From a bacterium (GTDB lineage Bacteria > Planctomycetota > UBA1135 > UBA2386), in assembly GCA_024743115.1 (NCBI GenBank), contig JANSXC010000004.1, positions 140,113 through 204,112 of the forward strand: 64,000 nt of DNA, written 5' to 3'. The translations under genes were made by a program, and so were the position numbers. The notes beneath the pieces were generated by a model. It searched no databases, was not told the origin of the DNA, and worked only from the letters and a program-made list of their open reading frames with translations. This document shows, one piece after another, positions 1-64,000 of this stretch (position 1 is the first letter of the stretch; each line of letters opens with the position of its first letter).

Positions 1-253
1 TCGTCTTCAGGGATTCGCTCAGGGCGTCGCGCGCGGCGTCGAACCCCGCGACGTCGCCGCTGTCGAGCCGCATGGCGACGGCGGTTGCCCCCCGGCGTTC
101 GATCTCGGCGACCGTGGTCGCGGCCGCTGCCTCGTTGCTCACGTACGTGATGACGACGCCGACGCCCTGGTCGGCGAGGTGGAGTGCGGTGGAGCGGCCG
201 AGTCCGCGGCTGCCGCCCGTGATGAATGCAATGCGTTGTTCGGTCTTGGTCAT
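1..253 (-). CDS. Short-chain dehydrogenase/reductase (SDR), N-terminal part only; gene continues beyond the left edge
   Basis: Reverse-strand translation from the ATG (complement of 251-253) gives MTKTEQRIAFITGGSRGLGRSTALHLADQGVGVVITYVSNEAAAATTVAEIERRG..., which contains the SDR TGxxxGxG dinucleotide-binding motif. It is absent from the ORF track because there is no stop inside the window. Confidence 0.85.
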   Translation of the reverse strand, partial: MTKTEQRIAFITGGSRGLGRSTALHLADQGVGVVITYVSNEAAAATTVAEIERRGATAVAMRLDSGDVAGFDAARDALSESLKT

Positions 254-410
254 GTCTGATCCTCGTTGGGAAGGTCTCTTGTAGGGCTTGTCGCGCGCCG
301 CGGACGTGCCAGTGTCTCCGAACCGCTTGCCTGATCCTCTCAGGATGCGAGGTCGCAAGCTGCGCGTTGCCGGGGCTCGTGTCGCCCTACGCCTGCGCTA
401 CGCTGCGGGC

Positions 411-1355
411 ATGACAGCCGAGGAATCCGTTCGTCGCCGACCACACGGCGAACCCGCGAGTCGGTCCGATATAACGCGAATGACGTCTGCTGCCCGATCA
501 TGGCTGGATGGATCGACATCGGAGGCGATCGCCGGCGGCGGTGCGATGGTTGTCACCGATGCGGCAGCTGGGGCGACGATCGTCCATGCCGAGTCTCCGG
601 GCGCGGCGATGCCTACGATCTATCATCCTTCACTCTGCCTGATCCTCCAGGGCGCCAAGCGCACGACGACCGGTCGATCGAGTCGAACGTTGACCGGGGG
701 CGAGTTCGTGATCGTCAGTCATCACCTTCCCGTGGTGGCCCGGATCGTGACGGCCGAGAGGCGGCGCCCCTATATGGCGGTGGTCCTCGATCTCGATCTG
801 GCGATCATGCGGTCGTTTGCGCTGCGCTCCGCAGCGACAGGATCGCGGCGGAGTGCTGCGCTAGCCGCCGGGCGCGCTGGAAGATCGCTCTGTGACGCGG
901 TCTCCCGGCTGCTGGAGTTGCGGGAAGCAGACGACGCGGCGGTGCTCGGGCCGCTCGTGGTTCGCGAGCTGCACTATCTGGCGCTCCGGGCGCCGCAGGG
1001 CGCTGTGTTGCGGCAGCTGCTGCAGCGCGACTCGCACGCGAGTCGGGTCGGCCAGGCGACGGCCTACCTCGCCGAGCACTATCGCGGCCCGATCGTGGTC
1101 GCGGAACTCGCGAAGTCCGTCGGGATGAGCCCGGCTTCGTTCCATGCCCATTTCCGGGCTCTGACGAAGACTACGCCCCTGCAGTACCAAAAGGAGCTGC
1201 GGCTCATCGAGGCGCGCTCGCTGCTGCAGTTCTCCGACACGTCGGTTGCTGCGGCCGCCCGTGAAGTCGGCTACGAGAGCGCCAGTCAGTTCAGCCGCGA
1301 GTACTCGCGGCGGTTTGGCCATCCGCCGACGGCGGAACGACAGGACCGACGCTGA
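411..1355 (+). CDS. AraC family transcriptional regulator (AraC_N-like sensor domain plus C-terminal HTH pair)
   Basis: ORF 288-1355. The C-terminus has AELAKSVGMSPASFHAHFRALTKTTPLQYQKELRLIEARSLL and AREVGYESASQFSREYSRRFG. The N-domain has IYHPSLCLILQGAKR. I placed the start at the first ATG (411, MTAEES); TTG 288 and ATG 480 are alternatives. It is divergent from the SDR at 1-253. Confidence 0.85.
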   Translation: MTAEESVRRRPHGEPASRSDITRMTSAARSWLDGSTSEAIAGGGAMVVTDAAAGATIVHAESPGAAMPTIYHPSLCLILQGAKRTTTGRSSRTLTGGEFVIVSHHLPVVARIVTAERRRPYMAVVLDLDLAIMRSFALRSAATGSRRSAALAAGRAGRSLCDAVSRLLELREADDAAVLGPLVVRELHYLALRAPQGAVLRQLLQRDSHASRVGQATAYLAEHYRGPIVVAELAKSVGMSPASFHAHFRALTKTTPLQYQKELRLIEARSLLQFSDTSVAAAAREVGYESASQFSREYSRRFGHPPTAERQDRR

Positions 1356-1386
1356 TCCGGCTGGCTCCGGTCTCGCGGTTCGGTGC

Positions 1387-2196
1387 CTACCAGAGATCGA
1401 CGAAATGGTGGGTCGGCCCGTGGCCCCCGCCGACGTCGAGTTCGTCGGCGCCGGCGATTGCGCGCGCCACGAACGTCTTGGCCCGGCCGACTGCAGTCGC
1501 GAGGGGCCGATCGCAGGCGAGCTGCGCGGCGAGTGCGGCCGAGAGCGTGCAGCCAGTGCCGTGCGTGTTTGGCGTGTCCGTGCGGTCCGCTTCGAACCAT
1601 GTGAGCTGGCCACCACTCGCGAGGCAGTCGGGGCTGGTGTCGCCGGTCAGATGGCCGCCCTTCAGCAGCACGGCGCGGGGGCCGCGGTCACAGAGTTGCT
1701 GTGCGTGCGCCGCCATCTGGTCGCGGTTGAGCGCCTCGGTCGTTTCGAGCAGGCGTGCCGCCTCGGGCAGGTTGGGCGTCAGCACGGTTGCGAGCGGCAG
1801 GAGTTGCTCGCGGACCGCGGTGACAGCGTCGTCCGCGAGCAGCGGTGCGCCGCCCTTGGCGATCATCACGGGGTCGAGAACGATCGGCACGTCGGCAACG
1901 TTCGCGACGGCTTCTGTGAGGGCCATTGCGATCGCGGTTGCGATCTCGGCTGTGGCGATCATGCCGATCTTGACGGCGTCGACGCGCACGTCCGCGAACA
2001 CCGCGGTGATTTGATCCCTGACGAACTCCGGCGGAACGACATGGACCCCGCGGACCCCGCGCGTGTTTTGAGCCGTGAGCGCGGTCAGTGCGGCCATCGC
2101 GTACGCACCGTTGGCCGAGATCGCTTTGATGTCGGCCTGGATGCCTGCGCCACCAGAGGGATCCGAGCCGGCGATGGAGAGGACGTTGCGGATCAT
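1387..2196 (-). CDS. thiD: Hydroxymethylpyrimidine/phosphomethylpyrimidine kinase
   Basis: This is the inner part of ORF 1387-2508, starting MIRNVLSIAGSDPSGGAGIQADIKAISANG. It contains LDPVMIAKGG and HGTGCTLSAALAAQLA, typical ThiD motifs. The ATG is the complement of 2194-2196. 269 aa. Confidence 0.92.
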   Translation of the reverse strand: MIRNVLSIAGSDPSGGAGIQADIKAISANGAYAMAALTALTAQNTRGVRGVHVVPPEFVRDQITAVFADVRVDAVKIGMIATAEIATAIAMALTEAVANVADVPIVLDPVMIAKGGAPLLADDAVTAVREQLLPLATVLTPNLPEAARLLETTEALNRDQMAAHAQQLCDRGPRAVLLKGGHLTGDTSPDCLASGGQLTWFEADRTDTPNTHGTGCTLSAALAAQLACDRPLATAVGRAKTFVARAIAGADELDVGGGHGPTHHFVDLW

Positions 2197-2231
2197 CGTT
2201 CGTATCGCAAGGTGATGATAGTCTGCCGGCC

Positions 2232-3284
2232 GTGAGCAGTCCCGTGCACAACGACGTGAGCCAGCCGTTGGGTGGCCGGGTTGCGCTGGTTGCCGGCGCG
2301 ACGCGCGGAGCTGGGCGCGGCATCGCGTGTGCACTCGGTGCGGCCGGTGCGACCGTCTACTGTACCGGGCGCAGCAGCCAGAGCGCTCCGGGCGGTGATC
2401 CGCAGCGGCCCGAGACGATCGAAGAGACCGCCGAACTCGTGACCGCGGCGGGTGGCAACGGGATCGCGGTGCGCGTCGACCATACCGAAGAAGCCGCCGT
2501 GGCGGCACTGTTCGAGCGGGTCGATTCGGAGCACGGTCGCCTCGACGTGCTCGTGAACGACATCTGGGGCGGCGATGCGTTGACCGAGTGGGGCAAGGCG
2601 TTCTGGGAAGTGGACGTGCGGCAGGGGTTCGAACTCATGCAGCGTGCGATCCACACGCATGTGATCACGAGCCGGCATGGTGTGCCCGTCATGCTGGCGG
2701 CGATCGCGGCGAACCGGCAGGACGGCGGTCTGGTCGTCGAGGTCACCGATGGCGCGTTCCAGGGTTATCGCGGGCAGTTGTTCTACGACCTCTGCAAGGC
2801 GTCGGTGATCCGGCTCGCCTACGCCATGGCCGTGGAGCTGGCGCAGCATCCGATCACGGCGCTTGCCGTGACGCCCGGATTCCTGCGCTCCGAAGCCGTC
2901 CTGGATCACTTCGGCGTGACGGCCGCGAATTGGCGGGATGCGATCGCAAAGGATCCGCATTTCGCCGCGTCGGAGACTCCGCTGTTGATCGGGCGCGTGA
3001 TCGCGGCGCTCGCGGCGGACCCGGCGGTCTCCAGGTTCGCCGGTCGGGTGCTGGCGGGTTGGGATCTCGCTCGCGAATACGATGTAAAGGACGTCGATGG
3101 TCGGCAGCCGCACTGGGACGAACATCTCGATGGTGCGATCGCCGAGGTCCTCCAGCGCGATGCGCCGACTCAGGACGAGCTGTTCGTGCTGCGGATGCGC
3201 CGATCGCAACTGGACTTCGACGTCGAACGCGCGGCGCAGCGGGCGGCGATCGTGGAGTTCCTCGCGCGGCATTCCGCTCGGTGA
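2232..3284 (+). CDS. SDR family oxidoreductase (atypical, 350 aa)
   Basis: ORF 2232-3284 with a GTG start. It has a glycine-rich NAD(P) motif ([19 protein letters not shown]) and then ...VLVNDIWGG.... It is divergent from thiD with only 35 bp between the two starts. Confidence 0.8.
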
Positions 3285-3438
3285 ACGTCGCGATCGTGCG
3301 GCAAGAACATGCTTCTCGCCGACGAATCCGCTACTGTCCCGCGCCCGACGGGCCACGCTATTCCAGGGCGGCCTTCCGCCGCAGACGCGACCCGCTGCAG
3401 AGCAAGATGAATCGCACGCCTCACCTTCGCACGGACTC

Positions 3439-4737
3439 ATGATCAAGACCTTCGCAGCTTTCGAGCTGCTACGGCCGCTGTTGCGAGCGATTCAGGATCA
3501 GGGTTACGACACCCCGACCCCGATCCAGGCACAGGCGATTCCTCACCTGCTCGATGGGCGGGATCTCCTCGGCATTGCACAGACCGGTACGGGTAAGACG
3601 GCGGCGTTCGCGCTGCCGATCCTCGACTTCCTCGCGGGCGACCCCCAGCCGCGGATGGCGCGTCGCCCGACCGTGCTCGTGCTGACGCCGACGCGCGAGC
3701 TCGCGGCTCAGATCGGGGAGAGTTTCGCGGGCTACGGGCGGCACCTGGACGTGCGTCACACCGTGATCTTCGGCGGGGTCGGTCAGGCGCCGCAGGTCAA
3801 GGCCGTGCGCCGCGGCGTGGATGTCCTCGTTGCGACACCGGGTCGACTCATCGATCTGATGGAGCAGGGCCACCTCGACCTGTGTGATATCGAGGTCTTC
3901 GTGTTGGACGAAGCGGACCGCATGCTGGACATGGGTTTCGTTCACTCCGTGCGCAAGATCATCGCGAAGCTGCCGCGCGAGCGTCAGACGCTGCTGTTCT
4001 CGGCGACGATGCCCGACGAGATCACGCGGCTCGCGGCGACGATCCTGCGCGATCCCGTGCGCGTCGAGGTCACGCCGCCGGCGACGACCGTCGAGCGGAT
4101 CGAGCAGTCGGTGCGGTTCGTCGAGAAGAAGGGCAAGCCCGGGATGCTCGTGGAGATCCTCGACGACAGCTCGCTCGAGCGCGTGCTCGTCTTCACGCGG
4201 ACCAAACACGGCGCCGACCGAGTCGTGAAGCACCTGAAGAAGAACGACGAGAGCGCGGCGGCGATCCATGGCAACAAGTCGCAGGGGGCCCGCAATCGCG
4301 CGCTGGACGGTTTCCGTTCCGGTGACGTTCGGGTGCTCGTTGCGACGGACCTCGCGGCCCGCGGCATCGACGTGCCCGAGATCACGCACGTGATCAACTT
4401 CGACCTGCCGAACGTGCCCGAGACCTACGTGCATCGCATCGGTCGCACGGCTCGTGCCGGGCGTGACGGCATCGCAATCTCGTTCTGTGCATCGGACGAG
4501 CGGGAGTACCTCGCGGATATCGAGAAGACGACGAGGACGTCGATCCCCGTCGTGGGCGAGCGCCCGCCCGAGCCGCCGCAGCCGGTTGCGCCGCCGAAGT
4601 CGCGGGCGCCCGGCCGGTCGGGTGGTCAGCGGCAGCGTTCCGGGCGTGGCCGTGGGGCAGGCCGAGGCCGTGGGCGTGGCCGCGGCGCGCGCGGCGATTC
4701 GCGTCGGTCGACGCATGCCCGCGCCGACTCGGCCTAG
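3439..4737 (+). CDS. rhlE: DEAD-box ATP-dependent RNA helicase (RhlE-like) with an Arg/Gly-rich C-terminal tail
   Basis: In frame with ORF 3097-4737. Start is ATG 3439 ([11 protein letters not shown]). Motifs present: Q motif [49 protein letters not shown]. The tail reads [28 protein letters not shown]. Confidence 0.95.
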
Positions 4738-4752
4738 CCGCTGCGGTCACGT

Positions 4753-4833
4753 CCAGGGTTCGGCTCAGGGGTCGGGCGTGGTGAGGCCGGGGCACGAGGA
4801 TAGGCTCTCGCCATCTTTCGCCCCGAACCCTGG
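4753..4833 (+). other. Long-range perfect 11-bp inverted repeat (CCAGGGTTCGG ... CCGAACCCTGG) bracketing 59 nt in the rhlE / flavoprotein intergenic region
   Basis: The left arm is 4753-4763 and the right arm is 4823-4833. The right arm ends 8 nt before ATG 4842. This could be a terminator for rhlE or a 5'-UTR structure for the downstream gene. Confidence 0.3.
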
Positions 4834-4841
4834 CCAAGCAC

Positions 4842-5600
4842 ATGACCGACCAGCTCGACAAGATCACCGAGGGACTCTGCCAGAGCCCGCCCGCGAAATA
4901 CGACGACCTCAGCGTGCTGATGCTCAACTGCACGCTGACGCGTTCCCCGAAGCTCTCGCACACCGAGGGGCTATTGAAGGTCGCCGACCGCATCTTCCAG
5001 GCCAATGGCGTGCGCACGGAGATCCTGCGGCCGGTGGACTTCGAGATTCCTGCGGGACTCGAGCACGACTACGCGGGCGTGGACGGCTACGAGCGCGACG
5101 ACTGGCCGCAGATCCAGGCCAAGATCGATGCCTGTGACATCCTGATCATCGGCACCTCGGTCTGGCTCGGCGAGAAGAGCTCGGTGTGCAATCGGGTGCT
5201 GGAGCGGATGTACGGCTACACCCATGACTTCAACAGCAAGGGGCAGTACCGCGACTACGGCAAGGTTGGCGCGACGCTGATCACGGGCAACGAGGACGGC
5301 GTGAAGCACTGCGCGATGAACATCCTCTTCTCGCTGTCACACATCGGCTACACGGTGCCGCCGCAGGCGGACGCCGGCTGGATGGGTGAGGCCGGGCCCG
5401 GACCGTCCTACATGGATCCTGGTTCGGGCGGCCCCGACAACGACTTCACCAACCGCAACACCACGTTCCTCGTGTGGAACTGCCTGCACCTCGCGCGCAT
5501 GTTGAAGGATGCCGGCGGCATCCCGGCGCACGGTAACCAGCCCGAGGCGTGGAGCGCCGGCTGCAAGACCGATTTCCACAGCCCGGAACACAAGCGCTGA
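4842..5600 (+). CDS. Flavodoxin-like fold NAD(P)H-dependent FMN reductase family protein
   Basis: ORF 4842-5600, 252 aa. It contains LSVLMLNCTLTRSPKLSHTEGL and ACDILIIGTSVWLGEKSSVCNRVLERM, the pattern of NADPH-dependent FMN reductase / flavodoxin-like proteins. Confidence 0.75.
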   Translation: MTDQLDKITEGLCQSPPAKYDDLSVLMLNCTLTRSPKLSHTEGLLKVADRIFQANGVRTEILRPVDFEIPAGLEHDYAGVDGYERDDWPQIQAKIDACDILIIGTSVWLGEKSSVCNRVLERMYGYTHDFNSKGQYRDYGKVGATLITGNEDGVKHCAMNILFSLSHIGYTVPPQADAGWMGEAGPGPSYMDPGSGGPDNDFTNRNTTFLVWNCLHLARMLKDAGGIPAHGNQPEAWSAGCKTDFHSPEHKR

Positions 5601-5619
5601 TCCGACGGGCGCGGCGCGC

Positions 5620-8394
5620 TCAGCGGCCGAAGTCGACTCGCGCCGTCTTGCCGGCCTGAATCTCGATCGTGCGCGGTTGGATGTCGTCGGCGATCCCCAT
5701 GCCGCTGAGCGTCACCCGCCAGGTGCCCGGCAACAGGCCGTCGATCGTCGCGCGGCTGCGCTTGAGCAGACCCTCGCGTTCGCGTGGCGGGTTCGGGCCC
5801 TGCGGGCCGGCCCATTCGAGTTCGACGCTGAGTGCGCCGCGCACGCCGACGGCGGAGACTCGGACACGGCCCGCGGGCTGCAGCACGACCTCGATGTTCT
5901 CGCGCGTCGAGCCAGCCGTGAGCGGCGCGACCGGGGCCGAACCCTGCACGTGCAGGCGGGCCTTGGCCGAGACCAGCAGTGGCGTGTCTGGCCGCACCCC
6001 GCGCAATTCGAACGTGCCGTCCGCCGCAGTGCGAACGCTGGCCGGGCCGCCGGTCTTGCCGCCGAAGAGTGCGCCGAGCATCTCCTGGGCATCGCCGAGT
6101 TGGTCCGTGAGGTCGCTCAGCCGGCCTTCGTTCGCCATCACGCCGATGGTCGCACGCGGGACGGGATTGCCGCTCGAGTCGACGACGCGACCGCGCAGCG
6201 TCGTCGAGACCAGTGCGATCTCTGCGCGGTTGTCACCCTCGATAACCTCGAACTCCTGCGCCGACGGCATCGCGAGCAGCTTGTGTTGCACGACGAGTCG
6301 GTAGGGGCCCGCCGCGACGCGGTTGAGTTCGAAGTAGCCGTCGACGTCGCTCTCGTCCTGCGCGCCGAGTTCGACGAGGCCGCCGAGCATCGAGCCGATG
6401 AACTGCGCCGCGGCCTCTTCTTCGTTGTCGCCGGGGGTGAACAGCTGGACCTTTGCCTGGTCGAGCGGCTGCCCGTCCAGCGTGACATGGCCCGTTACCT
6501 TGCCGTAGAGCGGGAACGCGAGTTGCAGATCGGTCGTCGCGCCGTCCGCGACCTGGACCTTCTCGCCCGCGTTCGGGTCCATGATTCCGGTGAGCGCGAC
6601 CTTGATGGGGCCGCTGCTGTCGGCGTCGACATCGATCAGCTTGAACGTGTGCTCGCCGACCGCGAGGCCTTCGAACGTGATTCGGCCGTGCTCGTCCGAG
6701 CGTTCGTCGTCGCTGTCCTCGGGTATCGGGCCGGCGCGCTTCACGATTGCGTTCGGTGCCGGTTTGCCGTGGCCATCGACCGTCGTCACCCGCACGGTGC
6801 CGCCGCGAAACAGCCGGACCTCGATCGGGGTCTCGCCGATGCCGGTGGTCTCGAACTGCTCGGAGGCCGCCGGCGCCCAGCCGTCTAACTCGACCCGCAC
6901 CCGTGCAGGGCCCCGGAACTCGGCCGTCAGGCGGCACTGTCCGGACTCGTCGGTCGTGCCCGTCATGCGATTGGCGTTCAGGTCCTCGACGAGGGCGGTG
7001 GTTGGATCGTCGACCGATCGATCCTCCGGAGTGCTCATGCTCGTCGACAGTGAGATCGAGCGGTTGCCACCCTGATTCGAGTCTTCGTCGGCCTCGTCCT
7101 CGACCTCGTGCAGCGCGACGGTCGCGCCGTCGATCGGTGAACCGGTGCGACCGTCGAGAACCGTGGCGATGACGATCGGCGCGCGGGCGAGCTGGGCCGT
7201 GCCGAGGTCGGCGTGACCCGAACGCGGCACCTCCAGATCGTGGCGGATCCAGGGTTCACGGCCTGCGGCCCGGATCTCGATGGCGAGCACCGGGCGTTCG
7301 TCCTCGGGGATCTCGAGTCCGTCGATCTTCAGGACACCGCCGGGGAACTCATGCTGCGGCAGCGGGCGGGTGATCGGCATCGGGATCGCCATGCCGAGCA
7401 TCTTCATCTCCTTGACGAAGCCGGCACGGACGTCCAGGTGTTCGATCGGCGTGGCGTTTTCCGCGGTCGTGACCTGCAGTCGCACACGCAGCGGTTCGCG
7501 CCAGTGCAGTTCGATGCCCTGTGTGCCCGCGGCGAACTCGACGGCGAGCGTGCTCTTGACCGGCAGCGAGACGGAGTCGTCGGCGTTGGCCGCCCAGACC
7601 GAGTAGTGCTCCCGCGGGTCGAGGCCCCGCAGCTCGAATGCTCCGGCCTCGTCGACGTCGGTTCGCAGCCCGACGCCGGGCGCGATGGCATCGACCATTG
7701 AGCCGAGATCGATCAGTGATGTGGCGGCCGCGTTGGCAATGCCGCGTTGGCTCTTCTTCGCGAGGACCACGACCGAGGTGACCGAGTCCGGCTTGCCGAG
7801 GACGCGGCCCGAGATCGTTGCGCCGTCTCGGAGCTCGATCACGATGCCTTCGATGTCGGCGGTCGCCTCGCCGCGGTAGTTGCTGCTCGGGTGTTCGGCG
7901 TGACTGGCGATGAGTCGAAACTTGCCGGGCTCTTCGAGCTCGACGTCGAAGTAGCCCTCGGCGTCGGTCGGTTCCCCGGCGCGGTCGATGGCCATGAGGT
8001 CGTCGATTCCGCCGACGGCGAACGGCAGGGCCTCGATCTGGCGATCGGCGACCGCGACCCGGGCGTTGGCGAGGCCGTTGCCGCGGGCGTCGACGACGCG
8101 GCCGCGGGCCCGCAGTTCCCGGCCGGTCTTCGGCTTCGAGTCGGGCGTTTCACCCTGTGCTGCAGGCAGGGCTTCGGTGGGTGGCGGCGCCACTTCGGTG
8201 CGGTCGAGCCCCGCATCGTCAGCCGTTGCGGTGCTCGCGGGCTCGCCGCGCTCGGGCCCGTCGGCGGGGTGGGCTGTCGCGTCACTCAGCGGGTAGTCGA
8301 TCCCCGTGCGGTCGTCGCGGTTGCCGTACCAGAACAGGGCTGCGGCGCCGGCGAGCACGAGCACGACGACGAGGAGGAGGGCGTTCGACTTCAT
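5620..8394 (-). CDS. Large membrane-anchored surface protein with repeated carboxypeptidase-regulatory-like (CarboxypepD_reg/Ig-like) domains
   Basis: ORF 5620-8394, 924 aa. It has an N-terminal anchor (MKSNALLLVVVLVLAGAAALFWYG) and a Pro/Glu-rich linker. The domain-start signature recurs many times: GRVVDARGNGLANARVAV, ISGRVLGKP, VTGHVTLDGQPLDQAKVQLF, LRGRVVDSSGNPVPRATIGV. Confidence 0.7.
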   Translation of the reverse strand: MKSNALLLVVVLVLAGAAALFWYGNRDDRTGIDYPLSDATAHPADGPERGEPASTATADDAGLDRTEVAPPPTEALPAAQGETPDSKPKTGRELRARGRVVDARGNGLANARVAVADRQIEALPFAVGGIDDLMAIDRAGEPTDAEGYFDVELEEPGKFRLIASHAEHPSSNYRGEATADIEGIVIELRDGATISGRVLGKPDSVTSVVVLAKKSQRGIANAAATSLIDLGSMVDAIAPGVGLRTDVDEAGAFELRGLDPREHYSVWAANADDSVSLPVKSTLAVEFAAGTQGIELHWREPLRVRLQVTTAENATPIEHLDVRAGFVKEMKMLGMAIPMPITRPLPQHEFPGGVLKIDGLEIPEDERPVLAIEIRAAGREPWIRHDLEVPRSGHADLGTAQLARAPIVIATVLDGRTGSPIDGATVALHEVEDEADEDSNQGGNRSISLSTSMSTPEDRSVDDPTTALVEDLNANRMTGTTDESGQCRLTAEFRGPARVRVELDGWAPAASEQFETTGIGETPIEVRLFRGGTVRVTTVDGHGKPAPNAIVKRAGPIPEDSDDERSDEHGRITFEGLAVGEHTFKLIDVDADSSGPIKVALTGIMDPNAGEKVQVADGATTDLQLAFPLYGKVTGHVTLDGQPLDQAKVQLFTPGDNEEEAAAQFIGSMLGGLVELGAQDESDVDGYFELNRVAAGPYRLVVQHKLLAMPSAQEFEVIEGDNRAEIALVSTTLRGRVVDSSGNPVPRATIGVMANEGRLSDLTDQLGDAQEMLGALFGGKTGGPASVRTAADGTFELRGVRPDTPLLVSAKARLHVQGSAPVAPLTAGSTRENIEVVLQPAGRVRVSAVGVRGALSVELEWAGPQGPNPPREREGLLKRSRATIDGLLPGTWRVTLSGMGIADDIQPRTIEIQAGKTARVDFGR

Positions 8395-8494
8395 GGCGTT
8401 CCCCGGGTGGCCGATCGGGGCGACGGTTTGTCGATCGGATTCTTCGGATGGGCCCGGTGCGGCGCTGTGTGCGCCGACGGTTGGTGCGGTAGCC

Positions 8495-9262
8495 CTACCG
8501 GACCTTCAGCGTGACGAGCACGGGCCGGTGATCCGAGGCCAGCGGTTCGTCGAGTACGTCGACGTCGACGATCTCGAAGCGTCCCGCGGGTCGAAAGAGC
8601 ACGTAATCGATCTCCTGCTCGGGTTCCGTCGCCGAGAACGTGAACCGATCCTCGCCCTTGGCCACGTTCGTCCAGTGCTGCGTGATCTCGGCCATCACGA
8701 CCGAGTCAGGGTCGGAGTTGAAGTCGCCGGCGAGCACCATCGGCAGGTTCGAGTCGCGGTAGAGCCCGGTGAGGCACCTGGCCTGCGCGAGTCGCTGGTC
8801 CTCGGTGGCGTAGAGGTGCACGTTGCACACCAGCAGTTCTTTGCCGTTTGGCAGCGTCACGAGCGCATCGAGCGCGGTTCGTGGTTCGAGGCCGTCCGGC
8901 AGCGCGCGATTGTGCGACGCTGTGATCGGGTGGCGCGACAGCAGCCCCATGCCGTAGGCGCCGCCCTGGTAGTTCATGAACGCACCGAAGCGCGAGTGGA
9001 GCCCCGTGAGCTGACCCAGCTCCTGCATTTGATCCACCTGACCCGAGCGCAGTACGCCGTCGTCGATCTCCTGCAGGAACACGACATCGGCGTTCGTCCG
9101 GCGGATCACCGCGGCGGCGCGCTCGAGGTTGACCTTGCCGTCATTGCCACGCCCGTGCTTGATGTTGTAGCTGAGCACGCGCAGCAGTGTGCCGTTGACG
9201 GTTGGGTGGGCGGCGCATGCCGCCATGAACAGAGTGAACCCCAGCACGGCGATGGATCTCAT
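8495..9262 (-). CDS. Endonuclease/exonuclease/phosphatase (EEP) family protein, secreted
   Basis: Inner start of ORF 8495-9367 at MRSIAVLGFTLFMAACAAHP (signal peptide). It then has LRVLSYNIKHGRG, VVFLQEID, LAGDFNS and ASDHRPVLVTL, which are typical EEP catalytic motifs. Confidence 0.85.
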   Translation of the reverse strand: MRSIAVLGFTLFMAACAAHPTVNGTLLRVLSYNIKHGRGNDGKVNLERAAAVIRRTNADVVFLQEIDDGVLRSGQVDQMQELGQLTGLHSRFGAFMNYQGGAYGMGLLSRHPITASHNRALPDGLEPRTALDALVTLPNGKELLVCNVHLYATEDQRLAQARCLTGLYRDSNLPMVLAGDFNSDPDSVVMAEITQHWTNVAKGEDRFTFSATEPEQEIDYVLFRPAGRFEIVDVDVLDEPLASDHRPVLVTLKVR

Positions 9263-9273
9263 GGCCGCGAACT

Positions 9274-9738
9274 CTATCTCGCCAACGCGAATCCGGCCGT
9301 CGCGATCGTCATCATCGCAGTGCGGATCACGTTCCAGCGGTGCCACCGGCGCAGATAGTTGTTCCACTCGTCGGCGGCGCCTGGTGATTCGGGGTCGATG
9401 CGAGCCAGAGCTTCGTTGAGCGGGACGTTGCCCCGGCCGGTGACCGCGATCGCCCCGAGGCCGTAGAGCACGGCGGCTACGATCGCGAGGGTCTGGCGAT
9501 GGGCGGTGTCAGGGACGGCGATCGCGGCGGCAACACCGACGACGGCGGTGCCGAACCACACCAGCATCGCTGTCGAGCGCAGGATGGTCGCATTGATCGA
9601 TTGCATCGCGCGAATTGCCGACGGCGCCCCGAGGCGATCGAGCGCCCGCATGATGAACGTGGCGAACGCGAAGCAGAGCCCGGCGGTGAGGCCGGCACCG
9701 ACCGTGGCCGCGAGCAGGAGGAGGTCGGTCGCGGTCAT
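9274..9738 (-). CDS. DUF1772 (anthrone-oxygenase-like) integral membrane protein
   Basis: Inner start MTATDLLLLAATVGAGLTAGLCFAF in ORF 9274-9792. It has four hydrophobic helices and the ...NVPLNEAL...W..WN..RT... pattern I associate with DUF1772. It shares a 4-nt ATGA overlap with the upstream gene. Confidence 0.7.
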   Translation of the reverse strand: MTATDLLLLAATVGAGLTAGLCFAFATFIMRALDRLGAPSAIRAMQSINATILRSTAMLVWFGTAVVGVAAAIAVPDTAHRQTLAIVAAVLYGLGAIAVTGRGNVPLNEALARIDPESPGAADEWNNYLRRWHRWNVIRTAMMTIATAGFALAR

Positions 9739-10160
9739 CGCGCGACCTCGAGGTTCCCGCTCGTCTCGACCGAACGGCGCAGGCGTTGCCACGTGAGACC
9801 GCAGGCGATGCCGAGGGCGAGTTCGATTGCGGTCGCGAGGAGCAGCCCCGTGCCGGGGACGCCATCGATTCCGATCGCGATGAGCCGCGCCGTACCGTAG
9901 GCGAGGAATACCCCGGCGCCGATCGCGGTTGCGGGGCGGGCAAGCTGGCGCTGAGCGAGCCCGGCCAGCATGACGAGGCCCGCGAGCAGCAGCAGGCCGC
10001 CGGGCGCGCGAACCTCACTGAGCAGGTTCGGGTCCGCGGCGAGTTCGATGCCGTTGGCGCCGTGGAACGCTTGGGGGGTGAAGAGGAGTGCGCCGCCAAT
10101 GGTGGTGGCGAGAAGGCCGCTGAGTGCGAGTAGGGCGAGCAGTTTCTTGGAGCGTTGCAT
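9735..10160 (-). CDS. Small 4-TM membrane protein (DUF4345-like)
   Basis: ORF 9735-10160, 141 aa, MQRSKKLLALLALSGLLATTIGGALLFTPQAFHGANGIEL... It is very hydrophobic and is translationally coupled to the DUF1772 gene. Confidence 0.6.
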   Translation of the reverse strand: MQRSKKLLALLALSGLLATTIGGALLFTPQAFHGANGIELAADPNLLSEVRAPGGLLLLAGLVMLAGLAQRQLARPATAIGAGVFLAYGTARLIAIGIDGVPGTGLLLATAIELALGIACGLTWQRLRRSVETSGNLEVAR

Positions 10161-10199
10161 GATCGGTTCTCGGGTTGGTCGAGTCAGGTCGGGTCGGGG

Positions 10200-11057
10200 T
10201 CAGGGCCGCGGCGTCGCGGGGCTCTTGACGTCCCACGCACCCTGCTCGGCGGCGTCACGCGCGTAGTCGCGGAAGTCACGGGCCGGTCGATCCAGCGCGC
10301 GTTCGACGCCGTCCGCCAGGCTCTCGTTGCGACCGTCGAGCACGGTGGTGAACAGGTAGTCGAGCAGCTCGATCTGCTGCTGCGGCAGGCCCGCGGCGGT
10401 CAGGCCCTGCTGGAACGCGGCGCGCGGGATGGTCGTGTAGCGCACTTCCCGGCCGATCGCTGTTGCGATGTCCGCGACGGCTTCGGCAAAGGTCATGAGT
10501 CGCGGACCCGTGACCTCGTAGATCGCTCCCGTATGTCCGGACTCGGTGAGCGCGGCGACGGCGACGGCCGCGATATCGCCGATGTCGACGAACGGCTCGC
10601 GCACGTCCGATGCGGGGAGCGCCACCTCGCCGGCGAGCACGAACTCGCGGAACGCGCCCTCGTCGAAGTTCTGCGCGAACCAGCTCGCCCGCACGACGGT
10701 CCACTCGAGGCCCGAGTCTTGCACGATGCGTTCGCAGCGCTGGGCCTCTTCTTCGCCGCGGCCCGACAGCAGGACGAGGCGGCGAACACCGAGGCGCCGG
10801 GCGAGCGCGGTGAACTCGCTGATCGCCGCGGGGGCTTCCGGCACTGCGAGGTCGGGGCTGTAGACGACGTACGCAGCCTGGGCCCCGGCCAATGCGGTGT
10901 CCCAGGTCGAACGGTCGTTCCAGTCGAAGCGGTCATGGCCGACACCGCTGCGGGAGCCGCGGCGGACGGGCAGGCCGCGGGCTTCGAGCTGATCGGCGAC
11001 ACGGCGGCCGGTCTTGCCGTTGGCGGCGATGACGAGAGTGGGTTGGGGGTTGGTCAT
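10200..11057 (-). CDS. NmrA-like / NAD(P)H-binding family protein
   Basis: Inner start MTNPQPTLVIAANGKTGRRVADQLEARG in ORF 10200-11228 (a Rossmann GxxGxxG-like motif). The ATG is the complement of 11055-11057. It is divergent from an AraC regulator. Confidence 0.8.
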   Translation of the reverse strand: MTNPQPTLVIAANGKTGRRVADQLEARGLPVRRGSRSGVGHDRFDWNDRSTWDTALAGAQAAYVVYSPDLAVPEAPAAISEFTALARRLGVRRLVLLSGRGEEEAQRCERIVQDSGLEWTVVRASWFAQNFDEGAFREFVLAGEVALPASDVREPFVDIGDIAAVAVAALTESGHTGAIYEVTGPRLMTFAEAVADIATAIGREVRYTTIPRAAFQQGLTAAGLPQQQIELLDYLFTTVLDGRNESLADGVERALDRPARDFRDYARDAAEQGAWDVKSPATPRP

Positions 11058-11226
11058 GGTTCTGGCTCCGAGTTGGGTTCGGTTGGTGGGTGGTCGGCGA
11101 TCCCTCGATCGCTCTGACAGCACAATCGGTCGAATGGTGTGGACGATCCATGCCACTGCGTCTCTCTTGATATGCAGAACGTCCAGGATGGTGGACTTCA
11201 GGCCGATTCGGGCCGATAGTGCCCGC

Positions 11227-12198
11227 ATGACCCGTCCGACCGAGGTCCCGATCGTCAGCGATCCGATCGGGGAGGCCCTGCACCTGCTCCGGCTGAACGG
11301 CTGCGTCTATGCCCAGTCCGTGCTCTCCGCGCCGTGGGGCATCGATCTGCCGCCGTTTCCGGGCCACATGATGTTCCACATCATCACGGCGGGCAGCTGC
11401 TGGCTCGAGTCCGACGGTGCGGAGCCGGTGCGCCTCGAGCGCGGCAGTCTCGTGCTCGTGCCGCATGGACTCGGCCATCAACTCGTCGACGCACGGGGCC
11501 GCGAGACCGTCGACTTCTTCGACCTGCCGATCGAACGCGTAACCGAGATCTTCGAGCGGTTGGAATACGGCGGCGGTGGGGACGAGTGTCGTCTGATCTG
11601 CGTCGTCGTCCGCTTCGACCATGCCGTCGCCGAGCGCTTGATCGATTCGCTGCCTGCGGTGTTGCACCTCGATGCGTGGGACGGTGGTGACGATCGCTGG
11701 CTCAGCGACACGCTGCGGTTCATCTCGCGCGAGGCCGAAGCCCTACGGCCCGGTGGCGAGACCGTCATCACGCGTCTCGCCGACATCCTCGCGATTCAGA
11801 TGATTCGCCACTGGCTCGAGCGCGGCTCGGAAGAACAATCGGGGTGGCTGGCCGCACTGCGCGACGAGCGCCTGGGTCGTGCGATCGCCGCGATTCACCG
11901 CGAGCCGGGAACGCCCTGGACGCTCGAAACGCTGGCAGGGGTCGCGTCGATGTCGCGCTCGGCGTTTGCGGCGCGGTTCGCGGAGGTCGTCGGGGAGCCC
12001 GCGATGCGCTACCTCACGACCTGGCGATTGCAGGTCGCGCGGCGGGCGCTGCGCGAATCGGACGAGCCGGTCGGCTGCGTAGCCGAGCGTTACGGCTATC
12101 TGTCAGAGGCCGCTTTCTGTCGCGCGTTCAAGCGGGAGTTCGGAGTGTCGCCGGGCAAGGATCGGAAGGTGGTCGCGGCGGCGCCCGTGTCGGCGTGA
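11227..12198 (+). CDS. AraC family transcriptional regulator with cupin-type N-domain
   Basis: In frame with ORF 11014-12198. Start is ATG 11227 (MTRPTEVPIV). The N-domain has MMFHIITAGSCWLE...LVLVPHGLGH. The C-terminal HTH has WTLETLAGVASMSRSAFAARFAEVVGEPAMRYLTTWRLQVARRAL...ERYGYLSEAAFCRAFKREFGVSPG. Confidence 0.85.
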   Translation: MTRPTEVPIVSDPIGEALHLLRLNGCVYAQSVLSAPWGIDLPPFPGHMMFHIITAGSCWLESDGAEPVRLERGSLVLVPHGLGHQLVDARGRETVDFFDLPIERVTEIFERLEYGGGGDECRLICVVVRFDHAVAERLIDSLPAVLHLDAWDGGDDRWLSDTLRFISREAEALRPGGETVITRLADILAIQMIRHWLERGSEEQSGWLAALRDERLGRAIAAIHREPGTPWTLETLAGVASMSRSAFAARFAEVVGEPAMRYLTTWRLQVARRALRESDEPVGCVAERYGYLSEAAFCRAFKREFGVSPGKDRKVVAAAPVSA

Positions 12199-12246
12199 CA
12201 TCGACGCCTGAGTCGCGGCGATTCGCGGTAAGCTCCGCGGTCGCGA

Positions 12247-13080
12247 ATGGACTGGCAACAGATCGGTAGCGTCTCCAAGGCCGCGTTGAGCTCCGCTCGA
12301 CTGCAGCTGCACTTCGGTGCCTACGTTCTCGGCTCGACCGCGCACGCCGTGTCGCCGCACCGAGCGGACGACAGCCATACGAACCTCGGTTTCGTGCCCG
12401 AGCTCGGCGCGCTGCGAACCCGCGATCTCGGCGACGGTTTCGAACTCCATCTCGACGTCGTTCGGTTTGCGCTCGTGTTGCGTGCCGGCGACGACGTGGC
12501 GGGGGCGCTGGCGCTGGATGGCCAGACCCTGGATGACGCGCTCGCCTGGGTGGGTGAACGACTCGCCGCGCGTTCCGGTTCGTCCGACGCCGTGACGATC
12601 ACGCGGCGGGAGTACCCGGACTTCCCCGCGAGTCCGATCCTCGCCGGCGGTAGCTTCGAGCAACCCGGTCGAGCCGAACTCGAAGAGCTCCGTACCTGGT
12701 TCGGTTGCGCCGCGGCGTTGCTCGAGGAGCTGCAGGCGAGTGCAACGCGAATGACGGACGTCCGCGTATGGCCGCACCACTTCGACCTCGGCGCCCTGAT
12801 CCCGATCTCCGACAGCGGGGACGTGACGATCGGCCTCGGCTTCTCACCCGGCGACGACCACTTCGACCAACCCTATTTCTACTGCTCGCCCTACCCCGCG
12901 CCGCAGGGCGGCGACCTTCCGGCGCTCGCTGCTGGTTCCTGGCAGACCGACACGTTCACCTCCGCGATCCTGACGGCCGCGGAGCTCGAAGGCTCGGCGG
13001 GCCGACAGGAGCTGGCGCGAACCTATGTGACCGACGCGGTGGCGCGCTGTCGGGAGTTGCTCGGTGGCGCTTCTTCTTGA
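12247..13080 (+). CDS. Hypothetical protein (277 aa), first gene of a three-gene plus-strand block with two nucleotidyltransferase genes
   Basis: ORF 12247-13080. I recognise no motif. It contains DDSHTNLGF and VWPHHFDLG. The codon pattern (GC-rich third positions) is consistent with coding sequence. Confidence 0.55.
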   Translation: MDWQQIGSVSKAALSSARLQLHFGAYVLGSTAHAVSPHRADDSHTNLGFVPELGALRTRDLGDGFELHLDVVRFALVLRAGDDVAGALALDGQTLDDALAWVGERLAARSGSSDAVTITRREYPDFPASPILAGGSFEQPGRAELEELRTWFGCAAALLEELQASATRMTDVRVWPHHFDLGALIPISDSGDVTIGLGFSPGDDHFDQPYFYCSPYPAPQGGDLPALAAGSWQTDTFTSAILTAAELEGSAGRQELARTYVTDAVARCRELLGGASS

Positions 13081-13101
13081 ACGACAGGCTGAACACGCCC
13101 C

Positions 13102-14016
13102 GTGATCCTCCCCGTCGGCACCAAGATCGTTGCGAATGGACCGATCGCCGGGACGCGCCACGCCTACCCCGAAGGAACTCTCGGCGTAATCGTGGAACTC
13201 CCCGCGGACGCGAGCCATTCGTACCGCGTGCGGTTGCCCGATGGCTTCGAAACCAACCTGACTCGGTCGCAGTTCGTGTTGTTGCGCACGCTGCAGGAGC
13301 CGCGCCGTGCTGCCGGCGAATCGGCACTCGAGGATCACGAACTCGCGCAGTCCGTGATCTTCCGCTGCCTCGTCGGTTCGCGAGCCTACGGGCTCGAGAC
13401 CGACGCATCAGATTTCGACACCCGCGGGATCTTCCTCGCGCCGGCTGAGCGTCATTGGTCGCTCTACGGGGTCCCGGAGCAGCTCGAGGATCGCACGAAC
13501 GACGAGGTCTATTGGGAGCTCCAGAAGTTCCTCGTCCTGGCGCTGAAGGCCAACCCCAACATCCTCGAGGTGCTCCATTCGCCCGAAGTGCTGCATGCGA
13601 CGTCATTGGCGGAGGAGTTGCGGGCGATGCGTTCCTGCTTTCTCTCGAAGCTGCTGTTTCAGACCTACAACGGCTACGTGTTGTCACAGTTCCGCAAGCT
13701 CTCGCGACGCTTGGCGGGTGGTCACGCGCCGAAGTGGAAGCACGCCATGCACCTCATCCGACTGCTGCTGGCCGGTATCACCGCGTTGCGTGAGGGCATC
13801 GTGCCCGTTCGGGTCGAGGCAACTCATCGCTCCCGCTTGATGGCCGTGCGGGCTGGCGAGGAGCCGTTCGAACGGATCGATCAGTGGCGCCTCGAACTTC
13901 ACCGCGAGTTCGAAGACGCGTTTCGCACGACTGCTCTGCCAGAACGGCCCGACTATGATCGGGTCAATTCGTTCTTGCTCCGGGCGCGACGCTCGGTGCT
14001 GGGAGACAAGGCGTGA
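13102..14016 (+). CDS. Predicted nucleotidyltransferase (pol-beta superfamily, PF10127/RlaP-like by memory) with an extra ~85-aa N-terminal beta-rich domain
   Basis: ORF 13102-14016, GTG start. The core has FRCLVGSRAYGLETDASDFDTRGIF and ELQKFLVLALKANPNILEVLHSP. The N-terminal region is MILPVGTKIVANGPIAGTRHAYPEGTLGVIVELPADASHSYRVRLPDGFETNL. Confidence 0.7.
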   Translation: MILPVGTKIVANGPIAGTRHAYPEGTLGVIVELPADASHSYRVRLPDGFETNLTRSQFVLLRTLQEPRRAAGESALEDHELAQSVIFRCLVGSRAYGLETDASDFDTRGIFLAPAERHWSLYGVPEQLEDRTNDEVYWELQKFLVLALKANPNILEVLHSPEVLHATSLAEELRAMRSCFLSKLLFQTYNGYVLSQFRKLSRRLAGGHAPKWKHAMHLIRLLLAGITALREGIVPVRVEATHRSRLMAVRAGEEPFERIDQWRLELHREFEDAFRTTALPERPDYDRVNSFLLRARRSVLGDKA

Positions 14017-14658
14017 AGCTGCCGAAGGAACTCGATTCGATCGTCGCGGAGTTCCCGCACCGTCTGCTCTTCGCGACCGTTTCGGGGGCGCATCTGTACG
14101 GATTCGAGTCGCCGGATTCGGACTTCGATCTGCGTGGTTGCCACGTTCTCCCGGTCGAACGGCTCGTTGGGTTGCGTGATCCGCAGGAGACGGAAGAACG
14201 GCTCACTCTCGCCCCACGTCGTCCATACCTCGCCGGAACACGAGGAACTGAAGAGTTTCGTGCCAGGTCTGCTTACGCGTCACCACGCGCATCACTACCT
14301 CGGGTTCGCGCGTAACCAGTGGCGGATGTTCGAGAACGAGCCGCGGGCCAAGACCCTGCTCTACGTCTACCGCGTGTTGCTCACCGGGATCCATCTGATG
14401 CGCAGTGGCGAGGTGCAGGCGTCGTTACCCGTATTGCTCCAGGAGTATCCGCAGGCCGGGGTCGCGAAGCTGCTCGATGCCAAGAAGAACGGCCACGAGA
14501 AGCAGTCCTTGAGCCCCGACTCGATCGCGGCGCACGTCGAGGGCTATCGTCGGTTGATGGCGTTACTCGAAGCGAGCAGGGACGAGAGTCGGCTCCCGCA
14601 CGAGCCTAGCGTCTACGATGAGATCGATCGGTTCGTCGTCCGTGTGCGGCTTCGGTAG
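14013..14658 (+). pseudogene. Second nucleotidyltransferase paralog, disrupted by an out-of-frame internal deletion or frameshift
   Basis: ORF 14013-14315 (MKLPKELDSIVAEFPHRLLFATVSGAHLYGFESPDSDFDLRGCHVLPVE...ETEERLTL) carries the family N-terminus. ORF 14134-14658 in another frame carries the rest (SPHVVHTSPEHEELKSF...HHAHHYLGFARNQW...). The frames switch near 14200-14215. The segment equivalent to ELQKFLVLALKANPNILEVLH of the upstream paralog is missing. It shares a GTGA start/stop overlap with the upstream gene. Confidence 0.65.
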
Positions 14659-14667
14659 CTACTGCGC

Positions 14668-15660
14668 TCAGCCGTCGTTCTCGATCACGACCTTGCCCAT
14701 CGCCTGACCGCTCTCGAGTCGCGCGTGGGCTGCGCCGGCATCGGCGAGCGCGAAGCGTTCGGAATCGAGCACCGGCTTCAGGTCGCCCGCTTCCGCAATC
14801 CGTGCTACTTCGCGGAGGATCTCGGCGTGCGCCTCGCGGCCGTGGCCGTGCAACATCGGGATCAGCATGAACACGACGTGCAGCGACAGCCCTTTGAAGT
14901 GTGCCGTCGAGAGGTCGAGTTCGCACAGCGCGACGGTCGACGCGACGTGGCCGTTGAGTTTGGCGGCTTCGAACGACTTCGCCATGTTTGCCCCGCCGAC
15001 CGAGTCGAACACGACGTCGAAGCCTTCGCCGCCCGTGTGCGTCGCGACGTAGTCCGCGACCGACTCGGTCTTGTAGTTGATTGCCGTCGCCCCGAGTTCG
15101 GCGATCAATTGCGTCTGCTGGTCGCCGCCGCCGGTGGAGAAGACGTCGGCGCCGAAGTGCTTCGCGAGCTGCAGCGCCACGTGTCCAACGCCGCCGGAGC
15201 CGCCGTGCACCAGAACCTTCTGGCCCTTCGTGATGCCCGCGCGGACGAGACCCTCGTAGGCCGTGATCGCGACCAGCGGCAGCGCGGCGGCTTCGCGCAT
15301 CGAGAGGTTCTTCGGCTTGTGGGCGACCAGCGCGGCGTCGGCGTTGATGAACTGCGCGAGCGTGCCGGGCAGATCGGCGAGACCGCCGGCGCAGCCGTAG
15401 ACCTCGTCCCCGACCGAGTAGTCGGTCACCCCTTCGCCCACGGCCTTCACCGTGCCGGCGAAGTCCATGCCGAGAATGGCCGGGTTGTCTGGCGACAGCG
15501 GCAGCTCCTTGCCGAGCTTGCGGATCATGGTGTCGACCGTGTTGACGCTCGAGGCGGCGATCTCCACGAGCACATGCCCGGGCGATGCCGTGGGGGTTTC
15601 GACTTCGGCGGATTCGAACACGGCCTCTTCGCCGTACTGGTTGATGAGCATCGCTTTCAT
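14668..15660 (-). CDS. Zinc-type alcohol dehydrogenase superfamily / NADPH:quinone oxidoreductase
   Basis: Inner start MKAMLINQYGEEAVFESAEVETP in ORF 14668-15975. It contains GMDFAGTVKAVGEGV and the Rossmann motif VLVHGGSGGVGHVALQLAK. 330 aa. Confidence 0.9.
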   Translation of the reverse strand: MKAMLINQYGEEAVFESAEVETPTASPGHVLVEIAASSVNTVDTMIRKLGKELPLSPDNPAILGMDFAGTVKAVGEGVTDYSVGDEVYGCAGGLADLPGTLAQFINADAALVAHKPKNLSMREAAALPLVAITAYEGLVRAGITKGQKVLVHGGSGGVGHVALQLAKHFGADVFSTGGGDQQTQLIAELGATAINYKTESVADYVATHTGGEGFDVVFDSVGGANMAKSFEAAKLNGHVASTVALCELDLSTAHFKGLSLHVVFMLIPMLHGHGREAHAEILREVARIAEAGDLKPVLDSERFALADAGAAHARLESGQAMGKVVIENDG

Positions 15661-15765
15661 GGAGTCTCCGGCAGTTGGTGCTGCGCAGATTGCCCCTATT
15701 CGCGCTTTGAACAAGAACCGACATTTTTGTAAGTAATGGCCGGCCGTGTCCGCGGCCCGACTCCC

Positions 15766-16125
15766 ATGGCTCGAAAGTACAACTGGAAGACCGGCTGCGA
15801 CGTCGAGGCGACCCTCAGCGTCATCGGCGGGCGTTGGAAGCCGGTGCTCGTCTGCCACCTCCTCGCTGGTCGGAAGCGCTTCGGTGAGCTCTGCCGCCTC
15901 ACGCCGAACGCAACCGAGCGCATGATCACGCTGCAGCTGCGTGAGCTCGAAGCGGATGGCGTGATCGACCGGCACGTGTTCGCGCAGGTGCCGCCGCGCG
16001 TCGAGTACGAGGTCACCGAGTTCGGGCGGTCGCTGGAGCCGATCCTGGTTCAGATGCAGGAGTGGGGGCGTGGCTTCAAGGCGCGGAGACTTGCCGAGGA
16101 GTCCGATGCCGCCCCGCGGGCATGA
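15766..16125 (+). CDS. HxlR family transcriptional regulator
   Basis: In frame with ORF 15736-16125. It contains CDVEATLSVIGGRWKPVLVCHLLAGRKRFGELCRLTPNATERMITLQLRELEADGVIDRHVFAQVPPRVEYEVTEFG, the canonical HxlR winged helix. It is divergent from the quinone oxidoreductase. Confidence 0.9.
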   Translation: MARKYNWKTGCDVEATLSVIGGRWKPVLVCHLLAGRKRFGELCRLTPNATERMITLQLRELEADGVIDRHVFAQVPPRVEYEVTEFGRSLEPILVQMQEWGRGFKARRLAEESDAAPRA

Positions 16126-16445
16126 TGCGAACGGACGGGGCGCTGAGCGGGTAGACCGGCGGCGAGGTCCGCTCGAGCTGCGAACTTCGACGGGCCGCCG
16201 ACGCCCGGACCCTGCTGCACGGGTTCGAGCCGCGAGTTGCCGTCCGTCGTGCGGAGATCGGGCGCACGGTGACGCTGCGCTCTTCGCCTTCCTCGGTGTA
16301 GTGCGACGTCGTGATCTCGACCTCCGGGCTCGCGTAGGCCACCGTCGGATCGGCCGCAGCTCCGCGGGATGTTGCAGCGGGCCGGCGCGCGCGAGTAGTG
16401 GTCGTCACCGTGCAGTGACGACCGGGTCGCTGCAGACGCCTCACG

Positions 16446-17213
16446 CTACTGGATCTCCTGGACCTGCATGACCATCTCGTTCCAGTTGCGCTGGTTGTCG
16501 AGGTCGTGCTCGAGTCCCTGCTCGTCGGCGATGGTGAAGCGCTTGATCGCGGGCGTCTTGCTCGTGGCCTGGTAGAGCCAGTAAGCCTCGGCGCGCAGTG
16601 CTTCGTCGATCGGCTTGTCGATCGATTCGTAGACGGCCTGTTTGCAGGCGTTGATCGACTCGGCGGGGAACTTCGCGATCCGGCGGGCGAGCGTGTCGAC
16701 GTAGTCACCGATCTCGTCGGGATCGAGCACCTTGTTGATCGTGCCGTAGGCTTCGGCCTCATCGGCGTCGAAGTCACGGGCGCTGAGAACGATCTCCAGC
16801 GCGCGGCCGAGACCTACCTGGCGCGCCATGCGCGAGGCGCCGCCGCCACAGGGCAGGATGCCCATGCCGACCTCCATCTGCATGAACTTGAACTTGCCCT
16901 GCGCCGCGAACCGCATGTCGAGCGCCAGCGCGAGTTCGTGCCCGCCGCCGCGCGCGAAGCCTTCGAGCTTGGCAATCGTCGCCTGCGGCACCTTGCTGAT
17001 GCGTTCGCAGACCGACTGGAGATCGAGCAGTTCGACCTCCTCGCGGGACACGGCTTCGGTCGACATGTCCTTGAGCAGTTCGGTGTCGTAGTGGCAGACC
17101 CAGATCTCCGGGTTCGCCGACTGGAACACGACGACCTTCGTGCTGCGATCGCGCTCCAGCCGCATGGCGAGACTGTTCAGGTCGGCGAGCATTGCCTGGC
17201 CCTGCACGTTCAC
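16446..17213 (-). CDS. Enoyl-CoA hydratase/isomerase (crotonase) family protein; N-terminus unresolved and possibly truncated
   Basis: This is the C-terminal 250-odd codons of ORF 16446-17624: ...PPVNVQGQAMLADLNSLAMRLERDRSTKVVVFQSANPEIW...LEGFARGGGHELALALDMRFAA...MEVGMGILPCGGG... The first in-frame GTG after the upstream gene's stop is at 17213 and the first ATG is at 17192. Both leave the fold short of its usual first ~30 residues. Confidence 0.6.
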   Translation of the reverse strand: MNVQGQAMLADLNSLAMRLERDRSTKVVVFQSANPEIWVCHYDTELLKDMSTEAVSREEVELLDLQSVCERISKVPQATIAKLEGFARGGGHELALALDMRFAAQGKFKFMQMEVGMGILPCGGGASRMARQVGLGRALEIVLSARDFDADEAEAYGTINKVLDPDEIGDYVDTLARRIAKFPAESINACKQAVYESIDKPIDEALRAEAYWLYQATSKTPAIKRFTIADEQGLEHDLDNQRNWNEMVMQVQEIQ

Positions 17214-17314
17214 CGGCGGGAAGGCGGCTGGGCGCCGCGGGTGGGATCGGACGGATCCGGCGACCAGATTGGCCGCCGAGCGTTCTCGAGAAGGTGGTGG
17301 GGCGCGAAGTGGTG

Positions 17315-18142
17315 TCAGCGATCGCGGACGCGCGTCAGCACGTCCTCGATCGCGGCGACGACCTGCTCGCACGTGCGCTCGTCGAGCGCGGAGGGGTGCG
17401 GATCCGCGAAACTGCCGGAGTCGTTGTCGAAGTACCGACCGGATGCGGTCGCGAACTCGTCCGACAGCGCGGCGCGGCACAGGATGTCGACACCGATTCG
17501 GATGTCCGCGCCCGCGACGCCGTAGGCCTGCTCCACCATCTTGGTGCCGAGCATGGACCCGGGGTTTACGGCGACGACCATGGGGCCGTTGCCGGTGGTG
17601 GACCGTGCCATACTGCGTGACCACATGGTCAGCGCGAGCTTGCTCTGCGCGTAGGCCGCGCCATCTGACACGCTGGTCTGCCCCTTGAGCGCCGCGATGT
17701 CGACCGGCGATTGCGCTGCCGAGGACAGGTTGATGACGCGCCCCGTGTTGCCGAGCAGCGGCAGCAGTTCTCGGGTCAAGAGGTACGGCGCAATCGTGTT
17801 GACGACGAACCGCACGTCCAGCCCGTAACTCGTCGCCGGGTTGGAGGTCACGAAGACCCCCGCATTGTTGATCAGTACGTCCAGCTGGCCGTGCCGCTCT
17901 CGCACGGACTGCGCGAGTGTCTCGACCTCGGCAAGGTTCGAGAGATCCGCCTCGAAGCCCTCGACCTCGAAGGCATCGATGCCGGCGGCGCGCGTCGTGG
18001 CCGTGATATCGGTCACGGCCGTTACGAGCTTTGCAGGGTTGCGGCCGTGCAGCAGCACGCGTTGCCCCTGTCGAGCGAACTCGCGCGCGGCCTCGCGGCC
18101 GATGCCATCCGTCGAGCCCGTGATCAGAATCGTCTTTTGCAT
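17315..18142 (-). CDS. SDR family oxidoreductase
   Basis: Inner start MQKTILITGSTDGIGREAAREFARQG in ORF 17315-18259 (TGxxxGxG). It also has NNAG and a YAQSK catalytic Tyr-x3-Lys. Confidence 0.9.
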   Translation of the reverse strand: MQKTILITGSTDGIGREAAREFARQGQRVLLHGRNPAKLVTAVTDITATTRAAGIDAFEVEGFEADLSNLAEVETLAQSVRERHGQLDVLINNAGVFVTSNPATSYGLDVRFVVNTIAPYLLTRELLPLLGNTGRVINLSSAAQSPVDIAALKGQTSVSDGAAYAQSKLALTMWSRSMARSTTGNGPMVVAVNPGSMLGTKMVEQAYGVAGADIRIGVDILCRAALSDEFATASGRYFDNDSGSFADPHPSALDERTCEQVVAAIEDVLTRVRDR

Positions 18143-18167
18143 AGGGAGTCTGCCTATCAGCGGTCCA

Positions 18168-19148
18168 TCAATTCGATAGCGCCGGAAGGACGTCGTTCGC
18201 GAGGCGGGCCAAGGTCGCTTCGGTGCCAGCCTGGTTGAATCGCAGGTTGACCGCGACATGGTTCACGCCGATCTCTTCGAGAGACTTCAGGTGTGCGACC
18301 AGATGGTCGGTCCCGAGTCGGAAGCCGAGATGAATCGGTTGCGGCGCCTTGTCGGCGGCGGCCGCGAGGTCGACGTAGAGCGGCTGCATCACGGGCTTGT
18401 CAGGTTCGCCGGCGGCCTGCAGCGACTCGCGCCACGGCCGGACGATCTGCGCCTGGGCCGCGACCGGGCGGGGGTAGATCATCCAGCCGTCGCCATGCTT
18501 CACGAGCCAGTCGGTGTCTTGCCGGCTGGTGCCCGTGATGAGCAACGGGAGCCTTTCGCCGTGAGGCTTCGGCAGCATGTCGGTGCCGCTGCCAACACGG
18601 CCATGTCTCGTAGCGAACGTCGGCCGCGGCTGAGCGACGCCCCGGATGTAGTCGAAGGCGGCGCGGAACAGTTCCCCGCGCTCGCCGAAGGGCACGTTCA
18701 TCGCCGGGAATTCCTCCGGTCGATCGCCGGAGGCGACTCCGAGGATCAGTCGGCCCTCGGACAGGACGTCCACGATGGCTGCTGCTTTGGCGACGTGCGC
18801 CGGATGGCGCAGCGGCAGCACGATGCTGGCGACGCCGAGCGCAATGCGCTCGGTCTGCCCGGCCAGCAGACCGAGATACACGAACGGGTCGTAGGTCTGA
18901 CCTGCGTCGCCGAATGACGGCACGTCGAAGGGCACATCGCGCAGCCACACTGCCGAAAAGCCGAGTTGCTCCGCCAGCTTCACGCGTTCGAGGTGTCGTT
19001 CCATCACCGGCACGCTGCCGCCGGGGTAGCTCTCGATCGGCACGACCAGGCCGAGGCTCAATCGGCCCCGCTGGAACACGGCGTCGTAGCCGCGGTTGAT
19101 CGGCCGAAACTGCCGGTTGCCGTTCGCCGGCCGGTCGGGCTGGAGCAT
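18168..19148 (-). CDS. LLM-class (luciferase-like) flavin-dependent oxidoreductase
   Basis: Inner start MLQPDRPANG in ORF 18168-19208. It contains LAEQLGFSAVWLRD and RLILGVASGDRPEEF, typical of luciferase-like monooxygenases. Confidence 0.8.
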   Translation of the reverse strand: MLQPDRPANGNRQFRPINRGYDAVFQRGRLSLGLVVPIESYPGGSVPVMERHLERVKLAEQLGFSAVWLRDVPFDVPSFGDAGQTYDPFVYLGLLAGQTERIALGVASIVLPLRHPAHVAKAAAIVDVLSEGRLILGVASGDRPEEFPAMNVPFGERGELFRAAFDYIRGVAQPRPTFATRHGRVGSGTDMLPKPHGERLPLLITGTSRQDTDWLVKHGDGWMIYPRPVAAQAQIVRPWRESLQAAGEPDKPVMQPLYVDLAAAADKAPQPIHLGFRLGTDHLVAHLKSLEEIGVNHVAVNLRFNQAGTEATLARLANDVLPALSN

Positions 19149-19398
19149 TGCCTTTATGATGGTCTCGGATGCGATCGGCGATGGTGGGCGCCGTGAGGGT
19201 GTTCTCACGGCGGGGTATCGCGACGCTGAGGGAGACTCGGCCCATGCAGCGATCTATGCAAAAACCCACAATAATGTAAGTATTGGGGGTTCGTGACAGC
19301 AACGCGGCGTGCGTGTGCTCCGAGACTTCAGGAGAAGTTCAGCCTCGCGAGCTCTCCGTTCCCGAGCGGGCAGTGACACGCCGCTAGTGGGGGGAGTG

Positions 19399-19475
19399 TG
19401 GCACGCCCGACAGGGATCGAACCTGTGACCTCCGGTTTAGGAAACCGATGCTCTATCCAACTGAGCTACGGGCGC
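19399..19475 (-). tRNA. tRNA-Arg (anticodon CCT), CCA encoded
   Basis: The reverse complement reads GCGCCCG TA GCTC AGTTGGATA GAGC A TCGGT TTCCTAA ACCGG AGGTC ACAGG TTCGATC CCTGT CGGGCGT G CCA. This is a full cloverleaf of 77 nt with CCT centred in the anticodon loop and the GTTCGATC T-loop. Confidence 0.95.
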
Positions 19476-19658
19476 GTGCGGTCCGAGACCGTACAGCGCG
19501 GCGTCGCCGGCATCAATCGAGCGCCAGCTCGCCGCGCGCCGCGTAGTCGTTGTCGATGATCCACGCGAGGCTCTTCAGTAGCTGCGCCCCGCTCGTGCGG
19601 GCGAACTACTGACCTATCGGTCGGTTGCAAGGTCAAGCACGCGGACTCGCGATATCCG

Positions 19659-20084
19659 TCAGCTACGAGACCGCCGCTTCGCGCGGAAGAACCGGACGAT
19701 CGGCGGCAGCACGATGGTGGCGCTCGTCGTGATCAGGCAGACCCGCGACAGGTTTGGCGCCTCCGATCCGCACGCCAGGACTACGGCGAACAAGCTGACG
19801 AAGCTGAGCCAGTAGGCGATCAGGAGCCAGAACTCCGGCTTGCGCCGCTGGCCGGAATCCATGGCGAGCGTGAAGGTCATGACGGCGGCGATGATCTGGG
19901 ACACCACGAGTACGCAGGCGAGCCGCAGGTCGGGCGGGTCCGTGAAGGCCTTCATCAACCAGCCGTAGACGAGGGCGAGGCCGAAGCTTCCGGGGCCGAT
20001 CACCCACGCCCACCAGAGGGTCTCCGGCGAGAACAGGGGTTGGGGTGCCGCAGAGTTCTCTGGTTCTGGAGCGCGATCGCCCAT
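19659..20084 (-). CDS. Small 4-TM membrane protein (141 aa), paralog of 22604-23020
   Basis: This is the C-terminal part of ORF 19659-20801, starting MGDRAPEPEN. It contains TLWWAWVIGPGSFGLALVYGW and RRKPEFWLLIAYWLSF. The rest of the 380-aa ORF is antisense to the MarR gene. Confidence 0.65.
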   Translation of the reverse strand: MGDRAPEPENSAAPQPLFSPETLWWAWVIGPGSFGLALVYGWLMKAFTDPPDLRLACVLVVSQIIAAVMTFTLAMDSGQRRKPEFWLLIAYWLSFVSLFAVVLACGSEAPNLSRVCLITTSATIVLPPIVRFFRAKRRSRS

Positions 20085-20159
20085 CGCTGTCGAGCATACG
20101 GCCGGGGCCGGAGCCTGGCCCGTGATCGCCAGGCTCCACGAAAAACCACGGAACAATAG

Positions 20160-20738
20160 TTGACCTGTCATGTAAAAAGACCGAAGAGAACCACCGTGGC
20201 AACCACTCGCAGCAAGACCAGTGCGACTACCCGCGCCAAGAACGACGCCCTTCGGCGCGGCTCGGCCAAGGACGCGATCCAGCAGGCCGCACCGTTCCGT
20301 TCGTCGGGCCAGGAGGCGCTGGTCAACCTGCTGCTGACCACGGACGCGCTCCGCTGGCGCACGAGCGAGATGCTCGGCCAGCGCGTCGAGGGGTTGACCA
20401 TGCCGCAGTACAACGTGCTGCGGATTCTGCGCGGCGCCGGGGCAAGCGGTTTGCCGACGCTGGAGATCGCGGAGCGGATGATGGAGCGCACGCCCGGAAT
20501 CACACGGATGCTCGATCGGCTCGAAGCCAAGGGCTGGGTCGAACGCGCGCGTTCCGAGGCCGATCGTCGGCAGGTGTTCTGTCGACTGACTCGCGATGGC
20601 GCCAAGGTAGTGCGCTCGCTCGACCGGCCGGTCGATGCCCTGGACGAGTCGATGTTCGCCGCGCTCTCGGCCCGCGAACGCCGGGATCTCATCCGACTGC
20701 TCGACAAGCTGCGCAACGGCTTGACCGAATCGCACTAG
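20160..20738 (+). CDS. MarR family transcriptional regulator
   Basis: ORF 20160-20738. It contains LTMPQYNVLRILRGAGASGLPTLEIAERMMERTPGITRMLDRLEAKGWVERARSEADRRQVFCRLTRDG, the MarR winged helix. The start is uncertain: TTG 20160 or GTG 20196. Confidence 0.85.
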   Translation: MTCHVKRPKRTTVATTRSKTSATTRAKNDALRRGSAKDAIQQAAPFRSSGQEALVNLLLTTDALRWRTSEMLGQRVEGLTMPQYNVLRILRGAGASGLPTLEIAERMMERTPGITRMLDRLEAKGWVERARSEADRRQVFCRLTRDGAKVVRSLDRPVDALDESMFAALSARERRDLIRLLDKLRNGLTESH

Positions 20739-20799
20739 GCGGCACCTCGCCGCCCGACGTCCCTTCTTCTTTCTTCGAACCCCTTCTTTCGATAGACAC

Positions 20800-21288
20800 A
20801 TGACTAGTCAATCAATGTCCATTCAGGCAAGGTCTTCTTCCAGCAACGTGTTCTCCCGCCTGCTGTTCGCCACGGATACGAGCGTCGCACCGGTGGTGTT
20901 GCGCTTGACGCTCGCTCTCGTGATGTTTCCGCACGGTGCCCAGAAGGCGCTCGGTTGGTTCGGTGGCTACGGCTGGAGTGGCACGATGGACGCGTTCACG
21001 AGCCAGATGGGGCTGCCCGCGTTCGTAGCTGCGGGGACGATCCTACTCGAGCTGCTCGGGCCGCTCCTGCTGCTCGCGGGCCTCGGCACCCGTCTCGTCG
21101 CGCTCGGTTTCGCGGGCCTGATGCTCGGTGCGATCGTGACCGTGCACGGCGAGCACGGGTTCTTCATGAACTGGTTCGGCGCGCAGGCTGGTGAAGGCTA
21201 CGAGTACCATCTGCTGGTGATCGGCGGTGCGCTGGCGCTCGCTCTCACGGGGGGTGGCCGTTGGTCGCTGGATCGCCGCTTCTCGTAG
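20800..21288 (+). CDS. DoxX family membrane protein
   Basis: ORF 20800-21288. It contains LRLTLALVMFPHGAQKALGWFGGYG, LELLGPLLLLAGLGTRLVAL and GGGRWSLD, the hallmark DoxX pattern. Confidence 0.9.
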   Translation: MTSQSMSIQARSSSSNVFSRLLFATDTSVAPVVLRLTLALVMFPHGAQKALGWFGGYGWSGTMDAFTSQMGLPAFVAAGTILLELLGPLLLLAGLGTRLVALGFAGLMLGAIVTVHGEHGFFMNWFGAQAGEGYEYHLLVIGGALALALTGGGRWSLDRRFS

Positions 21289-21292
21289 GCCG

Positions 21293-22069
21293 ATGACGCG
21301 CACATCGCGGGCGCCGAGTCTGTTCGTTTCGCATGGGGCGCCGTCGCTGGCGCTCGATCGCGAGCACGGTGCAGACTTCGTGCGCCTTGGTGAGGATCTT
21401 GCGGGCGTGCAGGCGATCCTCGTGGTCTCTGCGCACTGGCAGGCTTCTCCGCCGACGATCGGCACCACCAGTGTGCGGCCGCTGCTGCACGACTACACCG
21501 GTTTCGCTCCCGCGTTGCGTGAGGTCATCTACGACGCGCCCGTCGCGGCGGAGCTGGCTGCGCGCGTCGAGGCGTTGGTGCCCGGCGTGAAGCTTGCGGC
21601 GAATCGCCCGTGGGACCATGGGGTCTGGGTGCCGCTCGTTCACATGCGCGCGGCGGCTGACCTGCCGGTGCTGCAGCTCTCGCTGCCTTCGAGCCTGGCA
21701 CCGTCCGAACTCCTCGCTCTCGGTCGCGGTCTGCGGCCGTTGCGCGACGAAGGGGTGGCCGTGCTCGCGAGCGGCGGACTCGTCCACAATCTCGGCGCGC
21801 TCGATTGGACGGGCGATGCGGCGCCACCGGCGTGGAGCCTCGAGTTCGAGGGTGGCGTGCGTGAGGCGCTGCGGTTGCGCGACGTGGACGCACTCGTCGC
21901 GGCGCGTGAGCGGTTTTCGACCTACCGGCTCGCGCATCCGACCGACGAGCACTTCCTACCGCTCCTGATCGCCCTCGGGGCCGTCGATGTCGATCGCGAA
22001 GCCGTGAGCTTCCCGATCGAGGGTTTCGAGTTCGGCTCGCTCAGCCGTCTGGCCGTCCTCTGGGGCTGA
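21293..22069 (+). CDS. Class III extradiol ring-cleavage dioxygenase (LigB / 4,5-DOPA-dioxygenase YgiD-like)
   Basis: In frame with ORF 21227-22069, start ATG 21293. It contains LFVSHGAPSLAL, VVSAHWQ, WDHGVWVPL and LASGGLVHNL. Confidence 0.85.
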   Translation: MTRTSRAPSLFVSHGAPSLALDREHGADFVRLGEDLAGVQAILVVSAHWQASPPTIGTTSVRPLLHDYTGFAPALREVIYDAPVAAELAARVEALVPGVKLAANRPWDHGVWVPLVHMRAAADLPVLQLSLPSSLAPSELLALGRGLRPLRDEGVAVLASGGLVHNLGALDWTGDAAPPAWSLEFEGGVREALRLRDVDALVAARERFSTYRLAHPTDEHFLPLLIALGAVDVDREAVSFPIEGFEFGSLSRLAVLWG

Positions 22070-22137
22070 CTCCACGCGCGCGCCGTCGCCGGATTCGAGG
22101 TGCCTTGGCGGTCGAGGTGGCCTAACCTCTCGGGCCG

Positions 22138-22539
22138 ATGCGCATTCTCAGTCCCTCCACCGTTCTGCTGCTGGGTCTCGTCGCCGGATGTTCGGCCGGG
22201 CCCGCGGACGCTGACATGAAAAACGAAGACGTCTCGATCGAGACCGCCGCCGACCTCCTGGCAGGGGGCTCGGAGGTGGTCGTGCTCGACATCCGCACGC
22301 CGGCCGAATACGAGGCCGGCCACATCCCTGGCGCGATGCTCATCGATTGCAAGGCGCCGGACTTCGCTCAGAAGCTGGCCGAGCTCGACAAGAGCAAGAC
22401 CTATGTCATGCATTGAGGCTCGGGTGGACGGAGCGGCCGTGCGCTGCCCAAGTTCGAAGAGCTCGGCTTTCAGAACGTCAAGCACATGCCCGGCGGCATG
22501 AAGGGTTGGATCAAGGCGGGCAAGCCCGTGGAGAAATAG
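22138..22539 (+). CDS. Exported (lipobox) single-domain rhodanese sulfurtransferase with in-frame TGA (22414-22416) at the catalytic Cys position; candidate selenoprotein, otherwise a nonsense pseudogene
   Basis: MRILSPSTVLLLGLVAGC (lipobox), then ...EVVVLDIRTPAEYEAGHIPGAMLID...KTYVMH-TGA-GSGGRSGRALPKFEELGFQNVKHMPGGMKGWIKAGKPVEK-TAG(22537). The TGA replaces the Cys of the CxxGxR(S/T) active-site loop. The 40 downstream in-frame codons form an intact rhodanese C-terminus. Confidence 0.6.
22422..22449 (+). other. Hairpin 5 nt downstream of the in-frame UGA: candidate bacterial SECIS element
   Basis: GGGUGG/CUGCCC (6 bp including 2 G-U pairs) stacked on ACGG/CCGU, with apical loop AGCGG and a 3-nt GCG bulge on the 3' side. 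I folded this by hand only. Confidence 0.35.
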
Positions 22540-22550
22540 CTCCCGCGAGC

Positions 22551-22570
22551 GGGTGCCTGCCAGGGCACCC
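22551..22570. terminator. GC hairpin between convergent genes (GGGTGCC-tgccag-GGCACCC), putative bidirectional terminator
   Basis: A perfect 7-bp stem with a 6-nt loop lies 12 nt after the rhodanese TAG. There is no U-tract. A smaller CCCG-cgag-CGGG hairpin precedes it. Confidence 0.35.
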
Positions 22571-22616
22571 CTGCTACATCGCCCCGTGCTACATCGCCCC
22601 GTGCTACATCGCGCTG
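22571..22616. repeat. Three tandem copies of a 15-bp unit (TGCTACATCGCCCCG)
   Basis: The sequence reads c-TGCTACATCGCCCCG-TGCTACATCGCCCCG-TGCTACATCGCGCTG. The stop codon of the minus-strand gene 22604-23020 (complement CTA at 22604-22606) lies inside the third copy. Confidence 0.9.
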
Positions 22617-23020
22617 GGGGTGAGCTTCGCGCGCACGGCTGCTGCCAGGCGTGTCAGGCCGGTCAGTGCAAGCAGTGCCGCAATCGCGGCTGCGACGTGC
22701 AGCGCCGCAGTCATCGGCCGCGAGGTTAGCAGCCACGTCAGGATCGCCACCTGATAGGCGACGAGTAGCCAAAACTCGGGCGTCTTGCGGATACCCCGGC
22801 CGAGAGTCGCGATACCGACGGTCAGCACCATGCCGAAGTAGTGCCCGTAGAGGATCGGCATCGTCAGCTCCGCGGCGAGGGCGCCGGGAGCGACATTCGT
22901 TGCATGGGCGAGGTAGGCGATGGCGAGCGTTCCGGGGCCGAAGATCACGGCAACCCAGAGCAGCGTGGTTGCCATCTTGCCAGGGCTGGTCGTGGCTGCG
23001 GGTGTTGCCGTCTCGCTCAC
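22604..23020 (-). CDS. Small 4-TM membrane protein (138 aa), paralog of 19659-20084
   Basis: ORF 22604-23020. TLLWVAVIFGPGTLAIAYLAH and IRKTPEFWLLVAYQVAIL align with TLWWAWVIGPGSFGLALVYGW and RRKPEFWLLIAYWLSF of the other copy. Confidence 0.65.
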   Translation of the reverse strand: MSETATPAATTSPGKMATTLLWVAVIFGPGTLAIAYLAHATNVAPGALAAELTMPILYGHYFGMVLTVGIATLGRGIRKTPEFWLLVAYQVAILTWLLTSRPMTAALHVAAAIAALLALTGLTRLAAAVRAKLTPSAM

Positions 23021-23137
23021 TCGTGTCCTCGCCGGATTGCGTCGCTGGGCCAGGATACGTCAACGATGCGTATTCGCAGCGGTTCTTCACGCAATCGACT
23101 TCGGTATCGGCGCGGTCGAACGCATAGATTCGCCGTC

Positions 23138-24475
23138 ATGCGCTCGTTGACGTTTCTCACCACTGTCCTGCTACTCGCTGCTTGTGCCAGCAATGGTGCC
23201 TTGGAGTCCCGCTCGCCCTTCCATCCCACGCGGGTGCCCGATCGCATCCTCTTGACCTGGGCGGCGGATCCGGCGACGACCCAGACCGTGACGTGGCGGA
23301 CCGATCCCTCGTCGACGAATCCGGTGGGTGAGGTTGCCGTCGCCACGGACGGACCCGAGTTCCGCAAGCAGGCGCGACGCGTTGTGGCGAAGTCGACCGC
23401 GCTCACGACGAAACTCGGTGACGGTCGCTATCACACGCTGACGTTCGAGGGATTGCAGCCGTCGACCAAGTACTGCTACCGAGTCGGCGATGGTGCCGAG
23501 GGCGGTGCCTGGAGTGAGTGGAGCCACTTCACGACCGCGAGCGCGACGCCGGCACCGTTCTCGTTCGTCTACTTCGGGGACGCGCAGAACTCGCTCAAGT
23601 CACACTGGTCGCGGGTCGTGCGGGAAGCGTTCAAGGACGCGCCGCGCGCGAGCTTCCTGCTCCATGCCGGCGACCTGGTCAATCGTGGCAACAGCGACCA
23701 CGAGTGGGGCGAGTGGTTCTACAGTGGGGGTTGGATCTTCCGGACGATGCCGTCGCTCGCCACGCCGGGGAACCACGAATACCAGAAGGGCGAGTTGTCG
23801 CGGTTGTGGCAGCCGACGTTCGAGTTCCCGAAGAACGGCGCCGCGGGGCTCGAGGACACGTGCTACTACGTCGACTATCAGGGTGCGCGCATCATCTCGG
23901 TCGATTCCTGTGCCGACATCAAGGCGCAGGCTGCGTGGCTCGATCGCGTGCTGACCGATTGTGATGCGCGGTGGACGATCGTGACGACGCACTACCCGAT
24001 CTATTCGTCCGCGAAGAAACGCGACAATCCGAAGCATCGTGCCGCGCTACAGCCACTGTTCGACAAGCACGCGGTCGACCTCGTGCTCACGGGGCACGAT
24101 CACACCTACGGTCGAACCGGGCTCGTGCGGCATCGTCACTCTGGCGAGCATGATGACGGGGCCGCGGGGCAGGAGGAGCACGAGCACGCCGACGCTCCGG
24201 GTGACGGTGCGGTCGAGAACGTTCCCGTCGGCGTGCGCGCGCGCAGCGACGAGTCCGGAACCGTCTACGTCGTCTCCGTGAGCGGCCCGAAGATGTATCC
24301 GCTGGCGAGCAATCCGCTGTTCGTGCGCGCGGCGCAGAACAAACAGCTCTACCAGATCCTGACCGTCGAACACGACGAGCTGCGCTTCGCCGCTTACACC
24401 GCAGTCGGCGAGCTGTTCGACTCGTTCGTGCTGAAGAAGGTGGAAGGCAGCCCGAACGAGCTGGTCGAACAGTAG
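23138..24475 (+). CDS. Purple-acid-phosphatase-like metallophosphoesterase lipoprotein
   Basis: In frame with ORF 22841-24475, start ATG 23138 (MRSLTFLTTVLLLAACASN, a lipobox). The N-domain has LTWAADPATTQTVTWRT...YCYRVGDG. The metallophosphatase motifs FGDAQ, GDLVNRG, GNHEY and TGHDHTY are present. Confidence 0.88.
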   Translation: MRSLTFLTTVLLLAACASNGALESRSPFHPTRVPDRILLTWAADPATTQTVTWRTDPSSTNPVGEVAVATDGPEFRKQARRVVAKSTALTTKLGDGRYHTLTFEGLQPSTKYCYRVGDGAEGGAWSEWSHFTTASATPAPFSFVYFGDAQNSLKSHWSRVVREAFKDAPRASFLLHAGDLVNRGNSDHEWGEWFYSGGWIFRTMPSLATPGNHEYQKGELSRLWQPTFEFPKNGAAGLEDTCYYVDYQGARIISVDSCADIKAQAAWLDRVLTDCDARWTIVTTHYPIYSSAKKRDNPKHRAALQPLFDKHAVDLVLTGHDHTYGRTGLVRHRHSGEHDDGAAGQEEHEHADAPGDGAVENVPVGVRARSDESGTVYVVSVSGPKMYPLASNPLFVRAAQNKQLYQILTVEHDELRFAAYTAVGELFDSFVLKKVEGSPNELVEQ

Positions 24476-24507
24476 ACCCGTCAGGAGCAACGTAGCTGCC
24501 CGCCGCG

Positions 24508-27246
24508 TCAGCGAATGACGCGGCGCTTGCTCTTGCTGGCCTTCAGCTTGCTGTTCTTCTGCGCCTTGGCGGCTTTGGCTTCGGCTTCCTGGAGTCGGCG
24601 CTTCAGCTCCGTGAGCTTCTTCTTCGCGTCGGCTTTCGAGAGGTCGCCGGACTTGACGGCGGCTTCGATCTTCCTGGCCGCGTCGGTGAGGCGGGTCGAA
24701 CGCGTGACGAGGGCGAGCTCCTTCTTGCGCTGGTCAGTGAACTGATCGCGGGCGTAGCGGAGCTTTGCGGCGGCGTTCTCGCGCGACAACTTGCCGGCCT
24801 CGACGGCGTCCGTCAGCTGCCTGCGCGCGTCGACGAACCTGGCGATGTCGTCCTCGTGCTGATGACGGATCAGGTCGCGGCGATACGTATCGAGCTTCTT
24901 CTTGGCGTCTTCGGCCGAGAGGGCGCGCTCTGCGATCGCCTTTGCGAGCTTGTCGCGGGCCGCCGTGAGCTTGTTCGCCGTCGCGGTCGCGCGGCGGCGG
25001 CGCTCTGACGAGAGCCCGCGGTCCAGGCGGTCGAGGGCCTCGGTTCGGCCGCGTTGGTCCTGGCGGCGTTCGCGTGATCGGCGCTCGCCGTTGCGGCGGT
25101 TCGAGTGCTCCTGGCGCTCGACATCGCGGCGGGCGCGCACTTCGCGGCTCCTGTTCCGGCGATCCCGTTCGGCCCGGTCACGCAGGCTGCGGTTCCGCAT
25201 CTCGAGGTTGTGGACCTCGCGGTTCAGAGCCTCCTCGGCGCGAACCTTCTGCATCTCGACCGCCTGTCGGTCGACGTCACGCTGGATGGCTTCGAGCTTC
25301 TTCTTGGCGTCTTCGCGCGAGAGCCGGCCGGCCTTCATTTCGGCGCCGAGCTTCTTCTTGACCGCGTTGAGTCGGGCGTCGCGGCGATCGCGCTCGACCG
25401 AGCGGCGGTTGTTGCGCTCGTGGACTTCGGTTTCGCGGCGCGCCTGTTCGGCGTGAATCCTGGCCTCCATGTCGTGGAGCTCGGCCGTGCGGCGCGCAAG
25501 ATCGCGGCGTAGACGCTCGATCTCCGAGTTCGCTCCTGCCCGGCGGACCCTCTGCCGCTCGGGCTGCTGGCCGCGGCGCAGCATCTCTTCGCCCGTGCGT
25601 CGCTTGAGCTCAGAAGCGCGAAGCAGCTCGGCGCTGCGGCGGGCTCTCACCTCGGAGCGCTCGGCTTCGAGTTGGAGCTTGCGCTCCTTCAGCTGATTGT
25701 GGTGGGCCTCGATGTGCTTGCGCTCGAGTTCGAGTCGATTGCGATCTGCCTCCAGATTGAGGCGCGAATGCGCCGTGGCCTCGTGGCGATTCTGAAGCTC
25801 GGCGAGGCGCTGCTCGAGCTCGGTCACGCGCGCCTTGTGGCGAGCGCGTTCGGCGTGGACCTTCGCCTTGGCGTCGTGGCGCAGCTGGGCGATCTGGTCC
25901 TTGGCCGCGGCCATCGAGGCCTCGAGGTCGCGACGTTCGGCGACCGTGCGCTTCAGGATCTCGCGGTCGTTGGCCCGGGCAGCGGCTGCGCGTTCGGCCT
26001 TCAACGCCCGCTCGAGCTGGCGCTGCGCTTCGACGTCGGCCCGCACGGCCTGTTCGCGAGCCAGCGCGCGGTCGCGTTCACGGCGGGCGCGATCATGGTC
26101 GCCACCGTCGTGTTCGCCTTCGAGTTCGCGCAACGCCTGCATGAGCTTGCGGGCCTGCTTCGGCGTCAGCTCGCCGGCCTGCACCGCGCGGCGGATGCGT
26201 ACGCCGACGCCCTTGACGTCGGGGTCCTGCGCGACCGCGACGCCGAGCGGCATCACGAGCGCGGTCAAAACGAGGACGAGTGCCTGTGCCCAACGTGGCG
26301 TCGAGGCGACTGGGGTCTTGCCGACGATCATTCGGAATCTCCGTTCGAGGAAGCCGCCACTGTTGATCTCGCTCGCCATCGCCGGCGGGCGGAGCGCCGG
26401 CGTGGCCAGGAACTCGACTACCGTGAGCAGTGAGTTCGCGTAGGTATGGGGAGTCGGGGTGAAGGTCCGCAAGACGAGCGCGTCGCAGCAGACCTCTTCG
26501 TTGGCGCGCAGGTTGCGGCGGGCCCACCACGCGATGGGGTTCCACCAGAACAGCACGCACGCGAACCACTCGAGCCAGCGCACGAGGTGATCGCGCCGAC
26601 GCACGTGCGCTAGTTCGTGCGCGAGGACCCAGCGCAGGTCCGTGCGCGTGACGCGCTCCGGCAGCTCGGCGGGCAGGAAGACGCGCACCGCGCCGCCGAT
26701 CCACCAGACCATCGGTGAGACCTGCGCGCTCGTGAGGTGAATGGTCGGGGTGTGGCGGAGTCCGAGGCGTTCTGCGAGTTCGCGGGCGAGGCGTTGCACG
26801 TCGGTGCCGGCCGGTCGGGCCGAGAGCGTCAGCGCCCGGTGAAAACGGCGGATGCGTCGCAGGGACACGGCGAGCACGACGAAGCTGCCGAGCAGCCAGG
26901 TGGCGACGAGTGCCGCCGTGAGGTTCGTGAGGTCGAACGTTCCTGCTGCGACGGGAACAACGGTGTCGACTTCCAAGAACGTCGCACTCGTTGCGAGACC
27001 GACCGCCTCGGGTTCGATCACCGTCGGTGTGGGGGTGGCGATCGCCTCCGCGGGCGCCGGCAGTACGGGCAGGGTGACCAATGGCGGAGTCACGAGCTTG
27101 ACGAGCACGAGCAGCCACAACAGGTGCGCGAGCACCGGCGACCGCAAGATGCGCTGCGCGACCCATGCGGCGAGTGCGATGGCGAGGGACAGCACGAGGT
27201 TGTTCGCGCCGAACCAGAGCAGCAGTTCGTTCATGGCCGTGCTCAT
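24508..27246 (-). CDS. BlaR1/MecR1-like M56 family membrane metalloprotease with a ~570-aa highly charged coiled-coil C-terminal region instead of a penicillin-binding sensor
   Basis: ORF 24508-27246, 912 aa. It has TM helices, the zinc motif LAHELAHVRRRDH (HExxH at aa 209-213), NPIAWW, and a last TM at aa 319-340. The remainder is Arg/Glu/Lys/Ala-rich sequence with a recurring G.LS.EDAKKKL motif. Confidence 0.85.
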   Translation of the reverse strand: MSTAMNELLLWFGANNLVLSLAIALAAWVAQRILRSPVLAHLLWLLVLVKLVTPPLVTLPVLPAPAEAIATPTPTVIEPEAVGLATSATFLEVDTVVPVAAGTFDLTNLTAALVATWLLGSFVVLAVSLRRIRRFHRALTLSARPAGTDVQRLARELAERLGLRHTPTIHLTSAQVSPMVWWIGGAVRVFLPAELPERVTRTDLRWVLAHELAHVRRRDHLVRWLEWFACVLFWWNPIAWWARRNLRANEEVCCDALVLRTFTPTPHTYANSLLTVVEFLATPALRPPAMASEINSGGFLERRFRMIVGKTPVASTPRWAQALVLVLTALVMPLGVAVAQDPDVKGVGVRIRRAVQAGELTPKQARKLMQALRELEGEHDGGDHDRARRERDRALAREQAVRADVEAQRQLERALKAERAAAARANDREILKRTVAERRDLEASMAAAKDQIAQLRHDAKAKVHAERARHKARVTELEQRLAELQNRHEATAHSRLNLEADRNRLELERKHIEAHHNQLKERKLQLEAERSEVRARRSAELLRASELKRRTGEEMLRRGQQPERQRVRRAGANSEIERLRRDLARRTAELHDMEARIHAEQARRETEVHERNNRRSVERDRRDARLNAVKKKLGAEMKAGRLSREDAKKKLEAIQRDVDRQAVEMQKVRAEEALNREVHNLEMRNRSLRDRAERDRRNRSREVRARRDVERQEHSNRRNGERRSRERRQDQRGRTEALDRLDRGLSSERRRRATATANKLTAARDKLAKAIAERALSAEDAKKKLDTYRRDLIRHQHEDDIARFVDARRQLTDAVEAGKLSRENAAAKLRYARDQFTDQRKKELALVTRSTRLTDAARKIEAAVKSGDLSKADAKKKLTELKRRLQEAEAKAAKAQKNSKLKASKSKRRVIR

Positions 27247-27653
27247 GGCTGGCCTCCGTCGTCGTCGCCAGTGCGCGAGTCGTCGGGTTTGCTGTCTTCG
27301 AGGATCTCGCGCAACCGTTCGATCTCGCCGCGCGAGATGCGCTTCTCTTCGAGCAGGTGCGTGATGACCGGCGCGAGCGAGCCGCCCGTCAGCTTGTCGG
27401 TCAGCGACTCGACCTGGCTGCCGGCGTAGGCTTCGCGGCTGACGAGCGCGGCGAAGCGATGCACCGCGATCGTGCGATCACGCCGCACGAAGCGCTTGTC
27501 CTCGAGCCGTTGCAGCAGGCGCTGCACGGTGCCGTGCTGGGCCTTGTCGGCGCCGGGATACAGCGCCTCGCGGATCTGTCGCGCGGTGAGCTCGGACTGC
27601 TGCCAGAGCAGCTCCATGACGGCGAGTTCGGCGTTGGCCAGTGGTTGATGCAT
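27243..27653 (-). CDS. BlaI/MecI/CopY family transcriptional repressor
   Basis: ORF 27243-27653. It begins MHQPLANAELAVMELLWQQSELTARQIREALYPGADKAQHGTVQRLLQRLEDKRFVRRD (winged helix). It shares a 4-nt ATGA overlap with the M56 gene. Confidence 0.9.
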   Translation of the reverse strand: MHQPLANAELAVMELLWQQSELTARQIREALYPGADKAQHGTVQRLLQRLEDKRFVRRDRTIAVHRFAALVSREAYAGSQVESLTDKLTGGSLAPVITHLLEEKRISRGEIERLREILEDSKPDDSRTGDDDGGQP

Positions 27654-27701
27654 CGGGTGTGGTCCGGTCGGGTCGTAGAGTCGACGTAGCCTCCGGGGGC
27701 T

Positions 27702-27737
27702 ACGACAACGTGTCGTCGTGATACGACTACTTGTCGT
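27702..27737. promoter_or_regulatory. Two tandem operator-like dyads upstream of the BlaI-like gene
   Basis: ACGACA-acg-TGTCGT (27702-27716) is a perfect 6-bp inverted repeat. ACGACT-act-TGTCGT (27723-27737) matches 5 of 6. Their centres are 21 bp apart, and they lie 49-86 bp upstream of the start at 27653. On the minus strand the spacer between them reads TATCAC, which is -10-like. An adjacent palindrome, GTAGCC-tccggg-GGCTAC, lies at 27686-27703. Confidence 0.6.
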
Positions 27738-27862
27738 AATCGGCTAGCCCCGACTGTAGGGAAGTTCTGGCCGAATGGTTGGGAGGTCCTCGTAACACTC
27801 GATCGCAACGTGGTTTGTGGAATATGTCTTTCCTGCGTCAGGCCGTGACCTAGCCTGCTGGC

Positions 27863-29428
27863 GTGCACTTCGAAGCCCTGATCGAGACCGCGGCGGGCGT
27901 TGCTGCGACCCGGTCGCGGAAGGCCAAGCTGGCTGCGTTGGTGCCGCTGCTGCGGGCCGCGGCCGCTGAGTCGCCCGTGATGCTCGCGATTGCCGTCGCG
28001 TCTTTGGCGGGTGAGATCCGGCAGGGAGCGCTCGGGATCGGCCCCGCCGCGATGCGCGCCCTGAAACGCCCAGAGCCGTGCCTCGGCGAGTCGGCCGACC
28101 TCGAACTCGGCGAAGTCGACGCGGCGTTCGAGCGGATCCGAGTCGCGAGCGGCAAGGGCTCGCGGCAGCGCAAGCTCGACGAGGTGACGGGACTGCTCGC
28201 GCGTGCGACGGCGGCCGGCCAGGACTTCCTCGTGCGGCTGCTCGTCGGCGAACTGCGGCAGGGCGCGGTCGAAGGACTCATGCGCGAGGCGATCGCCCAG
28301 GCGTTCGACGTGCGGTCCGCCCTCGTGCAGCGGGCGGCGATGCTGTCGGGGCGGCTGGCACTGGTTGCCGAGCGCGCGCATGCCGGCGGCGCTGCTGCGC
28401 TGGCAGAGTTCCGTCTCGAAGTCGGGCGGCCGCTCGAGCCGATGCTCGCGCAGACCGCCGAATCGCCCGCGATGGTGATCGAGAAGTTCGGTGGTCCGGC
28501 GGCGTTCGACTTCAAGCTCGACGGCGCGCGCATCCAGGTGCACAAGAACGGCGACGACGTGCGGGTTTTCACGCGCCAGCTTCGCGACGTGACGGTGGCG
28601 GTACCAGAGGTGGTCGAGCTGTTGCGCGCAGTTGCTGCGCCCACGCTCGTGCTCGACGGCGAAGTGCTGGCGCTGCGTGTCGACGGTCGGCCGCAGCCGT
28701 TCCAGGTCACGATGCGGCGGTTCGGGCGGCAGCACGACATCGCGGCGCTGCGCTCCGAGCTGCCGCTCACGCCGGTGTTCTTCGACTGCCTGCATCACGA
28801 CGGTGAGGACGTGTTCGATCGACCGCTGGTCGAACGTCGGGCGGCGCTCGTCGACGCGGTCGGGGGCGATCACGTGGTGCCGCAGCTCGTTACCGCTGAC
28901 GTCGATGCGGCCGAAGCGTTCTACGGCGACGCGCTCGCGGCGGGGCACGAAGGACTCGTGGCGAAGGCCGATGCCGCGACCTACGAGGCCGGCCGGCGCG
29001 GGGCGCAGTGGCTCAAGCTCAAGCCCGCGCACACGCTCGATCTCGTCGTGCTCGCGGTCGAAGCCGGCTCCGGACGGCGTTCCGGGCTGCTGTCGAACCT
29101 CTGGCTCGGCGCGCGCAACGACGAGGCCGATGACGATCCGGACGCCGAGCCGTTCGTGATGCTCGGCAAGACGTTCAAAGGACTCACGGACGAAGTGCTG
29201 CGCTGGCAGACCGCGGCGCTCGGCGCGTTGGAAGTGAAGCGTGAAGGCCACGTCGTGCACGTGCGTCCCGAACTCGTCGTCGAGATCGCGTTCGACGGGC
29301 TGCAGCGGAGTTCGCAGTATTCGGGCGGGCTCGCGCTGCGTTTCGCGCGGGTGCGCGGCTATCGCGAGGACAAGACCGCGGCCGAGGCCGATACGATGTC
29401 GGCCGTGCGCGCGCTGATGGCGGAGTGA
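27863..29428 (+). CDS. ATP-dependent DNA ligase
   Basis: ORF 27863-29428, GTG start, 521 aa. It has adenylation motif I (FDFKLDGARIQVHK), then LVLDGEVLAL, FFDCLHHDG, EGLVAK, WLKLK and an OB-fold tail. No Ku gene is adjacent. Confidence 0.9.
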   Translation: MHFEALIETAAGVAATRSRKAKLAALVPLLRAAAAESPVMLAIAVASLAGEIRQGALGIGPAAMRALKRPEPCLGESADLELGEVDAAFERIRVASGKGSRQRKLDEVTGLLARATAAGQDFLVRLLVGELRQGAVEGLMREAIAQAFDVRSALVQRAAMLSGRLALVAERAHAGGAAALAEFRLEVGRPLEPMLAQTAESPAMVIEKFGGPAAFDFKLDGARIQVHKNGDDVRVFTRQLRDVTVAVPEVVELLRAVAAPTLVLDGEVLALRVDGRPQPFQVTMRRFGRQHDIAALRSELPLTPVFFDCLHHDGEDVFDRPLVERRAALVDAVGGDHVVPQLVTADVDAAEAFYGDALAAGHEGLVAKADAATYEAGRRGAQWLKLKPAHTLDLVVLAVEAGSGRRSGLLSNLWLGARNDEADDDPDAEPFVMLGKTFKGLTDEVLRWQTAALGALEVKREGHVVHVRPELVVEIAFDGLQRSSQYSGGLALRFARVRGYREDKTAAEADTMSAVRALMAE

Positions 29429-29453
29429 CGTCGCAGCGCGCCCGCGAAGCGGC

Positions 29454-30848
29454 TCAGCGCACGATGTGCCAGCGCGTCTGCCGGCCGCCGAGGTAGGTGA
29501 CCTTCTCGCCGTCGAACACGGCGTCCTGCTCGAGCTTGATCTGCACCCATTGTCCGTCCCACTCGGGCAGCTGCACCTTGATGTTGCCCTCGATCGCGTA
29601 GCACGTGTTGGCGTGCAGGCGCCAGTCGCCGCGCACGGGCGTTGGGCCCTGGTTGTCCCACATGCCGATCGTCGGGCCGGCGCCGTGGCCATGATGGCCG
29701 AGCGGGTGGGTGTAGATCGTGCCGCGGATGCCTTCGGAGGCGCACTTCTTGAGCGTCTCGGCGAGGATCTCGTTGCCCGTGCGGCCGGCCACGAACGATG
29801 AGGTCAACAGGTCCTGCCACTCGTTGCCGCGTCGTAGTGCGTCCTTCAGTCCTTGCGGCACGTCCGCTTCGTCGGCCCGCAGCACGTAGGCCATCTCCTG
29901 TGTGTCCGTGCAGAGCCGCAGGTAGCGGATTCCGACGTCGGTGTGCAGGATGTCGCCGCGCTGGATCACGGTGTGGGGTGCGCCGAGGAAGTCGCCGTTG
30001 GTGTCGGCGTTGGGATCGCGACGCTGGACGTTGCAGTAGGGCTGAAACCAGACCGGCAGCCCGAGCTCGCGGTAGCGCTCGCGCAGGTACCAGTAGACGT
30101 CGTCCGTCGTCGTGACGCCGGGCGTGATCACGCGGTTGGAGAATGCCTCGGCGATCGCGCTGCGCGCGAGCTGCACGACCTGCGGGTAGATCTCGAGCTC
30201 GGCCTTCGTCCGGGTCTCGAGCCAGCGTACGCAGAGTCGTTCGGCCGAGGTCAGGCGGTCCTTCAGGTCCCCGAGCGCGGTTTCGAGCCGCTGTCGCAGC
30301 CCGGCCGTGAGTCCGTCGCCGATGGCCCAGTCGCGGCTCGTGTTGATGCCGATGCGTTCGGGGTTGCGCTCGCGCACGACGGCTGCGAGTCGTTCCCATT
30401 GTTCGTCGGCGCTGCCGCCGTCCCAGCTGCTCTCGTAGAACTCGCCGAGGCCGTAGCGGCTCACGGTGAGGCGTTCGACGCCTGCTTCCCCGCGATCGTG
30501 GAACACCAGGATCGTCGTCCGTCGCGCCGCGAACACGGGTTCGGGCACGAGCGTGAGATAGACCGGGTCCTCATTGTACTCGCGATTGATCACGATCCAC
30601 ATGTCGAGGCCGGCCGCGCGCATGAGTTCCGGCAGCAGGTTGTCGAGGCGGTCGCGCAGCAGTCCATTGACGACCTCGGTCTGGCGGCGGGCGCTGAGGA
30701 TCGCCGGCACTCGCGGGACCTCGTAGCCCTGGTCCCACTCGGGCCCGACGAGCTTCGTTGGCTCGACCTGGGCCGGCGCGACGGTTGCGGTGAGCGCAAC
30801 GAGAGTGAGTACGGGCAGCAGCAGCCGCGCGGTCACGGGCGATCTCAT
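29454..30848 (-). CDS. Secreted M24 family metallopeptidase (Xaa-Pro aminopeptidase / creatinase-like)
   Basis: ORF 29454-30848 with signal peptide MRSPVTARLLLPVLTLVALTATVAPAQ. The pita-bread metal-ligand pattern is present: ILHTDVGIRYLRLCTDTQEM, HPLGHHGHGAGP, YAIEGN. Confidence 0.8.
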   Translation of the reverse strand: MRSPVTARLLLPVLTLVALTATVAPAQVEPTKLVGPEWDQGYEVPRVPAILSARRQTEVVNGLLRDRLDNLLPELMRAAGLDMWIVINREYNEDPVYLTLVPEPVFAARRTTILVFHDRGEAGVERLTVSRYGLGEFYESSWDGGSADEQWERLAAVVRERNPERIGINTSRDWAIGDGLTAGLRQRLETALGDLKDRLTSAERLCVRWLETRTKAELEIYPQVVQLARSAIAEAFSNRVITPGVTTTDDVYWYLRERYRELGLPVWFQPYCNVQRRDPNADTNGDFLGAPHTVIQRGDILHTDVGIRYLRLCTDTQEMAYVLRADEADVPQGLKDALRRGNEWQDLLTSSFVAGRTGNEILAETLKKCASEGIRGTIYTHPLGHHGHGAGPTIGMWDNQGPTPVRGDWRLHANTCYAIEGNIKVQLPEWDGQWVQIKLEQDAVFDGEKVTYLGGRQTRWHIVR

Positions 30849-30857
30849 GGCCGCAGG

Positions 30858-31481
30858 CTACTCACGGTCTGCTGCCGCGGCCCGCAGTTTCGCGTTCTCG
30901 GCCGCGAGTTCGTCGATGCGTTCGCGCAGCGCCGATTCGCGCGCTTCGACGCTGGCGAGTCCGAGGCGCGGCGTGATGTGCTGCGGGCAGTTGCGGTCCC
31001 AGGCCTCGACATGGAATACGAAGACCCGCTGGGGCGTGCCCGGATAGCCCGGGTCCGCGACCTGCGCTAGCAGCTCGGGGTCGTCCTCGATGAACTCGGC
31101 GCGCCCCCAGACCTTGATGCGCTGGCGGTGCTCGTAGTCCATCAGGAACAAGAATGCGCGATCGTTCTCGCTGAGGTTGCCGAGCGACACGTACTGTTGG
31201 TTGCCGCTGTAGTCGGCGAACGCGAGCCGGTGCTCGTCGAGCACCTTGAGGAAGCCCGGTGGGCCGCCGCGATGCTGCACGTAGGGTTGGCCTTCGGCTG
31301 TCGCCGTAGCGACGTAGATCGAATCGCGGGCCGCAACGAACGCGGCGAGGTCGGGAGTGATCGTGTCGCTCCAGCCACCACGCTGTTCCATGCTCGCGTA
31401 GCCGTGTCGCGAGCCGCGCGCTTCCTGCGCGGCCTTCACGGCGGGCGTGAAGGCAACGTCGCTGAACGGAACGTTGGTCAT
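30858..31481 (-). CDS. Pyridoxamine 5'-phosphate oxidase-like FMN-binding protein
   Basis: ORF 30858-31481. It contains IYVATATAEGQPYVQHRGGPPGFLKVLDEHRLAFADYSGNQQYVSLGNL and RIKVWGRAEF. The C-terminal end is coiled-coil. Confidence 0.75.
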   Translation of the reverse strand: MTNVPFSDVAFTPAVKAAQEARGSRHGYASMEQRGGWSDTITPDLAAFVAARDSIYVATATAEGQPYVQHRGGPPGFLKVLDEHRLAFADYSGNQQYVSLGNLSENDRAFLFLMDYEHRQRIKVWGRAEFIEDDPELLAQVADPGYPGTPQRVFVFHVEAWDRNCPQHITPRLGLASVEARESALRERIDELAAENAKLRAAAADRE

Positions 31482-31482
31482 C

Positions 31483-32070
31483 TCAGACCTCCGTTGCAGA
31501 TGCTGCCGCAGCGCTCTCCGGCTTCTCCCACGCGAACGGTTGGAACGCGCGGTCGAGCGGCGTGTCGGCGATGTGATTGACGTAGTTGCTCAGCGTCTTG
31601 AAGCCGACGCCGAGGATCACCTCGAGCACGTGCCGGTTGGTGTAGCCCACTGCTAGGAACGATTCGATGGCGTCGCCTTTGACGAAACCGCGCTGCTCGA
31701 CGACGGCCTGGGTGAAGCGACGTAGCGCTTCGAGCTTGGGATCGCTGAGCGGCGTGCCGTCACGCAAGCTCTGCACGACGGCTGGGTCGACCTTCTGCAT
31801 GCCCGCGATCGCGGAGTGTGCGGCCATGCAGTAGTCGCACTCGTTGACGTAGCTCGCGCTCAGCAGCACGGTCTGCAGCTCCGTCGCGTCGAACGCGGTC
31901 GAGGTCTCGAGGATTTTCGAGACACTGGTGTAGGCCTCGAGGATCGCGGGGGCTTCGGCGAAGACGCCGAACAGGTTGGGGATGCGCCCCATGCCGCGTT
32001 TGGTCGCCTCGAGGATCGGGCGGCTGGCTTCCGGGGCGGATTCGAGCGTGTGGGTTTCGAAACGGGTCAT
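31483..32070 (-). CDS. Carboxymuconolactone decarboxylase (AhpD-like) family protein
   Basis: Inner start MTRFETHTLESAPEASRPILE in ORF 31483-32241. The AhpD-type redox motif ECDYCMAAH (CxxC) is present. Its stop is 1 nt from the start of the next gene. Confidence 0.85.
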   Translation of the reverse strand: MTRFETHTLESAPEASRPILEATKRGMGRIPNLFGVFAEAPAILEAYTSVSKILETSTAFDATELQTVLLSASYVNECDYCMAAHSAIAGMQKVDPAVVQSLRDGTPLSDPKLEALRRFTQAVVEQRGFVKGDAIESFLAVGYTNRHVLEVILGVGFKTLSNYVNHIADTPLDRAFQPFAWEKPESAAAASATEV

Positions 32071-32168
32071 GATTCTCTCTCTGGATCTGTCGGGATTGGT
32101 GTGAAGTCGGTACGGACCGGTGGCGCGAAAGCTCTGGTCCTGGTTGGCGATGGCGAACGGCCGCGGGG

Positions 32169-32414
32169 TCAGCTGTCGTCCGGCCCGGGCTCGCGACACG
32201 CGTCGCACAGCCCGTGGAAGGTCTCGACACATTCCGGGCACGCCTCGAGGTGTCGGGCGATCGCCTGCTGCTCGGGAGTCAGCTGGGCGCCGCTTTCGAC
32301 GGCCTCGAAGTAGGCACAGATCACGTCCATGACCTGATCACACATCAGCTCGTCCGGCCGCGTTCCCGCGACCATCCGGGCCAGGCGTGTGAGCTTGTCG
32401 TGGTCGATCGTCAT
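32169..32414 (-). CDS. Small soluble zinc-finger anti-sigma factor (ZAS motif HxxxCxxC), RsrA-like
   Basis: ORF 32169-32414, 81 aa with no TM segment. It has HLEACPEC plus four more Cys (C25, C33, C70, C73). It starts 2 nt after the ECF sigma stop. Confidence 0.75.
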   Translation of the reverse strand: MTIDHDKLTRLARMVAGTRPDELMCDQVMDVICAYFEAVESGAQLTPEQQAIARHLEACPECVETFHGLCDACREPGPDDS

Positions 32415-32416
32415 CG

Positions 32417-33028
32417 CTACTTCGACGCCGCGGCCAGCCGCGCCCTTACCTCGTCATCGTCAAAACCCGCGCTCTGCAGCGCGTCGCGCAACTTCGAGCG
32501 CGCGTCGTGTGCCAGTTTGTACAGCGCATTCAGTTTGATGCCCATCCGCTCGGCGACTGCGGGATACGGCAACTCTTCGAGGAGCAGCGTCATCGCGGTG
32601 CGCTGCTTCTCGGTCAGGGCGGTGTCGAGGGCGTTGCGGAGGACCTGCAACAGCTCGCTGTGCTCGGCGACATGGCTCGGCCCCGCGTCGTCATCGGCGG
32701 GTTCGAAGTCCGTGCCCTCGGCGGTCGCCGCGGTCAGCGACACGTCCTGCCAGCGCCGTCGCCGCAGTTCGGTCAGCGCGTGGTTGACCGCGACCGCGTG
32801 CGCCCACGTGGTGAACCGGCTCGCGCCCTGGTAGCGGTCGAGCCGGTCGAGGACGCGGAGCACGGCGTCCTGCGCGAAGTCCTCGAGGTCGCTGTCGTCG
32901 ACCTGCCGCCGACTCGCGAGCGCGCGCCCGAGGCCGCCGCGCAGTCGCTGCGTCAGGTCCGCGATCGCGGTCGCATCACCGGCGCGCAGATCGTGGAGCC
33001 AGTCGTCGTTGGAGCGTTCGCGGGCCAT
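32417..33028 (-). CDS. ECF-type RNA polymerase sigma-70 factor
   Basis: Inner start MARERSNDDWL in ORF 32417-33160. Region 2 has DLEDFAQDAVLRVLDRLDRYQGASRFTTWAHAVAVN. Region 4 has LTEKQRTAMTLLLEELPYPAVAERMGIKLNALYKLAHDARSKLR. Confidence 0.88.
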   Translation of the reverse strand: MARERSNDDWLHDLRAGDATAIADLTQRLRGGLGRALASRRQVDDSDLEDFAQDAVLRVLDRLDRYQGASRFTTWAHAVAVNHALTELRRRRWQDVSLTAATAEGTDFEPADDDAGPSHVAEHSELLQVLRNALDTALTEKQRTAMTLLLEELPYPAVAERMGIKLNALYKLAHDARSKLRDALQSAGFDDDEVRARLAAASK

Positions 33029-33080
33029 CGGGGGTGCGCACGATACGACACCGCGCCCGCGAACGTTCCCTCGCGTCGGA

Positions 33081-33431
33081 TCAGTTCTGTGGCTTCTGCG
33101 CCACCTGGCCGACGAACTCGTCGAGCTCGGCCTTGGGCAGCGCGCCGGTCGCCGAGGCAACGAGCTCGCCGCCGTCGAACAGGCGCAGGGCCGGAATCGA
33201 CAGCACGTCGAACCGCTGTGCCAGCTCGGGGTGCTTGTCGATGTCGACGAACGCGATGCGCACGTCGCCGTCGAGCTCGCTCGCGAGGTTCTCGACGGCC
33301 GGCTTGAGGGCGCGGCAGGGGCCGCACCAGTCGGCGTAGAAGTCGACGAGCACCGGGGTGTCGGCGCCGAGGACCTCCTGGTCGAAGGTGTCGGGGGTCG
33401 GGTGAAGGAACGTCTTGGTGGTCGAAGTCAT
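33081..33431 (-). CDS. trxA: Thioredoxin
   Basis: ORF 33081-33431, 116 aa. It contains VLVDFYADWCGPCRALKP, the WCGPC active site. Confidence 0.95.
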   Translation of the reverse strand: MTSTTKTFLHPTPDTFDQEVLGADTPVLVDFYADWCGPCRALKPAVENLASELDGDVRIAFVDIDKHPELAQRFDVLSIPALRLFDGGELVASATGALPKAELDEFVGQVAQKPQN

Positions 33432-33469
33432 CTCGACCCTTTGACGCCTCGAGGCTTGGCCGCCTTACC

Positions 33470-34066
33470 TCAGCGGTCGCGGTTTTCTGCCGCCGGCGCC
33501 ATCGCGGTCGAGCTCGGCAACGCTGCCAGCGCCGCCTGCAGCTTCTTCAGCGTGCCGAGGGAGTAGCCGCGGTCGTGGAAGAACACGACCTTGCCGTCGG
33601 CGTCGAGCAGCACGATGCGACCCGGCAGGCTGTCGGCGTTGCCCGTGAACTTCGCGATCTTGTGGGCGTCGCCGTAGACGGTGATCACGACGCCCCAGTC
33701 CTCCTCAGGAATCCCGCGGCGCATGCCGTTGTCGATCGTGCCCGAGATCATTCGGGGGATCATGCCGGGGATCGTCGGCACCTCGAACAGGCGCACCTGC
33801 ACGCCGGCCATGTCGAGCGCGAGCAGCCAGCGGTCGAGGTCGAACTGCGTGTCCTGGTCGTAGCCGATCAGGAGCAGCAGCGGGGCGCCGCGTCCGATCG
33901 TGGGCAGCTCGGCGTTCTTGCCCGCGAGCGACTGGCCAGTGACGGTTGGGAACGTCTCGCCCATGGGATTCCGGCGCTCGTAGGTCGCCGAGCAGGACGG
34001 CAGCATCAGTAGCGTGCCGGCGAAGAGCACGAGGAGCGGGATCAGAATGCGGATGGAGCGGCTCAT
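33470..34066 (-). CDS. Lipoprotein with thioredoxin-like (redoxin/TlpA-like) fold but no CxxC
   Basis: Inner ATG of ORF 33470-34084 at MSRSIRILIPLLVLFAGTLLMLPSC (lipobox). It contains FPTVTGQSLAGKN...PLLLLIGYDQDTQFDLDRW...GRIVLLDADGKVVFFHDRGY. The mature protein has no cysteine. Confidence 0.55.
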   Translation of the reverse strand: MSRSIRILIPLLVLFAGTLLMLPSCSATYERRNPMGETFPTVTGQSLAGKNAELPTIGRGAPLLLLIGYDQDTQFDLDRWLLALDMAGVQVRLFEVPTIPGMIPRMISGTIDNGMRRGIPEEDWGVVITVYGDAHKIAKFTGNADSLPGRIVLLDADGKVVFFHDRGYSLGTLKKLQAALAALPSSTAMAPAAENRDR

Positions 34067-34198
34067 GGAGGACGCTTCGCCCAATCTCGGGGTAGCGATG
34101 CAGGGGGCGTGAATTGGCGGGTTTTTCCGTCACCCGCCCGGGCTGGCAGCGGCCGAAGGCGGCGTCACCACACTTCTACCCACTTACGAGTCCTCGCC

Positions 34199-34873
34199 AT
34201 GGCTGCCCGATCTCGACGCATTCCGGCCTCCAATCGCCGTTTCGTTCCAATCCTGGTCGCTCTCCTGCTCAGCTGCACCGGGGCCGTTGCCCAGTGGCAG
34301 CAGGCTCCGAGCCAGTCGGGGCCGACCAATCGGTGGGCCCACTGCCTCGCGTTCTACGGCGAGCCGGGCCTACTTCGACATGGTCTACGACGCTGCTCGC
34401 GATCGCGTCGTGATGGCAGGTGGCACCAACACCAGCCAGAGCGTGATCCGTTGCGACACCTGGGAGTGGAACGGTTCGGACTGGCGCGAAGTCGTCGCGG
34501 CCAACCACCCCGCGCACGGGTTCGGTTGGAACATGACCTACGACGCGCGCAAGCAGGTTGTCGTGTTGTTCAACGCACCGATCACACGGTCTGGGAGTTC
34601 GACGGCGTGGGCTGGACCGACGTCCAGCAGAGCCCCCCGATCGGCGCGACGCACTTCTCGTGGATGCCGATCGAGTGCGATCCGGTTCGCCAGGTGTCGG
34701 TCGCGCGGCACACGATGGTCCCGATGCTACGAATACGCGGCGGTCGGTGTGTTGCCGACGGTGACTGCCGGCGTCCCCGCGACGGCGCCGATGGTGGGCT
34801 CGTCGATTTGCGACAGGCCGGTGCGCCGACCGGCCACTCCCGGGCCACATGCGCCTTCTTCCCATTGCCGTAG
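34199..34873 (+). pseudogene. Decayed Kelch-like repeat secreted protein (coding signal split over at least 3 frame segments)
   Basis: ATG 34199 opens MAARSRRIPASNRRFVPILVALLLSCTGAVAQ (signal peptide), continuing ...NRWAHCLAFYGEPG. Sense then continues in another frame (YFDMVYDAARDRVVMAGGTNTSQSVIRCDTWEWNGSDWREV...MTYDARKQVVVLF). It then returns to the first frame (DHTVWEFDGVGWTDV...). The frame switches are near 34368 and 34575. The 3' end overlaps sppA. Confidence 0.6.
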
Positions 34874-36687
34874 CCCTCTCCCTCGCCCCGGTGTTGCTCG
34901 CACAGCAGGCCGAAGCCCAGCCCGCCAAGAAGGATGCGGCGGCCGGCGAGGTCTCTGCCGAAGCCGCCGAGCCGGTCGTGCACCGCGTGCCGTATCTGAA
35001 GATCGCGGGCAGCTACCAGGATCTGCCCGAGATGGGCTTCGATCCGACCGCACTCCTGATGGGCGGTGGTGGTCCGAAGCCGAAGCCGTTCTTCCAGCTG
35101 CTCGAGATCCTCGACGATCTGGCCAAGGCGCCCGAGAGCGAGGTCCTGCTCGACCTGTCGTCCGGCATCGGCCTCAACCTTGCGCAGCAGCGTGAGGTCG
35201 AGCGCGCGATGGATCGCCTGTTGGCGGCGGGCAAGCGTCTCGTCTGCTACCTCGAGAACCCCGGGATCACCACCTACCAGATCGCCGCCCAGTGTGATCA
35301 CGTCGTGATCGCGGACATGGGCGGTCTCGACCTGCGTTCGCCGGCGATGTCGGTGATGCACATGAAGGACGCGCTCGATCTACTCGGCGTGCAGGTCGAG
35401 GTCACGCGCGTCGGCGAGTTCAAGGGCGCGGTCGAGCCCTACATGCGCTCGTCGATCAGCGAACACCTGCGCAAGCACTACGAAGCGATGCTCACGTCGA
35501 TGAACAGTGACATCGTGCGTCGCATCGCCAAGGGTCGGATGATTCCGGCGGCCGAAGTGCGTGCCGCGCAGGCGCAGCGCATGTTCACCGCGCGCGAAGC
35601 GAAGGCTGCGGGCTTCGTCGATCGCATCGTGCCGTGGACGGGTGCCAAGCGCGCGTTCGAGGTCGTGCGCGGTGGCGACACGCTCGAGTTCGTCAACGTC
35701 GGCCCCAAGAAGAAGAAGCAGCGCCGCGACATCATGAGTCTGCTCACGAGCATGTTGCGCGCCACCAAGGAGGAGAAGATCGAGGACCCGCAGGTCGTCG
35801 TGATGCACCTCTCGGGCCAGATCGTCGACGGCAACTCGCCCAACCCGGGCATGATGGTCAGTGGCGTCGCGGCCAAGAAGCTCGACGAGCTCGCGGAGAA
35901 CGAACTCGTCAAGGGCGTCGTCATCCGCATCAACTCCCCAGGTGGTTCGGCCACGGCGAGCGAAGAGATCCGTCTCGCGATCGAGCGCCTGGCGGCGAAG
36001 AAGCCGGTCGTGTTCTCGATGGGTGAGCTCGCCGCCTCGGGTGGCTACTGGATCACGACGATCGGCCGCCCGATCCTCGCCGAGGTCGGCACGATCACGG
36101 GGTCGATCGGCGTGTTCGGCATGCGCATGCAGCCTGGTCCGCTGATGCGGCGCATCGGCCTGCACACCGACATCGTGCGGCTCGACGACGGTCCGCTCAT
36201 GGACGCGATGGACCGGCCGTGGAGCGACGAGGCTCGGGCCCGCATCCAGGGGTTCGTCGACGAGGTCTACGACCGCTTCCTCGCCCACGTCGGCCGGTCG
36301 CGCGGCATGGCGACCGAAGCTGTGGACAAGATTGCAGGTGGCCGCGTGTGGTCGGGTCAGCAGGCCGTGGAGAACGGCCTGGTAGACGCGATCGGCGGCG
36401 TCGACGACGCGCTCGCGATGGTGCGCAAGGAGGCCGAACTCGGCGATGACGTCGAAGTGCTGCACGTGCCCAAGCCGAAGAGCTTTGCGGATTCGCTGTT
36501 CAGCTCGATCTTCGAGGCGCGGATCGCTGCTGCGGCGGGCGCCAGCGCCCGCACCGAGGTTCTGCGCCTCGCGTTGGCCGATTGGCTGCGCCACACCGAG
36601 CTGTTCGGCGTGTTGCGCGAGGCGCTGACGGGCCACGGCAAGACGCGGATCTACGCCATGATGCCGGCCGGTCTGCGCGTGCGCTGA
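34849..36687 (+). CDS. sppA: Signal peptide peptidase SppA, 67K (two-domain S49) type
   Basis: ORF 34849-36687, 612 aa, signal MRLLPIAVALSLAPVLLAQQ. It contains VVIRINSPGGSATASEEI and FSMGELAASGGYWITT, plus a first degenerate S49 domain. Confidence 0.9.
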   Translation: MRLLPIAVALSLAPVLLAQQAEAQPAKKDAAAGEVSAEAAEPVVHRVPYLKIAGSYQDLPEMGFDPTALLMGGGGPKPKPFFQLLEILDDLAKAPESEVLLDLSSGIGLNLAQQREVERAMDRLLAAGKRLVCYLENPGITTYQIAAQCDHVVIADMGGLDLRSPAMSVMHMKDALDLLGVQVEVTRVGEFKGAVEPYMRSSISEHLRKHYEAMLTSMNSDIVRRIAKGRMIPAAEVRAAQAQRMFTAREAKAAGFVDRIVPWTGAKRAFEVVRGGDTLEFVNVGPKKKKQRRDIMSLLTSMLRATKEEKIEDPQVVVMHLSGQIVDGNSPNPGMMVSGVAAKKLDELAENELVKGVVIRINSPGGSATASEEIRLAIERLAAKKPVVFSMGELAASGGYWITTIGRPILAEVGTITGSIGVFGMRMQPGPLMRRIGLHTDIVRLDDGPLMDAMDRPWSDEARARIQGFVDEVYDRFLAHVGRSRGMATEAVDKIAGGRVWSGQQAVENGLVDAIGGVDDALAMVRKEAELGDDVEVLHVPKPKSFADSLFSSIFEARIAAAAGASARTEVLRLALADWLRHTELFGVLREALTGHGKTRIYAMMPAGLRVR

Positions 36688-36825
36688 TCGCCAGTAGCCG
36701 CGAGCCCGCCTCGCCCCGGGCCAGCTTCGGGCGGGCGGGGCTTGAGACTGCGGCAGGGAGCGTCTTAACTGACGAGTGGTCTGCCAAGGCCGGGGCGACG
36801 TTGGTCGTCGCCCACCCCCGCTGCG

Positions 36826-37179
36826 TTGTCCTACGATTCGACGAACGTCTTCGCCCGCATCCTCCGCAAGGAGATCCCGGCGGAGCTCCTGCACGAGGAC
36901 GAGCACTGCGTCGCGTTCCGCGACGTCAGTCCGCAGGCGCCGCATCACCTGCTGGTGATTCCGCGGCGGCCGATCAGCCGGCTCGCGGATGCGAAGCCCG
37001 AGGATCGGGAAGTGCTCGGCCACCTGTTGCTCACAGCCGCCGAGCTCGCGCGGTCGCAGGGCTTTGCCGACGACGGGTATCGTCTCGTCATCAACAACGG
37101 CGAGGGCGGCGGCCAGACCGTCTTCCATCTTCACGTCCACGTGCTCGGCGGCCGCGAGTTCGCCTGGCCCCCGGGGTAG
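36826..37179 (+). CDS. HIT family (histidine triad nucleotide-binding, HinT-like) protein
   Basis: ORF 36826-37179, TTG start. It contains VFARILRKEIPAELLHEDEHCVAFRDVSPQAPHHLLVIP and GGQTVFHLHVHVLGG (HxHxHxx). Confidence 0.92.
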   Translation: MSYDSTNVFARILRKEIPAELLHEDEHCVAFRDVSPQAPHHLLVIPRRPISRLADAKPEDREVLGHLLLTAAELARSQGFADDGYRLVINNGEGGGQTVFHLHVHVLGGREFAWPPG

Positions 37180-37187
37180 TTCGCCGC

Positions 37188-39020
37188 ATGAGCCAGAGTT
37201 CACGTTCCGGCGGCCCGCCGGACGTCATGTTCCTGCCGTTCGCGGTTCTCGGACAGGAGCCGTGGCAGGCGCGTGCCAGACAGACGCACCACGTCCCGGA
37301 CCCTGGACTCGTTGCGCGCCGACTGCCGGACTTCGTGCATCAGTTGCTCAATCAGGGCGACGGCGGTCCGGGTGCGATGCTCGAGCTGCAGACCGATGGC
37401 GAGAACGGGCCGGTGGAATGGATGCGGTTCGAACAGGTGCCGGATCGCGACGAGGTGTTCGAACTCATGCCGAACGGGCTCGACGTGCGCGCTGTCGTCA
37501 CGGGTGAAGTCGAGCTCGTCGAAGAGGGGCTGCGCGTCGAGTTCCACGTCTTCCGTCGCGAAGCCGAGGAGGACATCGTCAGCGAACGCATCGGCTCGGT
37601 GCTGCGCTGGGAGGATCCGGTCACGACGCTCGTGCGGCTCGCGCGCCACCTCGCGCGCAGCCTGGATGTGCCCTTCTCCGCGCCCGCGACGGGCCTGCTG
37701 ACGAAGTCGTCGACGGCGTTCTTCCTGTTCCTCGAAGGGCTCGACAACGCGATGCTGCTCAGTGGTGATCTCGACATCGCCGTGCCCGACGATCGCGAGT
37801 CGCTGATCCGACCGTTCGCCGATGCGTTGTTGCTCGATCCCGCGTTCGGGCTCGCGCTGCGCGTGGCCAACGCCACGACGACGCTCGCGCTCGATGGCGA
37901 GCGGCTCGAACGCGACGTCGTGCGCCGGTTCCTCGATCGCTGCTTCGACACCCAGCCTGGCGATGGCGATGCGTGCGTCGCGGTCGCTGATCAGCTCGCG
38001 GTGATGGGGGACGATGCCCGCGCGCGCGAATGGCTCGAGCACGCGGCCAAACTCGATCCGCCGCCGGCTCGCGGGCTCGAGAACCTCGGGATCCTCAAGG
38101 CCCGGCAGCGTGATCTCGACGGGGCGCGGGCGCTCTGGAAGCGCGGGCTCGAAGTCGACGGCCACCCCGACTTCTTCTCCCACCTCGCGCAGCTCGCGTT
38201 CTCCGAGGGCGACGACACGACGGGTTGGCAGCTCGTCGAGCGGGGCCTCTGGCGGCTGCGGGAACGCACGGTCCGCGCCGCGGAGTGGGACGATCAGGAA
38301 CGCAGCACGTCGGTCATGCTCGAATGCCTGCCGCCCGTGATGAGCACGCGGCAGCCGCCGCGCGGCGTCGTGCAGGCGCTCGAGAGCCTGCGTGGCCTGT
38401 TCGACGGGGAAGATCGCGTCGATTTCGGCCTCTGTCTCGAACTCGTGGGCAGCCGGCCGGCCGCGCGCGAAGAGCTGACCAAGGCCCTGCGGGCGCCGAC
38501 GCTCGAGCTCGAATCGCGCGATCGCGCTGTGCGCGCTTTGCTCAAACTCGCCGTGCCCGACTTCGAGAAGCGCTTTGCCAAGGCGGTCGACACCGCGCTG
38601 CGGGCGCGTGACCCACGCCCGGCACTCGAACACTTCGCGAAGTGGTACGAGATGCAGGACGAGTTCTGGCCGGCGCTGTTCTTCGGCGGCGTCGCGCGCC
38701 GGCGACTCGACGACCCCGACGGCGCGCTCGATCTGTTCGCCGAAGCGCTCGAACTGTCGCCGGGCCAGGCCGACGTGCTCTACGAGATGGCCGAGCTGTT
38801 CTGCCAGCGCAACAACAGCAAGCGCGCGCTCGAACTCGTCGACCAGGCTCTGGTCGAACGCCCACGCCTCGCGAAGCTTCACGCCGCCCGACTGCGCTAC
38901 CTGCAGAGTCTCGGCCGCGACGACGAGGCGCTCACGTGGTACGGCCGGGTTACCGAACTCGGTGTCGACAGCCCGGATCTCCGTCGGCTGGGCAAGGCGC
39001 TGAAGCGGCGCGGCACTTAG
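37188..39020 (+). CDS. TPR-repeat protein with an unassigned ~200-aa N-terminal domain
   Basis: In frame with ORF 36582-39020, start ATG 37188 (MSQSSRSGG), 610 aa. The C-terminal two thirds carry TPR-like helical repeats such as ALDLFAEALELSPGQADVLYEMAELFCQRNNSKRALELVDQAL. The part of the long ORF upstream of 37188 overlaps the HIT gene. Confidence 0.75.
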   Translation: MSQSSRSGGPPDVMFLPFAVLGQEPWQARARQTHHVPDPGLVARRLPDFVHQLLNQGDGGPGAMLELQTDGENGPVEWMRFEQVPDRDEVFELMPNGLDVRAVVTGEVELVEEGLRVEFHVFRREAEEDIVSERIGSVLRWEDPVTTLVRLARHLARSLDVPFSAPATGLLTKSSTAFFLFLEGLDNAMLLSGDLDIAVPDDRESLIRPFADALLLDPAFGLALRVANATTTLALDGERLERDVVRRFLDRCFDTQPGDGDACVAVADQLAVMGDDARAREWLEHAAKLDPPPARGLENLGILKARQRDLDGARALWKRGLEVDGHPDFFSHLAQLAFSEGDDTTGWQLVERGLWRLRERTVRAAEWDDQERSTSVMLECLPPVMSTRQPPRGVVQALESLRGLFDGEDRVDFGLCLELVGSRPAAREELTKALRAPTLELESRDRAVRALLKLAVPDFEKRFAKAVDTALRARDPRPALEHFAKWYEMQDEFWPALFFGGVARRRLDDPDGALDLFAEALELSPGQADVLYEMAELFCQRNNSKRALELVDQALVERPRLAKLHAARLRYLQSLGRDDEALTWYGRVTELGVDSPDLRRLGKALKRRGT

Positions 39021-39056
39021 TCGGACGCGGGGGCGGCCTCAGACGCCGCGCACGGT

Positions 39057-39713
39057 TCACACCCTCAGCAGCAACTTGCGCAGGTGCTGGCAGGCGCGTC
39101 GTCGGGCTTCATGCACGCGCGCGGGCCGAACCTCCCAGCCCTTGGCAATCTCTCGCACGGGCTGATTGCCGCCGAAGTGCAATCGGACCAGCTCCCCGAG
39201 GGAGTGGCCCGGCACTGCCGGTTCGCGATCGAGTCGGGCAACGGCTTCTCGGACAGCCGTTGCCGAGCATGTTCGATCGAGCAACTCGAGACCATCGGGG
39301 GTGCGATCCGGCGTGTGGGACACCAGGTCGTTGGACAGATAGCAACGGCGGCATTCGCGCGCGCGCCGTCGGCCGAGCCGTGCCGCGATGTTGCGGGTGA
39401 TCCCGCGGACATACGCTGCCAGTCCGTGGCCGCGCCCGACATCCAGCCGGGACAGGGCGCCATTCGACCGCAGGCATTCGACGAACACGTCCTGGGTCGC
39501 ATCGTCGACATTCGCGTCCATCGTGGAGTCGCGCCAGAGTGCGCGCAGGTGACGCTTCACGATGGGCAGGTAGTGTTCGCAGAACGCGCAGACAGCTTGC
39601 CTGTCACCCGGCGTCAGGGTGTCGATGCCATCGTTCTCCTGTGGGGTCGCCGGGGTGGCGGCCGTCGTCGCCGCCTTCGTGGCAGCGTTGCTACAGCGAT
39701 TCGGGGGCTTCAT
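39057..39713 (-). CDS. Sigma-70 family (ECF-like) RNA polymerase sigma factor
   Basis: Inner start MKPPNRCSNAATK in ORF 39057-40070. The region-2-like segment has DDATQDVFVECL. The region-4-like HTH has LGELVRLHFGGNQPVREIAKGWEVRPARVHEARRRACQHLRKLL. Confidence 0.7.
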   Translation of the reverse strand: MKPPNRCSNAATKAATTAATPATPQENDGIDTLTPGDRQAVCAFCEHYLPIVKRHLRALWRDSTMDANVDDATQDVFVECLRSNGALSRLDVGRGHGLAAYVRGITRNIAARLGRRRARECRRCYLSNDLVSHTPDRTPDGLELLDRTCSATAVREAVARLDREPAVPGHSLGELVRLHFGGNQPVREIAKGWEVRPARVHEARRRACQHLRKLLLRV

Positions 39714-39899
39714 CACCAGTTCGTAGGACGGATGCTCCCGTATTCGCAGGTGACGTAGTGCGGCAAACCGTCCGGACGAGTGCGGACGCCGCTCGGATCG
39801 TGGGGGGGGTCGGTGCGAAGCCGGATTTCGCCCCAGAAACCCGCGGTGACGGCGAATAGGAGGTGCCCCAATCCCGGGGTGTCTACCACGGAGGAAACC

Positions 39900-40397
39900 A
39901 TGAGACTCAGTTGTTTGCTCGCCGCTGCCGCGCTCACCGCTCCGCAGCAGGCTCTCGTTGCTCAGGCGCCCAATCAGGTGTCGATGTGTGTGACTACGGC
40001 GATCGGTACGTGTGGCACGTTCTGTGAACCGTTCGATTGCCAGCCGCACTACACCCTGGTTTCGAGCCATGAGGACATCGTGTTCGACGTCGCTGGTGCT
40101 CCGGACTCACCCTACGTCCTGTTCGTCGGCGTAGCCGTTCCCGGGTGTCTGACGATCCCCGGAGTGGCGGGTCAGATGGCGACCTGGACACCGGCGGCGA
40201 CCGTTGCGATCAACATGCTGCCGGCGACCGGCTACCAGCCGAACCTGCCGTGTCAGCCTTGGACCAGTTCGTACACCGTGCATGTGCCGGCAGTGCCTCC
40301 GGGCGTCGACATTCGCTTCCAGGTGCTTGGTGTCAACACCGTGAACAACTCGCCCGAGTTGACGTTCTCGCGCCCGACGGAGGTGCGAACCCGGTGA
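39900..40397 (+). CDS. Small secreted Cys-containing protein; shares a beta-rich domain with the C-terminus of 58856-61042
   Basis: In frame with ORF 39780-40397, start ATG 39900 preceded by GGAGGA. The signal is MRLSCLLAAAALTAPQQALVAQA. It contains DIVFDVAGAPDSPYVLFVGVAVPGCLTIPG and VPAVPPGVDIRFQVLG. Confidence 0.65.
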   Translation: MRLSCLLAAAALTAPQQALVAQAPNQVSMCVTTAIGTCGTFCEPFDCQPHYTLVSSHEDIVFDVAGAPDSPYVLFVGVAVPGCLTIPGVAGQMATWTPAATVAINMLPATGYQPNLPCQPWTSSYTVHVPAVPPGVDIRFQVLGVNTVNNSPELTFSRPTEVRTR

Positions 40398-40497
40398 CGG
40401 CCGGTGTGGCCGCGCCCCCGACCCTGCCGTGGGCGCGTCCCCTCCGCACATCGGCCACCTACGGTGTGCTCCTTGCTGGTCCTACTACTGAAGAACC

Positions 40498-40944
40498 ATG
40501 AGTGCTCCCCACATTCTGTTGACGACGGATCGTTCCGATGAGGCTCTGCGCGCGTTCGCGCCGGTCGCGAAGCTCGCGGCCGCCCTGCAGGCACGCGTCA
40601 CGATCCTGAACGTCGTGCTCAATCAATCCGTTCTCGTCGCGCCCGCCTCGGCGGCCATGCCGCAGATGAATCTGGATCCCGAACAGGCGGCCGCGGAGGC
40701 GCAGAAGGATCTCGCGACGTTGCGCGAACGGTTGCCCGGTGTCGCGGACGTGACCGTTGAAGCGGTCGTCGGCGTCGATGTCGCGGACACGATCGTGGAC
40801 CGCGCGAAGGCTGACGGCGCCGACTACATCTGCATGGCGACGCATGGCCACTCCGGCATCAAGCGGCTGCTGCTCGGCAGCGTGGCGGAGAAGGTCGTGC
40901 GCCACACGACCGTGCCGGTGCTGCTCTACCCGCCTGCCGAGTAG
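40498..40944 (+). CDS. Universal stress protein (UspA family)
   Basis: ORF 40498-40944. It contains ILLTTDRSDEALRA and DYICMATHGHSGIKRLLLGSVAEKVVRHTTVPVLL. Confidence 0.9.
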   Translation: MSAPHILLTTDRSDEALRAFAPVAKLAAALQARVTILNVVLNQSVLVAPASAAMPQMNLDPEQAAAEAQKDLATLRERLPGVADVTVEAVVGVDVADTIVDRAKADGADYICMATHGHSGIKRLLLGSVAEKVVRHTTVPVLLYPPAE

Positions 40945-40951
40945 TGGCCGG

Positions 40952-42130
40952 CTACTTGATCGGGGCCGCGAGCGGGCCGAGGTCGATCGGTTCGACCGCG
41001 CGGCTCTTGATCAGGTGCGACAGGTCCTCTTCCTCCAGCCATTCGTAGACCAGGTCGATCGGCGTGCAGAGGCCCATGTGCGGCACGACGACCGGGTTGC
41101 CCTTGCCGTGTGTGTAGATCTTCGAGAACACGCCGATGAGCTGGTGGGTGTCCGCGAGGTAGATGCCGCCACCGCTGTTGCCGAAGTAGGTCGGGGCGTT
41201 GATCATCCAGTAGTTGCTGCCGTTGAGCTCGTTCTGCAGCGAGCTGATCTGGCCGCTGCTCGGCACCGGATCGTTGCCGAGCGGGCAACCGACGGCGGTG
41301 ACGGGCTGCCAGACGCGGACGCGTTCGAACGTGTCCTTGCGTGAGATCACGTCGGCGACGAACGGCAGCTTCTTATCGGTGTAGATGCGAACGAGTGCGG
41401 CGTCGATCTTGGGCTTGCTCGCGACCATCTTGCCCTTCACGGTCAGGCGTTCGCCCGGCAGGTAGATGGTGACGTCGAACCCGGTCTTCGCGGCGCGCGG
41501 CGTATCGGCGAGGATGTTGCGCACGACGTGGTGACTCGTGAGCACGTAGCTCTCGGTGCGCTGCGTCTTCGGGTTCTTGTCGGAGAACACGAGCGTGCCC
41601 GAGCCGACGGTGTCGTCGCCGTTGAGCTGCACGGTCGGCAGCAGCATGGCCTTGGTCAGGCGCGACGGATCGCGGTGGATGCTGCTCGCGATCGTGGCGA
41701 TCGCGTTCTCGGTCTCGTCGAAGCGCAGGGCTGCGTCGCGCTGCTTGGTGCGCACCTCGTTGATGTAGGCGTCGACGAGCGCCTTCGTGCGCTCGAAGTC
41801 GGTCGACAGCTGGCTGCGGAAGACCTCGACCTCGCTCTTGGCCATTTGCAGCTCGGACTCGAGCTTCTTGGCCCGGGACGAGCCGGCCGAGGCGTTCTCG
41901 AGCTGGACCTCGAGCCGGTGCATGCGGGCCTCGGTCTCGGCGAGGATCTGCTGGCGCACGTCGTCGATCTTGCTCGAGTCGCCGACGATCCGGGCGACGT
42001 CGTCGAGCTTCTGTTCGAGGCCCGAGACGTCCCGCTGTTGGGTCTCGAGCCGGGCGATCTGGTGATGGAACGAGACCATCAGAACCAGTGCTGCCAGGCC
42101 GCAGAACACTTCGACCAGTGTGCGCTTCAT
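40952..42130 (-). CDS. Membrane-anchored trypsin-like serine peptidase with N-terminal coiled-coil stalk
   Basis: Inner start MKRTLVEVFCGLAALVLMVSF (TM) in ORF 40952-42340. About 130 aa of heptad-like sequence follows, then GSGTLVF...VLTSHHVV...DAALVRI...INAPTYFGNSGGGIY (His/Asp/GNSGG Ser of the chymotrypsin fold). Confidence 0.75.
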   Translation of the reverse strand: MKRTLVEVFCGLAALVLMVSFHHQIARLETQQRDVSGLEQKLDDVARIVGDSSKIDDVRQQILAETEARMHRLEVQLENASAGSSRAKKLESELQMAKSEVEVFRSQLSTDFERTKALVDAYINEVRTKQRDAALRFDETENAIATIASSIHRDPSRLTKAMLLPTVQLNGDDTVGSGTLVFSDKNPKTQRTESYVLTSHHVVRNILADTPRAAKTGFDVTIYLPGERLTVKGKMVASKPKIDAALVRIYTDKKLPFVADVISRKDTFERVRVWQPVTAVGCPLGNDPVPSSGQISSLQNELNGSNYWMINAPTYFGNSGGGIYLADTHQLIGVFSKIYTHGKGNPVVVPHMGLCTPIDLVYEWLEEEDLSHLIKSRAVEPIDLGPLAAPIK

Positions 42131-42338
42131 GTCTTTCCCTCTTCCCTGTTGCCGCTTCCCCGTTGCTCCCAATGGCTTCGGCGAGCCGGCAAAGCGCTCT
42201 GAAGGAAATCCGGTCGGTTCGTCGTACGTTGCGGCACCCGTCGGTGTCGTGGCGGTTTTCGCTACACTCGCCCGGCGATTTGCTGTCCGAACTGCTGCAC
42301 ACTGCTGCACTTGACCGGCAACTGTCGCGTTCTCGCGC

Positions 42339-43667
42339 ATGGCCGGCCCAGCCGTCCTGCCCTACACTGCCACGCATCCGACCGGAGGTGTTTTGACGTT
42401 CTCGCCGATTCCTGAGCTGCTCGAAGAAATCAAGGCTGGCCGCCCGATCGTGCTGGTCGACGACCCTGACCGTGAGAACGAGGGCGACCTCTGTTTCGCC
42501 GCCGAGAAAGCGACGCCCGAACTCGTGGCGCTCATGGCGCGGGAGGCCTGCGGGCTGATCTGCGTCGCGCTGGACGGCGCCATCTGCGATCAGCTGCAGC
42601 TGCCGATGATGGTGGCGGAGAACCGGGCCCATCTCGGCACCGCGTTCACGGTCAGCGTCGAGGCGGCCGAGGGCGTCACGACGGGGATCTCGGCCAAGGA
42701 CCGGGCGCGCACCATCCTCGAACTCGCCAGGCCCGATGCCACGCCGGCGGACCTCGTCAGTCCTGGCCATATCTTCCCGCTGCGCGCGCGGGATGGCGGC
42801 ACCCTCGTGCGGGCCGGGCAGACGGAGGGCATGGTCGATCTGTGTCGTCTGGCTGGCCTGCGGCCGGCCGGCGTGATCTGCGAGATCACGAAAGAAGACG
42901 GCGAGATGGCCCGCGTGCCCGACCTCGAGAAGTTCTGCGAGCGGCACTCGGTCAAGATGGGCTGCATCGCGGACCTCGTCGAATATCGTCGGCGCCGCGA
43001 GCGCATCATCGAGCGTGTGACGGTTGCGAAGATGCCGACCGAGTTCGGCCACTTCGACTGCCACACCTACGTCAGCAAGGCCGACAACCGAACGCACATG
43101 GCGCTCGCGGTCGGGTTCGACAGCCCCGGCGAGGACGGGCGGTTTCCGCCGATCGACGACGCGGTGCTCGTGCGCGTGCACTCGGCGTGTCTGACCGGCG
43201 ACGCGTTCGGGTCACTGCGCTGCGATTGCGGGCCCCAGCTGCGCGAAGCCATGCGGCGCGTGCAGGCGGAGGGCCGCGGCATCGTGCTCTACATCAGCCA
43301 GGAAGGTCGCGGCATCGGTCTCGCCAACAAGCTGCGCGCCTACACGCTCCAGGATCAGGGGATGGATACCGTCGAGGCCAATCTCCACCTGGGCTTCCGG
43401 GCGGACGAGCGCGAGTTCGGCACCGGCGCCCAGATCCTGCACGACCTCGGTTGTCGCCGGCTGCGGGTTCTGACCAACAACCCCAAGAAGCTCACGGGGC
43501 TGCAGGGCTACGGGCTCGAGATCGCCGAGCAGGTGGCGCTGGACATCGAGCCCAACCCCTACAACCAACGATACTTGGACACCAAGCGGGAGAAGATGGG
43601 GCATCTTTTCGATGCGCCGAAAACCTCGGAATCCACGCCCGAATCCACTCCGGGTGGGGACGCCTGA
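42339..43667 (+). CDS. ribBA: Bifunctional 3,4-dihydroxy-2-butanone-4-phosphate synthase / GTP cyclohydrolase II
   Basis: ORF 42339-43667. It contains VLVDDPDRENEGDLCFAAE, TVSVEA, and for GCH-II VHSACLTGDAFGSLRCDCGPQL and YISQEGRGIGL. An alternative start is TTG 42393, which is preceded by GGAGGTG. Confidence 0.95.
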   Translation: MAGPAVLPYTATHPTGGVLTFSPIPELLEEIKAGRPIVLVDDPDRENEGDLCFAAEKATPELVALMAREACGLICVALDGAICDQLQLPMMVAENRAHLGTAFTVSVEAAEGVTTGISAKDRARTILELARPDATPADLVSPGHIFPLRARDGGTLVRAGQTEGMVDLCRLAGLRPAGVICEITKEDGEMARVPDLEKFCERHSVKMGCIADLVEYRRRRERIIERVTVAKMPTEFGHFDCHTYVSKADNRTHMALAVGFDSPGEDGRFPPIDDAVLVRVHSACLTGDAFGSLRCDCGPQLREAMRRVQAEGRGIVLYISQEGRGIGLANKLRAYTLQDQGMDTVEANLHLGFRADEREFGTGAQILHDLGCRRLRVLTNNPKKLTGLQGYGLEIAEQVALDIEPNPYNQRYLDTKREKMGHLFDAPKTSESTPESTPGGDA

Positions 43668-43763
43668 TCCCGTTGGAGCGGGACTTCCGACCCGAGCAGC
43701 CGGCGGCCGCGCGATTCGCGACCTCGGCGGGAAGAAAGTCGGCGGTCGTCCTTCTCAGGTGCT

Positions 43764-44363
43764 GTGTACGCCTTGAAGCTCACCACCGAGACCTCTGATA
43801 CCGACCTGATCGCGGCCGTCCTCGACGGCAGCGAGGCCGCGTTCGGCACGCTCGTGGATCGCTACAAGGACCGGCTGTTCCGGCTCCTGAGCCGCTACTG
43901 CCGGGATCAGGTCGAGTGCGAGGATCTGGCCCAGGACGTGTTCCTCAAGGTTTTCCGCAAGCTCGACACGTTCCAGGGCAGCTCGGCCTTCTTCACCTGG
44001 CTCTACCGCATCGCCGTCAACACGGCGACGGACCATCTGGCGCGGGCGAGCTCGCGGCGGTTGCGCCTGGTCGAGGACGTCGTGCTCGAGATCAACGAAC
44101 GCGATCACGATCCGGACAACCCGGCCGTGCCCGCGATGGCGGCGGAGCTCGCGACCGTGACTCGTCGCATCCTCGACAAGCTGCCCGAGAAGTACCGCAC
44201 GATCCTGATCCTGCGGGAGTACGAAGAACTCAGCTACAACGAGATCAGTGCGGTGCTCGAGTGCAATCTCGGGACCGTCGAGTCTCGCCTGTTCCGCGCC
44301 CGGCAGCGCTTCAAGGAAGCGCTCGAGCGCGACCATCCCGATCTGGTCCCCGCTCGGGGCTGA
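43764..44363 (+). CDS. ECF sigma factor (RpoE-like)
   Basis: ORF 43764-44363, GTG start. It contains DLIAAVLDGSEAAFGTLVDRYKDRLFRLLSRY, EDLAQDVFLKVFRKLDTFQGSSAFFTWLYRIAVN and LREYEELSYNEISAVLECNLGTVESRLFRARQRF. Confidence 0.92.
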   Translation: MYALKLTTETSDTDLIAAVLDGSEAAFGTLVDRYKDRLFRLLSRYCRDQVECEDLAQDVFLKVFRKLDTFQGSSAFFTWLYRIAVNTATDHLARASSRRLRLVEDVVLEINERDHDPDNPAVPAMAAELATVTRRILDKLPEKYRTILILREYEELSYNEISAVLECNLGTVESRLFRARQRFKEALERDHPDLVPARG

Positions 44364-44366
44364 GCC

Positions 44367-44840
44367 GTGGATGAATCACAGAAAGGTTTGACGATGCAAC
44401 TCTCCGACAACGATCAGCGGCTGCTGCAGAAGTATCGCGATGGCGAACTCGCGGGCAGCGAGGCCGAGGCGCTGAAGGCGCGGCTCAGCAACGAGCCGGG
44501 GCTCGCCGCCGGTCTCGCGGAGCTCGACGAGCTCGCGCGCGGGTTCGTGAGTGGGCGCGAGGCGACATTCGCGGCGCCGGCCGGTTTCACCGCCGGGCTG
44601 CTGGCCGAGGTGCGTCAGCTGCCTGACCGCATTCAGATGGCCGAAGCCGAGGTCGCAGGCTCCGCGCTGGTGATGTGCCGGCGCCTGCTGCTCGCAGCCG
44701 CGGTGTTGTTCGGGCTGGGGCTGTGCTGGCACGCCGGCCTGTTCGACAACGGCCGCAACGAGACGCTCGAGGCGGATCCGGCCGAAGTCCAGCGCGAGAT
44801 GGAGCGCCTCGACGAGCTCGTGCGCTCGCGGAAGCGCTGA
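44367..44840 (+). CDS. Single-pass membrane anti-sigma factor (putative)
   Basis: ORF 44367-44840 starts 4 nt after the sigma stop. The N-terminus LLQKYRDGELAGSEAEALKARL is anti-sigma-like. The TM segment is CRRLLLAAAVLFGLGLCW. ATG 44394 is an alternative start. Confidence 0.65.
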   Translation: MDESQKGLTMQLSDNDQRLLQKYRDGELAGSEAEALKARLSNEPGLAAGLAELDELARGFVSGREATFAAPAGFTAGLLAEVRQLPDRIQMAEAEVAGSALVMCRRLLLAAAVLFGLGLCWHAGLFDNGRNETLEADPAEVQREMERLDELVRSRKR

Positions 44841-44893
44841 GCGCCGGCGGCCAGGAGGGTCAGCCAGAAACCATCCGCGATGAACTACCCGCC

Positions 44894-45265
44894 ATGAAGC
44901 GCCTGTCGCTGTGGATCGTCGGGGCCGTCTGCGGCGGCTTCGCCGCGGGCGTCAACATCGGGCTCGTGGCGCCCGGGTGGCTCGAGCCCGAGGCGGCGAG
45001 CGCCCTCGATCAGGATGCGATGTTCATTCGCCAGATGGAGGCCGATTACGGCCTCGACGCGGAGCAGGTGCGGAGCCTGCGCCTCGTGATGCAGAATCGG
45101 CGCGAAGCCGAGCTGCAGGTCTTCACCCGGGCCGAGTTCTCGATGCTGCCGCTGCCGATCCAGCGCGAGTTGTTGGGGATTCGGGAGCAGGAAAAACAGC
45201 GGATCCTCGTCATTCTGGACGAGGAGCAGCGTGAGCGCTACGAACGCGTGACTTCAGTCAAGTAA
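44894..45265 (+). CDS. Membrane-anchored helical periplasmic protein (Spy/CpxP-like flavour, unassigned)
   Basis: In frame with ORF 44675-45265, start ATG 44894 (MKRLSLWIVGAVCGGFAAGVNIG). It then has ...GLDAEQVRSLRLVMQNRREAEL...EQEKQRILVILDEEQRERYERV. Confidence 0.5.
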   Translation: MKRLSLWIVGAVCGGFAAGVNIGLVAPGWLEPEAASALDQDAMFIRQMEADYGLDAEQVRSLRLVMQNRREAELQVFTRAEFSMLPLPIQRELLGIREQEKQRILVILDEEQRERYERVTSVK

Positions 45266-45277
45266 GAGAACAAACGG

Positions 45278-47206
45278 ATGGCCAGGATAATCGGAGTCGA
45301 CCCGGGCGACACGCTCGTCAAGATCGTCGAGCTCGACGGCAGCTACCGCAAGCCGCGACTCGTGCGCGTGCACAGCGAGGCGGCGACGCCGGCGGCGCCG
45401 CGGGCGGTGACCGTTGCCGCGGCGACGCGGAACGCGATCGATGACGGCATGAAGGGCGAGGTGCGCCTCGGTCACCCTTGCCGCGAAGCCGTTCTGCGGA
45501 CGCTGGATCTGCCGTTCAAGGGCAAGGATGCGCTGCGCAAGGTCGTCAAGGCCGAGGTCGAGGGCGAGATCCACGGCTACTCGGTCGACGACATGGTCGT
45601 CGACTTCCACGAGATCGGCGGCGGGCTCGACGACAGCACGCGCGTGCTCGTCGCGGCCGTGCCGAAAGAGGGGCTGCGTTCGCAGCTGGGTGCGCTCGAG
45701 GCCGCGGCGGTCGAGCCGGAGAGTGTCGACCTCGACACGATGGCGCTGTGGCGGGCGGCGGACTGCGTCGGTGCTTTCGAACCCGACGAGGATGACGACG
45801 GCAATCCCGAACCATCCGCGCTGACCGCGGTGCTCGAGGTCGGTTCGCGCAGTGTCAAGGTGCTGCTCGTCGACGGTGACCAGCTCGTCGACATGCGCGT
45901 GCTGCGCCTCGGCGGTGCGAGCGTCACCGAAGAGATCGCCAAGCGTCACACGTTGCCGGGCGACCTCGCGGCCGAAGCCGTGCAGGTCTGCAGTGAATCG
46001 GGCACGGACTGTGAGTTCGAGGTCGCGAGTGAGTTGCCTGCGAATCCGGGCGCGAGCGACGACGACGGCGATGCCCCGCTCGACGAGCCGGTCGACGTCG
46101 AGATGCGCTCGGTCACGGTCACGGCTGCGGAGGTCGAGTCCGTGCGCTCCGGGTTCTTGCGACGGCTCGCGCGTGAGCTCTTCCGCTACCTGGCCGCGAC
46201 CGGCAAGAGCAACATGCGGGCAGTCTGGGTGACCGGCGGCAGCTGCCGTCTGGCCGGCGTGCAGCAGGTTCTGACGGAGGTATTCGGTGTCGAGCCGCGC
46301 GAACTCAACGTGCTCGACCACGTCCAGCACGACCTCGACGAGGACGACGTGCAGGATCTCGGGCATCGGCTCGCGGTGGCGGTCGGGCTGGCGCTCGGCC
46401 CGCTCGGCGGTCCGGAGGGATTCGACATGCGTCAGGAGGACCTCGCGTTCACGCGTGGCTTCGAGCGCATCAAGTTCCCGCTCACGATCATGCTGATGGT
46501 CGGACTGCTCGCGCTGTTCGTCTTCGGTAACCACCAGCAGGCCAAGCTCAACCACCTGCACCTCGAGATCGGCAAGACGCACGTCGACGAGCGCGGCAAG
46601 ATCGGGTTCTTCGGCATGGTCAACTCGGCTCTGCGCGGCAACTGGTGGAAGGACCAGCGCAACTTCGCCTACGAGCGTTCGAAGGGGAAGATGTACAAGT
46701 GGAAGGACCTCGAGGACGAGCTCGTCAGCAAGCCGGTGCACGAGCGGCTGAAGATCATGCACGCGCGGCTCAAGGGCGTTGCTGACTACAAGCAGAAGCG
46801 CTCGGGCATCTACGAAGAGGTGTCGCTCGAATCGGGCGCCGCGGTGCTCGTGCGGTTCGCCGAGATCATGCAGCGCGTGGAGAGCGAGCTGCAGCGGCCC
46901 CTCGTGACCAAGATCTCGCTCAACATGAAGGGGGAGCGCCGCTCGCTGACCTTCCATCTCGCGCTGCGCGGGGCCGGCTTCCGTGGCCGGTCCGAGGCGC
47001 TTCGCACCGAGCTGCTCGCCGAGTTCAAACGCGAGGATTCGCCGTTCCTCGAGCCTCAGAACACCCGCCGCGTCTGGTTCGCGGAGAAACTCTTCATCGA
47101 TCAGGCCGAGACCAAGGTCGAAGGCTCCTACTTCGTCGTGACACTGGACATCAAGCCGACATTCGCGCCGTTCGGCGAGGGTGCCAGCGGGGGGCGCAAG
47201 AAATGA
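45278..47206 (+). CDS. PilM-PilN fusion / GspL-like protein (cytoplasmic actin-like domain, one TM, periplasmic domain)
   Basis: ORF 45278-47206, 642 aa. It contains ARIIGVDPGDTLVKIVELDG, LVAAVPKEGL...AVEPESVDLDTMAL and VLEVGSRSVKVLLVDGDQLVDMRVLRLGGASVTEEIA (the PilM/FtsA-type fold pattern). The TM segment is FPLTIMLMVGLLALFVFG, followed by about 230 periplasmic aa. Confidence 0.6.
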   Translation: MARIIGVDPGDTLVKIVELDGSYRKPRLVRVHSEAATPAAPRAVTVAAATRNAIDDGMKGEVRLGHPCREAVLRTLDLPFKGKDALRKVVKAEVEGEIHGYSVDDMVVDFHEIGGGLDDSTRVLVAAVPKEGLRSQLGALEAAAVEPESVDLDTMALWRAADCVGAFEPDEDDDGNPEPSALTAVLEVGSRSVKVLLVDGDQLVDMRVLRLGGASVTEEIAKRHTLPGDLAAEAVQVCSESGTDCEFEVASELPANPGASDDDGDAPLDEPVDVEMRSVTVTAAEVESVRSGFLRRLARELFRYLAATGKSNMRAVWVTGGSCRLAGVQQVLTEVFGVEPRELNVLDHVQHDLDEDDVQDLGHRLAVAVGLALGPLGGPEGFDMRQEDLAFTRGFERIKFPLTIMLMVGLLALFVFGNHQQAKLNHLHLEIGKTHVDERGKIGFFGMVNSALRGNWWKDQRNFAYERSKGKMYKWKDLEDELVSKPVHERLKIMHARLKGVADYKQKRSGIYEEVSLESGAAVLVRFAEIMQRVESELQRPLVTKISLNMKGERRSLTFHLALRGAGFRGRSEALRTELLAEFKREDSPFLEPQNTRRVWFAEKLFIDQAETKVEGSYFVVTLDIKPTFAPFGEGASGGRKK

Positions 47207-47826
47207 AACTCAGCCAGCTGGACCTCTACACCGGCCTCATCCTGCTCTGTGTGATCCTCCTGCCGGTCTGCGGTTGGTGGTGCTACCAGACCAATGAGGA
47301 GATCAAGCAGTGCGAGAAGGCGCGCCGCGACGCGACGCGCAGCAACGGTTTGCTCGAGAAGATCGGTGCGCTGCAGAAGAAGGTCGAGGTCGTCAACAAC
47401 AGCAACGCCACGCTGACCCGGACCCCGCGGCAGTTCTTCGAGACGCAGATCCTCGTGGCGGCCGCCAACGGCGGTCTCAGCGCCAACGACTTCGGTCTCG
47501 TCGGCCCGAAGGAAGAGCCGTTGACGATTCCCGGCAGTCGCCAGAAGGCGGTCGACCACGTGATGGCCGTCGACTGGAAGCGCAAGGATCTGCCGCTCAA
47601 GCTCGAACTGATCCAGGCGCTGCTCTGGAACTGCGAGTCGGGCGCCGGCATGGATCCAACGAAGCAGATGCAGTCCGTGTGGCGCCTGCGCACACTCGAC
47701 ATCACCAACATCTCCGACGGCAAGTCGCGCACGTTTGCGTCGTTCAAGACGCCGCCACCCGAGCTCGAGGATCGGTGGAGCATCACCAAGATGGAGTTCG
47801 CGCGCCGCGAACCGCGCAAGAACTGA
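47203..47826 (+). CDS. Bitopic membrane protein, GspM/PilO-like by position and topology
   Basis: ORF 47203-47826 shares an ATGA overlap with the upstream gene. It has an N-terminal TM (LYTGLILLCVILLPVCGWWCY), a short coiled coil and a periplasmic domain. I have no sequence motif for it. Confidence 0.45.
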   Translation: MKLSQLDLYTGLILLCVILLPVCGWWCYQTNEEIKQCEKARRDATRSNGLLEKIGALQKKVEVVNNSNATLTRTPRQFFETQILVAAANGGLSANDFGLVGPKEEPLTIPGSRQKAVDHVMAVDWKRKDLPLKLELIQALLWNCESGAGMDPTKQMQSVWRLRTLDITNISDGKSRTFASFKTPPPELEDRWSITKMEFARREPRKN

Positions 47827-47827
47827 C

Positions 47828-48334
47828 ATGCGTCGGTCGCTGCGATCGCGCGCGGCTGCCGCCGCGCTGGTTCTGCCCCTGATCGCGCCGATGGCCGGCG
47901 GCTGCGCGCCGCTCGTGCGGTACACCGGCGAACTCGTCGATTCCGAGTCCGGCCGCACGTGGTTCACGCGCGCACCGGCCGGCATCGGCGGCACGCTCGG
48001 CTTCCTCGTCGGCCTCCCCGTCGATGTCGTTGCGATGCCGGTCTCGTGGGCCGTCTACCGCAGCCAGCCGAAGGAGACGCGCGATGTCATGTCCGTGTTC
48101 CTGTTCCCCTCCTTCGTGCTCTGGAAGGTCGGCACGCTCGTGGGCTCCCCGTTCGATGCCGTCGAATGGGTCGTCTGGCGTTCCTGGAACGAGCAGCCCA
48201 TGACCCCCGCGCAGCGTGAGGCGATCGAGCGCGAGTGGGACGAGAAGGAATACAGCGAGTATCCCGTCAAGCCGATCTACCCGGCGACCGGTGGTACCGG
48301 CGAGCGCGTGCCGCCACCCGACGGGTCGCGCTGA
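47828..48334 (+). CDS. Lipoprotein (YceK/YidQ DUF1375-like flavour)
   Basis: In frame with ORF 47735-48334. ATG 47828 lies 1 nt after the previous stop. The lipobox is LIAPMAGGC. It contains GFLVGLPVDVVAMPVSWAVY and VGTLVGSPFDAVEWVVW. Confidence 0.55.
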   Translation: MRRSLRSRAAAAALVLPLIAPMAGGCAPLVRYTGELVDSESGRTWFTRAPAGIGGTLGFLVGLPVDVVAMPVSWAVYRSQPKETRDVMSVFLFPSFVLWKVGTLVGSPFDAVEWVVWRSWNEQPMTPAQREAIEREWDEKEYSEYPVKPIYPATGGTGERVPPPDGSR

Positions 48335-48418
48335 CGACGTCCGAGACCGCCGGCTTCGCGGCTGCTACGCTGCGCGGGTGAACCCGGGCCCGGCAACCAC
48401 ATCGCGAGACCGCCGCCG

Positions 48419-49447
48419 ATGAGTGAGTCGGCGTTGAAGCTGCGGCGGCTCGTCGAGCACGTGCTCGGTAAAGGGCGCGAACTGCCGCTCGCGATGTTGC
48501 TCGAGCAGCTCGTGGCGGTGCGCGACCTGCGGCGGGTGGCACGCAAGTTCGATGTGTCGCCGAAGGGCTTTCGCGTCGACAAGGCACCCGCGAAAGTGCT
48601 CGCGGCGCAGCTCGCCGAATTGTCCGACTCGCAGCAGCTCGACGAGGTGCTCGGGTTGTTGCGGCCGGCTACCGACGCCAGCGAGAGCAAGAGCGACGTC
48701 GGTGTCGACGCGGTGGCCGAGGCCAGGAAGGAGGCCGAAGAGCTGCTGCGTCTGCGCGAGAGCGAGTTGGCGCGGTTGCGTGACGAGCTCGACCGGGCGC
48801 GCGACGTGAGTCAGCGGGCGGGCGAACGTGAGACCCTGCTCCTGCGCAAGCTGGAGCGGCTCGAACTCGAACTCGTGGCCGAACGGCGCGACCGCGAAGC
48901 CGCCGCGAGAGCGCAGGAGCGGCCCGTAGTCGACCAGAGCCAGCAGGTCCGGGCACTCGAACGCCGGGTGCGGGAGCTGGAGGACGAACGCGACGGCTTC
49001 GTGGCCGCGGACGAGGCGCTGCGGCGGCAGCTGGCGTGGAATCGTTCGCAGCTGCGCGAGGTCGAGGCCGAGGTCAAGGAGCTCGAAGGGCTCATCCCGA
49101 AGAGTCGGCGGCGCAAGCAGAAGCCGCTGCCGCCCGCGCCGCCACCCGAGGAGTCGCGGCGCGTGCTCGTGCCGTACTTCCTGCCGTCGTTCTACAAGTC
49201 GCTCGATGGCAAGGATCGTCGCGCGGTGGAGCGCGCCGTGCAGGCGATCCTGCTGTTTTGTACCGAGGGTCACTCGTACCCCGGGCTCGAGGTCAAACAG
49301 CTCGGCGGCCAGGACACCTGGAGCTTGCGCGCGTCGCTCGATCTGCGGGTCTACTTCCGGCCGCTGCCCGACGGCGACGTCGAAGTACTCGAACTGGCCG
49401 ACCGCGAGGACCAGCGCACGACCCTGCGCCGGCTCAAGGAGAAGTAG
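48419..49447 (+). CDS. Three-part protein: unassigned N-domain, ~130-aa coiled coil, basic/Pro linker, C-terminal RelE/ParE-like domain
   Basis: ORF 48419-49447, 342 aa. Residues 248-335 read RVLVPYFLPSFYKSLDGKDRRAVERAVQAILLFCTEGHSYPGLEVKQLGGQDTWSLRASLDLRVYFRPLPDGDVEVLELADRED. This follows the RelE/ParE toxin pattern (F..f.k.l..L....r..i...i..l......pg...k.L.g....w.lR.g.d.Rv.y......v.vl.v..R). Confidence 0.55.
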   Translation: MSESALKLRRLVEHVLGKGRELPLAMLLEQLVAVRDLRRVARKFDVSPKGFRVDKAPAKVLAAQLAELSDSQQLDEVLGLLRPATDASESKSDVGVDAVAEARKEAEELLRLRESELARLRDELDRARDVSQRAGERETLLLRKLERLELELVAERRDREAAARAQERPVVDQSQQVRALERRVRELEDERDGFVAADEALRRQLAWNRSQLREVEAEVKELEGLIPKSRRRKQKPLPPAPPPEESRRVLVPYFLPSFYKSLDGKDRRAVERAVQAILLFCTEGHSYPGLEVKQLGGQDTWSLRASLDLRVYFRPLPDGDVEVLELADREDQRTTLRRLKEK

Positions 49448-50163
49448 TGCGCGGCGGGGCCCCGCGTGCGCCGGTCGCGCTGACGCCGGAGTCGCCGGCG
49501 CGTTTTCCGGATCCGCGGCTCTACGACGGGCAGGGGCTCGTCGCGGTCGGAGGTGATCTCAGCCAGGCGCGCCTGCTCGCGGCCTACCGCAGGGGCATTT
49601 TTCCGTGGTATGACATCGGCTACCCCCCGATGTGGTGGAGTCCGGACCCGCGGGCGATCCTCGAGCCGCGTGAGCTCCACGTCGGCCGGAGTCTGCGGCG
49701 GGTGCTCGAACGCGGCGGGTTCGAGCTGGCCTGGAACACCTGTTTCGAGCGGGTCATGGGCGAATGCGGCCGTGGTCGCGACGAGGGCACCTGGATCATG
49801 CCGGAGATGGTCCAGGCCTACGCCCGGCTGCACCGCGCCGGCCATGCCCACAGTCTCGAGGTCTTCGAGGCGGGGGAGCTGGTCGGAGGGATCTATGGGG
49901 TGCAGCTCGGGGCCGCCTTCGCCGCCGAATCCAAGTTCCACCGCCGCACGGACATGTCGAAGGTCGCGCTGGTGGCCCTCGTGCGGTCGCTGGCGGCGGC
50001 GGGGATCGAGCTCCTCGACGTGCAGTTCGTCACGGACCACCTCGCGCGGCTGGGGGCGCGGGAGATCCCGCGGCGGGAGTATCTGGCGCGACTCGCGGTC
50101 GCCGCGGCCAAGACCGTGGATCTCGGGGGCCTGGTCCCCACGGTCACGCCGCCGCGCGTCTGA
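49447..50163 (+). CDS. aat: Leucyl/phenylalanyl-tRNA--protein transferase
   Basis: In frame with ORF 49036-50163. GTG 49447 overlaps the preceding TAG by 1 nt (TAGTG). It contains LLAAYRRGIFPWYD, PMWWSPDPRAIL, HSLEVFEAGELVGGIYGV and FAAESKFHR. Confidence 0.9.
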   Translation: MRGGAPRAPVALTPESPARFPDPRLYDGQGLVAVGGDLSQARLLAAYRRGIFPWYDIGYPPMWWSPDPRAILEPRELHVGRSLRRVLERGGFELAWNTCFERVMGECGRGRDEGTWIMPEMVQAYARLHRAGHAHSLEVFEAGELVGGIYGVQLGAAFAAESKFHRRTDMSKVALVALVRSLAAAGIELLDVQFVTDHLARLGAREIPRREYLARLAVAAAKTVDLGGLVPTVTPPRV

Positions 50164-50306
50164 CGGCGGTCACGGGGCCGGATCGGGTTTGTGGCCGCGA
50201 TAGTGGCCGGGTTTGTAGGAAGTGCCCGGCTGACACCGCGTCCATAGCTCGGCTCTGTGCTACGTTGCGCGACCCCGGGAGACCCCCCTCCACCGAACCG
50301 AACGCG

Positions 50307-53300
50307 ATGAAACTGCGACTCGCTCTGCCAGGCCTGGTTCTTCTCAGCTTCACGACGCCCCTCGTGGCGCAGACCCCGATGGAGATCGAGATGATGCGCG
50401 CGGCTGCGGCGGCGGGCATGCCCCCAGGGGCCGTGATCCAGTCCGGCGACGGCCCGGCCAGCGCTGCCTCCGGTGGCGACAGCGAAGCCGACAAGGCGGC
50501 CAAGGCGATGCTCGCGAAGTGGAAGAAGCTCGTCTTCGACCGTCGCCCCTCGTCGGTGCTCGCGGCCTGGGCCGCGCCTGAGCTGAAGCCCTACGATCCC
50601 GCCGAAGAGAAGAAGAAGATCGACGACGACCTGCGCGAGATGGTCCTCGAGCAATTCGGGGTCGATCCGACCAAGGTCGAGGCGCCGAAGGCCGAGACCA
50701 AGAAGCCGACCGATACGGCAGCGAAGGCTGCGGCGCAGCAACTCGAGGCGAAGACGCTCCAGCGCGAGCTCGAGATGTTCCAGCGCGATGTCACGTTGTC
50801 ACGTTGGGACAAGGTCGCCGAGTTCTTCGGCGCGCTGCCCGAGAAGGAGCAGAAGGGCGCGTACGAGCACTTCCTCAAGCAGTTGCTCAAGCACCCGCGG
50901 ACAGCAGCGGATCGCCGCGTGCCCTCGAATCTGCAGGAGAAGAACCGGTTCTCGTTCGGTGAAACACTGATCCTCGCCGGCATGGCGCCGGGTGGGTTCG
51001 ACAAGAAGCAGGTCAAGCTGCTCGCGCCGCTCGTGCGACGGGCGCTCGACGACGGCAACGTCGTCGAAGAACTCATTCGGCTGCTCGGCGAAGAGATCGT
51101 GTTGCCCGAGGAGGAGCAACGGCTCGATCGTCGCGAGGCCGCGATGCTGCTGTCGGCGCTCAAACAGGAGCGGGAGCTCGGCGCGTTCCTGCCCTCGCCC
51201 GAAGAGGCCGAGGAGAAGAACGATCGCGAGGCCCTCAATCTGCTCGCGCGCCACAACCTCGCGATGTTCGCGAAGGAGAAGCGCAATCAGTTTCTCGAAG
51301 CGGCATGGCGGGTGACGCAGGCGGTGCTCAAGAAGGGCGAGGTCGAGAAGGAGGAGAAAGAGGAGGCGCTGCTGCGAGCCGTCGACCTCGCGCCGCGGGT
51401 GAGCGAAGAGCTCGGCCCGAAGTGGCTCGCGCAGAGCTTCACGGAGCAGCCTGTGCGCGGCATGGAGATCATCGCGACGATCGGCGGCGAAGCCGCGAAG
51501 GGCTTTCAGAAGCACGCGAAGAACATCGACTACCGCAGCAAGGTCCTCAAGCTGCAGAAGGTCGCCGTCGATGCGCTCCTCGAATCGGCGCCGCAGCTCG
51601 CGGAGGAATGGCGGCCGACGCTCGCGCTGCTCGCTGCCGGTTGGATCGTCGAGGCGTCGTACACCAACCAATACAGCAAGACGTCGCGCTACGGCCCGAT
51701 GATGCAGCGCGACTCGTTCGGCAACATCTTCTGGTCGTCGCAGCGCATGGGGGGCGGCGGTCAGGTGTCCGCGGTCGAGCCGGCCGACATGATCGAGGCG
51801 CAGCCGGGCGGGGCGTGGGTCACGATGCTCAACGACGAGCTGCGGCCGCATTTCCAGGCCGTGTCCGCGCAGCTGTTCCTCAAGGTGCAGGAGGACGAGA
51901 AGGCGTTCCCGTTCATCGAGCAGCTGGCCGAGGTCAACCCGCGCAAGGCCAAGGATCTCGCCGACGAGTTCCTGCGTGTCTGGATGCGCAACAACAACCC
52001 CAACGTCAACAACAACCGCACCAACCCGTACATGTTCATCTACGGGTTCGACCGGCGCGCCGGCGGCATTCCGCTCACGCGCAGCAAGCAGGAGCGCAAC
52101 CTCGAGGCACTGTCGCGCTGGGTCGCGCGGTTGCGCAAGCTGCCGATCGGCGGCGTGGATCAGAAGCTGCTGAGTCAGGCCTTCGTCGCCGCCCACAGCA
52201 CGGCCGAGGTCTACCAGCTCGAGACGATCGAGAACGTGTTCGGCGACGTGGGTGATCTCGAGCCCGTGTTGCTCGGTGAGCTGCTGTCGAAGATGCGCGC
52301 CAACCTCGCGACCGTGTGGCGTCGCCCCGACGTTCAGGAGGAGAAGAAGACCCGGCGCCGCGAGAAGGAGATGATGGCCGAAGTCATGAAGGGCTACGCC
52401 ACAGCGCTCAACGTCGCACGTGACGTCATGACCAGGCAGGGCGATCACTGGGCGCTGCTGTCGCTCACGGGTGCGATCCTTCACGACCAGAACAATTTCG
52501 CCAAGGAGCAGAAGCGCGACAGCAACTTCTCCGAGGCGCGCAAGGGTGCGTTCGCGCTCTTCCAGTCCGCCGCGGAGGATTACGTCGAGCGGGCGCCGGA
52601 TCTACGGCTGGACGAAGAGACGATCTCCGCGTTCGACACCTGGTTCTATGCCGCGCTGGGCGCCTGCGATCTCGGCGTCGTCGACGAAGAGACGGTCGTG
52701 GCGAAGAGCCAGCTGCCGCTCATCAAGCAGGCGCTCGCGAGTTTGCCGAAGGGCAGTCGCGAGCGGCACGAGTCGATGTTCGCGAACGCGCTGTTCACGC
52801 GCATGTCGTCGGTGCGGCCGCAGATCAAGTTCCGCTATCTCGAGGCCGGCTTCGAGATCGTTGGCGACCATCCGCAGGCTGCCGAGGCGCGCAAGGTCTG
52901 GGACTACTACGCCGACCTCACGCACGAGCTCAGGCTCGAGGTCGTCGTCGACGGGCCCACCGAGGTCGCGACCGGCGAGTTCGGCGTGCGCGTCGACATC
53001 GTCCACACGGATGCGATCGAGCGCGAGAGCGGCGGCTTCGCGAAGTACGCGCAGAACCAGAACAACATGAGCTACGCCTACAACTATGGGCGGCCGCTCG
53101 AGAACTACCGCGATCGCTTCGACGAGGCGGTGCGCACCGCGCTCAGCGAGCACTTCGAGGTGCTGTCCGTGACGTGGAACGGCGAGCAGATGGAGAGCGA
53201 GTCGACCGATCAGGTCGGCTGGCGGCGGACGCCGTACGCCTATTTGCTGCTGCAGGCGCGCGGGGAAGAGGTCGATCGCATTCCAGCGATCCAGATGGAC

Positions 53301-54101
53301 TTCGACTTCCTCGACACGTCGGGCTACGCGATCCTGCCGATCGGCTCGGCGCCCGTCGCGATCGATGCATCGACTGCGGCCACCACGCCGCGGCCCTACC
53401 AGAACCTCAAGGTGACGCAGCTGCTCGACGAGCGGCGCGTCGACGAAGGCAAGCTGACGCTCGAGATCAAGGCCAAGGCCGAGGGTCTCGTGCCGGATCT
53501 CGACGACTTCCTCGCGATGGAACTGCCGGGTTACAGGATCGACAAGTCCGACGACCAGGGAGCGACGATTTCGAAGTTCGCCGATGACCAGCTCTTCGTC
53601 GAGACCGAGCGCGTCTGGCTGCTGTCGCTCGTGCCGGAAGAGGGCGACGACTTCGGGGAGGAGTTCGTCTTTGCCCGGCCGACGGCCGAAGACGTCGAGG
53701 CGGTCTACCAGCGCTACGCCGATGCGGACCTGCAGACCGTGGACCCGCGGATCGCGCTCGCGCAGCCCGGGCCCGAGGACGTGCCCGTCTGGTTCTGGGT
53801 GCTCATCGCGGTGGCGCTGGTGCTGTTCAGCATCTGGTTCTTCGCCGTGCAGCCGGGCGGTGGTGGTGCAACGACGGCCGACGGCGGCGTCCAGTTGCCG
53901 GGCACGATCTCGGCGTTCTCGGTGCTCGGTTTACTGCGGCAGCTCGAGACCGGTGCGCCGCTCACGGCGCCTGAGCGCGAAGAGCTCACCGCCACGATCA
54001 CCCGGATCGAGGCGGTCCACTTCGCGCGGTCCCAGGACCCCGACCTCGATCTCGAAGCCGTCGCCCGCGATTGGCTCGGCCGCGCGAATCGCCGCGCCTG
54101 A
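50307..54101 (+). CDS. 1264-aa secreted/membrane-anchored protein; the C-terminal third is BatD-like by architecture
   Basis: In frame with ORF 49764-54101, start ATG 50307 (MKLRLALPGLVLLSFTTPLVAQ, signal). It has a Lys/Glu-rich N-region and a long helical middle. The C-terminal part has beta-rich segments (LRLEVVVDGPTEVATGEFGVRVDIVH, IPAIQMDFDFLDTSGYAILPIG, KLTLEIKAKAEG). A TM (VWFWVLIAVALVLFSIWFFAV) and a ~80-aa tail follow. Confidence 0.6.
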   Translation: MKLRLALPGLVLLSFTTPLVAQTPMEIEMMRAAAAAGMPPGAVIQSGDGPASAASGGDSEADKAAKAMLAKWKKLVFDRRPSSVLAAWAAPELKPYDPAEEKKKIDDDLREMVLEQFGVDPTKVEAPKAETKKPTDTAAKAAAQQLEAKTLQRELEMFQRDVTLSRWDKVAEFFGALPEKEQKGAYEHFLKQLLKHPRTAADRRVPSNLQEKNRFSFGETLILAGMAPGGFDKKQVKLLAPLVRRALDDGNVVEELIRLLGEEIVLPEEEQRLDRREAAMLLSALKQERELGAFLPSPEEAEEKNDREALNLLARHNLAMFAKEKRNQFLEAAWRVTQAVLKKGEVEKEEKEEALLRAVDLAPRVSEELGPKWLAQSFTEQPVRGMEIIATIGGEAAKGFQKHAKNIDYRSKVLKLQKVAVDALLESAPQLAEEWRPTLALLAAGWIVEASYTNQYSKTSRYGPMMQRDSFGNIFWSSQRMGGGGQVSAVEPADMIEAQPGGAWVTMLNDELRPHFQAVSAQLFLKVQEDEKAFPFIEQLAEVNPRKAKDLADEFLRVWMRNNNPNVNNNRTNPYMFIYGFDRRAGGIPLTRSKQERNLEALSRWVARLRKLPIGGVDQKLLSQAFVAAHSTAEVYQLETIENVFGDVGDLEPVLLGELLSKMRANLATVWRRPDVQEEKKTRRREKEMMAEVMKGYATALNVARDVMTRQGDHWALLSLTGAILHDQNNFAKEQKRDSNFSEARKGAFALFQSAAEDYVERAPDLRLDEETISAFDTWFYAALGACDLGVVDEETVVAKSQLPLIKQALASLPKGSRERHESMFANALFTRMSSVRPQIKFRYLEAGFEIVGDHPQAAEARKVWDYYADLTHELRLEVVVDGPTEVATGEFGVRVDIVHTDAIERESGGFAKYAQNQNNMSYAYNYGRPLENYRDRFDEAVRTALSEHFEVLSVTWNGEQMESESTDQVGWRRTPYAYLLLQARGEEVDRIPAIQMDFDFLDTSGYAILPIGSAPVAIDASTAATTPRPYQNLKVTQLLDERRVDEGKLTLEIKAKAEGLVPDLDDFLAMELPGYRIDKSDDQGATISKFADDQLFVETERVWLLSLVPEEGDDFGEEFVFARPTAEDVEAVYQRYADADLQTVDPRIALAQPGPEDVPVWFWVLIAVALVLFSIWFFAVQPGGGGATTADGGVQLPGTISAFSVLGLLRQLETGAPLTAPEREELTATITRIEAVHFARSQDPDLDLEAVARDWLGRANRRA

Positions 54102-54133
54102 CCCTTCCTTTCTCGTTCGCTCGCTGATCCCCA

Positions 54134-55138
54134 ATGACTGCCCAAGATGCCCCCGCCACGGCTCGGTTTACCGAGACCCGTGAGTTCCTCGCTCAGATTC
54201 GTAACCGAGTCAACAAGACGGTCGTCGGCCAGGAAGTGGTCATCGAGCGCGCGCTGATCGCGATGCTGACCTCGGGTCACCTGCTGCTGCAGGGCGTTCC
54301 CGGTCTCGCGAAGACGCTGCTCGTCGCGGCGGTCAGCAAGGCGATCGATCTGCAGTTCTCGCGCATTCAGTTCACGATCGACCTGTTGCCGTCCGACATC
54401 CTCGGTTCGGAGATCCTCGATCAGAAGACCAACGAGTTCCGCACCCACAAGGGGCCGATCTTCACCAACCTGTTGCTCGCCGACGAGATCAACCGCGCGG
54501 CGCCGAAGGTGCAGAGCGCGCTGCTCGAGGCGATGCAGGAGCGTCGGGTCACGATTGGCAACGAGAACTATGCGTTGCCGGCACCGTTCCTCGTGATCGC
54601 GACGCAGAACCCGGTCGAGCAGGCCGGCACGTTCGAGCTGCCCGAGGCGCAGCTTGACCGCTTCATGCTGCTGCACCGGCTCGAGTATCTCGAGCCGGAG
54701 GACGAGAAGGAAGTTCTGCGCCGCAACATGAAGCTCGGAGTCCGCCGCGAGGGCAAGGGCGCGGTCGCGCGTACCGAGTTCGATGCGATCGAGGACACGA
54801 TGAGGGGTAGTACCGAGAAGCTCGTGCAGGCGATGGAGGATGTGCAGGAAGTGCACGTCAGTGAGGCGTTCCTCGAGCACACGATCGAGATCGTCAACCG
54901 CACGCGCAACCACCCGAAGCTCGAACTCGGCTGCAGTCCGCGCGCGGGCATCTCGCTCGTCAAGGCGTCGCGCGCCCGCGCGCTGATCCACGGCCGCGAC
55001 TACGTGCTGCCTGAGGATCTGTTCGCGCTCGCGGAGGACGTCGTGCTGCACCGCATTCGTCTGACCTACGAGGCGATCGCCGAGGGCTTCACGGGCCCGC
55101 AGGTCCTGCAGGAGATCCTCTCCGAGACCGCGCAATGA
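54134..55138 (+). CDS. MoxR family AAA+ ATPase
   Basis: ORF 54134-55138. It contains VVGQEVVIERALIAMLTSGHLLLQGVPGLAKT (Walker A), LLADEINRAAPKVQSALLEAMQE (Walker B/sensor) and ATQNPVEQAGTFELPEAQLDRF. Confidence 0.95.
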   Translation: MTAQDAPATARFTETREFLAQIRNRVNKTVVGQEVVIERALIAMLTSGHLLLQGVPGLAKTLLVAAVSKAIDLQFSRIQFTIDLLPSDILGSEILDQKTNEFRTHKGPIFTNLLLADEINRAAPKVQSALLEAMQERRVTIGNENYALPAPFLVIATQNPVEQAGTFELPEAQLDRFMLLHRLEYLEPEDEKEVLRRNMKLGVRREGKGAVARTEFDAIEDTMRGSTEKLVQAMEDVQEVHVSEAFLEHTIEIVNRTRNHPKLELGCSPRAGISLVKASRARALIHGRDYVLPEDLFALAEDVVLHRIRLTYEAIAEGFTGPQVLQEILSETAQ

Positions 55139-56031
55139 GTGTGGCCGGCCATTCCAGGTCCGGCCGTGCTGGTGCGGCAGGACGACTGGGTTCCCTCGAC
55201 CCGCTGCCCGCGAAGAAGTTCGTCATCGGGGTGCAGAAGCTGGCCGACGATCTGACCTACGGTCTCGATGGTTCGCGCTACTGCGGCTCGGGCATCGACT
55301 ACGTGCAGTCGCGGCCCTACCAGGAAGGCGACTCGGTCAAGGCCATCGACTGGCGCGTCACGGCGCGGTCGGGCAAGCATCACGTCAAGGAGTACGAGGC
55401 ACAGCGGCGTTACCCGGCGTGGTTCGTCATCGATACGTCCGCGTCGATGACCGTCTCGTCGACCCGCATCAGCAAGTACGAACTCGCGCTGCGCACGGCC
55501 GGTGGCCTCGCGCTCGCGTGTCTCGACCGCATGAGCCCGGTCGGGGTGCTCGGGGCCGGTGCGAGCGACCTGCGCATCGAACCGAGCCTCGCGAAGGACC
55601 TCGTGCTGCAGTGGCTGCTGCGGTTGCGCGACTACCGGCTCGACGAGCCGACGCGCATCGTTCGCCGGCTTGCGGAGCTGCGGCCGACGCTGAAGGCCCG
55701 CTCGCTGATCTTCGTCTGCAGCGATCTGCACGAGCCCGAAGCGGTGCACTCGATCGCGATGCTCGCGCAGCAGCACGAGGTCGCGGTGCTGCAGTTTCAG
55801 GACCCGGCCGAGGTGACGCTGCGCGGCGCCGGTTTCCTGCGCGCGCAGGAGGCGGAGACGGGTCGCGGTTTCGTGACTCACGGTGGTCGCCAGGTGATGG
55901 ATCAGGAACGCATCGCGGGCGAACTGCGTCGGGGTGGCGTCGGCCACCTGTTGATCCGCACGGACCAGCCGTTTCTGCCCAAGCTGCGCCTCTTCCTGCG
56001 GTCGCGCGGCATGTCTCGGGGGGCGCGATGA
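55135..56031 (+). CDS. DUF58 domain protein (MoxR partner)
   Basis: ORF 55135-56031 shares an ATGA overlap with moxR. It contains SRPYQEGDSVKAIDWRVTARSGKHHVKEYE, the DUF58 signature, and then FVIDTSASM. Confidence 0.9.
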   Translation: MSVAGHSRSGRAGAAGRLGSLDPLPAKKFVIGVQKLADDLTYGLDGSRYCGSGIDYVQSRPYQEGDSVKAIDWRVTARSGKHHVKEYEAQRRYPAWFVIDTSASMTVSSTRISKYELALRTAGGLALACLDRMSPVGVLGAGASDLRIEPSLAKDLVLQWLLRLRDYRLDEPTRIVRRLAELRPTLKARSLIFVCSDLHEPEAVHSIAMLAQQHEVAVLQFQDPAEVTLRGAGFLRAQEAETGRGFVTHGGRQVMDQERIAGELRRGGVGHLLIRTDQPFLPKLRLFLRSRGMSRGAR

Positions 56032-56930
56032 GTTCCACTCGCAGCACGGGGCCCAGCATGTGGGGACGGATGCCGAGTTGTCTGGTGCGCCTGTTCGGGG
56101 CCGCACTCTTCGTTGTCGCGACCGCCGTCGCGCAGGTTCAGAACGATCGCGAATCGACGGTCGGGATGCGCGCGCGCATTCACGAGCTCGTCTTGCCGGG
56201 ATCCGAGGTGACGGTCAAACCGACGGGTCACGACACGCCCGTCGTCGTCCGCATCACGGCGAAGCGACCGCACGGTGACGCGTTCCGCTACGATCTCGAA
56301 TGGGTGGCGCTCGAAGTGGGCTCGCACGACTTGCGGGATTACCTCGCGCGCAAGGACGGTTCGCCGCTCGAGGGGTTGCCAGAGCTGACGGTGGAGGTCG
56401 CCGCCGTGCGGCCGGCGGATCAGACCGAGCCCGTCGATCCCACGCCGATCCGCCCGGAGAACACCGGCGGCTACACCGTGCAGCTCGTAGTCGCGACGGT
56501 GATCTGGATCATCGGTTTGCTCGCGATCCTGTTCGTCGGCCGCAAGCGCAAGGCGGTAGCCCGCGCCACGGAAGCACCGCCGACGCTCGCGGATCGGCTG
56601 CAGCCGTTCGTTGCCGCGGCCGCCGACGGTAGCGCGACCGATGCCGAGAAAGCCGAGCTCGAGCGGCTGCTCGTCGCGTTCTGGCGCGAGAGGCTCGAAC
56701 TCGAAGGCCTCAAGGCGGACCGGGCGATTGCGAAGATCCGCGAGCACGACGAGGCGGGGCAGCTCGTGCGTCAGCTCGAGGCGTGGTTGCACATGCCCGA
56801 GCCGCCGCAGGCCGTCGACGTCGAGGGGCTGCTGGCGCCGTATCGCAGCGTCTCGGCCGCGGAGTTCGATGAGTCGCGTGTCGGCGTCGCCGCCGGAGCG
56901 GCTACCGGAGTGGGCGGGAGGCGGGCCTGA
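56028..56930 (+). CDS. Membrane protein of the Bat-type operon (DUF4381-like position and topology)
   Basis: In frame with ORF 55419-56930. ATG 56028 forms an ATGA overlap. It has a signal or anchor segment, a mid TM (VVATVIWIIGLLAILFVG) and a helical tail (AEKAELERLLVAFWRERLELEG). Confidence 0.55.
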   Translation: MSSTRSTGPSMWGRMPSCLVRLFGAALFVVATAVAQVQNDRESTVGMRARIHELVLPGSEVTVKPTGHDTPVVVRITAKRPHGDAFRYDLEWVALEVGSHDLRDYLARKDGSPLEGLPELTVEVAAVRPADQTEPVDPTPIRPENTGGYTVQLVVATVIWIIGLLAILFVGRKRKAVARATEAPPTLADRLQPFVAAAADGSATDAEKAELERLLVAFWRERLELEGLKADRAIAKIREHDEAGQLVRQLEAWLHMPEPPQAVDVEGLLAPYRSVSAAEFDESRVGVAAGAATGVGGRRA

Positions 56931-57841
56931 TGTTCGCGCGCCCCTGGCTGCTGTTGCTGCTGCTGTTGCCGCTCTTGCATCTCGTCTGGGTCTGGCGGCG
57001 TCGCGGCCGGCGCGTCGCGTTGCCGTTCGATCAGGGACTCGGCGGCAGCGGTTGGCCGCTGCGTGCGGTGCTCGGCTTTGGTGAATCGCTGCCGGCGCTG
57101 TTGCTCGCGGTCGCGGTGCTCGTACTCGCGCTGCCGCAGGAACTCGCGGCGCCGAAGCAGAAGCGGGCGTTGACCAACATCCAGTTCTGCGTCGACATCT
57201 CGGGTTCGATGACGGCCCAGTTCGGCAAAGGCACGCGCTACGACGCCTCGATGCGCGCGATCAACGAGTTCCTCGACTACCGGTCGGGGGATGCGTTCGG
57301 ACTCACGTTCTTCGGCAACAGCTACCTGCACTGGGTGCCGCTCACGAGCGACCCGTCGGCGTTCCGCTGTTCGATTCCATTCATGCGGCCGGAGAACAGA
57401 ATTCCTGGCTTCGGCGGCACCGAGATTGGCAAGGCCGTGATGGCGTGTCGCGAAGAGCTCATCAACCGCAGTGAGGGCGATCGCATGATCATCCTCGTGA
57501 CCGACGGCTGGAGCTCTGACCTCGGCGGCGGCAACGACATGGAGATCGCGAAGAAGCTACGCCGCGACGACATCACGTTGTTTGCGATCAACATTCAGGA
57601 CATGGATGCGCGCGGCGAGATCGTCAACCTGGCGCGCGCATCGGGCGGTGAGGTGTTCAATCCCGGCGACACGAAGGCGCTCGAGGGCGTGTTCAAGAGC
57701 ATCGACGAGATGTCGAAGGCGGAGTTGGAGCAGACGACCGCAGAACTCGTCGACTGGTTCTGGCCGTTCGCGCTCGCGGGGCTCTGCGTGCTCGGGGTCT
57801 TGGGGCTCATGCAGCTCGGACTGAGGTACACGCCATGGTGA
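56930..57841 (+). CDS. VWA domain membrane protein (BatA-like)
   Basis: ORF 56930-57841 shares a TGATG overlap. It has an N-terminal TM (WLLLLLLLPLLHLVWVW), the MIDAS motif CVDISGSM, ILVTDGWS, and a C-terminal TM. Confidence 0.88.
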   Translation: MFARPWLLLLLLLPLLHLVWVWRRRGRRVALPFDQGLGGSGWPLRAVLGFGESLPALLLAVAVLVLALPQELAAPKQKRALTNIQFCVDISGSMTAQFGKGTRYDASMRAINEFLDYRSGDAFGLTFFGNSYLHWVPLTSDPSAFRCSIPFMRPENRIPGFGGTEIGKAVMACREELINRSEGDRMIILVTDGWSSDLGGGNDMEIAKKLRRDDITLFAINIQDMDARGEIVNLARASGGEVFNPGDTKALEGVFKSIDEMSKAELEQTTAELVDWFWPFALAGLCVLGVLGLMQLGLRYTPW

Positions 57842-58839
57842 TGCCGCTCGCGCTCGCTGGGGTCGCGGCGCTACTCGTCCTGATTGGCGAGGTGCTGCAG
57901 TGGAACCGCATGCATCGGCATGCCAACCTCCTGTTCGGCTTCGGCGGCCGGCCGCGCGGCTGGGTGCGGCTCGTGCCGCTCCTGCGCACGCTATTGGCCG
58001 GTGGCCTCGCGTGGTCGCTCACGACGCTCATGCTCGTCGAGCCCGTCGTGCACCAGTCGGACGAGATCCCGGAGGAGGAGTGGCGCCATCTGGTGCTCGT
58101 GCTCGATGTGTCGCCGAGCATGATGCTGCGCGACGCGGGGCCGGCCGGGAAGCAGAGCCGGCGTGAGCGCGCGAAGGAACTGGTCGATTCGCTGTTCGAA
58201 CGCGTACCGATCGGCAAGTTCAAGATCTCGGTCGTCGCGACCTTCAACGGTGCCAAGCCCGTGGTCCAGGACACCAAGGACATCGAACTCGTGCGCCACA
58301 TCATGGGGGCGCTCGAGATGCGTTATGCGTTCAAGAAGGGCAAGACCCGCCTGTTCGACGGCATTGCGGAGGCCGTGAAGCTCGGCCGGCACTGGCGCGC
58401 CAAGAGCGCGTTGCTCGTGATTGTCACGGATGGTGACACGGTGCCTGCGACGGGCATGCCCGAGCTGCCGCCGTCGTTCGGGGGCTCGCTCGTGATCGGC
58501 GTTGGCGATCACATCCACGGCAAATTCATCGCGGGGCACCAGTCGCGGCAGGACACCAGCACGCTTCGCCAGGTCGCGATTCGCATGGGCGGCGAGTTCC
58601 ACAACGGCAACCGCCGCCATGTTCCGAGCGACGTGCTCGCGGCCGCCGCCGCGGACTCGCGCAAGCCGCTCATCGAACGGCTGACGCTGCGTGAGTACGC
58701 GATGATCGTCCTGGTCGTCTGCAGCGTGTTGCTCGCGCTGTTGCCGCTGCTGCTGCACTACTTCGGTTCGGGTTACCGCGCGGGTGTGCCGGTCGCGGTG
58801 CGAGGTGTGGAAACCGCAGCGCTCTCGGCGACTTCCTGA
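57835..58839 (+). CDS. VWA domain membrane protein (BatB-like)
   Basis: ORF 57835-58839. It has N-terminal TMs, the MIDAS motif VLDVSPSM, VIVTDGDT, and a C-terminal TM (MIVLVVCSVLLALLPLLL). ATG 57841 is an alternative start. Confidence 0.85.
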   Translation: MVMPLALAGVAALLVLIGEVLQWNRMHRHANLLFGFGGRPRGWVRLVPLLRTLLAGGLAWSLTTLMLVEPVVHQSDEIPEEEWRHLVLVLDVSPSMMLRDAGPAGKQSRRERAKELVDSLFERVPIGKFKISVVATFNGAKPVVQDTKDIELVRHIMGALEMRYAFKKGKTRLFDGIAEAVKLGRHWRAKSALLVIVTDGDTVPATGMPELPPSFGGSLVIGVGDHIHGKFIAGHQSRQDTSTLRQVAIRMGGEFHNGNRRHVPSDVLAAAAADSRKPLIERLTLREYAMIVLVVCSVLLALLPLLLHYFGSGYRAGVPVAVRGVETAALSATS

Positions 58840-58855
58840 GTCGCGTCTGCGGAGC

Positions 58856-61042
58856 CTATTGAATCGTAACGCTCAGCGCGTTCGACAAGTCGAAGCCGTA
58901 GGCCGTGCACCGTGGCTGCGGCGTTAGCGTGATCCATTGCTCGTGGAGCCGCAGTCCGACGAACGCCGGGCCAGGTGGGATGGACATGGCGTAGAACGCA
59001 TCGCCGCTGGCGCTTGTCGCCCCCCGGAAGATCGTTACTCCCGAGGCCGGATCGGGGATCAACTGGCACGGGCCGCACGATTGGGGTCGGGTGCTCAGCC
59101 CGATCACCAGGAACGTTGGAGCGCTGGGGGCCGCGCCGAGCAAGCGTTGGGTGTAGTTGGCGTTGCCGGCGACCGAGCACGTCGATACCGCGGTGCCGCC
59201 GGCGCCGCAGCCGCGGCCGGCGTCGCGGACGATTCCGACCCGGGGGGCGAACATTCGTGCGCGGACACCGAGCGGAGAACCGAGCAGAGAGCTACCCCAA
59301 ACGATCATTGCCGACGTGTTCGGAGCGCCGCCCGTGCTGGCGATGCGAACGTCGCTCTGTCTTCCCAGAGGCGAGTTCTGAATCGTGAAGCTGCCCTCGC
59401 AGGTCGTGCAATCGATGGGGTCGATCGAGACGAGCTCGGCTGACGAGCCGATTGCGGGAAACAGGCTGCGTTCGTAGCTGACGAGGTACGATTCGCCGAG
59501 GTCGGCCACCGCGGGGGTTTGTTCGTCGACCGACGTGGTGGCAATCGGCACTGCGCTCTGGACGGACAAAGAACCCTGACTCAGAGGCAGCTCGACGCGC
59601 TGGCAGTAAACATCGGTGTCGCCGGCGGCGTTGAGCCGGTCGTACGCGACGACCCAGTGCTCGCCGTCGCCATCCAGAGCAATGTTGCGGGGGCCGAAGG
59701 CCGATGCCAGCGGCGAGACAATCGTGAATGGCGAGCTGACTGGCGTCACGTTGCGCGTGATCACGAGGCCGCGCAGGTTGGAGAACGTATTGAATGGCCC
59801 GGACCGCTCGCCCCACGTAACGAGGTAACGCCCCGGGCCGCCGCCGGTCCGGGCGATAGCCGGCCCGGCGCTGATCGAAGAACCGGAACCGGCAATCGAA
59901 ACGACGGGGCCGAACGGAATCGGCGTTGCCGGTGGCGTTGAGGCCGGGACATTGACCTGGGTGGCGCGAATGAGTCCGAGTGAGGCGTTCCGCCACGTAA
60001 GCACGACGTCGTCGTCCACCAGCACCGCTTCGCCGCCGACGTCGGGCATCTGCTGGTCGCTGCCGCTGGCCACGACAACTCCAACGGACGCTGCGAAGTT
60101 GGCTGCGCTGATCGACGCGCAGTGGATTGCGCGGGTTGAGCCACTGCCGCTATCCCACGTCGCGACGAACGTGTCGCGCGAGTTCACGTTAGCGACGCGA
60201 ATGCGCGTGCCCCCGAAGTAGGTGACGAGTTGCGGGATCGGCATCAGCGGTAGGGCCGCGGTTGCATAGCTACCATCGGTTCGGATGAATCGATAGTACG
60301 GACGCCATGCGCTACCGCTGGTCAGCTTCTGGCGCCAAACCGCGACGTACACCAGGTTGGTGGCATCGAATGCAACGTCTGGCAGCTCGGCGTTGGGGGG
60401 CGACACCGACAGCGTAGAGCCGATCAGCGGATCGACGATGAGCGGCCAATGAGCCCGATCGACGAAGTCGGCTGGCAGGATGAGTTCGAGTCCCTCTCCG
60501 GTTTGGCGCAGGGTTCCGGTAGCGCGGTTGTCGTTTGCGTCGATACCGGTGACGGCGCCGATATGGACCCCGACCTGGCCCGGCGCCGAGAGGGTCAGCT
60601 CACGTACCGGCTGGTCGAAGTGATCCGGAACGAGATCGGTAACGAGCTTGCCGCGCACGACCAGATCGCCGTTACCAGGCGGGCATTCGTCAATGACGAA
60701 GCTCTGTTCGACGCCCGTTTCGCGAACCTCGTAGCGTTCTTGCAGGCCTGGCCGATCGTAGATGACGCTTTGGCCGTCGACCCGAGGTGTGACCCGCCCG
60801 AGCGGGGTCGTGCGGCGGCGCCCGCGGCGTTCGACCGACATCAACTCGAAGCGAAGGCCGGGAGCCTCGTGCGCCGGCGTCGGTAGCGCGTGGAAAGCGA
60901 ATCCAGCCGTGGAGAACGTTGCATGGTAACTTCTGCCGGTCGCTGTATGCGCGGCCTCGTCGACCTGGATTCGGGGGGCTTGCGCCGTCGTGATGGTCGC
61001 AAGCAGAAGCACGCAAAGACAGGGGGGAGCGGTTCTTGGCAT
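58856..61042 (-). CDS. 728-aa secreted protein of unknown function; its C-terminal ~120 aa are related to 39900-40397
   Basis: ORF 58856-61042 with signal MPRTAPPCLCVLLLATITTAQA. The C-terminus reads ...RLLGAAPSAPTFLVIGLSTRPQSCGPCQLIPDP...MSIPPGPAFVGLRLHEQWITL...FDLSNALSVTIQ. Confidence 0.7.
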   Translation of the reverse strand: MPRTAPPCLCVLLLATITTAQAPRIQVDEAAHTATGRSYHATFSTAGFAFHALPTPAHEAPGLRFELMSVERRGRRRTTPLGRVTPRVDGQSVIYDRPGLQERYEVRETGVEQSFVIDECPPGNGDLVVRGKLVTDLVPDHFDQPVRELTLSAPGQVGVHIGAVTGIDANDNRATGTLRQTGEGLELILPADFVDRAHWPLIVDPLIGSTLSVSPPNAELPDVAFDATNLVYVAVWRQKLTSGSAWRPYYRFIRTDGSYATAALPLMPIPQLVTYFGGTRIRVANVNSRDTFVATWDSGSGSTRAIHCASISAANFAASVGVVVASGSDQQMPDVGGEAVLVDDDVVLTWRNASLGLIRATQVNVPASTPPATPIPFGPVVSIAGSGSSISAGPAIARTGGGPGRYLVTWGERSGPFNTFSNLRGLVITRNVTPVSSPFTIVSPLASAFGPRNIALDGDGEHWVVAYDRLNAAGDTDVYCQRVELPLSQGSLSVQSAVPIATTSVDEQTPAVADLGESYLVSYERSLFPAIGSSAELVSIDPIDCTTCEGSFTIQNSPLGRQSDVRIASTGGAPNTSAMIVWGSSLLGSPLGVRARMFAPRVGIVRDAGRGCGAGGTAVSTCSVAGNANYTQRLLGAAPSAPTFLVIGLSTRPQSCGPCQLIPDPASGVTIFRGATSASGDAFYAMSIPPGPAFVGLRLHEQWITLTPQPRCTAYGFDLSNALSVTIQ

Positions 61043-61159
61043 CGGGATCGCGGACGTGTGGTTCCGTGGGATGGGTAGACCACTCCGAATCGGGATGCGG
61101 CGTTGGGAGTAACGCGGATTCTCCGATTCTGCCGGGGGCAGGCAGTTTCGCGGGCTGCC

Positions 61160-61699
61160 TCAGTTCGGATGGCGCCCGAGCGTCAGAGCCAGCTCCGCCA
61201 GTGCGCGGTACAGCAACTGCTTGCTGGCAGCCTCGCTGCGGTTCATTGCCACCGCGATCTCTCGGTGTGGCAGACCAACGATGCGAGCGAGCGTGATGAC
61301 CTCGCGGTGGTCCGCTTCGAGTTCGTCGAAAGCGGATTCGAAGCGCGCGATCCTTTCGCGCATGTCGAGATCGCGGCTCGGGGTGGCGCAATCGGCGTAG
61401 ACGTTCGCTAGTTCTCCATCCGTGATCGACGCTTCCCGGTCGACATTGCGCTTGCCCGCGCGGTAGTAGTCGACGCGGTCACGAACCTTGCGCAGTGCCG
61501 TGGTGAACAGCCATCGACGGAACCCGGCCTCGCCGCCGAACTGGTACTTGTCCCTGTGTTCGAGGATTTCGCGGCACGCCGACTGCACGAGATCCGCGGC
61601 CGACTCCTTCTGGCGAAGCTGTGGCCCCATGTGCAGTCGCACGTACGCGCGTAGGCGTGGCAGATGCTCGGCTAGCAGGGCTCCAAGTTGGTCGTCCAC
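61160..61699 (-). CDS. ECF sigma factor of the kinase-associated (Planctomycete/Verrucomicrobia-type, TIGR02984-like by memory) group
   Basis: ORF 61160-61699, GTG start. It contains ESAADLVQSACREILEHRDKYQFGGEAGFRRWLFTTALRKV and VITLARIVGLPHREIAVAMNRSEAASKQLLYRALAEL. Confidence 0.85.
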   Translation of the reverse strand: MDDQLGALLAEHLPRLRAYVRLHMGPQLRQKESAADLVQSACREILEHRDKYQFGGEAGFRRWLFTTALRKVRDRVDYYRAGKRNVDREASITDGELANVYADCATPSRDLDMRERIARFESAFDELEADHREVITLARIVGLPHREIAVAMNRSEAASKQLLYRALAELALTLGRHPN

Positions 61700-61720
61700 G
61701 GTCTTGCTATTGTAGCAGGC

Positions 61721-64000
61721 ATGTCCGCTTCTTCAGATTCGAGCCAGCCTCCGGTCGAGCTGCTGACCGAAGCGATTCGCCGGCTCGAGGAAGTTGGTTT
61801 CGACGCGCTCGAGGAGTTTCTCGCCGAGCAACCGGTGCACGCGGTCGCGCTGCGCAATCTGCTGCGCTCGCTCGATCACATCGGCATGGTCGTGGGGAAC
61901 GCCACCGACGGGGACGCGATGCCGGGGCAGATCGGCGAGTTCGTGATCAAAGAGCGGCTGGGTAAGGGCGGCATGGGAGTGGTCTATCTCGCGGAGCAGC
62001 CGGCGCTGCAGCGCGAGGTGGCGATCAAACTCATCCGCCCCGACTATCTGTTCTTTCCGCGAGCCCGCGAGCGATTCCAGCGAGAGATCGCTGCGATTGC
62101 TCGCCTGCAGCATCCTTCGATCGTCCGGGTCTATTCCGCCGAAACCGGTGGGGAGGTGCCCTACTTCACGATGGAGCGGGTCGAGGGCGTCAGCCTGGAC
62201 CAGCTAATCGGAGCGTTGCGGCCGGGGACGCTCGAACGGCTCGGAGCGGCCGATGTGGTGGCGGAACTCGTGGCGCTCGGCGCGCCGCCGGAGGCGTTGG
62301 ACTCTGTCGATCCAGAACTGAGTTGGGCGGAGATTTGCGTGCGTTGGCTGCGAGATCTTGCTGATGCCGTGCGATATGCCCACGACCACGACGTACTACA
62401 CCGCGACATCAAGCCGTCGAACGTGATGATCACCTGGTCGATGCGCGCGATGTTGCTCGACTTCGGGCTCGCGAGCACGGCGGGCGAGGAGCCGGTGACT
62501 CGCACAGGCACGCAGCTGGGTTCGCTGCCTTACATGGCGCCGGAGCAGGTGCGTGGTGAGACGTCTGCAATCGATTGTCGGACGGATGTCTATGCGTTGG
62601 GTGTTTTGCTCTACGAGTTGTTGACGTTGCATCGTCCGTTTCACGGTGGCGGTGATTCCGAGGAGGCGCTGCGGCGGCGAATCGTGAGCGGCGAGACACC
62701 GTTGGTTCGGGCGATCAACCGTAGTGTTACGTGGGAGGCGGAGATGGTTTGCCGCCGAGCAATGGCGCCCGAGTCCGACCAGCGGTATCCGACGGCCGCT
62801 GCGCTCGGCGAAGACCTGCAGAACCTGCTGTCCCTGCGCCCGATCCAGGCGCGCCGGCCTGGGCCACGGGTATGGGTGCGACGCTACGTCCGCCGCCATC
62901 CCGCGCTCGCCGGTGCTGGGGCGATGGCGCTGCTGTCGCTGATTCTCGCGCCGACGGCGTTTGCGATCGGCGAGTTCAACCTACGCACGCAAATCAGCGC
63001 TGAGCAGAGTCGAACCCAGGAGGAAGTGAGGGTTCGAGACGACATGCTCGACTTCTTTCGCGAAGAGCTGCTCGGCGTGGCGTCGCCCGAAGAGCTCGGC
63101 AAGGATGTGACGATGCGTGCGGCGCTCGACCACGCTGCGAAGCGAGTCGATGGACGGTTTCCGGATCGGCCGCGAATCGAGGCTGCGCTTCGTTCCACCA
63201 TCGGCCATACATACCGCAGCCTTGGCGAACTCGAGCTTGCCGAGCATCACCTCTCACGTTCGCTTGCGCTTTTCGAGCAGCACGTGGGGCGTCGAAGTCG
63301 CTCGACCCTTCAGGTTGCGCAACGGCTCGGCCGGGTCTACTCGCTCCAAGGCCGATTCGATGAACTCGAAGAGTTGCTGCGCCGAAACCACGACGCGACG
63401 CTTTCCGAGTTCGGCGCGGAGGACCCGGCGACGCTGACGGCGGCGAACAATCTCGGACTCCTTTTGACGCGGCGAGGCAAGCACAGGGAGGCCGAGGTGC
63501 TGCTACGTTCGGTTGTCACGACCCGCTTGCGAGTCCTGGGCGAGGGGAACGAGACAACCCAGGCGTCGATGAGCAACCTGGGGATCGTCTACTACAACCT
63601 CGAGGAGTACGGCGAAGCCGAGCGCTGGGTGCGGCGTGAGCTGTCATTGTGTGCCGAGCGGTTGGGGCAGGAGCACGTTTCGACGCTGACTTCGCGGGCC
63701 AATCTCGCGAACCTCTTGGCGCGTACGGGTCGTGTAGCAGAGGGGGCTTCGGCGATGGGCGATGTCGTCGAGTCCTCGCGCCGGATCCGCGGGGCGGGGC
63801 ATGTCGAAACCCTGCATGCGGCGATCAGCCTGGCCAACATTTTTCGAGCGGGCGGCGAGTTCGAGAGAGCCGAGCAGGAACTACGGCGCGTGTTCCGCGA
63901 CGGCGCCGAGTCGCCCAAGGAGAGCGGGGTCATGGTTCGGGCACGCCAAGACCTGGCGCGCCTCCGACTGGCGCGTGGCACAAGTCTGACCTCCTCGGGG
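61721..64000 (+). CDS. Ser/Thr protein kinase with one TM and C-terminal TPR repeats; 3' end beyond the window
   Basis: My own translation from ATG 61721 is open to the window end (760 codons), which is why it is absent from the ORF track. It contains GKGGMGVVYLAEQ...VAIKLI, HRDIKPSNVM, LLDFGLA, GSLPYMAPEQ, the TM ALAGAGAMALLSLILAPTAFAI, and then TPR-like IGHTYRSLGELELAEHHLSRSLAL, LGIVYYNLEEYGEAERW. Confidence 0.9.
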   Translation, partial: MSASSDSSQPPVELLTEAIRRLEEVGFDALEEFLAEQPVHAVALRNLLRSLDHIGMVVGNATDGDAMPGQIGEFVIKERLGKGGMGVVYLAEQPALQREVAIKLIRPDYLFFPRARERFQREIAAIARLQHPSIVRVYSAETGGEVPYFTMERVEGVSLDQLIGALRPGTLERLGAADVVAELVALGAPPEALDSVDPELSWAEICVRWLRDLADAVRYAHDHDVLHRDIKPSNVMITWSMRAMLLDFGLASTAGEEPVTRTGTQLGSLPYMAPEQVRGETSAIDCRTDVYALGVLLYELLTLHRPFHGGGDSEEALRRRIVSGETPLVRAINRSVTWEAEMVCRRAMAPESDQRYPTAAALGEDLQNLLSLRPIQARRPGPRVWVRRYVRRHPALAGAGAMALLSLILAPTAFAIGEFNLRTQISAEQSRTQEEVRVRDDMLDFFREELLGVASPEELGKDVTMRAALDHAAKRVDGRFPDRPRIEAALRSTIGHTYRSLGELELAEHHLSRSLALFEQHVGRRSRSTLQVAQRLGRVYSLQGRFDELEELLRRNHDATLSEFGAEDPATLTAANNLGLLLTRRGKHREAEVLLRSVVTTRLRVLGEGNETTQASMSNLGIVYYNLEEYGEAERWVRRELSLCAERLGQEHVSTLTSRANLANLLARTGRVAEGASAMGDVVESSRRIRGAGHVETLHAAISLANIFRAGGEFERAEQELRRVFRDGAESPKESGVMVRARQDLARLRLARGTSLTSSG

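Follow-up and report, generated by a model that had tools for sequence, protein, structure and literature searches.

The locus examined here lies in a window of 64,000 nt (GCA_024743115.1 JANSXC010000004.1:140113-204112; the whole stretch of DNA that was analysed) from an uncultured planctomycete with a genome of 67% GC. Between positions 43764 and 48334 of the window, six co-directional open reading frames (ORFs) on the + strand encode an ECF sigma factor, an anti-sigma factor, and four further proteins, here termed g3 to g6; another gene, g7, follows. The ORF positions and the codon-position GC, which was that of real genes in all six (GC3 0.85–0.90, GC2 0.38–0.54), bore out a sequence-only reading that had described six tightly packed genes. 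The junction sizes given in that reading held for the anti-sigma to g3 (44894; 53 nt), for g3 to g4 (45278; 12 nt), for g4 and g5, which share an ATGA overlap (47203–47206), and for g5 and g6 (47826/47828; 1 nt), whereas the gap between the sigma stop (44363) and the anti-sigma GTG (44367) was 3 nt when read from the sequence, not 4. An independent gene caller chose an alternative anti-sigma start, ATG 44394. Scans for sigma-70 promoters and intrinsic terminators across the cluster gave nothing exceeding shuffle expectation, and no terminator-like site was found between the operon genes. The genes from sigma to g6 are presumably co-transcribed.

The sigma factor (43764..44363, + strand; 199 aa) was matched by Pfam Sigma70_r2 (6e-19; 68 bits, cut-off 24), Sigma70_r4_2 (9e-18; 64 bits, cut-off 25.7), and Sigma70_ECF (4e-9), and scored 112 bits against TIGR02937 (cut-off 42.9). 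It contained regions 2 and 4 only and exceeded the superfamily cut-off, as expected of an ECF (group 4) sigma-70 factor, and its identity across related loci was 63–88%. The term RpoE-like, used previously, applies at the superfamily level only, as the cut-off of the RpoE equivalog TIGR02939 was missed (164 vs. 236 bits), and no RseA match was obtained with Pfam and NCBIfam profiles for the protein encoded downstream. This protein (44367..44840, + strand; 157 aa if started at GTG 44367, 148 aa if started at ATG 44394) was read as a single-pass anti-sigma, and it does have one transmembrane segment (TM) near the C terminus (residues ~87–118 by hydropathy), followed by a periplasmic tail of only ~35 aa. 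Its anti-sigma profile matches were weak and sub-threshold (NF052375, 2.4e-6, 27.7 vs. 100 bits; zf-HC2, E 0.047), and the class I (ASD/zf-HC2) features seen are its position immediately after sigma and the one TM. The H-x3-C-x2-C residues are not present when the window protein is read from the sequence; Pfam zf-HC2 was found on the same-position protein of the second-tier loci L062 and L066.

An ECF-type promoter-like motif, GGAAGAAA-N-CCTTCTCA, was located at 43730..43757 (+ strand) using an alignment of about 50 loci and a regex. Upstream of sigma the motif takes the form GGGAAGAA-N17-CCTTCCAAG; its consensus comprises CGGGAAGAA, 18–19 nt from GAAG to TC, CC[TC]TCCAAGG, and 6–8 nt from the motif end to the start codon. 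With 6 nt between the end of the window copy and the sigma GTG, the mRNA would have little or no leader. The regex gave one match in the 64-kb window, upstream of sigma, and in 920 kb of related loci all matches (39/39) were just upstream of a sigma gene; the motif was also found at the distant loci L059, L062, and L066. No further copies precede g3, g4, g7, or the divergent protease gene. A search for an ECF promoter upstream of 43764 and inside the operon had been proposed, and it returned this one upstream motif and no internal copy. The motif is probably recognised by the operon's own sigma factor.

The largest protein of the operon, g4 (45278–47206; 642 aa), consists of a PilM-type actin-like (ASKHA) cytoplasmic domain (residues 1–376; 45278..46405, + strand), one TM (residues 395–420), and ~220 periplasmic residues (421–642; 46460..47206 with the TM, + strand). 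The cytoplasmic domain was matched by PF11104 PilM_2 at 8e-21 (74.7 bits, cut-off 27) and by TIGR01175 pilM at 5e-22 (78.3 bits, below the cut-off of 133). The g4 family profile aligned with Thermus thermophilus PilM (2YCH) at 7e-15 over residues 2–376 (2YCH 13–371), where the likely nucleotide-binding motifs pair as GiDpG/GLEIG, vdlGa/LDIGA, and tGgas/LGGGS (g4/2YCH). The GxDxG, DxGA, and GG(G/A)S motifs are kept, and on this alignment g4 appears to carry a full-length PilM domain including the nucleotide-binding motifs of the actin fold. The T2SSL profile (PF05134, 0.022, 14.6 vs. 25.5 bits) and TIGR01709 gspL (17.1 vs. 65 bits, E 0.0022) both scored below their cut-offs. NF045709, the Amuc_1101 family, matched residues 44–225 at 5e-14 (model positions 52–221 of 608) with 52 bits against an equivalog cut-off of 650.

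The periplasmic part of g4 was modelled with AF2 (pLDDT 86.5), which predicted a coiled coil, an insertion, and a ferredoxin-like alpha-beta-beta-alpha-beta-beta domain of the GspL/PilN type. Foldseek searches of the PDB with this model gave GspL-type domains as the best matches: EpsL 2w7v (E 0.012, probability 1.00, TM-target 0.58), the C-terminal domain of PulL (5hl8 with TM-target 0.64, 8a9w with 0.66), and XcpY 6ghu. The probabilities of these matches were 0.80–1.00 and TM-target 0.56–0.66, with E of only 0.01–0.2, and PilO 2rjz was a weaker fold match. In the model, g4 thus has the predicted topology of GspL, bitopic with a C-terminal periplasmic ferredoxin-like domain. The periplasmic part, which has a lineage-specific insertion, is about twice as large as GspL or PilN domains are, and first- and second-tier relatives differ in it but share the PilM domain, linker, and TM. 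PilM is a soluble protein that grips the N-terminal peptide of a separate PilN, within a pilMNOPQ operon; g4 instead runs into its own TM and periplasmic domain. We also considered whether g4, rather than being a pilus or secretion protein, could be an actin-like protein of the cytoskeleton, FtsA-like or of another kind, that is anchored in the membrane and serves, for example, cell division in an atypically dividing phylum. Weak matches to PF14450 (0.0019) and TIGR01174 (0.011) point that way, as do precomputed FtsA or MreB_Mbl Pfam matches alongside PilM_2 in some relatives. The PilM profiles were far better (8e-21 and 5e-22), however, the best solved relatives were PilM with FtsA only at E 0.19, and the fold of the periplasmic domain matches GspL domains, which makes a cytoskeletal role highly improbable. 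The PilM/GspL-type architecture proposed for g4 was therefore upheld by sequence for the actin-like cytoplasmic domain and by predicted-fold matches for the periplasmic one: g4 is a PilM-type cytoplasmic domain fused to a GspL/PilN-type TM and periplasmic part, comparable to GspL, MshI, and Amuc_1101.

The gene that overlaps g4 encodes g5 (47203..47826, + strand), a bitopic protein of 207 aa with a TM at residues 1–30 by hydropathy, which had been read as GspM (PilO)-like. The AF2 model (pLDDT 78; H8-45, H50-69, H75-87, E, E, H, E, (H), E) suggests a TM and a coiled coil followed by alpha-beta-beta twice, a predicted topology that fits PilO/GspM. The Foldseek match to the PilO core 5uvr was weak (E 0.36, probability 0.47), and phage neck proteins matched equally well; Amuc_1100 was not among the top 50 PDB fold matches. 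Sequence searches gave no Pfam T2SSM/PilO match (PF04612, PF04350) in 30 g5 family members at E up to 1, no NCBIfam match, only chance-level MHC matches in a PDB profile search, and nothing in an hhalign comparison of g5 with g4 for PilN/PilO-like paralogy. The g5 HMM reached 1.7e-10 in L061 and 1.7e-5 in L062, and the same-position gene in second-tier loci shares an (F/L)xWNxE motif with g5. The bitopic layout, the predicted topology, and the position directly after g4 fit the earlier assignment, but sequence searches lent it no support and the fold match was weak. Overall, there is weak support for g5 as a putative bitopic partner of g4 in the GspM/PilO position, and the two proteins presumably interact.

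The product of g3 (44894..45265, + strand; 123 aa, GC3 0.88) is, as had been described, a small anchored helical protein, with an N-terminal TM (residues 4–27) followed by a helical C-terminal domain. It is kept in first- and second-tier loci (HMM 2e-15 in L059, 6e-17 in L061, 1.6e-8 in L062). 'GLxxxQ' and 'LDxxQR' repeats suggested a Spy/CpxP/LTXXQ-type periplasmic protein, which we rejected as no Pfam or NCBIfam family was matched by g3 or by five orthologues. The g6 protein (47828..48334, + strand; 168 aa) carries a lipobox (..AGGC, Cys26) and a conserved acidic Trp-rich C-terminal tail; hydropathy placed segments at residues 8–31, 51–77, and 87–106. The label of lipoprotein agrees with the lipobox and is incomplete because of the two further hydrophobic segments (51–77 and 87–106). 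These segments and the short acidic tail fill the protein, which, with no Pfam match, led us to reject a PilP/GspC-type lipoprotein with a beta-sandwich HR domain; from its sequence, g6 resembles a membrane hairpin protein that bears a lipobox. Among g3, g5, and g6, conservation is highest for g6 (45–80% identity); it has no Pfam or NCBIfam family and is found in L059 (HMM 1.6e-43) but not at L062 and L066 of the second tier. We regard g3 and g6 as small envelope accessory proteins without a known family. Downstream, g7 (48419..49447, + strand) encodes a 342-aa cytoplasmic coiled-coil protein with no TM and weak coiled-coil-type matches. It travels with the module in the clade of the window and is kept in L059 (HMM 7e-33) even though the other downstream neighbours are replaced there; it is absent from second-tier loci, and its place in the functional unit is uncertain. 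A toxin-like or defence role for g7 was discarded, as a PDB sequence search and PADLOC gave coiled-coil noise only.

A contig search with g4 alone matched nothing, and an alignment-based search recovered the genome loci used for comparison. Planctomycetota MAGs supplied about 60 loci that retain the string sigma, anti-sigma, g3, g4, g5, some of them from distant relatives with different flanks. Order and orientation were the same in every sufficiently long locus among 53 genome loci, plus several metagenome loci, so the arrangement is not due to chance. We weighed whether it could be an inherited neighbourhood, in which sigma and anti-sigma are unrelated to g4–g6, adjacent through low rearrangement, and g4–g6 have an unrecognised promoter of their own. 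In first-tier loci, the housekeeping genes ribBA upstream and aat and MoxR-DUF58-VWA downstream are equally syntenic, ribBA is near the second-tier unit too, and the sigma motif is absent directly before g3 or g4, all of which agree with such a history. Yet both flanks differ in L059/L060 with sigma to g5 intact and in the same order, the flanks have changed in L062 and L066 too around an unchanged sigma to g5 order, and no terminator-like site interrupts the genes. Junctions were also tight: in the window they overlap or span 1–53 nt, and at the distant loci that were examined they range from overlaps to gaps of about 90 nt. An inherited neighbourhood is unlikely on this evidence. The sigma-to-g5 unit was also present in the second-tier loci L061, L062, L065, and L066; in second-tier loci it ends right after g5, with unrelated opposite-strand genes next. 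The linkage of sigma to g4/g5 is a conserved state in a large Planctomycetota group and no oddity of a single genome.

The sequence-only reading had also stated that no other type II secretion (T2SS) or type IV pilus (T4P) component lies within the 64 kb, and a scan of about 60 ORFs in the window agreed, giving no ATPase, GspF/PilC, secretin, or prepilin, and no pilQ or other pil genes; a prepilin peptidase gene was not seen in the window either. At about 60 related loci, none of the same components, prepilin peptidase included, was seen within 10 kb of the module; GspE, F, D, G, and K were found neither there nor in the window. More distant g4 relatives carry PilM_2 with GspL_C/T2SSL or PilM_2 with PilN. 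One of these (P0299, locus L063) sits in the canonical gspK-L-M arrangement, the genes there running GspK-like, 180 aa, PilM/GspL_C, 179 aa. This was the sole relative's locus with a pseudopilin-like neighbour, and the rest of the machine was non-adjacent here as well, with no GspE, GspF, or GspD within 10 kb. Since machine genes are also dispersed at L063, the absence of neighbours is weak evidence.

Work on GspL/GspM and PilM/N/O normally treats them as constant members of entire secretion or pilus operons; GspL itself is encoded among T2SS genes and binds the ATPase GspE. As in the T2SS pairs GspL-GspM (EpsL/EpsM, PulL/PulM, XcpY/XcpZ), g4 combines an actin-like domain, one TM, and a periplasmic ferredoxin-like domain in one polypeptide, the overlapping next gene encodes a bitopic protein of ~200 aa, and distant g4 relatives have Pfam GspL_C, one of them after a GspK-like gene. 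The module differs from T2SS in that the cytoplasmic domain of g4 is PilM-type rather than T2SSL-type, its periplasmic part (~220 aa) contains an insertion as well as a long coiled coil, g5 is without a T2SSM match, and the genes are preceded by an ECF sigma/anti-sigma pair, with no gspC-K, gspD, gspE, gspF, or gspO nearby. The T4aP set PilM-PilN-PilO-PilP resembles it in the full-length PilM match with nucleotide-binding motifs and in the order of actin-like, bitopic, and lipobox protein. Because PilM and PilN are fused in g4, the module has no free PilN N-terminal peptide; further differences from T4aP are that g5 has no PilO match, g6 is a predicted membrane hairpin rather than a PilP beta-sandwich, and no pilQ secretin gene is next. 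In MSHA pili, MshI-MshJ-MshK are a fused PilM/PilN-like protein, a PilO-like protein, and a small lipoprotein, an order resembling g4–g6, although the MSHA genes, unlike the module, belong to a complete pilus operon that also encodes secretin, ATPase, and pilins.

Our preferred reading, to which we give a probability of about 50%, is that an ECF-driven operon makes a GspL/GspM-type platform pair for a type IV filament machine encoded elsewhere. An envelope signal would free sigma from the single-pass anti-sigma, and sigma would then transcribe from the GGAAGAA-N17-C(C/G)TCCAA promoter abutting its own start codon, giving a leaderless mRNA. The level of sigma would rise, and read-through over the 1–53-nt junctions would lift g3 to g6 and perhaps g7. 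The platform pair could then dock with the ATPase, GspF/PilC, secretin, and (pseudo)pilins of a T2SS-like or T4P machine encoded elsewhere. In this way, assembly of the machine is proposed to be conditional on the envelope signal. We infer both the nature of that signal and the presence of the partner machine genes elsewhere in the genome. Should the pair act for a distant T2SS/T4P, assembly would be signal-gated with control placed on platform proteins rather than on pilins or ATPase, and the promoter motif would offer a handle to trace the regulon.

The closed conservation of the five genes suits a self-contained function equally well as a distant machine. Tentatively, the module could stand alone, with the g4/g5 pair co-opted and, with g3 (and g6), forming an ECF-controlled envelope scaffold or belonging to the apparatus that senses the signal and controls the anti-sigma with its periplasmic tail of only ~35 aa; no ATPase, secretin, or pilin would be involved. 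The deep conservation of sigma, anti-sigma, g3, g4, and g5 as a unit ending after g5 in second-tier loci is consistent with this, as are the lack of any type IV filament gene within 10 kb in any locus and the enlarged periplasmic part of g4, which varies between tiers. Type IV pilus proteins that make up a flagellar cage (PMC10823254) and Akkermansia MUL2 (PMC13174399) are precedents for co-opted PilM/N/O. The MUL2 locus amuc_1099-1102 is a small locus with the PilM-like Amuc_1101 (NF045709) and otherwise uncharacterised envelope genes (PMC13174399), and like the present module it encodes a PVC-superphylum protein of ~600 aa with an N-terminal PilM domain; it differs in having a pilin-like amuc_1102 and no sigma factor, and g4 is far below the NF045709 cut-off. 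Against a stand-alone module, g4 retains the PilM nucleotide-binding motifs and overall domain, the nearest among its more distant relatives are ordinary PilM+GspL_C proteins, one of which has a GspK-like gene beside it, and the T2SS-like locus L063 has dispersed machine genes too. The narrower proposal that the five-gene core is a self-contained signalling and scaffold device unattached to any pilus or secretion machine, with g4 as a sensor controlling the minimal anti-sigma or as a stress-induced envelope scaffold, is rather doubtful; it would mean that type IV filament platform proteins have found a new use and ECF factors a partner of a new kind. A stand-alone module would be a further entry among the few known co-opted platform proteins (the flagellar cage and Akkermansia MUL2) and would connect ECF signalling with a membrane protein of the actin fold.

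Under either reading, four conserved hypothetical proteins (g3, g5, g6, and g7) gain testable annotations, and across a large uncultured Planctomycetota group an ECF sigma/anti-sigma pair is firmly tied to a fused PilM-GspL-type protein and its partner, apart from other machine genes. A PilM/GspL context was not found for any ECF group in the main text of the ECF classification (Casas-Pastor et al. 2021, PMC7826278). The same text reports ECF32/HrpL as wired to type III secretion genes, which is similar to the present case in that an ECF sigma has a conserved genomic link to components of a trans-envelope machine. As described there, those groups are linked to full secretion gene sets, whereas the sigma factor of this operon is linked to a platform pair only.

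The forward-strand string of six genes at 43764–48334 was confirmed, with all ORFs present and with codon-position GC typical of true genes (GC3 0.85–0.90 and GC2 0.38–0.54 in all six, in a window of 65–70% GC throughout). The sequence-only reading had placed 4 nt between the sigma factor and anti-sigma genes; this gap is 3 nt, before a GTG at 44367, and an independent gene call chose an alternative ATG at 44394 as the anti-sigma start. The remaining junctions were as described: 53 nt from the anti-sigma gene to the third gene (g3), 12 nt from g3 to the fourth (g4), an ATGA overlap between g4 and the fifth (g5), and 1 nt from g5 to the sixth (g6).

The first gene encodes an ECF sigma factor, with regions 2 and 4 and a TIGR02937 match above the cut-off. 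It had been called RpoE-like, and that likeness was found only below the equivalog cut-off. The second gene product crosses the membrane once, matches anti-sigma models only below threshold and has a tail of only ~35 aa, and the protein at the same position in more distant loci carries Pfam zf-HC2. The H-x3-C-x2-C zinc motif is missing from the window anti-sigma (44394–44840) and is kept at the same position in the second-tier locus L062 (9079–9528, ‘HLVRCDPC’); judging from these sequences, the zinc site seems to have been lost in the window's clade. On the reverse strand at 40952–42130, divergently and upstream of ribBA, is the gene for a trypsin-like protease (HtrA-type, no PDZ found) that has a TM helix at the N terminus and a coiled coil. 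Its place next to the module is conserved in almost every first-tier locus (those of close relatives). As an envelope protease encoded next to an ECF/anti-sigma pair, it could have a bearing on anti-sigma cleavage.

The 642-aa g4 product was identified as a PilM domain over residues 1–376 (PF11104, 8e-21, above the cut-off; TIGR01175, 5e-22). A g4 family profile (A1), built from 35 members, matched Thermus PilM (2YCH, 7e-15) from end to end, with the phosphate and adenosine motifs of the actin fold covered. The same profile matched Pseudomonas PilM at 1e-7 and FtsA at only 0.19, and we regard an FtsA-like role of g4 as highly improbable. The sole TM helix spans residues 395–420. An AlphaFold model of residues 373–642 (pLDDT 86.5) combined a long helix and an insertion with an alpha-beta-beta-alpha-beta-beta domain at the end. 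Its best PDB folds were GspL periplasmic domains from T2SS, those of EpsL (2w7v), PulL (5hl8, 8a9w) and XcpY (6ghu), with probabilities of 0.80–1.00, TM-target values of 0.56–0.66 and modest E-values (0.01–0.2); PilO (2rjz) ranked below them. Because a PilM sequence match, a single TM helix and a GspL-like periplasmic fold occur together, g4 joins a PilM-type domain to membrane and periplasmic parts of the GspL/PilN type in one polypeptide, which upholds the proposed layout of actin-like domain, one TM helix and periplasmic domain. The protein was recognized by the Pfam PilM model and by the GspL periplasmic fold and by none of the stricter pilM, gspL and Amuc_1101 models, and its operon context is that of neither PilM nor GspL. 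The most fitting description is a PilM-GspL(N) fusion, a kind known from several type IV filament systems. The NCBI record of the exact protein, on a 406-kb contig, reads ‘MAG: pilus assembly protein PilM [bacterium]’.

g3 encodes a helical protein of 123 aa with an N-terminal anchor and belongs to no known family in Pfam or NCBIfam. The g5 product (207 aa; NCBI locus tag NXI31_06770) was modeled as a TM helix at the N terminus, then coiled-coil helices, then an alpha/beta domain in which the order of elements fits the double alpha-beta-beta of PilO/GspM. No Pfam match was found among 30 members, and there was no PDB sequence match and no profile similarity to g4; the model matched the PilO core weakly (E 0.36), on par with phage neck proteins. 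Of the earlier GspM (PilO)-like assignment, position and topology stood, and these are the only basis on which g5 is a candidate GspM/PilO protein. The g6 product (168 aa) carries a lipobox and two more hydrophobic segments, and its acidic tail is conserved; it has no family in Pfam or NCBIfam and does not look like PilP. The next gene, g7 (48419–49447), encodes a cytoplasmic coiled-coil protein of 342 aa whose C-terminal region is conserved and alpha/beta-looking (‘...WSLRASLDLRVYFRPLPDGDVEVLELADRED...’). A likeness of this region to RelE/ParE-type toxins was seen by eye only, and no database backs it. g7 stays with the module in locus L059 although other downstream genes differ there.

The absence of any other secretion or pilus machine part from the 64 kb was borne out by a Pfam scan of the ~60 ORFs covering the window, among which there was no T2SE ATPase, T2SSF, secretin or pilin. 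A prepilin motif of the G-F-T-L-I-E type was absent from the window in any frame.

All relatives came from Planctomycetota MAGs, among them the 53 first-tier loci recovered in an alignment-based scan with one genome per species. Using tblastn with the window proteins, gene order was constant in all loci of sufficient length, and several metagenome loci shared it: protease (reverse strand), ribBA, sigma, anti-sigma, g3, g4, g5, g6, g7, aat, a large secreted protein and MoxR. Identities were 63–88% for sigma, 45–80% for g6, 42–68% for g4, 35–60% for g5 and 30–56% for g3. This order alone is no proof of an operon because the housekeeping neighbors are also syntenic, and the genes could be together through mere inherited adjacency. 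The downstream block at 49447–58839, syntenic in most first-tier loci, comprises the Leu/Phe-tRNA protein transferase gene (aat), a ~1270–1445-aa secreted protein without a Pfam domain, and a Bat/MoxR-VWA-type cluster (MoxR AAA, DUF58, an unknown gene and two VWA proteins).

An exhaustive profile search returned 4415 relatives, 180 of them below 1e-30. Those of the second tier are 550–630-aa proteins, with the match confined to the PilM domain, linker and TM helix before divergence sets in. Both flanks have changed in L059 and L060, yet sigma, anti-sigma and g3 to g7 are all kept. In L062 and L066, the unit consists of sigma, a zf-HC2 anti-sigma, g3, a PilM-TM-X protein and a ~185-aa bitopic protein, followed by unrelated genes; L061 and L065 are fragments consistent with it. 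The second-tier bitopic proteins share an (F/L)xWNxE motif with g5, and the g5 HMM detects them weakly. Since L059/L060, L062 and L066 retain the five-gene core (ECF sigma, anti-sigma, g3, g4 and g5) in differing contexts, the core is kept beyond the synteny block, and we consider inherited adjacency an unlikely account. In the third tier, P0299 (a distant g4 relative with PilM_2 and GspL_C) is encoded at L063 in the order GspK-like (T2SSK), a 180-aa anchored protein, the PilM_2+GspL_C protein and a 179-aa bitopic protein (7686–12246). This locus lacks a sigma gene, and GspE, F and D (ATPase, GspF, secretin) are likewise missing within 10 kb; it is another example of dispersed T2SS-like genes. 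The mini-cluster, from a high-GC relative, adjoins hopanoid-type genes. Still more distant relatives combine PilM_2 with GspL_C/T2SSL or with PilN, and one is named ‘general secretion pathway protein L’.

ECF promoters have a GGAAC-like −35 and a CGTC-like −10 element. The suggested search upstream of 43764 found an ECF-like pattern at 43730–43757, the only match of a loose regex in the 64-kb window; in 920 kb of related loci the regex gave 39 matches, each immediately before the sigma gene. When aligned, the spacers between ribBA and sigma share CGGGAAGAA, 18–19 nt (GAAG to TC), CC(T/C)TCCAAGG and 6–8 nt to the start codon, a putative ECF promoter that recurs in L059 and L062, with a variant (GGAATAA ... 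CGTCGAA) in L066. In ~50 loci only 6–8 nt separate the end of the conserved −10-like element from the GTG/ATG start codon (window 43730–43766), too short a stretch to hold a ribosome-binding site, and the sigma mRNA thus appears leaderless. The motif is not repeated ahead of g3, g4 or g7, the genes are not separated by any terminator-like site, and the simplest reading of the sequence would be a single autoregulated transcript that extends through g6 and perhaps g7.

We favor, at a probability of roughly 0.5, an ECF-driven operon that makes a GspL/GspM-type platform pair for a type IV filament machine encoded elsewhere. An envelope signal would free the sigma factor, which would transcribe its own operon, and the platform pair (g4 and g5) would work with the distant machine. 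The domain identities argue for this, as do the continuity with true GspL proteins and L063, the one distant locus where the pair has a GspK-like gene beside it and the remaining machine genes are likewise not neighbors. The main rival reading, which we hold less likely, is a self-contained core that serves as a scaffold or belongs to the sensing apparatus for the short-tailed anti-sigma. In its favor, the five-gene unit is closed and deeply conserved, machine genes were absent within 10 kb of the module in ~60 loci, and PilM/N/O proteins have been co-opted elsewhere (PMC10823254), with the MUL2 locus of Akkermansia as a further case (PMC13174399). The sequence-only interpretation, a stand-alone scaffold or a split secretion system, was partly supported; the observation itself held. 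The ECF classification paper includes secretion-linked ECF groups, e.g., ECF32 with T3SS, and its main text makes no mention of a PilM/GspL-linked group (PMC7826278). Already known are the gene families and the NCBI label PilM on g4; new are the conserved wiring of the platform pair to an ECF sigma/anti-sigma pair and a defined, putatively leaderless promoter, in a large uncultured lineage.

Further regulatory genes were observed in the window. A second ECF sigma factor lies at 61160–61732 (reverse strand, within 58856–61732), followed by a 767-aa protein without a Pfam domain, and divergent from it is a Ser/Thr protein kinase with TPR repeats (61676–64000, forward strand) that runs off the window end. 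A 218-aa protein with a weak Sigma70_r2 match (~39057–39713, reverse strand; L001 3780–4436) lies ~4 kb upstream of the module and, if counted, brings the sigma-like genes in the 64 kb to three. A BlaR1-type M56 peptidase/sensor (~990 aa) and a BlaI/Penicillinase_R repressor gene (24508–27743, reverse strand) are a separate envelope-signal system. Rfam identified one tRNA only, and two tandem RlaP genes (RNA repair pathway DNA polymerase beta family) are located at 13093–14658.

Follow-up and report, generated by a model that had tools for sequence, protein, structure and literature searches.

We describe here a gene, X, whose 342-aa product ends in a RelE-fold domain. The product is a member of a so far undescribed family of cytoplasmic proteins (~320-440 aa) that is inherited vertically and found in Planctomycetota and Myxococcota. 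To our knowledge, RelE-fold domains are found almost only as small mobile toxins restrained by antitoxins. In X, no part of the protein is better conserved than this fold, which keeps the pair of arginines that RelE uses on mRNA; the protein has no antitoxin, is passed on vertically and is common to whole lineages of both phyla. Tentatively, and with somewhat less than even confidence, we read X as a cis-regulated, antitoxin-free RelE-type module that would target RNA or the ribosome and give an envelope operon its cytoplasmic output.

The window analyzed is a stretch of 64,000 nucleotides from a planctomycetotal contig. Gene X and the parts of its product lie at the following positions of the window:

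48419..49447, plus strand: gene X, 342 aa (stop codon included), encoding an N-domain, a coiled coil and a RelE-like domain
48419..48673, plus strand: N-domain (aa 1-85), five short helices, pI 10, with a putative SAP/HeH-like (helix-extended loop-helix) core
48560..48589, plus strand: loop PKGFRVDKAP (aa 48-57), with G50 and R52 invariant in all superfamily branches (three alignments)
48704..48913, plus strand: coiled-coil helix 1 (aa 96-165), an AlphaFold2 (AF2) helix with constant heptad register and an a/d occupancy of 0.68
48914..48934, plus strand: variable turn or break (aa 166-172) in the AF2 model, Pro-containing, with many indels in relatives and 17% identity
48935..49093, plus strand: coiled-coil helix 2 (aa 173-225), an AF2 helix with constant register, an occupancy of 0.73 and 60% identity
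49094..49168, plus strand: basic Pro-rich linker (aa 226-250; IPKSRRRKQKPLPPAPPPEESRR), pI 11.8, low pLDDT
49169..49444, plus strand: RelE-fold C-domain (aa 251-342), identified by Foldseek, hmmsearch and hhalign, 82% mean pairwise identity

The open reading frame starts with ATG and encodes 342 aa, as the initial annotation of this DNA had described, and the four-part layout proposed there (N-domain, heptad region, basic linker, C-terminal domain) is borne out by the AF2 model. The mean pLDDT of this model is 85.6, and its pTM of 0.33 makes the geometry between domains unreliable. A disordered stretch (residues 86-95) separates the N-domain from the coiled coil. The linker includes KSRRRKQKPLPPAPPPEE, and its residues P227 and R231 are invariant in the close-family alignment.

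The protein is real: homologues of X number at least 290, and the best 120 of these are 324-368 aa long, show 54-71% identity and are essentially full-length. Long antisense or overlapping open reading frames at the locus (for instance 48365..49273 on the minus strand) were treated as high-GC artefacts, since the plus-strand frame is the conserved one. Beyond the Planctomycetota clade to which X belongs (group 1), the architecture recurs in more distant Planctomycetota (group 2) and in Myxococcota (group 3), and all three branches keep the N-domain with its invariant G-[FY]-R loop, the coiled coil and the RelE-like domain. A homologue search with one of the family alignments gave only 18 matches, enough to place group 3 in Myxococcota. 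The C-domain alignment, used as a homologue query, returned mostly short fragments. Searches of X and of its isolated N- and C-domains, with Pfam, NCBIfam, PADLOC and PHROGs, gave only spurious coiled-coil matches (to SMC, LmuB, JetC and tape measure proteins, among others), which were rejected as compositional. The family is unannotated and has no Pfam or NCBIfam model, and a literature search for a coiled-coil RelE fusion in Planctomycetes, or for an ECF/PilM operon, found no account of it.

That the protein ends in a RelE/ParE-like domain had been proposed from the order of sequence motifs. Structure and profile comparisons confirm the fold and point more specifically to RelE. The AF2 model of residues 252-341 has the topology beta-alpha-alpha-beta-beta-beta-beta-alpha. 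In Foldseek searches of the PDB with the full-length and domain-only models, the top 50 matches were nearly all RelE, YoeB, YafQ, HigB and ParE proteins; TM values against these RelE-superfamily matches were 0.6-0.77 at a probability of 1.00, and the best matches were 3oei_C, 2khe and 3bpq_B (E ~2e-4, rmsd 2.4-2.6). A profile built from 26 diverse C-domains and run against PDB sequences with hmmsearch recovered E. coli RelE (4v7k, E=5e-4), archaeal RelE3 (1.1e-3), RelK (0.011) and, weakly, YoeB (E 0.17-0.3), and hhalign aligned the C-domain to E. coli RelE with 83.7% probability (P=8e-6). Only this diverse-branch profile reached RelE; X alone or a close-family profile found nothing relevant among PDB sequences. 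The RelE/ParE models of Pfam and NCBIfam gave no match to X even at E=10, and X does not reach the Pfam gathering threshold of PF05016 (ParE_toxin), PF06769 (YoeB_toxin), PF05015 (HigB-like) or PF24732 (ParE_like). Distant homologues do give sub-threshold matches to Pfam ParE_toxin (E=0.0012; 19.8 bits vs a cut-off of 23), YoeB, HigB and ParE_like. Membership of X in the RelE/ParE structural superfamily is supported by its compact alpha/beta fold together with detectable sequence homology. In this superfamily, beta1, alpha1 and alpha2 precede an antiparallel sheet of strands beta2 to beta4 or beta5, and a C-terminal helix may be present or absent.

With YoeB and ParE the C-domain shares the superfamily fold. 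Its motif PGLEVK...WS.R...R.VY presumably corresponds to E46, W56-S57, R59 and R65 of YoeB (aligned by eye). It differs from YoeB at the equivalents of H83 and Y84, which are Asp and Gln in X. The correspondence with RelE is closer. Among sequences whose C-domains are 26-43% identical to that of X, the sole invariant residues of the domain are P252, R310 and R329, and the two arginines align with R61 and R81 of RelE in both the profile and hhalign alignments. In RelE catalysis the base is K52 or K54 and the acid is R81, and R61 and Y87 assist (PMC5027501). The further equivalents in X are R304 for K54, S302 for K52 and T335 for Y87. R304, R310 and R329 never vary within the clade of X, nor do R310 and R329 in any branch, and an Arg or Lys occupies the K52 or the K54 column in 26 of the 26 diverse C-domains. 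The catalytic residues are conserved in part: the equivalents of R61, R81 and K54 are kept, but in the clade of X a Ser stands in place of K52 and a Thr in place of Y87, a column that holds aromatic residues in the remaining branches. Nor is the C-domain of X basic (pI 6.8, net charge 0, with a clade mean of +1.2; the pI of E. coli RelE is 9.7), which argues against RelE-like docking on rRNA in this clade. For the RelE mode of action, binding to the 30S A site and cleavage of mRNA on the ribosome alone, this weak charge is likewise indirect counter-evidence. Its 82% mean pairwise identity exceeds the 66% median of the neighboring aat gene, and the near-total conservation of its surface fits a protein-protein interface equally well.

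RelE toxins are ribosome-dependent mRNA endonucleases of type II toxin-antitoxin systems, the toxins of which are stand-alone proteins of ~85-100 aa, patchy in distribution, mobile and often multi-copy. X shares with E. coli RelE, archaeal RelE3 and M. tuberculosis RelK the beta-alpha-alpha-beta4-alpha fold, sequence homology and the conserved equivalents of R61, R81 and K54, but it is ~3.6 times longer, and its domain, which no Pfam model matches, is the tail of a protein with an N-domain and a coiled coil. The initial annotation had seen no antitoxin-sized gene next to X, and this observation holds: only 84 nt separate X from the predicted membrane-protein gene upstream, and downstream aat overlaps it by 1 nt, so that an antitoxin gene has no room. 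No antitoxin-sized neighbor occurs in any of the contexts examined, that is, the window and the group-1, group-2 and Myxococcota loci. Each of 58 Planctomycetota species genomes has one X locus, all of them syntenic, and the GC content of X is uniform and host-like. X is not the toxin of a toxin-antitoxin module: no antitoxin is encoded, and the gene has one chromosomal locus, which is syntenic and strongly constrained by purifying selection. The lack of an antitoxin partner and the housekeeping-like inheritance make X look like an undescribed built-in regulator rather than one half of an ordinary toxin-antitoxin pair.

Upstream of X lies a conserved operon:

43764..44363, plus strand: ECF sigma factor, first gene of the operon (Pfam Sigma70_r2, r4_2, Sigma70_ECF)
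44367..44840, plus strand: putative anti-sigma factor, 157 aa, without a Pfam match, named by its position after the ECF sigma gene; conserved
44894..45265, plus strand: small protein, ~123 aa, with a predicted N-terminal membrane anchor; conserved in position, without a Pfam match
45278..47206, plus strand: PilM-like actin-fold protein, 642 aa (Pfam PilM_2, E=8e-21), the C-terminal half of which contains a hydrophobic segment
47203..47826, plus strand: p207, predicted membrane protein, conserved, without a family match, its start overlapping the stop of the PilM-like gene
47828..48334, plus strand: p199, predicted lipoprotein or membrane protein, ~168 aa from an internal ATG

The PilM-like protein also matches TIGR01175 and the Amuc_1101 family below their cut-offs. 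The ECF sigma gene is conserved upstream of X in groups 1 and 2, and the whole order from ECF sigma, anti-sigma, small protein, PilM-like protein, p207 and p199 to X is kept in group 2, where X has diverged to ~32% identity. p199, which is 44-52% identical to its group-2 homologues, directly precedes X in 49/51 group-1 and 5/5 group-2 loci, and in several of the latter (e.g., L068 and L071) the stop of the p199 homologue and the start of X overlap. The proposed envelope link of X is not universal, as the PilM-like operon is absent from the Myxococcota branch. A promoter and terminator scan of positions 43400-50500 gave matches at or below shuffle expectation, with none in the p199-X or the X-aat interval, and Rfam and tRNA scans found nothing near the X locus.

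In Planctomycetota, X lies distally in an operon that opens with the genes for an ECF sigma factor and its putative anti-sigma factor. In the reading that we tentatively favor, its RelE-like domain would still dock on RNA, most plausibly on A-site mRNA, by means of the equivalents of R61, R81 and K54, and the mRNA would then be cleaved or blocked. Control would be transcriptional, through the ECF sigma factor, and exerted in cis by the N-domain and coiled coil, an antiparallel hairpin of which would set the N-domain beside the RelE domain; an antitoxin would have no part in it. Charge complementarity between the N- and C-domains, sought as a sign of such a cis-interaction, followed no consistent pattern. 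X would then be the cytoplasmic arm by which an envelope-sensing module acts on translation. The initial annotation had suggested either an RNase that is tethered or auto-inhibited or a ribosome-binding module without catalysis, and in our assessment this remains the best class of explanation, with Cami1 as precedent. Should the domain still act on ribosomes, a toxin fold would here have given rise to a translation regulator that is built into the chromosome and wired to an ECF-sigma/PilM-like envelope operon; should it not, X would show cleanly how such a fold can be domesticated for a structural role.

The few fused RelE-fold proteins that we know of, Cami1 and CnuH, belong to defense systems. 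Cami1 is a dimeric CARF-RelE fusion and an ancillary effector of type III CRISPR (PMC11229360). As in X, a RelE-family domain free of an antitoxin forms the C-terminal part of a polypeptide that also carries a regulatory domain, and the Cami1 structure (8phb_A) ranks 50th among the Foldseek matches of X. The regulatory module of Cami1 is a CARF sensor activated by cA4 and encoded in a CRISPR locus, whereas X has a putative SAP/HeH-like domain and a coiled coil, is encoded in an ECF-sigma/PilM-like operon and yielded no match to a nucleotide-sensor domain. The RTL (RNase toxin-like) domain of CnuH, in the CoCoNuT system, is a RelE/colicin D-fold domain of uncertain catalytic status inside a large multidomain helicase, and the system is rich in coiled coils (PMC11090510). 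This is again a RelE-like domain within a larger protein, but CnuH is part of a McrBC-type defense system with the domain internal to the helicase, whereas X is small, housekeeping-like in its distribution and without a defense context.

The N-domain is less conserved than the C-domain (61% mean pairwise identity) and is predicted to be helical over residues 3-79 (AF2 helices 3-18, 24-31, 34-43, 58-66 and 71-79). Pfam SAP matches 5/30 family N-domains below threshold (best E=5.2e-4), Rho_N matches 1/30, also below threshold, and the distant homologue P0166 matches SAP with E=0.096; helix 34-43, the following loop and helix 58-66 of the AF2 model are compatible with a SAP/HeH motif, in which two helices over ~35 aa show a conserved Leu pattern and are joined by a loop with a Gly. 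The loop itself, G-[FY]-R-x-[ED]-K-A-P between two helices, resembles the ribosome-binding signature of trigger factor at the motif level only (GFRvEKAP in the X family, GFRpGKAP in trigger factor), and its invariant G and R coincide with that signature. Trigger factor binds the ribosome through the motif GFRxGxxP (PMC11725819), and the sole matches of the N-domain profile among PDB sequences fell on this signature, at marginal values (E 0.07-0.8). The domain is, however, predicted to be all-helical and without the beta-sheet of trigger factor, and on family N-domains Pfam SAP outscores Trigger_N, which matches 2/30 members (best E=0.022). With these profile scores and an hhalign comparison (P=0.014, 3% probability), homology to trigger factor was downgraded to a motif-level lead. 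One may speculate, at low confidence, that X is a bipartite ribosome-engaging protein and a new class of translation regulator, in which the GFR loop would dock near the exit site (uL23), the RelE-derived head would enter or guard the A site, and the coiled coil would span or measure the distance between them or dimerize two units. Were this so, translation on selected ribosomes, such as those engaged with the membrane, might be stalled or cut in Planctomycetota by an envelope module under ECF-sigma control and in Myxococcota by a gene standing alone, and no antitoxin would be needed.

Against our preferred reading of an RNA- or ribosome-targeting module, the RelE fold may have been domesticated into a head that binds proteins (or just RNA) and is carried by a dimeric coiled-coil adaptor, which would organize the cytoplasmic face of a PilM-like membrane complex, with no mRNA cleavage and no entry into the A site. 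The loss of the K52 and Y87 equivalents in the clade of X fits such a non-catalytic scaffold, as do the roughly neutral C-domain, its 82% identity along the whole length (as an extensive conserved interface would give), the long coiled coil typical of scaffolds and the position of X among membrane and lipoprotein genes and a gene for a PilM-like actin-fold protein. We nevertheless consider it somewhat less likely than our preferred reading. The residues invariant in all branches are the equivalents of RelE R61 and R81, together with a basic residue at K52 or K54, an invariance that a pure protein-binding module hardly explains, and the Myxococcota branch retains the architecture without a PilM-like neighbor. 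The same arginines bear on a ParE-type activity, in which the C-domain would inhibit DNA gyrase and not act on RNA. ParE does share the fold (5czf and 5cw7, TM ~0.6), and distant members show sub-threshold Pfam ParE_toxin and ParE_like matches, but the sequence-profile matches are to RelE, RelK and YoeB rather than to a characterized ParE, and the invariant residues are the catalytic arginines of RelE, which makes this reading extremely improbable. EzeT and CapRel are single-chain toxin-antitoxin proteins, and X might likewise be a fused toxin-antitoxin or defense protein in which the N-domain or coiled coil is a cis antitoxin that silences an active RelE until a trigger such as a phage arrives. 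The N- and C-domains always co-occur, a hairpin coiled coil would put them side by side, the RelE-type catalytic arginines are kept and a separate antitoxin is absent. X is, however, single-copy, syntenic, vertically inherited and core-like, with host-like GC; its PADLOC matches are spurious coiled-coil matches, the group-1 loci show no mobile-element or defense-island context, and a viral structure library holds small RelE/ParE-like proteins only, none with the architecture of X. We regard a fused system of this kind as improbable.

A last alternative couples X to the gene that follows it:

49447..50163, plus strand: aat, Leu/Phe-tRNA-protein transferase, 238 aa, GTG start inferred, 1-nt overlap with the stop of X

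The product of aat is a genuine transferase (Pfam PF03588 Leu_Phe_trans, E=3.4e-66, 222.4 bits vs a cut-off of 22.7; TIGR00667, 195.8 bits vs a cut-off of 143.55), and the last letter of the X stop codon TAG (49445-49447) is also the first letter of the aat GTG at 49447, as first noted in the initial annotation. X and Aat might cooperate, for example in a ribosome- or tRNA-proximal quality control that feeds the N-end rule, with TAGTG enforcing co-translation. Beyond the overlap in the window, this reading can draw on the direct adjacency of the two genes in 53/58 group-1 species loci (1-2 genes are inserted in 4 more) and on locus L003, where the pair stays joined while a gene is inserted between p199 and X. 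Neither outcome that would have refuted the initial proposal was observed, since X does match the RelE/ParE fold and relatives do keep aat next to X. The pair is kept in the immediate clade, but it is absent from distant homologues (0/5 group-2 and 0/3 Myxococcota loci). The overlap is not conserved even in group 1, where gaps range from 3 to ~75 nt, and in group 2, as in the divergent loci of group 1, X is followed by a gene for a lipoprotein (p230) or a Nudix protein. Since a whole 12-gene block, from ribBA to DUF58, is syntenic throughout the clade, the adjacency carries little specific information, and the functional weight that had been placed on aat does not hold up. A coupling of X to Aat appears very improbable, and the tempting link to the N-end-rule transferase is corrected accordingly: aat stands behind X, probably co-transcribed with it, as a juxtaposition specific to the clade; its functional link to X is weak, and it is not a deep functional partner. 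The deeper-conserved partner of X is the upstream operon.

The gene called X here (48419-49447, + strand) opens with an ATG and encodes a 342-aa protein. It is a real gene, since at least 290 homologues exist and the best 120 are essentially full-length (324-368 aa, 54-71% identity). Almost all of the source-named homologues are annotated as hypothetical proteins and, among the matches listed, the organism-named ones are Planctomycetota MAGs. GC content is uniform over the region (64-72%). The TAG stop codon of X (49445-49447) shares one G with a GTG at 49447, and the 238-aa product in frame with this GTG is Aat beyond doubt (Pfam Leu_Phe_trans, E=3.4e-66; TIGR00667 at 195.8 bits, cut-off 143.55). 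This GTG is probably the start of aat, as it is the first in-frame start past the X stop and homologues begin 3 to ~75 nt from the end of X.

An AlphaFold2 model of X based on a 36-sequence alignment (mean pLDDT 85.6, pTM 0.33) predicts the following parts.

Predicted parts of the X protein (X residue numbers)
3-18, 24-31, 34-43, 58-66 and 71-79: helices of the N-domain
86-95: acidic disordered stretch
96-165 and 173-225: two long helices
226-250: basic, Pro-rich linker, low confidence
252-254, 292-294, 301-304, 309-315 and 321-328: strands of the C-domain
256-261, 267-286 and 329-341: helices of the C-domain

A single heptad register is kept along each long helix (a/d occupancy 0.68 and 0.73), and the turn between them is variable, Pro-containing and rich in indels. 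Conservation is strongly uneven: mean pairwise identity reaches 82% in the C-domain (minimum 72%), 61% in the N-domain, 60% and 45% in coiled-coil helices 2 and 1 respectively, and 15-53% in the linkers. For comparison, median identity to the window protein in the same genomes is 66% for aat and 77% for MoxR.

The C-terminal head of this coiled-coil protein is a genuine RelE-superfamily domain, whose closest characterised relatives are the RelE toxins. X itself matched no toxin model in Pfam, NCBIfam, PADLOC or PHROGs, even at E<=10, and searches of PDB sequences with X alone and with a close-family profile returned no match. Foldseek searches of the PDB with the full-length model and with an independent model of the C-domain alone (pLDDT 86.3, pTM 0.78) retrieved almost exclusively RelE, YoeB, YafQ, HigB and ParE toxins (E ~2e-4, TMq 0.55-0.66, TMt up to 0.77, rmsd 2.4-3.5 Å). 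An exhaustive HMMER search with a C-domain profile gave 93 proteins, including distant relatives, and a diverse profile of 26 C-domains (26-43% identical to X) matched E. coli RelE (E=5e-4), M. jannaschii RelE3 (E=1.1e-3), M. tuberculosis RelK (E=0.011) and YoeB (E=0.17-0.3). By hhalign, the family C-domain aligned to E. coli RelE with 83.7% probability (P=8e-6); region 22-86 of the RelE query agrees with the PDB sequence. Distant members also gave sub-threshold Pfam matches to ParE_toxin, ParE_like, YoeB and HigB. The Foldseek, family-profile and hhalign matches thus bear out the initial annotation, which had proposed a RelE/ParE-like tail on a coiled-coil protein.

HMMER and hhalign concur on the residue equivalences.

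Equivalent residues in E. coli RelE and X
K52: S302
K54: R304
R61: R310
R81: R329
Y87: T335

Across all branches only P252, R310 and R329 are invariant in the C-domain, with E330, F258, P288 and G297 at least 90% conserved. Arg or Lys occupies the K52 or K54 column in 26/26 C-domain sequences; at the Y87 column, most of the distant branches have an aromatic residue and X's clade has Thr throughout. Cleavage by RelE uses R81 together with K52 or K54 (PMC5027501), so this minimal basic pair has equivalents in the X family. Judged from the alignments, the RelE catalytic set appears incomplete in X's clade. Active sites vary within the RelE family. The C-domain of X has a pI of 6.8 (9.7 for E. coli RelE), and its mean net charge is +1.2 in X's clade, +2.8 in distant Planctomycetota (group 2) and +3.4 in a Myxococcota branch (group 3).

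In the window, X lies in a tightly packed, single-strand block.

Gene order around X (+ strand)
ribBA
ECF sigma factor (43764)
putative anti-sigma factor
small anchored protein
PilM-like protein, 642 aa (PilM_2, E=8e-21)
p207
p199
X
aat
1262-aa secreted or membrane protein
MoxR
DUF58
two VWA proteins

The stretch from the ECF sigma gene to p199 (43764-48334, +) forms a conserved operon 5' of X, in which p207 and p199 are predicted membrane or lipoproteins. The PilM-like protein, of actin fold, has a C-terminal hydrophobic segment and weakly matches the Amuc_1101 PilM-like family.

Taking one genome per GTDB species gave 58 X loci, nearly all labelled Planctomycetota MAGs (L009, L011 and L030 are titled non-planctomycete or unclassified), among which the entire block is syntenic. 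aat lies directly 3' of X in 53/58; one or two genes (Nudix/DUF4743 and/or the lipoprotein-like p230) intervene in 4/58, and one contig ends past X. Of the 51 loci with sufficient flank, 49 have p199 directly 5' of X. In group 2, where X is only ~32% identical, a p199 homologue immediately precedes X in 5/5 loci, and all four loci with sufficient flank retain the complete series ECF sigma, anti-sigma, small protein, PilM-like, p20x, p15x (counterparts of p207 and p199), X. In L068 and L071 the X start overlaps the stop of the gene before it; ribBA is found upstream in L071 and L072. No group-2 locus (0/5) has aat downstream. The Myxococcota contexts contain no PilM-like gene, aat or small neighbour, X lying by itself among housekeeping genes. 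X is therefore deeply linked with the ECF-sigma/PilM-like envelope operon, and its adjacency to aat is a secondary, clade-specific juxtaposition; the emphasis that the initial annotation placed on aat was misplaced. Membership of X in an operon with envelope proteins is established for Planctomycetota.

The start of the conserved p230 (~230-260 aa, no Pfam match) lies at, or overlaps with, the stop codon of the X homologue; L065, L069 and L072 show the overlap. It occurs in group 2 and in divergent loci of the close relatives (group 1: L054, L055 and L061), and its copies in L069 and L072 share 56% identity; the window has no p230, and aat fills its place there.

Copies of p230
L054, 5981-6673
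L061, ~6011-6658
L055, ~6053-6232
L069, 5459-6241
L072, 8053-8790
L065, ~1648-2082

The most divergent group-1 genomes carry a DUF4743/NUDIX hydrolase gene between X and aat (L053, 5999-6880; L054, ~6349-7527). L003 has an opposite-strand insertion between p199 and X, a gene for 1067 aa (2539-5742, -) that matches sigma-70 r2/r4 weakly; X and aat remain paired there.

The X family is unannotated and spans two phyla; a literature search found no description of it, and it has no curated model. The distant C-domain matches are not stand-alone toxins: most are proteins of 312-442 aa that end in this domain. Group-2 proteins, from Planctomycetota MAGs, have ~317-351 aa; group-3 proteins, from Myxococcota MAGs, have ~386-441 aa and an additional HEAT-like insert (Pfam HEAT, E=0.0022 in P0181); P0163 and P0193 (~333-346 aa) are other branch members. 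P0192 (656 aa) offers a further architecture around the same C-domain, in which a long N-terminal region carrying a SEC-C metal-binding motif (Pfam E=3.1e-9) is followed by a coiled coil and, last, the RelE-like domain. The closest architectural precedents for X are two defence effectors: Cami1, a dimer without antitoxin in which a CARF and a RelE domain are fused (PMC11229360) and which Foldseek also recovered, and CoCoNuT CnuH, with its RelE-like RTL domain (PMC11090510). X differs in partner domains, operon and housekeeping-like inheritance.

All branches have in common an N-terminal motif, L-R-x-x-A-x-x-x-G-L-x-x-K-G-[FY]-R-x-[ED]-K, with G50 and R52 invariant between groups. Pfam matches of the N-domain were sub-threshold (SAP in 5/30 members, best E=5.2e-4; Trigger_N in 2/30; Rho_N in 1/30). 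All six PDB sequence matches of its profile were trigger-factor N-domains, marginal (E 0.07-0.8) and aligned on GFRxGxxP, the ribosome-binding signature of trigger factor (PMC11725819), which the invariant loop PKG-F-R-x-[DE]-K-A-P at X residues 48-57 (window 48560-48589) resembles. hhalign gave just 3% probability, and we treat this possible likeness as a lead, not a finding.

X is not a toxin-antitoxin module, as it has no antitoxin and occupies a single, syntenic, strongly constrained locus. Our tentative preference is for a RelE-type module, controlled in cis and by transcription, whose C-domain would still engage RNA, most plausibly ribosome-bound mRNA, and which would give the envelope operon its cytoplasmic output. 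What favours an RNA-directed role is that precisely the RelE catalytic Arg pair is invariant over all branches. This invariance speaks against the main alternative, namely that the C-domain has been domesticated and serves, without catalysis, as the interaction head of a scaffold for the PilM-like complex. The Ser and Thr substitutions and weak C-domain charge of X's clade favour that alternative, which we consider possible though doubtful.

The other readings are less likely than these two. That X is a fused toxin-antitoxin or defence protein seems unlikely. Functional coupling to Aat, given the clade-specific adjacency, is more improbable still, and ParE-like gyrase inhibition by the C-domain we regard as very improbable.

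In three Myxococcota contexts (L066, 4193-5551; L070, 779-2188; P0238), a MiaB/RimO-type methylthiotransferase gene (UPF0004-Radical_SAM-TRAM) lies ~1.5-5 kb from the X homologue, which may be lineage synteny only. Downstream of aat (50313-58839, +), the 1262-aa protein, which has a signal peptide, an ORF open from 49764 and no family match, precedes MoxR AAA+, DUF58 and the VWA proteins, a Bat/MoxR-like cluster syntenic in relatives. A tRNA-Arg(CCT) at 19399-19475 (-) is the only Rfam or ARAGORN match within the 64 kb.
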